This document shows positions 1 to 64,000 of a DNA stretch of 64,000 nucleotides, piece after piece; the first letter of the stretch is position 1; each line of letters opens with the position of its first letter. The position numbers were made by a program, and so were the translations under genes. Where the stretch lies: NCBI GenBank assembly GCA_964016885.1, contig OZ024744.1:112716001-112780000 (forward strand), in the 5' to 3' direction. The notes beneath the pieces were generated by a model. The model was not told the DNA's origin, ran no database searches, and worked only from the letters and a program-made list of their open reading frames with translations. Origin of the DNA: Eledone cirrhosa (Eukaryota).

Positions 1-180
1 AGCACTCACTGTAAATGAGGTTGGTGTTAGGAAGGGCATCCAGCTGTAGAATTGAAGCCAGAATCAGTTCCTGTATGAGCAAGACAAGGTCAGCCGACCA
101 GACACTGCCCACAACAGGACAACCCGTCTAACCTATGCTAGCATGGAAGAAGGGACATAAAACGGTGATGATGATGATGA
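1..180 (+). mobile_element. 3' UTR/tail of an RTE-type LINE (or related SINE), cut by the window edge
   Basis: Near-identical to 8466-8647; contains AGGAAGGGCATCCAGCTGTAGAA and ends in ATGCTAGCATGGAAG...AAACGG(TGA)n like the RTE tails in this window. Confidence 0.75.
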
Positions 181-300
181 TTAGTAGTAATCTTGTATGC
201 TTATCATGCAAATTAGACTAACCATTTCAGCTATTTTATATACTAGCATATTTTTCAACACACTGATGCATATATGTATATGTGTGTGTGTGTGTGTGTG

Positions 301-335
<35 letters not shown>

Positions 336-794
336 ATATGCATACATTTATATATATGAGTATATAAATATGAACACGCAAACACACACGCACATACCTT
401 CACATAAACACACACATACATTCACACAAACACACACACATACATTTACACGCAGCGTAGCAAATGGAATGCTAGCTGCTGTTTTGCTATAGTTTTTTCA
501 CCATCCTCTTTCTACCTTTTACACACACATACATTGTGTGACAGACGGACAGAATTTATATATAGATTCACTATGATATATAAAGCATTGTTATAGCTGT
601 ATTTCCTGTATATAGAATCATAGGAGTAGTTATTCTCTGATGATCTGACAATGACATCTGAAATGTAGGCATTACAATATCTTCTGAAATTTTTGGAAGT
701 GTTTACACTTCATCATTGTGTTTGCAGCTAACATTTCTTCTATGTAAAGAATGGTAGTTATATCTACCTTAAATTACCCTAAATCTTCATATAT

Positions 795-1086
795 TCTTCT
801 TCTTCTTCTTCTTCTTCTTCTTCTTCTTCTTCTTCTTCTTCTTCTTCTTCTTCTCCCCCTCCCCCTCCTCCTTCTCCACGCACATCCTACTCCACCCTAC
901 CTCCTCCAGATGAGGGGGACTCCTACGCTACTGGCTTTGCTCATAAAATTTCTCATACAATTCTTTCTTTAGACAATCTAATCCCATGTCCATAGTACCG
1001 GAGTTGTGATCTCTCAATATGGAGAAGTAGTGGCTCTACCTGGAGTGACTCAGTGATCTCTGAGGTATACACTTTACCGAGTAACA
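795..1086 (-). mobile_element. Dispersed (GAA)n-tailed repeat, probable retroposon 3' end
   Basis: Reverse complement of ~960-1086 matches ~43657-43810 (GTTACTCG.TAAAGTGTATA...GAGTCACTCC...CTACTTCTCC...GAGAGATCACAACTCCG); both copies end in a G-rich stretch plus (GAA)n. Confidence 0.6.
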
Positions 1087-1839
1087 TTACTCCAGAATCC
1101 CTTTGGAGAAACCCCATTTCAGCTGCTTACATTTGTAATTATATTCTTTTGGTCATTAGCCAAGATTCATAACCATGAATACCAAATTGAAGATAGTAAC
1201 TTTGGCTTTTACACCTACCTCACTTTTTTTGGTGAATAAGTGCTGAAGCTGGTGCATTATATCTGTAAATTAAAGGTGGGAACTGGGAGAGGGCACTTGC
1301 CTTGGTGGTCAGGGTCATTGTGGCCTTTTACTGGGCTTTCTCCACAAATATCCCTCCGAAGTCTCCCCCCTATTGGGGAATTTTTCATTGTTATTTTTTG
1401 TTACATCCTCTGTTTTTGTTTTTTACACGCAGAAATGCCCATTTGTACCGTCCTGTATTGTCCTGCACTGTCCTTAATGTCTACTTTATGTAAACCCTTG
1501 TGGTTAATAAAGAAATCATTATTGCAGCAGTTCCTGCAATTCTTACATTTCATTCAGCCTTATGCTTTCGTCACTCATGAAAACGGCCACAAGCTACTTG
1601 AACTTCTCCAACTGCTTCAGTGTAACTCCAGTCACATGCACAGCTGACTATGCAGGCTTCCTTGATAAGACACGTGTCCTAGTCTTTGCAACACTGATTT
1701 TCATAACAGCCTAGCAACACTTGACAACAAAATCATCTAATGTAAGTTGGAGATCACCCACCGGTGAGTTAGTTATTGTCCTTAATTTCCCACTATCCCA
1801 TAGAGTAGAGAGTGTTCTTCATTTGAGTCAATAACTGAC

Positions 1840-2255
1840 AACCTCTCTAGTACCTGTGCCATGATAAATGCACCTAGTACATCCTGTAAGATGGATGACA
1901 ACAGGAAAAGTATCTTGCTGTAGAAACCATACCAAAAAAGGGTTGGTTGAGATGACCCAACATTTGTGTTAAGAGCAAGACAACCTCTCTAGCGTCGGTG
2001 ATCTACGTAATAAATGCATCCAATTCATGCTGTAAAGTGGTTGCTAATAGGAAGGGCATCCAGGTATAGAAACTCTGCTAAATAAAGGGTTAGGGTGACT
2101 TTTCAGTAGAGTCAAAGACATGACAACCTCCTTAGTGTTAGGGCAGTTGAGTGCAAGAATGTATGAACGCGATATGTTGTTCCCAGTCCCTCTGAGACAT
2201 CAGTAGCCCAGCTTCCAACCCTTGCTAGCAGAGAAAAACGAACGATGATGATTAT
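1840..2255 (+). mobile_element. Degraded RTE/SINE 3' fragments
   Basis: GGAAGGGCATCCAGGTATAGAAAC core (~2050) and CCAACCCTTGCTAGCAG...AACGATGATGAT tail (~2215-2252). Confidence 0.5.
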
Positions 2256-2288
2256 TTTCCATGCTAGCATAATATATATATATATATA

Positions 2289-3150
2289 CGAGGTGTGTCA
2301 GAAAAGTTCCAGGACTGATGTCACAAAATATTTATTTCTAACCCAAACTTCACATTAAGAGTTTTCTCCTTCAAAGTAATCCGCCTGGAGTCTAATACAC
2401 TTTTCCATCCTTTTCTGCCATGCTTGCAAGCACTCCTGGAAGGATTCTTCCGGGATCCTCTGCAGTTCAGTCGTCACGGCCTTTTTGATGTCATCCACGT
2501 CTTCAAAACGGGTCCCCTCCGGGTCATACTTGAAGATCCATGACTCATCACCGGTGATGACTGCCCCTAGCAAGTCTGGTTCAGTTTCAAGACGCTCTAG
2601 GATGTCCTGGCACACTTGCATGCGTCGACCCTTCTGGTCATCGTTCAGCAGTTTTGGCACCATCTTCGCGCAGACTTTCCGCATGTCCAAATCTTCAGTG
2701 AGAATCTTCCAGACACTGTCCCGATTCACCCCCAGCTCATTTGCCATCAGTGGAACAGTCAGCCAAGATCGCTACGCACCATCTGCCCGACGCGCTCAAC
2801 GTTGACCTCAGTCCTAGTTGTTGAGGGCCTTCCGCTCCTGGGGTCATCTTCCACGTCCTCACGTCCTTCTTTAAACCTCTTGCACCACTCAAAAACACGT
2901 GAGCGTGACATCCTCTCATCTCCATACACTTGCTGCAGCAATCCCAGTGCTTCTGACCGTTTTCCCCAACCGTAACAGAAGCTTCAAGTTTGTTCGTTGC
3001 TCTGTGCTCATTGCTTGACGACCTGATACAGAGGACATGTATATAAAATTATGAAGAAAAAAGTTTGATCGCTGCAGAGAGCTAAGATTACAGTTACAAC
3101 CCGCAAAATAACACTTCATATAACAGATTAATGCTATAGACATATGAATC
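2289..3150 (-). mobile_element. Tc1/mariner DNA transposon relic with one TIR
   Basis: TA followed by CGAGGTGTGTCAGAAAAGT (mariner-type terminus) at 2287-2307; transposase fragments inside; second TIR not found. Confidence 0.85.
2355..3011 (-). pseudogene. Mariner transposase, frameshifted and internally deleted
   Basis: MSTEQRTNLK...; HTH region VFEWCKRFKEGREDVEDDPRSGRP; KMVPKLL; ITGDESW; then jumps directly to C-terminal GTRFEDVDDIK...YFEG, so most of the catalytic domain is missing. Confidence 0.9.
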
Positions 3151-3199
3151 GGAATGTTTAAATTATTTATTTTTTACGACTTTAATTGGTTAAATATTA

Positions 3200-3789
3200 T
3201 TATGACAACACCCATAGTGTTGTAGTTCTGGCAATTCTGCCGAATACACTGCCAAGGATGAACCTTTTCCCCTCGGCGTCAGATATCCCGTTCGATTTCC
3301 GGCGATCCCAATTCCCGGTGAGACCATGTTTTGCCATGTCCATTAACAAGTCACAAGGGCAAACATTGTCGGAGGCGGGCATCCATTTGGGGGAGCCATG
3401 TTTCTCCCATGGCTAACTTTATGTTGCCTGTTCCCGCGTACACTCCTCAAGGGATGACACGCAATATCGTCTACAAAGAGGTGCTATAGATGTTGGTACA
3501 GGTGTTGGAGCTATGCCGTCTGGAAAACTATTTTCTGGTAGGGTCACCCATGGCGGACAGATCTGACACCCAGCGGCATCAGGACCACCGTCTGCTAAAT
3601 TCGCTATTGGAAGATTATTAACCCATCATTGATTATCTAAAATGCTAATTGGTTTGTAACTTTTAATAACTGGTTCAACTGCTTTATGCACTTAATTGAT
3701 AAGCTTATTCGCTTTCAAGCCACGTTTACCTGTATGTAACTTTTCATAGCAAATGAACAAACCCGAGCAACGCCGGGTTAAACTGCTAG
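3200..3789 (+). mobile_element. Helitron 3' fragment (PIF1-like helicase C-terminus plus terminal hairpin)
   Basis: FRRSQFPVRPCFAMSINKSQGQTL...CFSHG*LYVACSRV...TRNIVYKEVL* (to 3489); hairpin ACCCGAGCAACGCCGGGT 3761-3778 then CTAG|T at 3786-3790. Confidence 0.9.
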
Positions 3790-3811
3790 TATATATATAT
3801 ATATATATATA

Positions 3812-4091
3812 ATGACCCATCCAGTCATGACTGGCCATGAGATTTCACCTGGAAAGTTCCTAGGCAAGGTTGTTTGTGGAAGACAGTCACCCATGTATAC
3901 CAGTCTCTCCTCTCCATGCCACATGTTGTCCAAACACAGCTTGGCTCCAGTGACATTCTAACTAATTTTTATAGCTGAGTCAACTGGAGTAATATGAAAT
4001 GAAGTGTCTTAATCAAGGACATGATGCATTGCCCAGCCTAGGAATCGACCTCATGACTTTACAATTGTGAGCTCAACACAGTAAACACTAA
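3812..4091 (-). mobile_element. Degraded tRNA-derived SINE
   Basis: Shares AGCTGAGT.AACTGGAG.AAT.TGAAAT.AAGTGTCTT..TCAAGGA and a tRNA-like head with the SINE at 9043-9383. Confidence 0.65.
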
Positions 4092-4754
4092 AAATGAAAG
4101 TTTAATACTTCACAGTGATCCTTAGTTGTCCTAAGTTGAGACTTAAAACTAGAGAAGAATTGAGAATTTCATGTAATTTTCAGGGAGTTTATTTGTCTTG
4201 AACATGTTTGGTGTTGGTGGGAAGTGTGTGGATTTCTTGGGAGCATTTGCTTTTTTTAATCCTAAATACATTTGTTGTGTGTGAATGTGATGTGTGTATG
4301 AATGTGTGTGTATGTTTGTGTGTGTATGTTTGTGTGTATTAGTTTGTGTGTGTTAGTTTGAACAACAAATATTTTTGATAATAAAAAAAATGGTTTAAAT
4401 GTATTTCTGTATATTTGGTTAGTATCTATGAAAGAATGGTAATTTATCTGCTATCTATAGGAATGAGAGTGAGGGGGAAAGCCCATTGTGGAGGATGCAA
4501 TTTGAAGTGTGGCTGAATAGAATCGTTTTTTTTTTGGATGTGTGTGTTGGGTGGGGTGGTCTTAAGTATTTTTTGCTTGAAGCTCAATTAAGGTCATTGA
4601 GAGGTAGTTTGGTTGGTGAAGTAATTTCATCTATGGGGTGACATGTTTTAGTGTGGGAGGCAAGATGTTAGGGGTGGAGTAGTGAGGAGTGTAGGTGTAA
4701 GGGGGAGGCATAGGTGGTTGTGGTTTCTTATAGATGAAGATTGTTACAACTAAA

Positions 4755-5435
<681 letters not shown>

Positions 5436-5496
5436 CATTCCATGCATACATCCAGAATGGATACACGTGCACACACAGAACGCAGCAGGCAGCTTA

Positions 5497-7730
5497 CAGA
5501 TACATGTGGCACATATACATGTATGCACATATACATGTATGCACAGATACATGTATGCACATATACATGTATGCACAGATACATGTATGTACATATACAT
5601 GTATGTACATATACATGTATGCACATATACATGTATGCACATATACATGTATGCACACAGATACATGTATGCACAGATACATGTATGCACAGATACATGT
5701 ATGCACAGATACATGTGGCATATATACATGTATGCACATATACATGTGGCACATATACATGTATGCACATATACACGTATTCACATATACATGTATGCAC
5801 ATATACATGTATGCACATATACACGTATGCACATATACATGTATGCACATATACATGTATGCACAGATACATGTATGCACATATACATGTATGCACATAT
5901 ACATGTATGTACAGATACACGTATGCACATATACATGTTTGCACATATACATGTATGCACATATACACGTATGCACATATACACGTATGCACATATACAT
6001 GTATGCACATATACATGTATGCACATATACACGTATGCACATATACATGTATGCACATATACATGTATGCACATATACATGTATGCACAAATACACGTAT
6101 GCACATATACATGTATGTACATATACATGTATGCACATATACATGTATGCACATATACATGTATGCACATATACATGTATGCACATATACATGTATGTAC
6201 ATATACATGTATGCACATATACATGTATGCACATATACATGTGGCACATATACACGTATGCACATATACATGTATGCACATATACATGTATGCACATATA
6301 CATGTATGCAAATATACATGTATGCATATATACATGTATGCACATATACACGTATGCACATATACATGTGGCACATATACATGTATGCACATATACACGT
6401 ATGCACATATACACGTATGCACATATACATGTATGCACATATACACGTATGCACATATACACGTATGCACAGATACATGTATACACAGATACATGTATGT
6501 ACATATACATGTATGCACAGATACATGTATGCACAGATACATGTATATGTACATATACATGTATGCACATATACATGTATGCACATATACATGCATGTAC
6601 ATATACATGTATGCACATATACATGTATGCACAGATACATGTATGCACAGATACATGTATACACAGATACATGTATGTACATATACATGTATGCACATAT
6701 ACATGTATGCACAGATACATGTATGCACAGATACATGTATGCACATATACATGTATGCACAAATACACGTATGCACATATACATGTATGTACATATACAT
6801 GTATGCACATATACATGTATGCACATATACATGTATGCACATATACATGTATGCACAGATACATGTATACACAGATACATGTATTCACAGATGCATGTGG
6901 CATATATACATGTATGCACATATACATGTGGCACATATACATGTATGCACATATACATGTATGCACATATACATGTATGCACATATACATGTATGCACAT
7001 ATACATGTATGCACAGATACATGTATGCACAGATACACGTATGCACATATACATGTATGCACATATACATGTATGCACATATACATTATGCACATATACA
7101 TGTATGCACATATACATGTATGCACAGATACATGTATGCACAGATACATGTATGCACATATACATGTATGCACATATACATGTGGGACATATACATGTAT
7201 ACACATATACATGTATGCACATATACATGTATGCACATATACATGTATGCACATATACATGTATGCACAGATACATGTATGCACATATACATGTATGCAC
7301 ATATACATGTATGTAAATATACATGTATGCACATATACATGTATGTACATATACATGTATGCACATATACATGTATACACATATACATGTATGCACATAT
7401 ACATGTATGCACATATACATGTATGCACAGATACATGTATGCACATATACATGTATGCACATATACATGTGGCACATATACATGTATGCACATATATATG
7501 TATGCACATATACATGTATGCACATATACATGTATGAACATATACATGTATGCACATATACATGTATGCACAGATACATGTATGCACAGATACATGTGGC
7601 ATATATACATGTATGCACATATACACGTATTCATATATACATGTATGCACATATACATGTATGCACATATACACGTATGTACATGTACATGTGGCACACA
7701 TACATGTATGCACATATACATGTATGCAGA
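5497..7730. repeat. 16-bp minisatellite GCACATATACATGTAT, roughly 140 copies
   Basis: Visible 16-bp period; ORF translations repeat every 16 aa (3 x 16 nt). Confidence 0.95.
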
Positions 7731-7890
7731 TATCTACATAATGTGGCTGTTAATCCATTAGTCTGTCTATATTTGTATGTTAATGTTTTCTATACATGTG
7801 AGTGTATACATGTGAGTGTATACATGTGAGTGTATATTCTGGTCTCGATAACGTTCATCCATAAGAAACCTCTTTGCCCACACCAATCCC

Positions 7891-7893
<3 letters not shown>

Positions 7894-7972
<79 letters not shown>

Positions 7973-7978
7973 TATATA

Positions 7979-8038
<60 letters not shown>

Positions 8039-8056
8039 GTATGTATATATATATAT

Positions 8057-8095
<39 letters not shown>

Positions 8096-8097
8096 CA

Positions 8098-8143
<46 letters not shown>

Positions 8144-8167
8144 GTATGTATATATATATATGTATAA

Positions 8168-8247
<80 letters not shown>

Positions 8248-8269
8248 GCTATATATATATATAAATGTG

Positions 8270-8316
<47 letters not shown>
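7894..8316. repeat. (TA)n microsatellite
   Basis: Directly visible. Confidence 0.95.
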
Positions 8317-8317
<1 letters not shown>

Positions 8318-8647
8318 GACCGTGAAACACGACCGTAACCTCTGGCGTCACGCAGTAATACAGAGTACCCGACCTCCCATGGGTACAAGCTGAAGCATAT
8401 AGACAATATGCCCCCACACCCTCCCACTGCAAAGTGGTCATGTAGGCGCCACGAAAAAAGCACCCAGCACTCACTGTAAATGAGGTTGGTAAAAGGGCAT
8501 CCAGCTGTAGAAATCAAGCCAGAATCAGTTCCTGTATGAGCAAGGCATGGTCAGCCGACCAGACACTGCCCACAACAGGACAACCCGTCTAACCCATGCT
8601 AGTGTGGAAGAACGGACGTAAAACGGTGATGATGATGATGATGATGA
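8318..8647 (+). mobile_element. 5'-truncated RTE LINE 3' end (third subfamily)
   Basis: Encodes [20 protein letters not shown], homologous to DRDLWRYSVTEKTRLT* of the long RTE; followed by the GGCATCCAGCTGTAGAAA UTR and a (GAT)n tail. Confidence 0.75.
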
Positions 8648-8990
8648 TACGATATATTAACAAATAGAAACTATATTTATAAAACCATATTTATTTCATT
8701 ATACATATTTCAAGGACACCAAGTTAAATTATGGTGTGCTTTCATCAGATAAAATATAATATAGAGCAGTTTTATAAATTAATATTGACATACCCTTAAA
8801 GAATGCGACCATTTCTGTTGGAAGCTCCCGGATAGTTTAACTTGGTGCCCTTGAAATATGTATAATGAAATAAATATGGCTTTATAAATATAGTTTCCAT
8901 TTGTTAATATCCTATTTTTACTCCAATTATTTGTTGAGTGTTTTATATCAGTTATAAACATCTTTGCTTGATGTATCCCAACAATTTAAA
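8648..8990 (-). mobile_element. Terminal fragment of the Penelope-like element at 36250-39992, with an inverted partial duplicate
   Basis: 8648-8836 is the reverse complement of ~39811-39995; 8836-8910 repeats part of it on the + strand. Confidence 0.8.
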
Positions 8991-9042
8991 TAGAACTTCT
9001 ACATATATATATATATATATATATGCATATATATATATATAT

Positions 9043-9383
9043 TCATCATCATCATTTCATTTTACGTCCACTTTTTCCCTGCTTGCAAGGTTGGGACGGG
9101 AACTGATTCTGGCTTGATTTCTACAGCTGGATGCCCTTCCTAACACCAACCTCATTTACAGTGAGTGCTGGGTACTTTTTTTCCGTGGCACCTCCACGAC
9201 CACTTTGTAGTGGAATGATAGAGACCCCAGTCCCTATCATCTCATTTCTACAGCTGAGTAAACTGGAGCAATGTGAAATAAAGTGTCTTGCTCAAGGAAA
9301 CAACACATCACCCGGTCTGAGAATTGAACTCACAACCTTTCGATTGCAAGGCCAATGCTCTAACCACTAAGCCATGTGCCTCC
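9043..9383 (-). mobile_element. Full-length tRNA-derived SINE with RTE-derived tail
   Basis: Minus-strand head GGAGGCACATGGCTTAGTGG (A box)...GAGTTCAATTC (B box); central GTTGTTTCCTTGAGCAAGACACTT; tail CCCGTCCCAACCTTGCAAGCAGGGAAAAAGTGGACGTAAAATG matches the RTE end at 31127-31202. Confidence 0.85.
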
Positions 9384-9485
9384 ATATACATATATATATA
9401 TATATGCATATATATATATATACACATATATATATTTATATATATATATATGCATATATATATATATATATGCAAATATATATAT

Positions 9486-9524
<39 letters not shown>

Positions 9525-9535
9525 AATATATATAT

Positions 9536-9566
<31 letters not shown>

Positions 9567-9568
<2 letters not shown>

Positions 9569-9757
9569 GGAACCAGTAAGACCCCGACAGCTGAGCTCAA
9601 GCCGTTTCGACGGCTAATTCTGGACTGAATTAGCCGTCGAAACGGCTTGAGCTCAGCTGTCGGGGTCTTACTGGTTCCTATTACCCACTCTACTACCTCA
9701 AGTATTGAGTACTTTGGTGCGTTATGGTCCACCTGGTTCCTTACCACATTTCCTTCG

Positions 9758-9760
<3 letters not shown>
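9567..9760 (+). repeat. Short dispersed element preceded by a 54-bp inverted duplication (perfect palindrome 9567-9680); partial copies at ~10650-10705 and ~13005-13121
   Basis: Arms 9567-9620 and 9627-9680 are exact reverse complements around loop TGGACT; flanked by (TA)n. Confidence 0.85.
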
Positions 9761-9835
<75 letters not shown>

Positions 9836-9837
<2 letters not shown>

Positions 9838-10350
9838 AGTAGGCAGACCCAGAAAAACCTGGGATGATTTGATAAATTCCGACCTCACACACTTACACCT
9901 CTCCAAGACAATGTCACTCGACCGTAGTAATACAGAAGACCCGCCTTGCCTAAGTACAAAGCGAAACCTACAGTCAGTAGGCACCTCTTAAACAAAATAC
10001 ACCCACGTCCCACTACCCCCAACCTCACCCCCATCAACACCACCCCTTTCTCTGTAAAGTTATGTTGGTACCACAACATCCAGTCCTAAATAAATGAGGT
10101 CGTGTAGGTGTCACAACAACAAAACACAACACAGTCCACGCTGTAATGTGGCCGTGTAGGTAACACGGTAAAAACCTCCCAGTCCCACACTGTAAACGTG
10201 GTTGGTGCTAGGAAGGGCATCCAGCCATAGAAAACCCGTCAGACAGTCCTATGCGAGCAAGACAACCAATCTTGCCTCAAGTGGGAAAACTCCCATCCAA
10301 ACCCATGCTAGCGTGGAACATGGACGTTAAACGATGACGATGATGATGAT
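9836..10350 (+). mobile_element. 5'-truncated copy of the RTE family at 13358-17831
   Basis: GVGRPRKTWDDLINSDLTHLHLSKTMSLDR plus the same ~390-bp 3' UTR and (GAT)n tail. Confidence 0.9.
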
Positions 10351-10417
10351 ATGTATATATATATATATAATATATATACATATGTATATATATATATGTA
10401 TATACATATACATATAC

Positions 10418-10500
<83 letters not shown>

Positions 10501-10707
10501 TGTGTATATATATATATATATTTATAATTGTATATATATATATATATAAGTATAAATATTATTATTATTACTATACATATATATATATATATGTATGTAT
10601 GTATTATTACTATATATATATGTATGTACTATATATATATATGTATTTAGTCCAGAAATAGCCGTCGAAACGGCTTGAGCTCTGCCGTCGGGGTCATACT
10701 TTCTCCT

Positions 10708-10743
<36 letters not shown>

Positions 10744-11239
10744 ATGTGTGTCCGTGCCTGTGTGTGTGAGTGTGTGTACATATACATGTGCCTGATTGGA
10801 GTGTGTGTGTGTGGTGTGTGTGTGTGGTGTGTGTGTGTGGTGTGTGTGCTCAGTGAAGGTATGAATATATTTATCAACACACATACTACGTGTATGCGTG
10901 TATTCATCAGTCTACATATGTGTATATATGTTGTTTGGTTTTCTATGCATGTGTGTGTATGTGTGAATATATTCTAGTCTTAATAAGGTTTATCTCTTAT
11001 AACCATTACCACTGCTGCTGTCACCCCCCCACCATTGCTGCTGTTACCCCCCCCCCCCCCCCACACTACCTGTTCCTCCCCCTCCTACCCATTACCACTC
11101 ACACTTCATCTCTTCCAGTTCAATTTTATGTTTCCCTAAACAACAAAACCCTAACTTCTCCCTAGAGGAAATCACTCTAATATCCAATCTACCTTTCCAC
11201 TACAAGTCACACAATAACCCCCTAATTGAGCTTCAACCA

Positions 11240-11240
11240 A

Positions 11241-11307
<67 letters not shown>

Positions 11308-11515
11308 ATAGTAATAATAGCAACAACAATAACAACAAGTAAATAAATAAATAAATAAATAAACAAACAAATAAATAAATAGTAATAATAGCAACAACAA
11401 TAACAAGTAAATAAATAAATAAATAAATAAATAAATAGTAATAATAGCAACAACAATAACAAGTAAATAAATAAATAAATAAATAAATAGTAATAATAGC
11501 AACAACAATAACAAG

Positions 11516-11558
<43 letters not shown>

Positions 11559-11658
11559 ATAGTAATAATAGCAACAACAATAACAACAAGTAAATAAATA
11601 AATAAATAAATAAACAAACAAATAAATAAATAGTAATAATAGCAACAACAATAACAAG

Positions 11659-11697
<39 letters not shown>

Positions 11698-11726
11698 ATA
11701 GTAATAATAGCAACAACAATAACAAG

Positions 11727-11757
<31 letters not shown>

Positions 11758-11786
11758 ATAGTAATAATAGCAACAACAATAACAAG

Positions 11787-11825
<39 letters not shown>

Positions 11826-11854
11826 ATAGTAATAATAGCAACAACAATAACAAG

Positions 11855-11889
<35 letters not shown>

Positions 11890-12057
11890 ATAGTAATAAT
11901 AGCAACAACAATAACAAGTAAATAAATAAATAAATAAATAAATAAACAAACAAATAAATAGTAATAATAGCAACAACAATAACAACAAGTAAATAAATAT
12001 ATAAATAAATAAACAAACAAATAAATAAATAGTAATAATAGCAACAACAACAACAAG

Positions 12058-12096
<39 letters not shown>

Positions 12097-12144
12097 ACAA
12101 ACAAATAAATAAATAGTAATAATAGCAACAACAACAACAACAAG

Positions 12145-12175
<31 letters not shown>

Positions 12176-12247
12176 ACAAACAAATAAATAAATAGTAATA
12201 ATAGCAACAACAATAACAACAAGTAAATAAATAAATAAATAAATAAA
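11240..12247. repeat. Compound minisatellite: constant AGTAATAATAGCAACAACAATAACAAGT module separated by variable (AAAT)n
   Basis: Directly visible, roughly 15 modules. Confidence 0.9.
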
Positions 12248-12759
12248 AACCTATCTAGCCACACCTTAAAACCCATCTCTCATAATGTGAATTATTGGGA
12301 TTCTCATTCCTATAAATAGCAGGTAAATTACCATTCTTAGATAAATACTGACAAAAGTAAATGAATAAATAAAAACAAAAAAAAAACAAATAAAAAAATA
12401 AAATGCACATAGATCATGTTTTTTTTTATTACCAAAATATCTATTATCCAAACTAACAAATACACCCCCTGCTCCACCACAAACATACATAAAAAAAACC
12501 AAAAAAAAAAACCCAGCTGCATTAAGAAATAATTTGTCTGAAAATACCCTCTCCTAGGATGAAATCTCTGATGAAAATCAGGGTATTGAACCTTTTAAAT
12601 ACTGCAATAAATCTTTACTCTATAAACATGCAGTAATATAAAGTGTACACTTATTACTTGGACAGAAAGGGAGTCAAATGCAACGTGTAAAAGATGTCTG
12701 CTGTGGTATAGATATATGATGCATATGGAAGATATATTGTTTGGTGAAAAAGGACTTGG

Positions 12760-13252
12760 AGATTCCAGTGGAAGGAAGCTGCAGTTACGGAAGATCTGGG
12801 CAAAATGGTTAGGGATGATCTTCAAACACAGAACCTCCCTGAGGAGATGATGAAGGAATATGAGCAAAGGAAAGCTGTCCCAGAAAAGACTTGTCTAACC
12901 CATACTAGCATTGAAAAACATAAAATGGTATGATGTTTATATATAAAATAGCACAAAGTCAGTATCTGGGTGGTAAGGGGTTCGATCCCCATATATATAT
13001 ATATGGCTTGAGCTCAGCCGTCGGGGTCTTACTGGTTCCCATTACCCACTCTACTACCCTAAGTATTGAGTACTTTTGGTGCGTTATGGTCCACCTGGTT
13101 CCTTACCACATTTCCTTTGTTATATATACATATATATATATATATATAGACCCTTTGTGCTATTTTATATATAAACATCATACCATTTTATGTTTTTCAA
13201 TGCTAGTATGGGTTAGACAAGTCTTTTCTGGGACAGATTTCCTTTGCTCATA
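12760..13252. mobile_element. Old RTE 3' fragment whose last ~100 bp (12858-12958) are duplicated in inverted orientation at 13152-13252
   Basis: ATATGAGCAAAGGAAA.CTGTCCCAGAAAAGACTTGTCTAACCCATACTAGC...TAGCACAAAG and its reverse complement. Confidence 0.75.
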
Positions 13253-13276
13253 TATATATATATATATATTCTTTTG

Positions 13277-13314
<38 letters not shown>

Positions 13315-13357
13315 TATGTACACGTACATACATATATGTATACAGACGTACAGTAGT

Positions 13358-16300
13358 CATCATCATCATCATCATCATCATCAACGTTTAACGTCCGTGT
13401 TCCACGCTTGCATGGGTTTGGACGGGGGTAGTCCCACTTGAGGCAAGAGTGATTGTCTTGCTCGCATAGGACTGTCTGGCGGGTTTTCTACAGTTGGATG
13501 CCCTTCCTAACACCAACCACATTTACAGTGTGGGTCTGGGAGGTTTTTACCGTGTTGCCTACACGGCCACATTACAGCGTGGACTGTGTGTTTTTTTGTC
13601 GTGACACCTACACGATCTCATTTGTTTCGGCCTGGATGGCGCGGCACCAACATAACTTTACATAGAACGGGGTGGTGTGGATGGGGTGTGGGTGGTGGTG
13701 GTGGGACGGGGTGTATTTTGTTAGAGATGCCTACTGGCTGGAGTAGGTTTTACTATATATTTAGGTAAGGCGGGTCTTCTCTGTTACTGAGTACCGCCAA
13801 AGGTCTCGGTCCAGTGACATTGTCTTGGAGAGGTGTAAGTGTGTGAGGTCGGAGTTTATCAGCTCGTCCCAGGTTTTTCTAGGTCTGCCTATTCCGTGGC
13901 TACCGTCTATCTTTATTGCCCTGCACTTTGTTATACAGCTATCGACTTTCATGCGCATCACGTGTCCATACCAACGTAGCCTTCTCTCGAGTAAACAACA
14001 TCTGATCCCTCTTATCTCTAATTTTTTCCTTAGTTCGTTTATGCTTTGCTGTTCACGTATATTACTGTTACACATCCAGCGGAGCATGCAAGCTTCGTTC
14101 CTCTCTAGTCTGCGTATATCCTCTGCACACAATGCCCAGGTCTCACTGCCATGCAACATTGCTGTTCGTATGCAGGCATCGTACAACCTGCCTTTCATTT
14201 TTAGGGAGAACCCTTTAGCAGCTAATAGTGGTATAAGCTCTCTGAACTTTTTCCAACCAGTTCTGACTCTAGCTACAGTACTTTCAGAGCACCCTCCCCC
14301 ACTGCTGATTTTATTGCCCAGGTAACGGAAGCTGTCCACTATTTCTATAGAACCCTCTGCGCAATTGAAAGAGCTAGTATTTTGTGGGCACTTGCTGCTA
14401 CTTATTGCACCAGAACACCGGCCACATGTAAAATCTATGTTCTTAGTTAGCTTACCTGTGATCCCACTACATCTTTTATGCACCCATACTTTGCATTTAG
14501 GACATAAAATGGAGTTTCTACCTACGCCTTTCCTACACACCGAGCACGACCATTTCCCAGAAGGGACCGCCGCCTTGTTTTCTTTCCTACAAACTAGAAC
14601 TTTGGTCTTAGCCAGGTTAATTTTAAGTCCTTTTGACTCTAGGCCGTGCTTCCATGTTTTTGAATTTCTTCTCTAGCTCGGCCATTGTTTCCGCTATGAG
14701 TGTTAGGTCGTCTGCGTATAGGAGTTCCCATGGGCAGCCTGTCTTGAACTCCTCTGTTATAGCCTGAAGGGCAATAATAAATAGTAGGGGGCTGAGAACA
14801 GAGCCCTGATGGACGCCAACTTTTACGCTAAACTCTTCACTATATTCGTTGTTAATTCTAACCTTGCTGACTGTTTCTTTATACATGGCTTGTATAGCCC
14901 TCACAAGCCATTCGTCAATGCCTAGTTTTCTAAGAGCCCACCAGATAATGGAGCGGGGGACTCTGTCGAAGGCTTTCTCCAAGTCGACAAAAGCTAAGTA
15001 GAGGGGTTTACCTTTAGCTAGGTACTTCTCCTGTAGTTGTCGTACTATGAAAAGAGCGTCTGTGGTACTTTTGCCTGACACAAACCCGAACTGCATTTCA
15101 TCTAGGTCAATTCTCTCTCTGATTAGTTGCGCTATTACTTTTTCCGTGACCTTCATGACCTGGTCGGTTAATTTAATGCCTCTATAGTTACGCCTATCTA
15201 GGGCGTCTCCTTTACCCTTATAACAGTTAACGATGATGCTGCTATGCCAGTCCTTCGGAACAACCCCATTCTGTATGACTTGGTTAACTATGCGGGTGAC
15301 CATGGTGTGTCCCACCGTGCCAGATGCCTTCAGCATCTCAGCAACTATTTCCGAAGGCCCAGCCGCCTTACCCGTCTTCATATCCTTGATTGCCTTACTT
15401 ATTATACTCCCATCGACTAACACTGCTGGTCCCTCTATTGGGTCGATATGGAGGAGACTGTCTTTCTCCCATTTATTCTCCTCATTTAGTAGCCTTTCAT
15501 AGTGACACTTCCAAGCTACCTTCTTATCAGAGTCGGTGATGGCAAGTGTGCCATCATCGTGAAGTACACACTTCTCCCCGACAATATCACGGTTTTCCTT
15601 GACGCATTGCCTAGCAATCCTGAACACCTCACGTTTTTGGTCATCGCGTTGTAGAACATGCTTGAACTTTCTTTCCTCAGCTTCCCTTCTTGCTAAGTAC
15701 ACTTCTCTCCTAGCTTCCCTCCTGGCCACTTGATAGTCTACTCTACTTCCCCCATCCCGCCATACTTTCCAAGCCTGCTTTTTGGCCTTAATTGACCCCT
15801 CCACCTTACTGTTCCACCACCATGTTACTCTCCTCCTGCCTACAGGCCTGTTCCAGCCACAGACTTCGTCTGTCGCCAACAGCAGGTTTGCTTTCAGAAA
15901 TTCCCACTGTCCCTCTATATTGTCCGACTCTAAATGTTCTTCCTTACTGTCGAAAGCATCAAGTAATATGCTTTGAAATTTATTTCTGGCTGTGGGGTCC
16001 TTTAGCTTCCATATTTTTCTCCTGAGGATAGTCCTCTTCTGCTGTCGAGTACGTCTCGTCCTGACTATGAGGTCGCTAATTATCAGTCTATGTTGGGAGG
16101 TGCATTCTTCATGGGGGAGGGATTTAGTGTTTACAACAGACACTCTGTCACGTCTTCTGGTAAGGATATAATCTACCTGGCTTGTGTGTTCCCCGGATCT
16201 ATAGGTGATCAGGTGATTGTCACGTTTTTTGAAGTTAGTGTTACAGATAGTTAGGTTATTTGCATCACAGAATTCCAGGATTCTGGAGCCTTCCTCATTT

Positions 16301-17831
16301 CTAGTACCAAACCCATAGCCTCCATGGATTTCGTCGTAGCCGTCACAATGTTGTCCAACGTGACCATTTAGGTCGCCTGCAATAATTATATAGTCACTGT
16401 CAGATATTTGGGAGGTAGTTAGAATCAGTGTCTCATAGAATCTGTCTTTTATAGTGCCGGGCAGTCCGGATTGGGGTGCGTACGCAGATATTACTGTCAC
16501 CGTAGTTCTATTGAGGACAAGTCGTATTTTAATTATTCTGTCGTTCACTCTATTTACGTCTATTATCTTATCTGCCCACTTTTCTGCTACCATGATTCCT
16601 ACTCCACCCAGCCCATCGTCGTTTCCCACCCAGAAAAGCTTATAACATCGTTTTTTACCCTCAATGAATCTAGCAGACCCACCCCTCCACCTGGTCTCTT
16701 GAATACAACAAACATCGACCTCCTTACGTTCAAGCATTTCTACAACCTCGTTAGCGCGACCCTTTAGGGTGCCTACATTTATGGTACCAACTCTGAAGTT
16801 TTGGATTGCGTTTGGAGGGTGGGGGCGGTGGGGGGCGGGGGGAGATGGGGTTATGTTAGCCATCCGCGGACGAAACAAAGAGGAGTGCTCGCATTCTCGT
16901 CCACGAGGTGAATTTGACTTTAACTTTGGCATTTTCGCTCTGAGCGTCCAGATTTTTCTCTCCCTTCCACTCTCCAGGATTCCGCAGTCCATCCATCCAT
17001 CCATGCATCATATATCGAAGGCAACCGGGCAAGCGATAGTATAGGCCTCTGGCTTGTGATTGGTCCGCGTAATAATAATAATGGTGATGCGTGGGGGGGG
17101 GGGGTTCTGGTTTATGATTGGTCTACGTATTAAGAATGGTGGTATGTGGGGGCGAGTGGGAGGGGTGTGGGGGTAGCTAGCTGGAAGGTTATGAATGTTT
17201 AACAAGCGATTAACAAAAACGCAAAACTGCAAGATTTGTTCTGTTCAATACGACAAAAACAACCGTATTTAAATATAAATAAATAACAAAAAATACAGAT
17301 TTCGGATTTTGCAAGATTGGATGTTTGGACTAGGTACGAAATTGAAGCGTGGAGTAGATAGAAAAATGTGTACGTTACGATTACATGGGTACACCGTAGT
17401 AGGAATAATTGAAGCAGCAATGAATTGGCGAAAAGTGAATAAACATGAAGGGGAATTTATCTTATATATATATATATATATATGTAGCTAAGAGAGAGAG
17501 AGAGAGGGGAAGGGGGAGAGAGAGAGTGGCTGACCGCAGCCCCTCGTGAAGTAGATGGAGGGTGAAGGGTGTAGAAGCGGGATTGTTGACTTTCGAAGTA
17601 GCATAATATATATATTTAAAGGAATTTATAAGAAGTAGAATGGGAAGGATTTTGTTTTGTTTGAGAATACGATAGAATTAAGGAATTGGAGAATACGATA
17701 GAATTAAGGAATTGAGGAGCTGGAAGGTTATGAATGTTTAACAAGCGATTAACAAAAAAGCAAAACTGCAAGATTTGTTCTGTTCAATACGACAAAAACA
17801 ACCGTATTTAAACATAAATAAATAACAAAAA
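13358..17831 (-). mobile_element. Apparently full-length RTE-clade LINE with target-site duplication AGTAGT
   Basis: (GAT)n tail at 13358; AGTAGT at 13352-13357 and 17832-17837; the two flanks rejoin into a contiguous inverted 420-bp repeat unit. Confidence 0.85.
13761..17004 (-). CDS. RTE LINE ORF: AP endonuclease + reverse transcriptase + PHD-like finger; one frameshift near 14657-14661
   Basis: APE motifs TINVGTL, CIQETRW, AGDLNGHVG, QVDYIL, SQHR; RT motifs NYRGIKL, FVDLEKAFD, GVHQGSVLSPLLF, YADD, FRYLG; removing one A joins ORFs 14623-17004 and 13761-14540; true start codon uncertain. Confidence 0.9.
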
Positions 17832-17837
17832 AGTAGT

Positions 17838-18117
17838 ATGTATATATATATATACATACATGCACACATATATACATGTACGTATGGATTCACCGAAGAT
17901 TTATTATAATGCTCGGTGTATTTGTAAACAAACATCCCGTATTAAGCCGTAGTGTCTAGCAACCATCGTTGCTCGTTTGTTCAACACTGACAAAGGAAGG
18001 CTGTACTAGTTTCAAGCTTATTAGCTATCATCAGCAACGTATACCTTCCTGCCAGATTATTGAACGTATATACTTACCTTATGCGGCTGAGTAGCCCAAT
18101 TTGCATATCGAATTTGC
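17838..18117 (-). repeat. Inverted partial unit of the 420-bp HHR repeat (continues at 13311-13357 across the RTE insertion)
   Basis: Reverse complement of the array unit; minus-strand HHR at 17998-18040. Confidence 0.9.
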
Positions 18118-19593
18118 ACGTCTGTATACATATGTGTATGTACGTGTACATACTTATATTTAACTAACAGCCGTACTAAGAGTGGGAAGTGAAATTTTGT
18201 TTCATTTTTTTCCGTTTATCGTTTAAGATGCACCCGGCCGATTAACCCACTCGATATGCAAATTGGGCTACTTAGCCGTTAATATGCATAAGGTAAGTAT
18301 ATACGTTCAACAATCTGGCAGGAAGGTATACGTTGCTGATGATAGCTAATAAGCTTGAAACTAGTACAGCCTTCCTTTGTCAGTGTTGAACAAACGAGCA
18401 ACGATGGTTGCTAGATACTACGGCTTAATACGGGATGTTTGTTTACAAACACAGCGAGCCTTATAATAAATGTTTGGTGAATCCATACGTACATGTATAT
18501 ACGTGTGCATGTATGTATATATATATATACATACTACTGTACGTCTATATACATATGTGTATGTAAGTGAACATACTTATATTTAAGTAACAGCCGTACT
18601 AAGAGTGGGGAATGAAATTCCGTTTCATTTTTTCCGTTTATCGTTTTCGGTGCACCCGGCCGATTAACCCACTCGATATGCAAATTGGGCTACTCCGCCG
18701 TTAATATACATAAGGTAAGTATATACGTTCAACAATTTGGCAGGAAGGTATACGTTGCTGATGATAGCTAATAAGCTTGAAACTAGTACAGCGTTCCTTT
18801 GTCAGTGTTGAACAAATGAGCAACGATGGTTGCTAGACACTACGGCTTAATACGGGATGTTTGTTTACAAATGCACCGAGCATTATAATAAATGTTCAGT
18901 GAATCCATACGTACATGTATATATGTGTGCATGTATGTATATATATATACACACTACTGTACGTCTGTATACATATGTGTATGGACGTGTACATACTTAT
19001 ATTTAAGTAACAGCCGTACTAAGGGTGGGAAATGAAATTTTGTTTCATTTTTTTCCATTTATCGTTTTAGGTGCAGCCGGCCGATTAACCCACTCGATAT
19101 GCAAATTGGGCTACTCACCCGTTAATATGCATAAGGTAAGTATATACGTTCAACAGTCTGGCAGGAAGGTATACGTTGCTGACGATAGCTAATAAGTTTG
19201 AAACTAGTATAGCGTTCCTTTGTCAGTGTTGAACAAACGAGCAACGATGGTTGCTAGACACTGCGGCTTAACACGGGATCTTTGTTTACAAACACACCGA
19301 GCTTTATAATAAATGTTCGGTGAATCCATACGTACATGTATATATGTGTGCATGTATTTATATATATATACATACTACTGTACGTCTGTATACATATGTG
19401 TATGTACGTGTACATACTTATATTTAAGTAACAGCCGTACTAAGAGTGGGAAATGAAATTTAGTTTCATTTTTTTCCGTTTATCGTTTTAGGTGCACCCG
19501 GCCGATTAACCCACTCGATATGCAAATTGGGCTACCCACCCGTTAATATGCATAAGGTAAGTATATACGTTCAACAATCTGGCAGGAAGGTAT

Positions 19594-19636
19594 ACGTTGC
19601 TGACGATAGCTAATAAGCTTGAAACTAGTACAGCGT
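19594..19636 (+). ncRNA. Minimal type-I hammerhead ribozyme (representative array copy); predicted cleavage after GUA at 19630
   Basis: ACGTTG-CTGACGA-t-AGCT-aata-AGCT-t-GAAA-CTAG-TA-CAGCGT: stem I, CUGANGA core, stem II, GAAA, palindromic stem III, NUH triplet. Confidence 0.88.
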
Positions 19637-20199
19637 TCCTTTGTCAGTGTTGAACAAACGAACAACGATGGTTGCTAGACACTACGGCTTAATACGGATG
19701 TTTGTCTACAAACACACCGAGCATTATAATAAATGTTCAGTGAATCCATACGTACATGTATATATGTGTGCATGTATTTATATATATATACATACTACTG
19801 TACGTCTGTATACATATGTGTATGTATGTGTACATACGTACATTTGAGTAACAGCCGTACTAAGAGTGGGAAATGACATTTCGTTTCATTTTTTCCCGTT
19901 TATTGTTTTAGGTGCACCCGGCCGATTAAACACCTCGATATGCAAATTGGGCTACTCACCCGTTAATATGCATAAGGTAAGTATATACGTTCAACAATCT
20001 GGCAGGAAGGTATACGTTGCTGACTATAGCTAATAAGCTTGAAACTAGTACAGCGTTCCTTTGTCAGTGTTGAACAAGCGAGCAACGATAGTTGCTAGAC
20101 ACTACGGCTTTATACGGGATGTTTGTTTACAAACACACCGAGCATTATAATAAATGTTCGGTGAATCCATACGTACATGTATATATGTGTGTATGTATG

Positions 20200-20434
20200 T
20201 TTAGCAGTATTAGTTATAGATGTTATCGAGATACGAGTGACATAATAATTATTTCAACAGCAGAAATTAGAGATGAAATATACGTTTATTTTTTGATGTA
20301 GCACAAACAATGGTGTTGTACAGAGGCTGGTTTCTGGCGTGTGATCAGTCGGCTTTCCAGTGGCTGTCTGTCTTTTCTTTCTGGCGTTCTCAACCGGTGT
20401 TGTTCTATCAAGGAGCGTGAGGCATCTTACTACA
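20200..20434 (-). repeat. 3' LTR
   Basis: Direct repeat of 25421-25655; 4 substitutions seen by eye. Confidence 0.95.
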
Positions 20435-20633
20435 GTACCTCGAGCCAGATTTTCAAATTATCGAAAATCGATGTCATTACTCACATGTGGAGTAAGATGG
20501 CGAACAATGCAACAATCGAATCCAGAACAAGGATTTGAGAAATGTTAAAAAAAAACGACATGCATGCATAACAACACAAGGCAAAGAAAAAGCAGAAACA
20601 CAGAGGCAAAAAAAAAGTTGCAGCTAACATAGT

Positions 20634-21919
20634 CTAAATATAGACGGTGCTGCAAAATTTTTTTGGCCAGTGGACCCTACGACCTGAACGGGTCGTGGTC
20701 TTGTAACGTGGCGATGGTGGTGGTGTAGGGACAGGTGATGATGGTGGTTCAGGAACAGGCGTTCGCTCAACAGGCAAATACGAAGGGGTTCGTGGATCAG
20801 GAACCACAGCGTCCGTGTCAAGGTGCGCCTGCTTAAGCCTGTCTAATGTAACTGTCTCCCTGGACCCTTTAATATCTAATGTGAAATGCTTAGCCGAGCG
20901 CGCTAAGACACGGTAAGGTCCAGTGTAAGGCTGTGTGAGCGGGGGCTTCACCGTATCATTCCTTACAAAGACATGCGTCCACGAGGCAATATCCCTCGGG
21001 ACAGCAGTCTTGACAGTTTGTTTCCTAGTGTCCATTGGCGGCAAATCCTGGAAATAGGAGCGCAAACGGGACACGTAGGAAGCGTGATCTTGGGCATCAA
21101 GATCGATAGGGGCAAGCATTTGCCTGGGCAACGTCAGAGGGGCACCGTACAGTACTTCGGCCGGTGAAAATCCAAAGTCGACCTTCACCGTTGACCGAAT
21201 CCCTAGTAGCACAATAGGGAGGTACTCGCTCCAATGCGCCGAGTCCATTGAGGCCATTAAGGAGGCCTTCAGTTGGCGGTGAAAACGCTCCACCATACCA
21301 TTCGAAGCGGGATGGTATGCCGTAGTTTTAATGCGTTTAGCACCAATTAATTTTGACAGCTCGAGGAAAAGGCTCGACTCGAACTGTCGTCCACGGTCGG
21401 TAGTTATTGTGGATGGAACTCCATAACGAGAGATCCATCCAGACAAGAGCACGTGCTGTTGTCTCCGCGGTGATGTTTTTCAAGGGGATGGCCTCAGGCC
21501 ATCTCGAAAAACGGTCAATGACGGTAAGTAGATAAGAAAAACCATCGCTGACAGGCCAAGGTCTCACTATGTCAATATGAATGTGAAAAACGCGCATCTG
21601 GGTTAGCAAAGGTACCCAGGGGAGCCTTGACGTGTCGATGGACCTTTGATCTCTGGCAAGCGACGCAGGAACGGCACCAAGCAGCAATTTCACGCCTCAT
21701 ATTTGGCCAGAAAAATCTAGCTGATATGAGCTTTGCTGTGGCAGAAGATCCTGGATGTGAGATACAATGTAATCCCAGAAACACGGTCCGACGATGATTC
21801 TCTGGAACGAAGGGCCTAGGCACGTCCAAAGAGACGTCGCAGAGAATTTGGCCAACTGCAGTTGACAGAGGCAAGTATTTCATCTCGCAATTCGCAAACT
21901 CGGGCGATGTGACATCCAA
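20634..21919 (-). pseudogene. Gypsy integrase split by frameshifts
   Basis: HCISHPG...CVAC zinc site; HIDIV...[10 protein letters not shown]; [10 protein letters not shown]; NGMVERFH; GPY motif PYTGPYRV; spread over three ORFs. Confidence 0.9.
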
Positions 21920-23808
21920 TGACTCAAGGGGGGCTGATCCGCAGCCAAACGAGTCAGATCTATGTCAGAGGATGACGAGATCGCTGTCACGGGTAAGCGG
22001 GACAAAGCATCAGCCGCTGTATTTAGTGAACCCGGAATGTGCTGGATATCACTCGTATATTGCAAGATGAAATCAAGGTGTCTCGTCTCTCTGGGCGAGT
22101 ATTTATCAGCCTTCGCTCTCAAAGCAAAAGTCAATGGTTTATGGTCAGTGAGGATAGTAAATTGTCTACCCTCTAGCACATGTGAAATATGTTTCACGGC
22201 CAAATAGATGGCTAAAAGCTCTCTTCCAAAGGTGCTGTAGCGCGTCTCAGCAGGATTTAGCTTTTTGGAAAAAAACTCCAGCGGTTGCTGGTAACCATTG
22301 ATGTTTTGCTGTAGTACTGCGCCCACAGCGATATCCGATGCATCAACACAAAGCGTTAGCTTTGCACCGGGTACCGGGTGAGTCAGTAACGAAGCATTAG
22401 CCAAAACAGTTTTGGCGTGCTGAAAATCAGCAAGTTGAGTGTCTGTCAAAGAAATATCTTTGTTCTTCCTCCGACAATTTTTCAAAATTTCTGTCAGGGA
22501 GAAAAGCAATTTTGCACAATTTGGCACAAAACGCCTATAAAAGTTAACCAGACCTAAGAACTGGCGTAACTGACGTAGTGAGGTCGGTGGAGGCAAATTC
22601 TCTATGACCTTAACTCGCTTAGGCCGGGGTCGAATACCGTCAGCATCGATGACGTGACCCAAGAAAGTCAGTGACTCAGCACCAAAAACACATTTGGGTG
22701 CATTAAGCTGCACGTTATACGCCTTCAATCGGCGGAAAAGAAGATTCAAATGGTGCGTATGCTGCTCTGGAGAAGAACTAGCAATGAGCAGGTCGTCAAT
22801 ATAGGTATAGACGAAATCGAGGTCGCGAGTAACCTCATCCATAAACCGCTGAAAAGTACTAGCGGCATTCCTTAATCCGAACAGCATAGTCAAAAACTCG
22901 AACGACCCAAATGGCGTAACTATAGCCATTTTTGGAATGTCATTTTTATGGACAGGAATTTGATGGTACGCACGAATTAAATCCAGTTTGGAGAATATCT
23001 TGCATCCCTGCAACGAAGACGCAAAGTCTTGCAGATGAGGGATAGGATAACGGTCCGGTACCGTTATCGAATTCAGGCGTCGATAATCTCCAGTAGGTCT
23101 CCAATCGCCATTCGCTTTCGGTACCATGTGTAACGGGCTCGTGGACGGACGAATAATACCCATTTGCAGCATATGATCAAACTCTGATCGTGCTGCTTTG
23201 AGTTTGTCCGGAGGCAAGCGACGAGGACGAGAGAAAACAGGAGCACCAGTTATAGATATGAAGTGCTCCGTGGTATGAGTTGGTTCATCAAATCGAAAAT
23301 TTCTCCGAGTCAGTTGCGGGAACGAGTTCAACAACGCAGGGAAAGGATCACCGGTGTTAGCAAGAAAAAATGTCGGGCTAACCGTTGGAACTCCTGCTGC
23401 CTTGCCAACAACAGTTAATCCCGTGATGCCATCAATTAGGCGTTTACCACAAAGGTCCACCGTCAATGAAAAATGGTGGAGAAAATCCGCGCCTAGAATC
23501 GGATACGGCAAGGCAGCGACAGTAAATATCCATTTAAACTCGCGCCGCAGATTACGAAACTGCAAAGGTAACGAGATTTGTCCGAAAGTTTGAATCGGCG
23601 AACAATTTACTGCCTGCAACTCAATAGGCGTCTCAGGGGAAGTCTCCTTCATACAACACACAGGCCATACGGAACAAGCTGCACCTGTGTCAACCAGAAA
23701 AGCTCTACCTGACAGCAGGTCCTCAATGAAAAAGTGGCGGTTAGATGTTTCGCAGAGCGCACTATCCGCCGTTAGTGACTCTGGTCGTCTTTTCCCTCGT
23801 AAGCACAA
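21880..23808 (-). CDS. pol: Gypsy pol (protease, RT, RNase H), probably reached by -1 frameshift from gag
   Basis: FLVDTGA; DYRRLN; YIDD; DASD...ADALSR; slippery G GGA AAA at 23790-23796 in the gag/pol overlap. Confidence 0.92.
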
Positions 23809-24548
23809 GGAGGCCTACAACGGGCGGCTTTTTTACCATATCTTTCATGGTAATAACAACATGTTGTTCCTGGTGTGTTGGAAGGGCTACGGTGGCGAGA
23901 AGTTGAATAACGTCGTGAGCGGCTCCTCTGCCGTCCAAAGGACCTGAATTCCTTGCACAACTCCGCCATTTGACGAGTCATGGCTTCCATAGTGGTGATT
24001 AAATTGTCATCAGACGCTGATGAGCGTGATTGAGGAAGAGAAGAGGAAGCAACGTACTTTGGCTTCGAAGTGTCCCTCTTCGTCACCTCTACAATTTTGT
24101 CAGCAGAGACAGCAATGTGATCCAGGGTATTCACCTCTAGCATATGGGCTAGGATCGCCTGTACCTCTTGAGGTAGGCGAGAGAAGAACAATTGCTTCAG
24201 GAAAGGGCTATCCTGATCTTGAGAATCGCTCAAATCCCGCAAATGCCGGAGAAAAGCGGTAGGGGTCCTGTCACCTAATCGTTCATCCTCGATCAATGAC
24301 CGAAAACGACTCTCTACCGACTTACAATTCCTCCTCAAAATCTCGCCCTTCAAAAACTCATACGTCAAGTCAGAGAGGGGGTCTGTAATTAGGTCTTGGA
24401 CCGAATCTGCTAGATTAGGGGGAAGGCCGCTAATCAGTACAGCGAGGCGCTGGTCAGATTCGGTCTTACAGACCGTAAAATACGCCTGTAACTGGGCAAA
24501 CCACATCTTAGGTTTTCCAGTAAAGGCGGGCAAATGTGGTACATTCAT
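23772..24548 (-). CDS. gag: Gypsy gag-like protein
   Basis: LPAF...[10 protein letters not shown]-terminus, [11 protein letters not shown]-terminal [12 protein letters not shown]. Confidence 0.88.
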
Positions 24549-25406
24549 GTCAACTTTTAAAATTAAAACAAATATATATACCTATATATCTAAAGAGCAA
24601 TTAATGTACCCTTGTACAGTGAAAAGAGAACAGCCAATATTGAGAAAAAGTTAAAGGGCAAAAAGAAACAGACATTCAAAACATAAGGAAATATTCAAAA
24701 TACATAAAATACAGATATATATCTTTAAAAAAAAAATTTTCCTTGAACGTCTGTCCCCTCGTGTTGCCTCAACGAACCAGCCAAATCAAATAAGGTAAAA
24801 AAGAGGAGGAAAAAAATGTTTTTATGTTTTTTATTTTTAAATATATCCGCGTTGGATATCAACAAAGGTAGCCAGTGGCTAAAAATCCCTTAGAAAAAGG
24901 TAAGGCATGTATATCCCCATGCGGGGCAGTTATGTTCACAAAAAAAAGTTTAGTCTCTTCTCTCTTGATCAGTCATGGAACACACACGCAATTCAAAAAA
25001 TGTGTCCGTTACAAAACTGGGAAGTAACGCAACGCCGCCTTGGAAAAATACACTTTTTTCTTTTTTCTTCTGTAAGTTGCGAAAAAGTTGGCAACGGAAA
25101 TGAAATATTCAAGTGAATAAAAAAAAATTGCTCTAAATTATCGACACGAATGAATCATTTTGATATTTCCGATGTGTGGTGGTTTGCGTCGGTAAGGCTA
25201 TGAAGCTGCCACTCACTATTCCCTGTTTTGGTCAGTGGTTAAACAATGTTGTCGCTGATGCTGCTGTCGTTGTTGTTGTCGAGTGTAGCAAAAAGTTTCT
25301 TGAAATACTACTAATATTTCAATAATTTTAAAAGGAATATTTTTTATTTTCGCAAGTTGCGAAAAAAGGCCGGCAACGTGAAAAAGAAGGGCTGCGTTAA
25401 ATTCTT

Positions 25407-25419
25407 ACGTCGGTCACCA
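25407..25419 (-). promoter_or_regulatory. Primer-binding site, tRNA-Trp-like with a 2-nt deletion
   Basis: TGGTGACCGACGT one base inside the 5' LTR versus the tRNA-Trp complement TGGTGACCCCGACGT. Confidence 0.7.
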
Positions 25420-25420
25420 C

Positions 25421-25655
25421 TTTAGCAGTATTAGTTATAGATGTTATCGAGATACGAGTGACATAATAATTATTTCAACAGCAGAAATTAGAGATGAAAT
25501 ATACGTTTATTTTTTGATGTAGCACAAACAATGGTGTTCTACAGAGGCTGGTTTCTGGCGTGTGATCCGTCGGCTTTCCAGTGGCTGTCTGTCTTTTCTT
25601 TCTGGCGTTCTCAACCGGCGTTGTTCTATCAAGGAGCGTGAGGCGTCTTACTACA
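25421..25655 (-). repeat. 5' LTR
   Basis: Direct repeat of 20200-20434; adjacent to the PBS. Confidence 0.95.
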
Positions 25656-28600
25656 TATGTATATATATATACACACTACTGTACGTCTGTATACATATGT
25701 ATATGTACGTGTACATACTTATATTTAAGTAACAGTCGTTCTAAGAGTGGGGAATGAAATTCCGTTTCATTTTTTCCGTTTATCGTTTTAGGTGCATCCG
25801 GCCGATTAACCCACTCGATATCCAAATTGGGCTACTCAGCCGTTAATATGCATAAGGTAAGTATATACGTCCAACAGTCTGGCAGGAAGGTATACGTTGC
25901 TGACGATAGCTAATAAGCTTGAAACTAGTACAGCGTTCCTTTGTCAGTGTTGAACAAACGAGCAACGATGGTTGCTAGACACTACGGCTTACTACGGGAT
26001 GTTTGTTTACAAACACACCGAGCATTATAATAAATGTTCGATGAATCCATACGTACATGTATATATGTGTGCATGTAAGTATATATATATACATACTACT
26101 GTACGTCTGTATACATATGTGTATGTACGTGTACATACTTATAATTAAGTAACAGCCGTATTAAGAGTGGGAAATGAAATTTCATTTCTTTTTTTTTTCC
26201 TTTTATCGTTTTAGGTGCACGCGGCCGATTAACCCACTCGATATGCAAATTACGCTACTCACCCGTTAATATGCATAAGGTAAGTATATACGTTCAACAA
26301 TCTGGCAGGAAGGTATACGTTGCTGACGATAGCTAATAAGCTTGAAACTAGTACAGCGTTCCTTTGTCAGTGTTAAACAAACGAGCAGCGATGGTTGCTA
26401 GACACTACGGCTTAATACGGGATGTTTGTTTACAAACACACCGAGTATTATAATAAATGTTCGGTGAATCCATACGTACATGTATATATGTGTGCATGTA
26501 TGTATATATATATAGATACTACTGTACGTCTGTATACATATGTGTATGTACGTGTACATACTCATATTTAAGTAACAGCCGTACTAAGAGTGGGAAATGT
26601 TTTTCGTTTCATTTTTTTCCGTTTATCGATTTAGGTGCACCCGGCCGATTAACCCACTCGATATGCAAATTAGGCTACTCAGCCGTTAATATGCATAAGG
26701 TAAGTATATGCGTTCAACAATCTGGCATGAAGGTATACGTTGCTGACGATAGCTAATAAGCTTGAAACTAGTACAGCGTTCCTTTGTCAGTGTTAAACAA
26801 ACGAGCAGCGATGGTTGCTGGACACTACGGCTTAATACGGTGTGTTTGTTTACAAACACACCGAGCATTATGATAAATGTTCGGTGAATCTATACGTTCA
26901 TGTATATGTGTGTGCATGTATGTATATCTATATACATACTACTGTACATCTGTATACATATGTGTATGTACGTGTACATACTTATATGTAAGTAACAGCC
27001 GTACTAAGAGTGGGAACTGAAATTTCGTTTCATTTTTTTCCGTTTATCGTTTTAGGTGCACTCGGCCGATTAACCCACTCGATATGCAAATTGGGCTACT
27101 CAGCCGTTAATATGCATAAGGTAAGTATATACGTTTAACAATCTGGCAGGAAGGTATACGTTGCTGAAGATAGCTAATAAGCTTGAAACTAGTATAGCGT
27201 TCCTTTGTCAGTGTTGAACAAACGAGCAACGATGGTTGCTAGACACTATGGCTTAATACGGGATGTTTGTTTACAAGCAGACCGAGCATTATAATAAATG
27301 TTCGGTGAATCCATACGTACATGTATATATGTGTGCATGTATGTATATATATATAAATAAAACTGTACGTATGTATATATATGTGTATGTACGTGTACAT
27401 ACTTATATTTAAGTAACAGCCGTACTAAGGGTGGGAAATGAAATTTCGTTTCCTTTTTTTCCGTTTATTGCTTTCGGTGCACCCGGCCGATTAACCCACT
27501 CGATATGCAAATTGGGCTACTCAGCCGTTAATATGCATAAGGTAAGTATATACATTCAACAATCTGGCAGGAATGTATACGTTGCTGACGATAGCTAATA
27601 AGCTTGAAACTAGTAAAAATTCCTTTGTCAGTGTTAAACAAACGAGCAGCGATGGTTGCTGGACACTACGGCTTAATACGGTGTGTTTGTTTACAAACAC
27701 ACCGAGCATTATGATAAATGTTCGGTGAATCTATACGTACATGTATATGTGTGTGCATGTATGTATATCTATATACATACTACTGTACGTCTGTATACAT
27801 ATGTGTATGTACGTGTACATACTTATATTTAAGCAACAGCCGTACTAAGAGTGGGAAATGAAATTTCGTTTCATTTTTTCCGTTTATTGTTTTCGGTGCA
27901 CCCGGCCGATTAACCCACTCGATATGCAAATTCGGCGACTCAGTCCTTAATATGCAAAAGGTAAGTATATACGTTCAACAATCTGACAGGAAGGTATACT
28001 TTGCTGACGATAGCTAATAAGCTTGAAACTAGTACAGCGTTCCTTTGTCAGTTTGAACAAACGAGCAACGATGGTTGCTAGACACTACGGCTTAATACGG
28101 GATGTTTGTTTACAAACACACCGAGCATTATAATAAATGTTCGGTGAATCCATACGTACATGTATATATGTGTGCATGTATGTATATATATATCAATAAT
28201 ACTGTACGTCTGTATACATATGTGTATGTACGTGTACTTACTTATATTTAAGTAACAGCTGTACTAAGAGTGGAAAATGAAATTTCGTTTCATTTTCTTC
28301 CGTTTATTGCTTTCGGTGCACCCGGCCGATTAACCCACTCGATATGCAAATTGGGCTACTCAGCCGTTAAATGCATAAGGTAAGTATATATGTTCAACAA
28401 TCTGGCAGGAAGGTATACGTTGCTGACGATAGCTAATAAGCTTGAAACTAGTACAGCGTTCCTTTGTCAGTGTTGAACAAACGAGCAACGATCGTAGCTA
28501 GACACTACGGCTTAATACGGGATGTTTGTTTACAAACACCCCGAGCAATATAATAAATGTTCCGTGAATCCATACGTACATGTATATATGTGTGCATGTA

Positions 28601-31124
28601 TGTATATATATAAATACTACCGTACGTCTTGAAACATATGTGTATATACGTGTAGATACTTATATTTAAGTAACAGCCGTAATAAGAGTGGGAAATGAAA
28701 TTTCGTTTCATTTTTTTCCGTTTATCGCTTTAGGTGCACCCGGCCGATTAACCCACTTGATATGCAAATTGGGCTACTCAGCCGTTAATATGCATAAGGT
28801 AAGTATATACTTTCAACAATTTGACAGTAAGGTATACGTTGCTGACGATAGCTAATAAGCTTGAAATTAGTACAGCGTTCCTTTGTCAGTGTTGAACAAA
28901 TGAGCAACGATCGTAGCTAGACACTACGGCTTAATACGGGATGTTTGTTTACAAACACCCCGAGCAATATAATAAATGTTCCGTGAATCCAAACGTACAT
29001 GTATATATGTGTGCATGTATGTATATATATATAAATAATACTGTACGTCTGTATACATATGTGTATGTACGTGTACATACTTATATTTAAGTAGCAGCCG
29101 TACTAAGAGTGGGAAATGAAATTTTGTTTCATTTTTTTCCGTTTAACGTTTTAGATGCACCCGGCCGATTAACCCACTAGATATGCAAATTGGGCTACAC
29201 AGCTGTTAATATGCATAAGGTAAGTATATACGTTCAACAATCTGGCAGGAAGGTAAACGCTGCTGACGATATTTAATAAGCTTGAAACTAGTACAGCGTT
29301 CCTTTGTCAGTGTTAAACAAACGAGCAGCGAGGGTTGCTAGACACTACGGCTTAATACGGTATGTTTGTTTACAAACACACCGAGCATTATAATAAATGT
29401 TCGGTGAATCCATAAGTACATGTATATATGTGTGCATGTATGTATATATATATACACACTACTGTACGTCTGTATACATATGTGTATGTACGTGTACATA
29501 CTTATATTTAAATAACAGCCATACTAAGAGTGGGAAATGAAATTTTGTTTCTTTTTTTCTTCTTTTATCGTTTTAGGTGCATCCGGCCGATTAACCCACT
29601 CGATATGCAAATTGGGCTACTCACCCGTTAATATGCATAAGGTAAGTATATACGTTCAACAATCTGGCAGGAAGGTATACGTTGCTGACGATATTTAATA
29701 AGCTTGAAACTAGTACAGCGTTCCTTTGTCAGTGTTAAACAAACGAGCAGCGAGGGTTGCTAGACACTACGGCTTAATACGGTATGTTTGTTTACAAACA
29801 CACCGAGCATTATAATAAATGTTCGGTGAATCCATAAGTACATGTATATATGTGTGCATGTATGTATATATATATACACACTACTGTACGTCTGTATACA
29901 TATGTGTATGTACGTGTACATACTTATATTTAAATAACAGCCATACTAAGAGTGGGAAATGAAATTTTGTTTCTTTTTTTCTTCTTTTATCGTTTTAGGT
30001 GCATCCGGCCGATTAACCCACTCGATATGCAAATTGGGCTACTCACCCGTTAATATGCATAAGGTAAGTATATACGTTCAACAATCTGGCAGGAAGGTAT
30101 ACGTTGCTGACGATAGTTAATAAGCTTGAAACTAGTACAGCGTTCCTTTGTCAGTGTTAAACAAGCGAGCAGCGATGGTTGCTAGACACCACGGCTTAAT
30201 ACGGGATGTTTGTTTACAAACACACCGAGCATTATAATAAATGTTCGGTGAATGCATACGTACATGTATATATGTGTTCATGTATGTATATATATATACA
30301 TACTACTGTACGTCTGTATACATATGTGTATGTACGTGTACATACTTATATTTAAGTAACAGCCGTATTAAGAATGGGAAATGAAATTTTGTTTCATTTT
30401 TTTCCGTTTATCGTTTTAGATGTACCCAGCCGATTAACCCACTCGATATGCAAATTGGGCTACTCACCCGTTAATATGCATAAGGTAAGTATATACGTTC
30501 AACAATCTGGCAGGAAGGTAAAAGTTGCTGTTGATAGCTAATAAGCTTGAAACTAGTACAGCGTTTCTTTGTCAGTGTTAAACAAACGAGCAGCGATGTT
30601 TGCTAGACACTACGGCTTAATACGGGATGTTTGTTTACAAACACACCGAGTATTATAATAAATGTTCGGTGAATCCATACGTACATGTATATATGTGTGC
30701 ATGTATGTATATATATACACACACTACTGTACGTCTGTATACATATGTGTATGTATGTGTACATACATATATTTAAGTAACAGCCGTACTGAGAGTGGGA
30801 AATGACAATTCGTTTCATTTTTTTTCGTTTATCGTTTTAGGTGCATCCGGCCGATTAACCCACTCGATATGCAAATTGTGCTACTCACCCGTTATTATGC
30901 ATAAGGTAAGTATATACGTTCAACAATCTGGCAGGAAGGTAAAAGTTGCTGATGATAGCTAATAAGCTTGAAACTAGTACAGCGTTCCTTTGTCAGTGTT
31001 AAACAAACGAGCAGCGATGGTTGCTAGACACTACGGCTTAATACGGGATGTTTGTTTAAAACACACCGAGCATTATAATAAATGTTCGGTGAATCCATAC
31101 GTACATGTATATATGTATGCATGT

Positions 31125-31126
<2 letters not shown>

Positions 31127-31162
<36 letters not shown>

Positions 31163-32090
31163 TTTACGTCCGCTTTTCCTTGCTTGCAAGGGTGGGACGG
31201 GTCTTATTCAGCACAGCATCTCTCCACTCGTCACGGTCCCTCGTCATCTCCACCGTGAGCTTCAATGATCTGAGGTCTGTTCTCACCACCTCCGCCCATG
31301 TTTTTCGTGGTCTACCTCTACTACGTCTTCCTTCAACTGGCATTTCCTGGCACTTCTTCACCCATCGGTCATCCTCCATGCGCATCACATGTCCATACCA
31401 CCTCAGTCTCCTCTCCCGTACACTACATTCTATCCCTCTCAGACACAGTTTCTCTCTCAACACATTTATGCTGGGTCGTTCACGCACATTTACACTGCAC
31501 ATCCAACGGAGCATGCTGGCCTCATTTCTCTCCAGCCGTCGCATATCTTCTGCGGTAGCTGCCCATGTCTCACTACCATGCAGCATCGCGCTCCTCACAC
31601 AGGCATCATACAACCGGCCTTTCGTACGCAGGGAGAAACCCTTCTTCGTCAACAGAGGAAGCAGCTCCCTAAACTTCTTCCAACCCGTCCTTATTCTAGA
31701 TACTATGGCCTCGGAAAACCCTCCTCCCATGCTAATCTGATCTCCTAGGTACCGGAAGCTATCCACCACTTCTATAGCGCCCTCTCGCATTTGAAAAATG
31801 TGTCTATCAGTGCGACTTCTACTGTCTAATTTCCCTGTACATCTACTGCATACATATTTCTCCCTACCTGTTAGTTTGCCTGCTATCCCGCTACATCTCT
31901 TGTGTACCCAGGACCTACATTGTGTGCATTTTATAGAATTTATGCCAGTTCCTTTTCTGCATATCGAACATGGCCATTTCCCTGACGGAATCAGGGTTTT
32001 GTCCTCTTTTCTACTCATTAACACTTTTGTCTTAGCTAGATTTACTCTCAGTCCTCTTGCTTCCAACTGCTGTTTCCATAGCCGGAATTT
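31127..32090 (-). mobile_element. 5'-truncated RTE LINE (second subfamily), TSD ATGTAT
   Basis: Open frame KFRLWKQQLEARGLRVNLAKTKV...FRYLG...LRWYGHV...GRPRKTW...KEKRT* followed directly by (GAT)n; ATGTAT at 31121-31126 and 32091-32096. Confidence 0.92.
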
Positions 32091-34760
32091 ATGTATATAT
32101 ATATGTATATATATATGTATGTATATATATATACACACTACTGTACGTCTGTATACATATGTGTATGTACGTGTACATACTTATATTTAAGTAACAGCCG
32201 TACTAAGAGTGGGAATTGAAATTTCGTTTCATTTTTTTCCGTTTATCGATTTAGGTGCATCCGGCCGACTAACCCACTCGATATGCAAATTGGGCTACTC
32301 ACCCGTTAATATGCATAAGGTAAGTATATAAGTTCAACAATCTGGCAGGAAGGTATACGTTGCTGACGATAGCTAATAAGCTTGAAACTAGTACAGCCTT
32401 CCTTTGTCAGTGTTGAACAAACAATCAGCGATGGTTGCTAGACACTACGGCTTAATACGGGATGTTTGTTTACAAACATACCGAGTATTATAATAAATGT
32501 TCGGTGAATCCATACGTACATGTATATATGTGTGCATGTATATATATATACATACTACTGTACGTCTGTATACATATGTATATGTACGTGAACATACTTA
32601 TATTTAAGTAACAGCCGTACTAAGAGTGAGAAATGAAATTTAGTTTCATTTTTCTCCGTTTATCGTTTTAGGTGCATCCGGCCGATTAACCCACTCGATA
32701 TGCAAATTGGGCTACTCAGCCGTTAATATGCATAAGGTAAGTATATACGTTCAACAATCTGGCAGGAAGGTAAAAGCTGATGATGATAGCTAATAAGCTT
32801 GAAACAGGTACAGCGTTCCTTTGTCAGTGTTAAACAAACAAGCAGCGATGGTTGCTAGACACTACGGCTTAATACGGGATGTTTGTTTACAAACACACCG
32901 AGCATTATAATAAATGTTCGGTGAATCCATACGTACATGTATATATGTGTGCATGTAAGTATATATATATACATACTACTGTACGTCTGTATACATATGT
33001 GTATGTACGTGTACATACTTATATTTAAGTAACCGCCGTACTAAGAGTGGGAAATGAAATTTCGTTTCATTTTTTTTCCGTTTATAGCTTTCGGTGCACC
33101 CGGCCGATTAACCCACTCGATATGCAAATTGGGCTACTCAGCCGTTAATATTCATGAGGTAAGTATATACGTTCAATAATCTGACAGGAAGGTATACGTT
33201 GCTGACGATAGCTAATAAGCTTGAAACTATTACAGCGTTCCTTTGTCAGTTTGAACAAACGAGCAACGATGGTTGCTAGACACTACGGCTTAATACGGGA
33301 TGTTTGTTTATAAACACACCGAACATTATAATAAATATTCGGTGAATCCATACGTACATGTATATATGTGTGCATGTATATATATATATACACACAACTG
33401 TACGTCTGTATACATATGTGTATGTACGTGTACATATTATATTTAAGTAACCGCCATACTAAGAGTGGGAACTGAAATTTTGTTTCATTTTTTTCCGTTT
33501 ATCGTTTTAGGTGCACCCGGCCGATTAACCCACTCGATATGCAAATTGGGCTACTCAGTCGTTAATATGCAAAAGGTAAGTATATACGTTCAACAATCCG
33601 ACAGGAAGGTATACGTTGCTGACGATAGCTAATAAGCTTGAAACTAGTACAGCGTTCCTTTGGCAGTTTGAACAAACGAACAACGATGTTTGCTAGACAC
33701 TACGGCTTAATACGGGATGTTTGTTTATAAACACACCGAGCATTATAATAAATGTTCGGTGAATCCATACGTACATGTATATATGTGTGCATGTATGTAT
33801 ATATATATAAATAAAACTGTACGTATGTATATATATGTGTATGTACGTGTACATACTTATATTTAAGTAACAGCCGTACTAAGAGTGGCAAATGAAATTT
33901 TGTTTCATTTTTTTCCGTTTATTGCTTTCGGTGCACCCGGCCGATTAACCCACTCGATATGCAAATTGGGCTACTCAGCCGTTAATATGCATAAGGTAAG
34001 TATATACGTTCAACAATCTGGCAGGAATGTATAGGTTGCTGACGATAGCTAATAAGCTTGAAACTAGTACAGCGTTCCTTTGTCAGTGTTGAACAAACGA
34101 GCAAAGATGGTTGCTAGACACAACGGCTTAATACGGGATGTTTGTTTACAAACACCCCGAGCAATATAATAAATGTTCGGTGAATCCATACGTACATGTA
34201 TATATGTGTGCATGTATGTATATATATATATACATAATACTGTACGTCTGTATACATATGTGTATGTACGTGTACATACTTATATTTAAGTAACAGCCGT
34301 ACTAAGAGTCGGAAATGAAATTTCGTTTCATTTTTTTCCGTTTATCGTTTTAGGTGCACCCGGCCGATTAACCCACTCGATATGCAGATTGGGCTACTCA
34401 GTCGTTAATATGCATAAGGTAAGAATATATGTTCAACAATCTGGCAGGAAGGTATACGTTGCTTACGATAGCTAATAAGCTTGAAACTACTACAGCGTTC
34501 CTTTGTCAGTGTTGAACAAACAAGCAACGATCGTTGCTTGATACTACGGCTTAATACGGGATGTTTGTTTACAAACACACCGATCATTATAATAAATGTT
34601 CTGTGAATCCATACGTACATGTATATATGTGTGCATGTATGTATATATATATACATACTACTGTACGTCTGTATACATATGTGTATGTAAGTGTACCTAC
34701 TTATATTTAAGTAACAGCCGTACTAAGAGTGGGAACTGACATTTCGTTTCATTTTTTTCC

Positions 34761-34831
<71 letters not shown>

Positions 34832-35138
34832 TATATATATATAAAAACAAATAACGAAACGAAATTAAATTTCGTTTCGTTTGTAACTCACTTTTGTATG
34901 ACTGACGCTTAAACAATTAAGTTAAAAATGTACATCTACATATGCATACTGAAATACTAGTGTGTATATGAATACACACACGTATACATATGTAGGTGTA
35001 CCAAGTCTTTCACTGGTCCCTTTACAGTGAGCGGCCCAGCTATTCTGTATGTAAACACACAGACAAACCGGTTTTTAGAGTCATACTGGTTTTTCGGGGG
35101 AACACCTTCCCCCTATTCTCCAGAAAGCCAGACAAGGA

Positions 35139-35181
35139 ATATTGAACTAGTTTCGTTGTTGTTACAACTCATCAGCAATAT
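35139..35181 (-). ncRNA. Minimal type-I hammerhead ribozyme (inverted copy)
   Basis: Exact reverse complement of 35577-35619. Confidence 0.88.
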
Positions 35182-35576
35182 TTACCTATCTACCGGCCTT
35201 TCTGGAGAATTGTAAAAGCACATATCGTTATATGCTTTTTCTATGAAAGCGACCAGCGATCACTGTAAAGCGACCAGTGAAAGACTTGGTACACCTACAT
35301 ATGTATACGTGTGTGTATTCATATACACACTAGTATTTCAGTATGCATATGTAGATGTACATTTTTAACTTAATTGTTTAAGCGTCAGTCATACAAAAGT
35401 GAGTTACAAACGAAACGAAATTTAATTTCGTTTCGTTATTTGTTTTTATCGTCTCCGCTGAACCGGTGCGTACTCACACTCTATGCAAATTAGTCTGCCC
35501 ACTACTAATTTTCATAGAAAAAGCATATAACGATATGTGCTTTTACAATTCTCCAGAAAGGCCGGTAGATAGGTAA

Positions 35577-35619
35577 ATATTGCTGATGAGTTGTAACAAC
35601 AACGAAACTAGTTCAATAT
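35577..35619 (+). ncRNA. Minimal type-I hammerhead ribozyme; predicted cleavage after GUU at 35613
   Basis: ATATTG-CTGATGA-GTTGT-aaca-ACAAC-GAAA-CTAG-TT-CAATAT, stems I and II perfectly paired. Confidence 0.9.
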
Positions 35620-35877
35620 TCCTTGTCTGGCTTTCTGGAGAATAGGGGGAAGGTGTTCCCCCGAAAAACCAGTATGACTCTAAAAACCGGTTTGTCTGTG
35701 TGTTTACATACAGAATAGCTGGGCCGCTCACTGTAAAGCGACCAGTGAAAGACTTGGTACACCTACATATGTATACGTGTGTGTATTCATATACACACTA
35801 GTATTTCAGTATGCATATGTAGATGTACATTTTTAACTTAATTATATATATATACATACGTACATATATATATATAC

Positions 35878-35966
<89 letters not shown>

Positions 35967-36135
35967 CATACATACACATACATACACACATACACACATA
36001 TACACATATATATACACATATACACACATGTATACATATACACATATAGATATATACACCCATATACACATATACATACATATCTATATATAAATACATA
36101 CATATATATATATATACAAATATGTATACATATAC

Positions 36136-36178
<43 letters not shown>

Positions 36179-36249
36179 TATATATATATATACACACATA
36201 TATATATATACATAACATTTATATACACATATAAATATATACATATACA

Positions 36250-38312
36250 TAAAATCTTCAAATCTAAAAAAAACCCACCTTCCAACAATCTACTAATGGA
36301 TTTTGAAAATGAAATCATATCTATGACCCAAAGCATTAAATTTAAAAAAAAACAACTTCATAGGCCAGGATTACTTAAGAAATATCAAAAATAATATTGA
36401 AAACTTGGAGAAAACGGAAACAATTCTCGTCAAGTCAGATAAAACCAATAATCTTTACGGAATACAAAAGGACATCTATAACGATCTTATATTAAAAGAA
36501 TTAAGGAAGAAATACAAAATAACAACTAATGACGACCTTGAAAAATTGAATACAGATGCCTCTTATATAATGCATGAACTAGGCATTGAAAATAGGTCAC
36601 AACCCTTCATGCCAAGGAAACCAAAAATTAATATGAAGGACCACAAAAGGAACTTTGAAATTTAATTACCAGTCAGATCAATTACACCATCTAAATCGGA
36701 CCTTGGCATACTTAGCAAATATATTTTAGACAGAATAATACCACAAATTAAGGAATTATCTTATTTAAAATTATGGAAAGGAACTAATGAAGTTATCGAA
36801 TGGTTTAAGGAAATTAAATATAACTATAATAATAAGTTTATTCAATTGGATATTTCTAATTATTACTCATCCATCACTCCTAATCTACTTAATAAAGCAC
36901 TAACATATGCATTTAAACATACAGACTTAACTAGTAATGAAATGCACATTATCTTAACGGCACGGAAAACATTAATAGAATTTAATAACCAACTCTGGAC
37001 TAGAGCAGATAGAAATAATAATTTCGATATCACTATGGGGTCATCCGATTCCGCTCAGGTAACAGATCTTGTGGGGCTTTTTATAAATAATTCTCTACAT
37101 AGAAAAATACCGGAGATGACCGGAGGTTTATATCGCGACGATATGCTATTACTTATCGAAAATAATAACTGTGAATTAAATAAGAAAAGAAAAGAAATTA
37201 TATAATTTTTTAATTACCTTAATCTAAAAGTAGAAATAGAGAATAACCATAAAATAGTTAATTTTCTAGATGTAACCTTAAACCTTAACACATGTCTTCA
37301 TTATCCATTTCACAAACTAAACGAGAACTTAAACTACGTTAATTTAAACTCTAATCACCCCAGATCCGTTAAAAATACTATAGTGAATTCTGTACAGCAA
37401 CACATTTCTAGAATTTCAGCTAATAGGAATATATTTGATGATAAAGCACATTATTACAACGAAGCGTTAGGTAGAGCTGGATATTGAAATAGAATTAAAT
37501 ACATTGATAAGAATAAGAATATAACAACTAACCATAATCTTAACAATTTTAACAACTATAATAGAAAACCTTACAATAATTCGGAAAACAAAAAAAAAAA
37601 TAGAACTAGGAATATATTATTGTTCGCTCCTCCTTTCTCATTAAATATTAAAACTCCTATTGCTAAACTATTCTTTAAAGCTCTTGACAAATGCTTCCCT
37701 AGAACACATAGATATTATTCAATATTTAATAGACATACTATAAAATTAACTTATTCAACCACAAATAATTTAGCGCAGAATATTAATAGAATTAATAATA
37801 GAAACTTAAAACCTAACCAAAATACCACTAACAACCCCAGCAATATCCAATTTAATAATACAGCTCCTAGTAACTTGAATTTTGATAAATGTAACTGTAG
37901 AAATAAATCTAACTGTCCGTTAAATAACAATTGTTTAGCTAAAAATATAGTATATAATTGTAATGTAAAAACTAATTTAAATTCATTTAATTATGTAGGA
38001 TCTACTTCCACAGATTTTAAATCTCCTTTTAATAACCATAAATGCTCTTTTACGAATTTAAACAAAAAATCTTCAACTTCTCTATCTAGCTTATTATGGG
38101 ACCTTAAATCAAAGAACATTAAATATTCGTTACTTTGGAATATTATTTCAAAAGCTCCTCCATTTAACTCCTCTTCCGAAAATTGTGCTCTTTGTATAGA
38201 GGAAATATTCTTTATATTAAAAAGCAAAAATTCTGTGAACGTAAGAAACAATCTTTTCAGTTGCTGCAAACATAGATTGAATTCAACGTTTAAATATAAA
38301 TTTAAAATGTAA
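36250..38312 (+). pseudogene. Penelope RT + GIY-YIG endonuclease with stops/frameshifts
   Basis: KSDKTNN; DISNYYSSI; ITMGSSDSAQVTDLVG; GLYRDD; VNFLDVTLNL; CNCRNKSNCPL (CxCx5C); IVY...YVGST; CALC..E. Confidence 0.88.
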
Positions 38313-39991
38313 TATATAACTCATTCTATTAAATCTATTTAACCTATCGATAAATCATTAGATTCCTTCATTTGACTGCTTAAAACTCTCCTTAAAAATT
38401 TTTTCCTTGAAAATTTTTCTAGATAAATATACTGAAAGCTTTTAAATGTGAGAGATTTTTGGAAAATATTTTTTTTGAAAGTTTCTCCTATTTTTTGAAA
38501 ATTTCTCTTTTTTTGAAAATGTCTCTTTCTTTGAAAATTTCTCGTATGGTTATAAAAAATTAAGTTATATATAAAAAAAATTCAAATTCATTTTTATACT
38601 GAATTTTTTATATATATTCTTGTATATTTTTTAAAATTATATCTTAAAATATTTTTAAAAATTATATTGTTTTAAAGTTATATTGCTTAAAATTATATGA
38701 ATATATTTCCAAATTGTAATTCCTCTTAAAATTATAATCCTTTTAAAATTATAACTCATTTTTTTATTTTATATTATGTACTTTATATTTATCTATATAT
38801 ATAGATGATGTATGTCTATCTATATGTGTATGTATCTATATATGGGTTGTGTATCTCTGTGTATATATATGTATGGGTTCATGTGTATATGTCTCTATAT
38901 ATGTATATATACAATTCGAATACACTCTGTTATAAAAGGTTTCTTACGGTTTATGCTAAACAAACTATATAATAGGTGGATTTATGAGATATATAAAATT
39001 TATAAAATTTATAAAATTATAACTTACTATTAAATAATATAAGGTTTTTATAATCTTAACTTTCTTTTATCATCTTAACATCTATAACATTTAATATAAG
39101 TAAATAACTTAATTTCCTTCACGCTGTATTGCTATTACATAGAAACGATTTTTCTCCGATTTCTCCGAAAAATCTATGAATTTCCATAAGTTTAGAAAAA
39201 TTCCTATATCTTAAACATAAAAAATCTTTTAATGTATATATATATATATGTGTGTGTGTGTGTATATATATATGAATATATTCTTTTTAATAATATATAG
39301 ATTTTTTAATAATATATAGTTTTTAATAATATATAGATTTTAATAATATATAGATCTCAATTTTGAATGTATAGATCTCAATAATTTAATTGATAATTTA
39401 ATTGATAAACTAAACATTTAATCAAATTTAAACATTAGATAAAATTCTCCGGTTATTATTATTTATTTATTTTCTATTCACGCTTATTTACTCTGTCTAA
39501 CTCATCCAATAAATATTTATTTTTTCGCTTCATCTTAAAATTTACGTTAATACAACAACCTATCATTTAGGGCTTTCTCTTTCTCTTTCATTTTTTCTCT
39601 TTCTCTTTCTCTTTCTCTTTCTCTTTCTCTTTCTATTTCTCTTTCCTTTGTTTTCTTCTTTTCATCTTAGAGTTTGCCCTTTCTTTCCTCTTTTTCTTTC
39701 TCTTTTCCTTTTTTCTTTTTCCATACCCCAACGGACTATTTTAAATCTACTGTGATTTAAACATATCCAACACTAATTTGCATAATAGACTAAATAAATT
39801 TAATAACCCCACTATCCGGGAGCTTCCAACAGAAATGGTCGCATTTTTTAAGGGTATGTCAATATTTATTTATAAAACTGATCTATATTATATTTTATCT
39901 GATGAAATCGCACCATAAGTTGGTGTCCTTGAAATATGTATAATGAAATAAATATGGTTTTATAAATATAGTTTCAATTGGTTAATATATC

Positions 39992-39992
<1 letters not shown>
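36250..39992 (+). mobile_element. Penelope-like retroelement (Naiad-like), 5'-truncated and degraded
   Basis: RT and GIY-YIG fragments, long AT-rich 3' UTR, terminal segment also found at 8648-8910; flanked by (TA)n. Confidence 0.85.
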
Positions 39993-40066
<74 letters not shown>

Positions 40067-40119
40067 TATATACATATATATACATATATATATACACACA
40101 TATATGTGTATATATACAC

Positions 40120-40210
<91 letters not shown>

Positions 40211-40281
40211 CATATATATATATATATATATACACACATACACACATACATATACATACATATATATATATACATAAATAT

Positions 40282-40356
<75 letters not shown>

Positions 40357-40562
40357 CACACATATATACATATATATATACACACATATATGTGTATATA
40401 TGTGTGTATATATATGTATATATGTGTGTATATGTATGTATATATATATATATGTATATATATATGTATATATATTTATATGTATATGTATGTATATGTG
40501 TATATATATATATATCCACACATACACACATATATATATATATATATAATATATACATATAC

Positions 40563-40643
<81 letters not shown>

Positions 40644-41050
40644 CACACACATATATATAGATATATACAAATATACTCACACATATACACATATATATAC
40701 ACATATACACATACATATACATATACATACACATACATAAATACACACATATACACATATATATATATAAATATATATATATATACACATACACACATAC
40801 ATATATATATACACACATATACACACATATATACACACACATACACACATACACAAACATATAAATACATACATATACACACATACTCATACACACATAC
40901 ATATATATATACCCATACACACACATACACACACATATACATATGTATATATATATATATATACACATATATACACATATATACACATATATATATATAC
41001 ACACATATAACGAAACATACACATACATATATACATAAATATATATACAT
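39993..41050. repeat. (TA)n/(TACA)n microsatellite block
   Basis: Directly visible. Confidence 0.95.
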
Positions 41051-41051
41051 A

Positions 41052-43635
<2,584 letters not shown>

Positions 43636-43656
43636 TATATATATATATATATATAT

Positions 43657-44026
43657 CGTTACTCGATAAAGTGTATAAAGTGTATAAAGTATAAAGTGTA
43701 TAGCTGAGAGGGCAGAGAGTCACTCCTGGTAGTGCCGCTACTTCTCCGAATTGAGAGATCACAACTCCGATATTATGGACATGTGGTTAGAATGTCTCAG
43801 TAAAGAATTGCTGGACACATTTTACAGGCAAAACCAACCGGCAAGAGACCCAGAGGTAGACCCTAAGCAAGATAGTTGGATAACATCCATGAGCTTGGCT
43901 GGTCACACTTTGGGATCCAGCTGGATCAGTTAGAGATGTTTGCTACTAACAGACTCTCTGGAAAGGGTGTTTGAGAAGGACTCTGCCCCCACGACCCTCT
44001 CAGAAATAAGGGGGGGAAGAAGAAGA
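43657..44026 (+). mobile_element. (GAA)n-tailed dispersed repeat, same family as 795-1086
   Basis: Similarity to the reverse complement of 960-1086; ends GGGGGGGAAGAAGAAGA. Confidence 0.6.
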
Positions 44027-44058
44027 TATTGTCAATTTACTTTTCAATTTACATATAT

Positions 44059-44348
44059 CTATATACATATATATTTGTGTATAATACCGATATGCACGCT
44101 ACATATATATATACATATATATTTGTGTATAATACCGATATGCACGCTACATATATATATGCATATATATTTGTGTATAATACCGATATGCACGCTACAT
44201 ATATATATACATATATATTTGTGTATAATACCGATATGCACGCTACATATATATATGCATATATATTTGTGTATAATACCGATATGCACGCTACATATAT
44301 ATATACATATATATTTGTGTATAATACCGATATGCACGCTACATATAT
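44059..44348. repeat. 48-bp tandem repeat, 6 copies
   Basis: ATAATACCGATATGCACGCTAC recurs every 48 bp. Confidence 0.95.
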
Positions 44349-44466
44349 AAGAGAAGGTTGCAGCATGTATTTTGTTTTTCGATTTTTAAGGGGAGTAGAG
44401 AGAGGAAGCGTCATGTATTTAACGTTTGTCTATCTGTCACTCTCTGGCTCACTCCTTTATTCTTTA

Positions 44467-45351
44467 CTAGCAGTAAAGCCCGGCGTTGCTCGGGGTCGCT
44501 CAGTAGCTGTGTTAAAGTTACAATGTTAAGTTTCTTTCTTGGCTTAAAAACTGTAGTGTCTACTGTGCAGACTTGCATGTGGTGTTTTTGATTAATATTC
44601 CCTCAACCAACAATATGCCTTATGAAGTTAAGAAAACATAACGATAACCCGAATGTTATAACAAAAGAGGATGCTGGGGATAAAAACTGCACTGGTTATT
44701 TATTAACAAAGATCGAAAATGTAAACACTGCAACGCAGAGAAAAACATTAGCGTAACCAAATTATCAGTTATGTCTGTCTGCACGCCTATATCACCTCTC
44801 TGCACGACTGTCTGTCTGCACGCCTATATCACCTCTCTGCACGACTGTCTGTCTGCACGCGTATATCACCTGTCTGCACGACTGTCTGTCTGCACGACTG
44901 TCTGTCTGCACGCCTAACGACGAAATATTTGCTTGTTTTACGTAGTCTTTAAATAGACTTGTTTTCAAGTAAAAATATTGTTTTAAAATGCTTTTAAATG
45001 GAAATGAAGCAAAACGGAAGCTTAGTGTTCGAACTGATGAATTTTGCAGGTCAATATTTGCTGGCTCGTCATTTTAAACGCTGAGAAAGCCAGCGTAATT
45101 TTTTTACGTAAGACGCTCAATGTAAACAGAACAAAGGGAAATAACTGATAACTTACGCTCAAAAATCGATACATTATATTCGATTTCGTCACATAGGGTG
45201 GGTCAATTTGAAATATTTTTTTTCCGATGTCTTCGCTAGGGCTCAATGTACAAGTCTAGCAATTTCGGTGCAATTCCGTGAGAGATTCTAAGAGGAGATG
45301 TGTGCCAAAAATCGATAGACAGACAGACAACCACAGTTTTATATATATAGA
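44467..45351 (-). mobile_element. Complete non-autonomous Helitron
   Basis: Minus strand A|TCTATATATATAAAA 5' end at 45351; hairpin CCCGAGCAACGCCGGG and CTAG|T 3' end at 44467; internal 37-bp tandem repeat ~44772-44915. Confidence 0.85.
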
Positions 45352-45489
45352 TTATACATACGCACACACAAATACACACACACACATACACACACACACA
45401 CATACACACACACACAAATACACACACACACACACAAATACACACACACACACACACACACATACACCCACACACACACACACACACAC

Positions 45490-45933
45490 ACGTGCGTGTG
45501 TGTGTGTAAACCTTATGCATTTCTACAGTATTTTCACCAAACTTAAGACATAGGTTACTTATGTATTCCGGATGGTCATGGGCACTTTCATTTTTCCAGA
45601 TATTGATTATAGGCCCCCCTCCCCCGGCAGATAACCACTTTAACCCCTTCCTTGGAGTCGACTGAAGCACTGCAGTGCAATGCTACAAAACGTCATCACT
45701 TCTGGAGTTCGCAACCGATTTTCACAAAACTTGACACATGGGCTACGTTTGTTCTACAGATGAATGTGAATTGGCACATATTGAGTAGGGGACCCCTAGG
45801 TGCAGGAATCCCCTTTGGGAAAAAGCCGATGATTTTGTAAAAGTATAGTTTTCGAAGCAGCACTGAAGTATTGACATAAATGGTATACATAACGGCTATT
45901 TAATACCCGAGCAACGCCGGGTACCTTTGCTAG
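45490..45933 (+). mobile_element. Non-autonomous Helitron 3' part
   Basis: ACCCGAGCAACGCCGGGT 45905-45922 then CTAG|T 45930-45934; 5' boundary uncertain. Confidence 0.75.
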
Positions 45934-46070
45934 TATATATATAAAAGAAGAAATTAAAAGATTGTTAAATTTCTTCTTTAATATATACTCCAGTTCTACC
46001 AACTGTTGAGTGTTACTTATCTGATATATGCATAGTTATATTGTTCTACAATATTACTCACCTTCTTCAG

Positions 46071-46102
<32 letters not shown>

Positions 46103-46267
46103 AAATAAATAAATATACACGGGTCTGTATGATTGTGTATAGAAGATTATATTAATAAAAGGAATTCCAACTTTGTCTGATTTACTCGTTTTATTTACAA
46201 TCCTTTAAAATTTATAATGGTATTAGAATGAAATAGTATGGTAGAATATTAAATGTTAAGTGTTAAT

Positions 46268-46306
46268 TGAACAAGTACTTTCATGCTTTCGCAATCTTCA
46301 GGTTCA
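46268..46306 (-). ncRNA. Minimal type-I hammerhead ribozyme
   Basis: Minus strand TGAAC-CTGAAGA-tTGC-gaaa-GCAt-GAAA-GTAC-TT-GTTCA. Confidence 0.8.
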
Positions 46307-46378
46307 TATTCTGTGGTGACAGTCAAGTTTTTTTTATGACAGGACCCCAGTGAGAAAATTTGCTCCGAAAGAACTGCA

Positions 46379-46469
46379 TGTGTCTGAAGAAACCTGCAGC
46401 TGTAGAATCAGCCAGATCCAGACAGTGATCATGTCTCGTGCTACCTGCCGGCGAAACAATTGTAACACG
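46379..46469 (+). ncRNA. Type-I hammerhead-like motif with long imperfect stem II
   Basis: TGTGT-CTGAAGA-[62 nt]-GAAA-CAATTG-TA-ACACG. Confidence 0.55.
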
Positions 46470-46712
46470 CAATAAACTGAGTCCAGATGCATCACTTATT
46501 TTTCGTTTTTTTATACTACATATATATATATATATGTGCCTCCATAATATATATATATATTTATATATATATACATACAAACATACATACATAGAGAGAG
46601 AGAGAGCAAGAGAGAGAGAGAGGGGGGTCTTGCTTGATGACCCTGTGATAAACAGTCAAAACTCGAGAGTAACAAGACTTACTATTTAGCGTTAATAAAA
46701 TGAATATATGTA

Positions 46713-46714
<2 letters not shown>

Positions 46715-46762
<48 letters not shown>

Positions 46763-46791
46763 AACACAAGCACACACACAAACACACACAA

Positions 46792-46841
<50 letters not shown>

Positions 46842-46861
46842 ACACACACATACACACACAA

Positions 46862-46920
<59 letters not shown>

Positions 46921-46948
46921 GACAAACACACACACATACACACACACA

Positions 46949-46995
<47 letters not shown>
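46715..46995. repeat. (CA)n microsatellite
   Basis: Directly visible. Confidence 0.95.
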
Positions 46996-47000
<5 letters not shown>

Positions 47001-47344
47001 ATAGTTTCGAAAAGTTGATAATACAAGCATATAAAGGCAAAGAATAATTCAAAGCTGAAATGTGATATAGTCCACAGCAAGATAGCTAACAGACAGTTCA
47101 GAGTTTAACCCAATCAGTCAATTTCCAATCACAGTAGTTTTACAATAACAATATCACAGAGCATATATATAAAATGAATAAAAATAACCAAGATTAAATT
47201 ACATCAAATTATTTAATTAATTTACGATCGTTTCAATCAATACAGTAAGATGTTCCATCACTCATTCTTCTCTGTACTGATTTCTTCACAATCCATTAAA
47301 CAACAAAAATGACATATTTATCTTCTATAGCAGACATCATCCCG

Positions 47345-47378
<34 letters not shown>

Positions 47379-47469
47379 GTATCCCCACCCCCACAACCGT
47401 TGTAAACCATTTTGTATGTATGGGCCCTTGTGGCAAATAAATAAAAATTGATTATTGTTGTTTCTTCGC

Positions 47470-50125
47470 TAAGCTTCTAATGCTGGAGATGTATCACAGT
47501 GTCAACTGTTCACTACCAGTGAACTGAGGTAACACCCCTTATTTTTCAAGTACCCTCTGGAGTATTTGAGCTGTTCCAAGCAATGATGTTTTTTTAAGGT
47601 GTTCCATCCATATTGCAATCCCTATTTATTTAATGTACTTCTTAAGATCTCTACCCATTGTTCCCAAGACTCCAACTATTACTGGTATTACCACCACCTT
47701 TTTCAGTGATCACCACTGCTTAACCTCCCAAGCTAACCTGTCATATCTATCAATTTATTTTCCGTCTTTATCACATACCTTGTTATCAGCTGGATAGGTT
47801 ATATCTATGATCCAACACTGTTAGCTTTCTTTCTCAATTAATACAATATCTGGTCTCCTTTACTCCATCTCGTGGTCATACTGTATTACTAAGTCCCACA
47901 GGATCTTTGTAGCATCATTTTCAATAATGCCCTACCAAGTGTATATTTGTCACAAAGCACCCAATGGACTTTCCATGATATGTTATTGTGACATTTCTTA
48001 TATTCTTTCTGAGCTAGTGGTGTACATTAACTGGTAATACGCTATACAGTTTCTCCAGTCATGCCACAAATGCTTCTCTTATCACTTTCTGTTGTGTGAT
48101 CTACTCTATGTTTGATGTAGTTAGTTCTTAATGTTTGTATCTGAGCAGCACAGATTAAGGCTTCTGTTTCTGGTTTTATATCACTTTTAGTCATCCATAA
48201 CCCCCTTGTTTCTCTGTCCTATCTTCAACATCTCTATGGAACTGTCTATACGTTCTTTTTTCTGTCTACTTTCAGTTTCATCCATCTTCAAATGTTTGTA
48301 CTGTGTTTTATCTTTACAATCTTCTATTTTACACATCCCTGACTTTCTTACTTCCAACAACAGAGGATCTGTGGAATTTTTTATGTACCATTCCATGTTA
48401 TCATGCACTGTACAAACATCAATAGTGACAAGCTGTTCCCTTGGAATATACCTTTCTTGAATTCTGTTTCTAAATTATTTTACATATGCTGTCACTTCAG
48501 TCTTTCCCTCTTTCATACATTTCCTTGAGAATCACTCAACATTTGATGCAATACGAAATAAGTTAAGGTATTCCATAATCTAAGAGTGTGGTATCATGTC
48601 ATAGGCTTTGTGGCAACCGATCTGCGCCATGGTCAAGTTCGTTTCCTCCTCTTGTTATCCTTGAGTATAGTTTTATCTATCAAAAGTTGGTCCTTTGCAC
48701 CTCTGCACTTATGCTTGCACCTTTTCTGCTCATCTGGAAGAACTCCATTTTTTCTTGCAGATGCCCGTACATTGATTCTGTGATTATTCCAGAATACTAC
48801 AGACCTATAACATGCCAACCACATAAATGTTTGGCATGTTATCGATCTGTAGTTATCTACAACATTCCTTTTAGTGATATCTTTCAAGCATTATACTGTC
48901 CTTCCCTTTGTCAGCCACTCCGGTATCACTTATTCAGCATTTAGAAATGTGTTCAATTGTTCAGTTATTAATTCATGACATTGACTAAATCTTTTGATCC
49001 ATTAGCCTTGAACTCATTCTAGTCTTGGAGACTTCCAGTTGCTCATAATTTCTTTGGCATCCTTCATGTTCCTAGCTGAAATGACTATTTCAACCTGATG
49101 TGGGCAAACTGTTGTTTGTTTAAGTTCTTCTAACAATTCACCTTCCTTCTTGTGCTCCTTCTCTTTACACCAAATGTCGTTCCAAAATTTTAACTTTCAA
49201 TGGTATCCGGTGTCTCCACTTCATCTGTACACTCTCCAATGTTATCCGGTGTCTCCACTTCATCTGTACACTCTCCAATGTTATCCAGTGTCACCACTTC
49301 ATCTGTACACTCTCCAATGTTATCTGGTATAACCACTTCATCTGTACACTCTCCAATGTTATCTGGTATAACCACTTCATCTGTACACTCTCCAATGTTA
49401 TCTGGTATAACCACTTCATCTGTACACTCTCCAATATTATCTGGTGTCTCCACCTCATCTGTACACTCTCCAATGTTATCTAGTGTTTCCACTTCATCTG
49501 TACACTCTCCAATGTTATCTAGTGTCTCCACCTCATCTGTACACTCTCCAATGTTATCTAGTGTCTCCACCTCATCTGTACACTCTCCAATGTTATCTGG
49601 TGTCTCCACCTCATCTGTACACTCTCCAATGTTATCTGGTGTCTCCACTTCATCTGTACACTCTCCAATGTTATCTGGTGTCTCCACCTCATCTGTACAC
49701 TCTCCAATGTTATCTAGTGTTTCCACTTCATCTGTACACTCTCCAATGTTATCTAGTGTCTCCACCTCATCTGTACACTCTCCATTTATTTCTCAGTAAA
49801 ATCTCTTTTGTTTTTTTCTGAAAATTCTATTTTGATGATATTGCGTTATACTTTATTTGTATCTAACTATCTTTGCCTTTTTTACAATGAGACGTTGCTT
49901 GAGATCCTCCATTACTTCTTTAAAGACTTTCCTTTCAATACCATACTTTCTTTCCAGTGTTCTGTATATCATTTCTAAGCCCTCTCCCTCTCTCTTCAGA
50001 CTAAGACTGACATATCTTTCAAGTGGGTATCTATACTGGCCTGTTTCCTCCTTTTCCACCATGGCTATTACCTTTGGTATCGACTTATTGTTTTCACACT
50101 TCTGTCAACCAACGATTTTTTTCTT
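47470..50125 (-). pseudogene. Degraded R4/Dong-like non-LTR retrotransposon (RT + restriction-like endonuclease)
   Basis: PWWKRR; KFWNDIW; NYRSITC; EQKRC...GAKDQLLID; degenerate zinc-knuckle region; KILWDF...RRPDIVLI...IIDITYP.D; LGTAQILQRVLE. Confidence 0.8.
49200..49785. repeat. 39-bp minisatellite (~15 copies) inside the R4-like ORF
   Basis: Minus-strand translation repeats ETPDNIGECTDEV (13 aa). Confidence 0.95.
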
Positions 50126-50131
50126 ATTGCT

Positions 50132-53100
50132 CGTTACATCTGGCTTGGTCACGTTACATCTGGCTTGGTCACATAACCTCTGGCTTGGTCACATTACCCT
50201 TGGCCTGGTCACATAACCTCTGGCTTGGTCACATTACCTCAGCCTTGGTCACATAACCTCTGGCTTGGTCACATAACCTCTGGCTTGGTCACATTACCCT
50301 TGGCTTGGTCACATAACCTCTGGCTTGGTCACATTACCTCAGCCTTGGTCACATAACCTCTGGCTTGGTCACATAACCTCTGGCTTGACCATGTTGCCTC
50401 AGGCTTGGTTACATAACCTCTGGCTTAGTCACATAACCTCTGGCTTGGTCAAGTTACCACTGGCTTGGTCACGCTACCTCTGGCTTGGTCACGTTACCTC
50501 TGGTTTGGTCACGTTACCCTTGGCCTGATCACATATCCTCTGGCTTGGTCACATAACCTCTGGCTTGGTCTCATAACCTCTGGCTTAGCCATGTTACTTC
50601 TGACATGGTCACGTTACCTATGGCTTGGTCACGTTACCTCTGACTTGGTCACATAACCTCTGGCTTCGTCACGTTACCTCTGGCTTGGTCACATATCCTC
50701 TGGCTTGGTCACATTACCTCTAGTTGGTCACGTTACCTCTGGCTTGGTCACGTTACTTCTGGCTTGCACAAGTTACCTCTGACGCGGTCAAGTTACTTCT
50801 GGCTGGGACACATAATTTCTGACTTGGTTACGTTATCTCTGGTTTGGTCACGTTACCTCTGGCTTGGTCACGTTACCTCCGCCTTGGTCACGTTACCTCT
50901 GACTTGGTTACGTTCTCTCTGGCTTGGTACCTCTGACTTGGTCACGTTACCTCTGGCTTGGTCACGTTACCTCTGGCTTCGTCACGTTACCTCTGCCTTG
51001 GTCACGTTACCTCTGGATTGGTGATGTTACCTCTACTAGATCACATAACTTCTGGCTTGGTCACGTTACCTCTGGCTTGGTCACATAATCTCTGACTTGG
51101 TCACGTTACCTCTGGCTTGGTCACATAACTTCTGGCTTGGTGACGTTACCTCTGGTTTGGTCACATTACTTCTGGCTTGGTCACATTACCTCTGGCTTGG
51201 TCACGTTACTTCTGGCTTGGTCACGCTACCTCTGGCTTGGTCACATAACCTCTGGCTTGGTCACATTACCTCTGGCTTGGTCACATAACCTCTGGCTTGG
51301 TCACATTACCTCTGGCTTGGTCACGTTACCTCTGGCTTGGTCACATTACCCCTGGCTTGGTCACATTACCTCTGGCTTGGTCACGTTACCTCTGGCTTGG
51401 TCACGTTACCTCTGCCTTGGTCACGCTACCTCTGGCTTGGTCACATAACCTCTGGCTTGGTCACATTACCCCTGGCTTGGTCACATAACCTCTGGCTTTG
51501 TCACATAACCTCTGGCTTCGTCACGTTACCTTTGGCTTGGTCACAAAACCTCTGGCTTGGTCACGTTACCTCTGGCTTGTTCACGTTACTTCTGGCTTGC
51601 ACAAGTTACCTCTGACGCGGTCAAGTTACCTCTGGCTTGGACACATAACCTCTAACTTGGTCACGTTATTTCTGGCTTAGTCACATAACCTCTGCTTGGT
51701 CACGTTAACTCTGACTTGGTCACGTTACCTCTGACCTGGTCACACATCCTCTGGCTTGGTCACATACCCTCTGGATTGGTCCCGTTACTTCTGATTGGTG
51801 ACGTTACCTCTGGCTTGGGCAAGTTACCTCTAGCTTGGTCAAGTTACCTCTGGCTTGGTCACATAATTTCTGACTTGGTTACATAATCTCTGACCTGGTC
51901 ACATAGCCCCTGGCTTGGTCACATAACCTCTGACTTGGTCACATAACATCTGGCCTGGTCACAGTACCTCTGTCTTGGTCACGTTACCTCTGGCTGGGTC
52001 ACGTTAACTCTGGCTTGGTCACATAACCTCTGGCTTAGTCACGCTACATCTGGGTTGGTCACATAAATTCTGACTTGGTCATGTTACCTCTGACTTGGTC
52101 ACATAACCTCTGGCTTGGTCACGTTACTTCTGGCTTGGTCACGTTACCTCTGGCTTGGTCACATAACCTCTGACTTAATCACAAAACATCTGGCTTGATC
52201 ACATTACCTCGGCCTTGGTTACGTTACCTCTGGTTTGGTCATATTAACCTCTGACTTGGTCATGTTACCTCTGATTTGGTCACATAAGCTCTGACTTGGT
52301 CACGTTACTTCTGGCTTGGTCACATAAACTCTGGCTTTGTAACATAACCTGTGGCTTGGTTATGTAAACTCAGGCTTAGACACAAAACATCTGGATTGGT
52401 CACATACCTTCTGGCTTGGTCAGGTAACCTCTGGCTTGGTCACATAATCTCTGGCTTGGTTACGTAACCTCTGTCTTGGTCACGTTGCTTCTGACATCGT
52501 CACATAACCTCTGGCTTGGTCACGTTACCTCTGACTTGGTCACCTACCCTCTGGCTTGGTCGCGTTACCTATGGCTTGGTCACGTTACCTCTGACTTGGT
52601 CACATAACCTCTGACTTGGTCACCTACCTCTGGCTTGGTCCGTTACCTCTGGCTTAGTCACATAACTTCTCGCTTGGTCACATAACCTCTGGCTTGGTTA
52701 CGTTACCTCTTGTTTGGTCGCGTTGATTCTGAATTGGTCACCTAACCTCTCACTTGGTCACGTTACCTCTGGCTTGGTCACATATGTAACATAATCTCTG
52801 GCTTGGTTATGTAAACTCTTGCTTAGTCAAATAACCTCTGGCTTGGTCTCGTTATTCTGGCTTGGTCACGTTACCTCTGACTTGGTCACATAAACTCTAG
52901 CTTTGTAACATAACCTCTGGCTTCGTCACGTTACCTCTAGATTGGTCACGTTACTTCTCGTTGGTCACGTTACCTCTGGTTGGTCACGTTACCTCTGACT
53001 TGTTCACATAACCTCTGATTTGGTCACCTAACCTCTGGCTTGGTCACGTCACCTCTGATTTGGTCACGTTACCTCTGGTTTTGTCAAGTTACCTATGGTT

Positions 53101-56100
53101 TGGTCACATAATCTCTGGCTTGGTTACATAATACTGTCTTGGACACATAACCTCTGACTTGGTTACATAACCTCTGGCTTGGTCACATAACCTCTGGCTT
53201 GGTCACGTTCCCTCTGGCTTGGTCACATAACCTCTGGCTTTGTAACATAACCTCTGACTTTGTAACATAACCTCTGACTTGGTCACATAACCTCTGACTT
53301 GGTCACATAATCTCTGGCTTGGTCACATAACCTCTGGCTTGTTCACATAACCTCTGGCGTGGTCACATTATCTCTGACTTGGTCATGTTACCTCTGGCTT
53401 AGTCACGTTACCTCTTGCTTGGTTACGTTAATTCTGGGTTGGTCAAGTTACCTCTGGCTTGGTCACGTTACCTCTGGATTGGTCACATAACCTCTGGTTG
53501 CTCACATAATCTCTGGCTTAGTCACATAACCTCTGGCTTTGTCACATTACCCCTCGATTGGTCACGTTACCTCTGGCTTGCTCACATAACCTCTGACCAT
53601 GTCATCTTACCGCCGACTTGGTCACATAACCTCTGACTTCGTCACGTTACCTCTGACTTGCTCACATAAACTCTGACTTCGTCACATTACCTCTGACTTG
53701 CTCACATAAACTCTGGCTTGGTCACGTTACTTCTGGCTTAGTCACGTTACCTATGGTCTGGTCACATTACCCCATGCTTGGTCACGTTACCTCTGACTTG
53801 GTAACACAACGTCTGACTTGGTCACATAACCTCTGCTTGGTCGCATAACCTCCAGACTGGTCACGTTACCTTTGGCTTGGTCACGTTAACTCTGACGTGT
53901 TCACATAACCTCTGACTTGGTCATGTTACGTCTGGCTTGGGTCACGTTACCTCTGACTTGGTCACGTTGCCTCTGGCCTGGTCACGTTACCTCTGACTTG
54001 GTCACGTTATCTCTGACATTGTCACATAACATCTGACTTGGTCACCTAACCTCTGCTTGGTCACATAACCTCTGGCTTGGTCACGTTACCTCTGGCTTTG
54101 TCAAGTTCCCTATGGCTTGTTCACATTACCTCTGGCTTGGTCACATATCCTCTGGCTTGGGTCACGTTACCTCTGACTTAGTCACGTTACCTCTTGCTTG
54201 GTCACGTTACCTCTGACTTGGTAACATAAACTCTGGCTTGATCACATTACCTCTGGTTTCTCACGTTACCTCTGACTTGGTCATATAACCTCTGCTTGGT
54301 CACATAACCTCTGGCTTGATCACGTTACCTCTGTATTGGTCACGTTAACTCTGACTTGCTCACGTTACCTCTGGCTTGGTCAAGTTCCCTATGGCTTTGT
54401 AACATTACCTTTGGCTTGGTCACATAACCTCTGACTTGTTTGTATAATCTCTGAATTGGTCACGTTACCTCTGTCTTGGTCACTTGCCTCCGGCTGTGTC
54501 ACATAACCTCTCGCTTGGTCATATAACCTCTGGCTTTGTCACATAACCTCTGGCTTAGTCACATTACACCTGGCTTGATCACGTTACCTCTGGCTTGGTC
54601 ACATAACCTCTGGCTTGGTCACGTTACCTATGGCTTGGTCACATAACCTCTGGCCTGGTCACATAACATCTGGCTTGGTTACGTAACCTCTGGCTTAGTC
54701 ACATAACCGCTGACTTGGTCACGTTAACTCTGGTTTGGTCACGTTACCTCTGACTTGGACACATACCCTCTAACTTGGTCAAGTTACCACTGGCTTGGTC
54801 AAGTTACCTCTGGCTTGGTCACATAACCTCTGGCTTGGTTATATAATCTCTGGCTTGGTCACAGTACCTCTGTCTTGGTCACGTTACCTCTTGCTTGGTT
54901 ACGTTAACTCTGGGTTGGTCAAGTTACCTCTGGCTTGGTCACGTTACCTCTGGCTTGGTCACATAACCTCTGGCTGGTCACATAACCGCTGGCTTGGCCA
55001 CGTAACCTCTGGCTTAGTCACATAACTTTGTCACGTTACCCCTCGATTGATCACGTTACCTCTGGCTTGGTCACATAACCTGTGACCTTGTCATGTTACC
55101 TCTCACTTGGTCACATACACTCTGGCTTGGTTATGTAACTTCTGGCTTAGTCACATAACATCTGGCTTGGTCACGTTACCTATGGCTTGGTCACGTTACC
55201 TCTGCCTTGGTCACGTTATCTCTGGCTTGGACATATAACCTCTGACTTGGTCACATAATCTCTGGTTTGTTCACATAAGCTCTGACTTAGTCACAAAATA
55301 TATGGATTGGTCACATTACATCTGGCTTGGTCATATAACCTCTGGCTTGGTGACATTACCTCTGACTTAGTCACGTTACCTCTGGATTGGTCACGTTACG
55401 TCTGACCTGGTCACATAACTCTGGCTTGGTCACCTTACCTCTGGTTGGTCACGTTACCTCTGACTTGTTCACATAACCTCTGACTTGGTCACATAACCTG
55501 TGGCTTGGTCCCGTTACCTCTGGCTTGGTCACGTTACCTCTGACTTGGTCACGTTACCTCTGGCTTGGTCAAGTTACCTATGGCTTGGTCACGTTACCAC
55601 TGGCTTGGTCACATAACCTCTGATTTGGTCACATAATCTCTTACTTGGGCACATAATCTCCCGCTTGGTCACGTTAAATTTGGCTTCGTCACGTTTCCTC
55701 TGGCTTGTGTCACGTTACCTCTAACTTGGTCACGTTACGTCTGGCTTAGTCACGTTACCTCTGACTTGGTCACATAAACTCTGGCTTGGTCACGTTACCT
55801 CTGGCATGGTCACATAACTTCTGACTGATCACATAACCTCTGACATAATTACATAACCTCTGGCTTGGTCACATAACCTCTGGCCTGGTCACGTAACATC
55901 TGGCCTGGTCACATAACCTCTGGCTTGGTCACATAACCTCTGACTTGGTCACATAACCTCTGACTTGGTCATGTTACCTCTGACTTGGTCACGTTACTTT
56001 TGGCTTGGTCACGTTAGCACTGGCTTGGTTACATAACCTCTGACTTGGTCACATAACCTCTGACTTGGTCACATAACCTCCAGCTTGGTCACGTTACTTT

Positions 56101-59100
56101 TGGCTTGGTCACGTTACCTCTGACTTGGTCATGTTACCTCTGACTTGGTCACAGAACCTCTGGCTTGGTCGCGTTACCTATGGCTTGGTCACGTTACCTC
56201 TGACTTGGTCACATAACCTCTGACTTGGTCACCTACCTCTGGCTTGGTCCGTTACCTCTGGCTTAGTCACATAACTTCTCGCTTGGTCACATAACCTCTG
56301 GCTTGGTTACGTTACCTCTTGTTTGGTCGCGTTGATTCTGAATTGGTCACCTAACCTCTCACTTGGTCACGTTACCTCTGGCTTGGTCACATATGTAACA
56401 TAATCTCTGGCTTGGTTATGTAAACTCTTGCTTAGTCAAATAACCTCTGGCTTGGTCTCGTTATTCTGGCTTGGTCACGTTACCTCTGACTTGGTCACAT
56501 AAACTCTAGCTTTGTAACATAACCTCTGGCTTCGTCACGTTACCTCTAGATTGGTCACGTTACTTCTCGTTGGTCACGTTACCTCTGGTTGGTCACGTTA
56601 CCTCTGGATTGGTCACATAACCTCTGGTTGCTCACATAATCTCTGGCTTAGTCACATAACCTCTGGCTTGGTCACGTTACCTCTGATTTGGTCACGTTAC
56701 CTCTGGTTTTGTCAAGTTACCTATGGTTTGGTCACATAATCTCTGGCTTGGTTACATAATACTGTCTTGGACACATAACCTCTGACTTGGTCACATAACC
56801 TCTGGCTTGGTCACATAACCTCTGGCTTGGTCACGTTCCCTCTGGCTTGGTCACATAACCTCTGGCTTTGTAACATAACCTCTGACTTTGTAACATAACC
56901 TCTGACTTGGTCACATAACCTCTGACTTGGTCATATAACCTCTGGCTTGGTCACATAACCTCTGGCTTGTTCACATAACCTCTGGCGTGGTCACATTATC
57001 TCTGACTTGGTCATGTTACCTCTGGCTTAGTCACGTTACCTCTTGCTTGGTTACGTTAATTCTGGGTTGGTCAAGTTACCTCTGGCTTGGTCACGTTACC
57101 TCTGGATTGGTCACATAACCTCTGGTTGCTCACATAATCTCTGGCTTAGTCACATAACCTCTGGCTTTGTCACATTACCCCTCGATTGGTCACGTTACCT
57201 CTGGCTTGCTCACATAACCTCTGACCATGTCATCTTACCGCCGACTTGGTCACATAACCTCTGACTTCGTCACGTTACCTCTGACTTGCTCACATAAACT
57301 CTGACTTCGTCACATTACCTCTGACTTGCTCACATAAACTCTGGCTTGGTCACGTTACCTCTGGCTTAGTCACGTTACCTATGGTCTGGTCACATTACCC
57401 CATGCTTGGTCACGTTACCTCTGACTTGGTAACACAACGTCTGACTTGGTCACATAACCTCTGCTTGGTCGCATAACCTCCAGACTGGTCACGTTACCTT
57501 TGGCTTGGTCACGTTAACTCTGACGTGTTCACATAACCTCTGACTTGGTCATGTTACGTCTGGCTTGGGTCACGTTACCTCTGACTTGGTCACGTTGCCT
57601 CTGGCCTGGTCACGTTACCTCTGACTTGGTCACGTTATCTCTGACATTGTCACATAACATCTGACTTGGTTACCTAACCTCTGCTTGGTCACATAACCTC
57701 TGGCTTGGTCACGTTACCTCTGGCTTTGTCAAGTTCCCTATGGCTTGTTCACATTACCTCTGGCTTGGTCACATATCCTCTGGCTTGGGTCACGTTACCT
57801 CTGACTTAGTCACGTTACCTCTTGCTTGGTCACGTTACCTCTGACTTGGTAACATAAACTCTGGCTTGATCACGTTACCTCTGGTTTCTCACGTTACCTC
57901 TGACTTGGTCATATAACCTCTGCTTGGTCACATAACCTCTGGCTTGATCACGTTACCTCTGTATTGGTCACGTTAACTCTGACTTGCTCACGTTACCTCT
58001 GGCTTGGTCAAGTTCCCTATGGCTTTGTAACATTACCTTTGGCTTGGTCACATAACCTCTGACTTGTTTGTATAATCTCTGAATTGGTCACGTTACCTCT
58101 GTCTTGGTCACTTGCCTCCGGCTGTGTCACATAACCTCTCGCTTGGTCATATAACCTCTGGCTTTGTCACATAACCTCTGGCTTAGTCACATTACACCTG
58201 GCTTGATCACGTTACCTCTGGCTTGGTCACATAACCTCTGGCTTGGTCACGTTACCTATGGCTTGGTCACATAACCTCTGGCCTGGTCACATAACATCTG
58301 GCTTGGTTACGTAACCTCTGGCTTAGTCACATAACCGCTGACTTGGTCACGTTAACTCTGGTTTGGTCACGTTACCTCTGACTTGGACACATACCCTCTA
58401 ACTTGGTCAAGTTACCACTGGCTTGGTCAAGTTACCTCTGGCTTGGTCACATAACCTCTGGCTTGGTTATATAATCTCTGGCTTGGTCACAGTACCTCTG
58501 TCTTGGTCACGTTACCTCTTGCTTGGTTACGTTAACTCTGGGTTGGTCAAGTTACCTCTGGCTTGGTCACGTTACCTCTGGCTTGGTCACATAACCTCTG
58601 GCGGGTCACATAACCGCTGGCTTGGCCACGTAACCTCTGGCTTAGTCACATAACTTTGTCACGTTACCCCTCGATTGATCACGTTACCTCTGGCTTGGTC
58701 ACATAACCTGTGACCTTGTCATGTTACCTCTCACTTGGTCACATACACTCTGGCTTGGTTATGTAACTTCTGGCTTAGTCACATAACATCTGGCTTGGTC
58801 ACGTTACCTATGGCTTGGTCACGTTACCTCTGCCTTGGTCACGTTATCTCTGGCTTGGACATATAACCTCTGACTTGGTCACATAATCTCTGGTTTGTTC
58901 ACATAAGCTCTGACTTAGTCACAAAATATATGGATTGGTCACATTACATCTGGCTTGGTCATATAACCTCTGGCTTGGTGACATTACCTCTGACTTAGTC
59001 ACGTTACCTCTGGATTGGTCACGTTACGTCTGACCTGGTCACATAACTCTGGCTTGGTCACCTTACCTCTGGTTGGTCACGTTACCTCTGACTTGTTCAC

Positions 59101-62100
59101 ATAACCTCTGACTTGGTCACATAACCTGTGGCTTGGTCCCGTTACCTCTGGCTTGGTCACGTTACCTCTGACTTGGTCACGTTACCTCTGGCTTGGTCAA
59201 GTTACCTATGGCTTGGTCACGTTACCACTGGCTTGGTCACATAACCTCTGATTTGGTCACATAATCTCTTACTTGGGCACATAATCTCCCGCTTGGTCAC
59301 GTTAAATTTGGCTTCGTCACGTTTCCTCTGGCTTGTGTCACGTTACCTCTAACTTGGTCACGTTACGTCTGGCTTAGTCACGTTACCTCTGACTTGGTCA
59401 CATAAACTCTGGCTTGGTCACGTTACCTCTGGCATGGTCACATAACTTCTGACTGATCACATAACCTCTGACATAATTACATAACCTCTGGCTTGGTCAC
59501 ATAACCTCTGGCCTGGTCACGTAACATCTGGCCTGGTCACATAACCTCTGGCTTGGTCACATAACCTCTGACTTGGTCACATAACCTCTGACTTGGTCAT
59601 GTTACCTCTGACTTGGTCACGTTACTTTTGGCTTGGTCACGTTAGCACTGGCTTGGTTACATAACCTCTGACTTGGTCACATAACCTCTGACTTGGTCAC
59701 ATAACCTCCAGCTTGGTCACGTTACTTTTGGCTTGGTCACGTTACCTCTGACTTGGTCATGTTACCTCTGACTTGGTCACAGAACCTCTGGCTTGGTCAC
59801 ATAACCTCTGACTAGGTCACAAAACCTCCAGCTTGGTCACGTTACCGCTGACTTGGTCACATAACCTCTGATTTGGTCATGTTAGCTCTGACTTGGCCAC
59901 ATAACCTCTGATTTGGTCATGTTAGCTCTGACTTGGCCACATAACCTCTGGCTTGGTCACGTTACCTCTGGCTTGGTCACGTTACCTCTGACTTGGTCAC
60001 ATTACGTCTGACTTGGTCAGGTTACCTCTGGCTTGGTCAAGTTTCCTCTGGCTAGGTCACATAACCTCTGACTTGGTCACGTTACCTCTGACTTGGTCAC
60101 CTTACCTCTGGCTTGGTCACCTTACCTCTGGTTTGATCACATAATCTCTGACTTGGTCACATAACCTCTGACTTGGTCACATAACCTCTGGTTGGTCACA
60201 TAACCGCTGGCTTGGCCACGTAATCTGGCTTAGTCACATAACTCTGGCTTTGTCACATTACCCCTCGATTGGTCACGTTACCTCTAACTTGGTCACATAA
60301 CCTCTGACCTGGTATGTTACCACTGACTTGGTCACATACACTCTGGCTTGGTTATGTAACTTCTGGCTTAGTCACATAACATCTCACTTGGTCACGTTAC
60401 CTATGGCTTGGTCACGTTACCTCTGCCTTGGTCACGTTATCTCTGGCTTGGTCACCTTACCTCTGGTTTGATCACATAACCTCTGACTTGGTCACATAAC
60501 CTCTGGCTTGGTCACATAACCTTGAGCTTGGTCACGTTAGCGCTGACTTGGTAACATAACCTCTGACTTGGTCACCTAACCTCTGCTTGGTATCATAACC
60601 TCTGGCTTGGTCACGTTACCTCTGGCTTTGACAAGTTCCCTTGGGCTTGGTCATATTACCTCTGGCTTGGTCACATAACCGCTGGCGTGGTCACATTACC
60701 TCTGGTTTGGTCACGTTCCTCTGGCTTGGTCACGTTACCTCTGACTTGGTCACGTTACCTCTGGCTTTGTCACGTAACCTCTGGTTTTGTCACATAACCT
60801 CTGACTTTGTCACATAACCTCTGGCTTGGTCACGTAACCTCTGGCTTAGTCACTTAACCTTTGGCTTGGTCACGTTCCTCTGGATTGGTCACGTTACCTC
60901 TGACTTGGTCACGTTACCTCTGGCTTTGTCACATAACCTCTGGCTTTGTCACATAACCTCTGACTTTGTCACATAACCTCTGACGTTGTCACATAACCTC
61001 TGGTTTAGTTACTTAATCTTTGGCTTCGTCACATTAGAACTGGCTTGGTCGCGTTACCTCTGGTTTGGTCACGTTACCTCTGGTTTGGTCACGTTACCTC
61101 TGGCTTGGTCACATAACCTCTGACTAGGTCACATAACTTCCAGCTTGGTCACGTTACCGCTGACTTGGTCACATAACCTCTGATTTGGTCATTTTACCTC
61201 TGGCTTGGTCACGTTACCTCTAGCTAGGTCACATAACCTCTGACTTGGTTACATAATCTCTGAATTGGTCACTTAACCTCTGGCTTCGTCACATAACCTC
61301 TTGCGTGGTCACGTTACCCCTGGCTTGGTCACGTTACCTCTGACTTGGTCAGGCTACCTCTGGCTTGGTAACGTTACATCTGACTCGGTCACGTTACCTC
61401 CGGCTTGGTCACGTTACCTCTGGTTTGGTCAGATAACCTCTGGCTTTGTCACATATCCTATGGCTTTGTCACATAACCTATGGCTTTGTCACATAACCTA
61501 TGGCTTTGTTACATAATCTCTGACTTGGTCACATAACCTCTGACCAGGTCACGATACCTGTGACCTGGTCACATAACCTCTGGCTTGGTCACGTTACCTC
61601 TGGCTTGGTCCATAACCTCTGGCTTGGTCACATAACCTCTGACATGGTCACATAACCTCTTACTTGGTCACGTTAATTCTGACTTGGGTCACGTCATCTC
61701 TAACTTGATCACATAACCTCTGGCTTGGTCACATAACCTCTGGCTTGGTCACGTTACCTCTGGCTTGGTCACGTTACCTCTGACTTGGTCACATAACCTC
61801 TGGCTTCGTAACGTAAACTCTGGCTTAGTCACATAACCTCTGGCTTGGTCACGTTACCTCTGATTTGGTAAATATAACTCTGTCTTGGTCACGTTACCTC
61901 TGGCATGTTCGCATAACCTCTGACTTGGTCACATAACCTCTGGCTTGGTCACATAACCTCTGGCTTGGTCACGTTATTTCTGACTTTGTCACATAAGCTC
62001 TGACTTGGTCACGTTACCTCTGACATGGTCACACGTTACCTTTGGCTTGGTCACGTTACCACTGGCCTGGTCACACGTTACCTCTGGCTTGGTCACGTTA

Positions 62101-62382
62101 CCTCTGACTTGGTCACATAAGCTCTGACTTGGTCACGTTACCTCTGACATTGTCACAACCTCTGGCTTGGTGACGTTACCTCTGGCTTGGTCACGTTACC
62201 TCTGACTTATTCACATAACCTCTGCCTTGGTCACGTTACCTCTGGCTTTGTCATGTTACCTGTGGCTTGGTCACATAACCTCGGGCTTGGTTACGTAACC
62301 TCAGGCTTAGTCACATAACCTCTGGCTTGGTCACTTTTCATCTGGCTTGGTCACCTTACCTCTGACTTGGGTCACCTTACCT
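50132..62382. repeat. 20-bp satellite TGGCTTGGTCAC(GTT/ATA)ACCTC, ~12 kb, with a ~3.6-kb higher-order duplication
   Basis: Visible period 20; identical or near-identical ORFs at 53415/57043 and 54795/58423 (offset 3628). Confidence 0.95.
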
Positions 62383-64000
62383 AGGTTACAACAGTAACTA
62401 GGTTACAACACTAATTGTTGTGTAACGGTGTCGGTAATTAGGTTATAACACTAATTGTAGTGCGACCGTGACAGTAACTAAGTTTCAACACTAATTGTAG
62501 TGTAACTGTGTCAGTAATTAGGTTACATCATTAATTGTAGTGTGACTGTGTCAGTACCGAGGTTACAACACTAATTGTTGTGTAACTGTGTCAGTAACTA
62601 GGTTACAACTCTAATTGTAATGTAACTGTGTCAGTAACTAGGTTACAACACTAATTGTTGTGTAACTGTGTCAGTAATTAGGTTACATCATTAATTGTAG
62701 TGTGACTGTGTCAGTAACTATGTTCCGACAATATTTGTAATGTAACACTCTCAGTAAATAGGTTACAACATTAATTGTAGTGTAGCTGTGTCATTAATTA
62801 TGTTAGAACACTAATTGTAGTGTAATAGTGTCACTATCTAGGTTACAACAGTAAATGTAGTGTTACTATGTCAGTATCTATGTTACAATAGATATCGTAG
62901 TGTAACTGGGTCAGTAACTAGGTTACAACACTAATCGTAGTGTAACTGTGTCAGTAACTGTGTTACAACACTAATCGTAGTGTAACTGTGTCAGTAACTG
63001 TGTTACAACAGTAATTGTATTGTAAATGTGTCAGTAGCTAGGTTACAACACTAATTGTAGTGTAACTGTGTCAGTAAATATGTTACAACACTAATTGTAG
63101 TGTAACCGTGTCAGTAACTAGGTTACAATGCTAATTGTAGTGTGACTGTGTCAGTAACTAGGTTACAACAGTAAATGTAGTATTACTATGTCAGTATCTA
63201 AGTTACAATAGATATCGTAGTGTGACTGTGTCAGTAACTAGGTTACAACAGTAATTGTAATGTAACTATTTCAGTAAATAGGTAACAACACTAATTCTAG
63301 TGTAACTGTCAGTAATTAGGCTACAACACTAATTGTAGTGTAACTTTCAGTAATTAGGCTACAACACTAATTGTATTTTAACAGTTTCAGTAAATAGGTT
63401 ACAACAGTAATTGTAGTGTGACAGCGTCAGTAACTAGTTTACAGCAGTAATTGTAGTGTAACTCTGTCAATAACTAGGTTACAACACTAATTGTAGTGTA
63501 ACTGTCAGTAATTTGGCTACAACACTAATTGTAGTGAGTCTGTGTTAGTAACTAGGTTATAACACTAATTGTACTGTGACTGTGTCAGTAACTAGATTAT
63601 AACACTAATTGTAGTGTAACTGTGTCAGTAACTAAGTTGCAACAATAGTTGTCGTGGACCTGCGTCAGTAACTATGTTACAACACTAATTGTAGTGTAAC
63701 TGTGTTAGTAACTAGGTTACAATGCTAATTGTAGTGTAACTGTGTCCGTAACTATGTTACAACACTAATTGTTGTGTGACTGTGTCAGTAACTATGTTAC
63801 AACAGTAATTGTAGTGTAACACTCTCAGTAAATAAGCGACAACACTAACTGTAGAGTAACTACGTCAGTAACTAGGTTACAATAGAAATTGTATTGAAAC
63901 TATGTCAGTGGCTAGGTTACAACAGTAATTGTACTGTAATTGTGTTAGTAACTGGGTTACAGCACTAATAGTAATGTGACTATGTCAGTAACTAGGTGAC
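62383..64000. repeat. 40-bp satellite GGTTACAACACTAATTGTAGTGTAACTGTGTCAGTAACTA, runs off the window
   Basis: Visible period 40 (e.g. 62581, 62621, 62661). Confidence 0.95.

Follow-up and report, generated by a model that had tools for sequence, protein, structure and literature searches.

Related hammerhead repeats of Eledone cirrhosa form two-armed insertions in (TA)n, likely placed by Penelope-like elements

The window, the whole 64,000-nucleotide stretch of Eledone cirrhosa DNA that was analysed, contains two hammerhead-bearing repeats, with units of 421 and 468 bp, that each begin with an inverted partial copy of their own unit between (TA)n tracts, and the locus raises the question of which enzyme and which template lay down such structures. 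The interval 13311–18400 is the left end of a 21.5-kb insertion of the 421-bp repeat. A (TA)n target tract (13250–13311) is followed by the outer piece of an inverted arm (13312–13357, minus strand), which ends at a short site (unit position about 212–217, with position 1 placed just after the ribozyme cut) in the terminal bases ACTAAT, the majority form being ACTTAT. Most of the interval is occupied by a later APE+RT LINE of about 4.5 kb with a (CAT)n-type tail (13358–17831, minus strand), identified with Pfam and presumably RTE-like, whose open reading frame is split over two frames (14626–17007 and 13764–14672) and which is flanked by a 6-bp target duplication, AGTAGT, at 13352–13357 and 17832–17837. 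The inner piece of the inverted arm (17838–18111, minus strand) has an 8-nt deletion and carries the core of a predicted type I hammerhead, with CTGATGA from 18034 onwards; at the head-to-head junction (18098–18118, plus strand) the short templated repeat AATTTGCA stands at 18098–18105 and again at 18111–18118. The direct arm (18118–34766, plus strand) comprises 24 full units and one partial unit, ends at a long site (unit position about 274, CCGTTTAT) in (TA)n, and is broken by a Gypsy-type element (20201–25655; LTRs identical at 231 of 235 positions) and by a second LINE (about 31127–32089). The two pieces of the inverted arm are 93–94% identical to unit 1, and the inverted partial unit described before the array by the first-pass annotation is present and proved general across loci. 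The CTGATGA and CAGCCT variants, also said to link the inverted arm with unit 1, do occur in both but are not private to them, being found in 5 and 2 of the 24 full 421 units, respectively. The inverted arm differs from unit 1 by 9 mismatches and the 8-nt deletion and from the other units by 11–21 mismatches; a TA-like stretch of the unit holds three of the five minor variants that it has in common with unit 1, and the sharing, which carries little weight, would fit later conversion between neighbours, or chance. A lead from one locus (L040) that the Gypsy-type element targets the repeat was rejected, as repeat flanks were found at 0 of 30 LTR ends, about half of which were internal ends. L040 was also considered as a possible paralog sharing the inversion junction of the window; its unit order does not match the window units, and the 6 kb examined there contained tandem Gypsy copies.

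The 468-bp insertion shares a (TA)n tract (34764–34843) with the 421-bp insertion, and the placing of both families between such tracts agreed with the earlier description. Its inverted arm (34844–35248, minus strand; long end at unit position 304) runs across the ribozyme cut, that is, it reads through the unit junction as had been noted, and is followed by an 11-nt templated junction insert, GCGACCAGCGA (35249–35259, plus strand), and by the direct arm (35260–35843, plus strand), which has a short end at unit position 230 and a predicted hammerhead at 35565–35636. Further to the right lies a 5'-truncated, stop-broken Penelope-like element (PLE; 36250–39993, plus strand) with a short end, a canonical hammerhead (core at 39899), a (TA)n setting, a C-terminal GIY-YIG and the motifs DKT, LWK (RWK-like), CxCX5C, CxxC and CxH, which by its motifs corresponds to the published Hydra-clade definition. 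Naiad, the comparator first put forward, was discarded for the local PLEs, since these have the endonuclease at the C-terminus and a canonical hammerhead, whereas Naiad has an N-terminal endonuclease and no canonical hammerhead. The Penelope terminus reported to share the architecture of the repeats was recovered at 8649–8992 as two arms of the same PLE family, 8649–8836 (minus strand, short end) and 8838–8992 (plus strand, with an 87-nt tail).

The 421- and 468-bp units matched in 279 of 480 aligned columns, with a local score of 153 (29 ± 5 in 200 shuffles), and the short and long end sites align between the two families; at the level of sequence, the units were shown to be homologous and to form one lineage. 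Both are predicted to fold as type I hammerheads, with a helix III of two pairs and with helices I and II different but paired, and the core was found by pattern in 22 of the 24 window 421 units and in the inverted arm. The 468 unit resembled Rfam HH9 at an E value of 7.7e-8, its 38.6 bits falling short of the gathering score (52), and no Rfam match at gathering level was obtained for the repeats. No open reading frame of at least 120 aa was found in the arrays, and no LTR, PBS or PPT in the repeats, the ends of which join (TA)n directly. Exact matches to the long end plus TA numbered 2129 for the 468 family and 4441 for the 421 family, with 0 for the controls. With the criterion of tandem units of about 150–450 bp or somewhat more and one type I hammerhead each, both repeats appear to be non-LTR retrozymes, being tandem, protein-free, dispersed and multi-copy, and self-cleavage and a circular RNA are predicted for their units. 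Metazoan retrozymes are likewise described as non-coding repeats in tandem, with low GC, a unit length of a few hundred bp and one type I hammerhead per unit (PMC7229834; bioRxiv 10.64898/2026.07.22.740005).

Across the genome, the outer ends of the insertions were located at unit positions 230–235 or 300–304 in the 468 family and at 212–217 or about 274 in the 421 family, the long site lying about 60–70 nt beyond the short one. The layout is that of two outward-facing arms in (TA)n, one short-ended and the other long-ended. Score-ranked samples (the 32 best 468 loci, the 37 best 421 loci and, for the PLE, 31 out of a list of about 38 loci, with no match in one) were complemented, against score bias, by position-ordered ones: for either family and either end, the 30 pattern matches that come first on C1. 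Pairing was scored by eye from script output, with duplicates collapsed and second arms of 7–20 nt that matched terminal sequence counted, and the 421-family locus scan used a low-complexity filter, TA-like matches being otherwise noisy. Of the position-ordered loci, 27 of 30 in the 468 family and 21 of 28 in the 421 family showed two arms; the inversions are frequent beyond the window. The circularly permuted ends anticipated by the first-pass annotation did not appear; the outer ends are fixed at two sites, one per arm.

In the 468 family, the score-ranked set including the window (n = 33) gave 25 short+long insertions, 3 with one end interrupted and 5 single or unresolved; the long-anchored set (n = 30) gave 25 short+long, 3 single and 2 unresolved, and the new short-anchored loci (n = 14) gave 13 short+long and 1 single. 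Short+long pairing was therefore found in 63 of 63 readable two-arm insertions of these unselected sets, from which six further short+long loci picked by coordinates were left out, as was a short+short case (L221) found by scanning the coordinate list for such pairs. Among 100 long and 54 short 468 ends in the first 124 Mb of C1, the divergent pairs within 5 kb were 30 long–short, 0 long–long and 0 short–short. The 421 family (n = 91) comprised 42 short+long insertions and a single short+short one; in 4 more the second arm stopped away from both sites, and another 44 were single, interrupted, hybrid or unresolved, which places short+long at 42 of 47 readable cases. The exceptions were thus L221 and L317 (short+short) and L284, L291, L297 and L307 (421 second arm at neither site). 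The PLE family of the window behaved similarly, with the 87-nt tail on one arm only in 18 of 18 readable two-arm insertions. The second arm ranged from about 7 nt to 14 kb, and either arm can be the long one. Like-with-like pairs would be expected in half of the insertions if the strands chose their sites independently, and a coordinated, asymmetric dimer is therefore the simplest reading. The inverted piece represents another arm, whose own 3' end is fixed, and not an inverted 5' part of the L1 style.

These features recall what has been reported for PLEs. Among the EN+ PLEs of the Hydra clade, Craig et al. 2021 (PMC8557442) described insertions into (TA)n that adjoin an inverted 5'-truncated copy and often have a tail at one end only, the elements bearing a canonical hammerhead. 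The retrozyme units differ in that they encode nothing and in that their arms reach 30 tandem units; the tail measures about 60–70 nt in the retrozymes and 87 nt in the local PLE, compared with 30–40 in that report, and 'often at one end' becomes here a nearly strict rule of one short and one long end. In vitro, the Poseidon_Ac protein nicks each strand of AT-rich DNA and extends both; its RT starts at two internal sites, by which the tail is defined, and a dimer was predicted (Frangieh et al. 2024, PMC11167929). The available text of that study reports no start-site difference between strands, which counts against one site per strand, whereas the retrozymes pair one site with each arm; it used linear RNA of the element itself, whereas here the units are protein-free and the RNA is probably a circle. 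Since the retrozymes carry the published PLE footprint (inverted truncated copy, tail, two start sites), they were very probably inserted in trans by a PLE enzyme. Two families contain intact, young Hydra-type open reading frames, their copies reaching identities of 99.5% and 99.0%, respectively. Neither the window PLE nor the second Hydra-type family was retained as parent of the units, with which they showed no clear DNA similarity: against the 3' region of the window PLE no score rose above shuffles, save a marginal one of 40 (shuffle maximum 39), and comparison with 18 PLE loci gave TA-like matches only. Nor did comparison with the two Hydra-type families reveal clear similarity to the pLTR of a specific PLE, and no pLTR parent was found here, unlike in the published retrozyme–pLTR phylogeny. 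At six loci (L006, L038, L048, L059, L085 and L270) an arm of the retrozyme families is joined directly to PLE-like sequence of several PLE families, two of them (L038 and L048) reading long+long; these hybrids could have come from co-copying, or from the loss of DNA between insertions that lay close together in a single TA tract, and they are suggestive only.

The nature of the template was approached through the arms themselves. The ribozyme cut is crossed by 110 of 142 arms, and inner ends within 5 nt of it numbered 4 against 3.0 expected; a cleaved linear monomer was rejected as template on this crossing and on the absence of a pile-up of ends at the cut. Both arms of one locus represent one sequence variant, and at seven loci (L178, L185, L189, L199, L227, L229 and L238) the arms were nearest each other rather than any other sampled locus. 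The 18 unit copies over both arms of L228 show 0 differences, and the units of the 14.3-kb arm of L222/L223 are 0.5–0.8% apart. Divergence between units of opposite arms is about equal to that within an arm, as expected if the arrays are as old as the insertion. In a mirror test over 19 loci, rank-matched units of opposite arms differed by 0.78% (87/11187) and unmatched ones by 0.76% (230/30411); L234, with values of 2.1% and 2.4%, was excluded from the pool. The 24 units of the window, with a mean of 27 differences, gave a mostly star-like tree in which 3 of 21 inner branches were supported. Rolling-circle copying fits the crossing of the cut, the likeness of units across arms, the mirror result and the star-like tree, and is on balance favoured. 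Variants common to several units were observed in L223, L235 and L234 and in the window (units 14–16, 8/10 and 12/13/23), and later duplication or conversion seems to have added to some arrays.

The same two-site priming by a PLE could, tentatively, have worked from a linear RNA instead, a multimer transcribed from a young, uniform array and left uncleaved. Arrays without unit variation do exist (L228), and to perfectly uniform source arrays of this kind the mirror test is blind; helix III has only two base pairs, so that cleavage of a single unit may be slow, and Poseidon_Ac inserted in vitro without need for ribozyme cleavage, unprocessed RNA being the main substrate (PMC11167929). The lack of a mirror pattern between arms speaks against such a transcript, as do the mostly singleton variants of the long arms L222, L230, L236, L030 and L024 and the abundance of retrozyme circles in other animals (PMC7229834). 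The circular template remains the preferred reading, and the arrays likely had their length from the moment of insertion, instead of being seeded and amplified later. Of the first-pass proposal that the arrays were seeded by RT copying of a multimeric or circular RNA with Penelope machinery, the PLE footprint, the (TA)n setting and the multimeric or circular template were retained, and seeding followed by amplification was abandoned. The 24-unit array of the window would then be mostly one long arm of a single two-arm event, later split by the LINE, the Gypsy-type element and the second LINE and altered by a few local duplications.

In L1 twin priming, two target-primed cDNAs meet at a head-to-head junction with microhomology, as in the retrozyme arms, and the second primer is used at variable internal upstream positions; the retrozyme arms, by comparison, begin at two set positions separated by the length of the tail and share nearly all of their extent. 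Among 66 inner junctions, 38 showed overlap (35 by 1–9 nt), 7 were flush and 21 had inserts of 1–19 nt. Of 12 loci examined for target duplications, 5 showed one of about 9–11 bp, at targets that were not pure TA, and in 7 the TA flanks were too pure to read. One priming event followed by fold-back or by L1-type twin priming, with arrays that grow by unequal crossing-over, would account for the inverted arm of the window being nearest to the adjacent unit 1 (which later gene conversion would equally produce), for the excess of inner ends at the tail hairpin (unit positions 240–280; 30 of 142 against about 12 expected) and for variants shared among some units. It is nevertheless unlikely, and disfavoured as a general mechanism: both arms stop at fixed, different sites right at the target DNA, their inner breakpoints are mostly unrelated to each other, the long arm can be either one, same-arm divergence is not below cross-arm divergence, and the window tree is star-like. 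Mobilisation by a LINE, such as the abundant APE+RT elements, with a coincidentally PLE-like layout, was considered very improbable; LINEs are abundant and inserted into these arrays, and no PLE donor of the units was found, but the repeats themselves do not carry a poly(A) or simple-repeat tail, and the internal fixed ends, two arms and one-arm tail all match PLE loci. That the inversions are assembly artefacts is scarcely credible, for although none of 26/295 contig pieces listed bridged the window junction 18111–18118, more than 100 loci with different junctions have constant outer ends, templated inserts and target duplications occur, an intact LINE insertion with its own target duplication lies inside the inverted arm, and independently assembled contigs of run X1, which may be the assembly's own sample, contained six strand-switch joints, one of which fits the L005 junction.

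The reading preferred over these is, with fair assurance, that related hammerhead retrozymes lie as short+long pairs of arms in (TA)n, inserted by a PLE RT/endonuclease, probably from one circular RNA. The PLE protein would nick each strand of the target and use both nicks to prime cDNA, an asymmetric dimer would give each strand its own internal start site, the template, probably one circular RNA, would be copied round many times, and the two truncated cDNAs would be joined head-to-head via microhomology or short templated patches. Whether, in this specific form, an asymmetric PLE dimer with one captured ribozyme circle lays down a two-armed satellite of 30 or more units in a single insertion was judged evenly balanced.

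Retrozymes, inverted and tailed PLE insertions (PMC8557442) and the proposal that PLEs move retrozymes were already known. PLEs as the driver of metazoan non-LTR retrozymes, with a circle-to-tandem-cDNA model, have been proposed in the work of Cervera and de la Pena 2020 (PMC7229834) and in a 2026 preprint (bioRxiv 10.64898/2026.07.22.740005), and a review also bears on this (PMC11722881). The retrozyme literature argues, as far as the available text goes, from co-occurrence and pLTR phylogeny (PMC7229834; bioRxiv 10.64898/2026.07.22.740005), and the same text makes no mention of the two-arm form, the tail and the fixed ends seen here. Li, Clavereau and Pollet 2026 (bioRxiv 10.64898/2026.07.22.740005) favour local amplification of a PLE end, whereas the present arrays look born long. 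A search of the accessible literature returned no description of retrozyme insertions with two arms and fixed ends, of a rule for their pairing, or of arrays that are long from the outset. The footprint ties retrozyme mobility to PLEs through insertion anatomy rather than co-occurrence, and it bears on two questions posed as open in the accessible literature, namely the enzyme that moves animal retrozymes and the origin of the tandem, inverted and tailed insertions of PLEs. The anatomy predicts that, in the existing in vitro assay for PLEs, every product should show a single start site on each strand and a circular RNA should yield multimers; with its young copies in the thousands, this genome is well suited to testing. 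If the reading is true, hammerhead satellites would arise by retrotransposition in one step and not by later DNA amplification.

Direct joints between a retrozyme arm and sequence resembling Penelope-like elements (PLEs) were found in the fetched loci L006, L038, L048, L085 and L270 of the same genome, with partners belonging to several PLE families; the one in L006 is, by its motifs, presumably Neptune-like. A further hammerhead-bearing PLE end was observed at L038:5259-5560 and in about 20 other loci, and it also has two fixed ends, approximately 65 nt apart, and two-arm insertions. A second Hydra-type PLE family, represented in the window at 41060-43640, carries a short hammerhead at 43573 and a long TA/TG microsatellite in its 3' UTR, and has intact copies up to 99.5% identical (L242-L246). 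A third retrozyme relative, about 75% identical to the 421 family, was present at L058:7397-7938 and L059:7220-7621, its short end lying at the same site as that of the 421 family; the L059 copy runs directly into a Hydra-type PLE at the endonuclease end of that element.

Entire two-arm insertions were tandemly duplicated with flanking DNA after insertion in L033 and L274-L277. The Gypsy-type element (20201-25655; LTRs TG...AA, 5-bp TSD) also occurs in L040 and L351; its insertions in the window and L040 share one unit position, and it is repeated in tandem near L040. General targeting of the retrozyme by this element was not found. Short palindromic elements of the GAGCTCAAGCCGTTTCGACGGCT type lie within TA tracts (9569-9668 and 10650-10710) and are also frequent among the fetched loci. 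The long 20-bp and 40-bp satellite arrays (50134-63997) are unrelated to the retrozyme finding.

Each retrozyme unit contains the block ATGCAAAT (18255-18262 in the 421 family, 35483-35490 in the 468 family), which is retained in both families about 35-40 nt beyond the long site, one of the two fixed outer arm ends, and ranks among their best-conserved blocks. ATGCAAAT corresponds to the octamer promoter element and could form part of an internal promoter in the 421 and 468 units.
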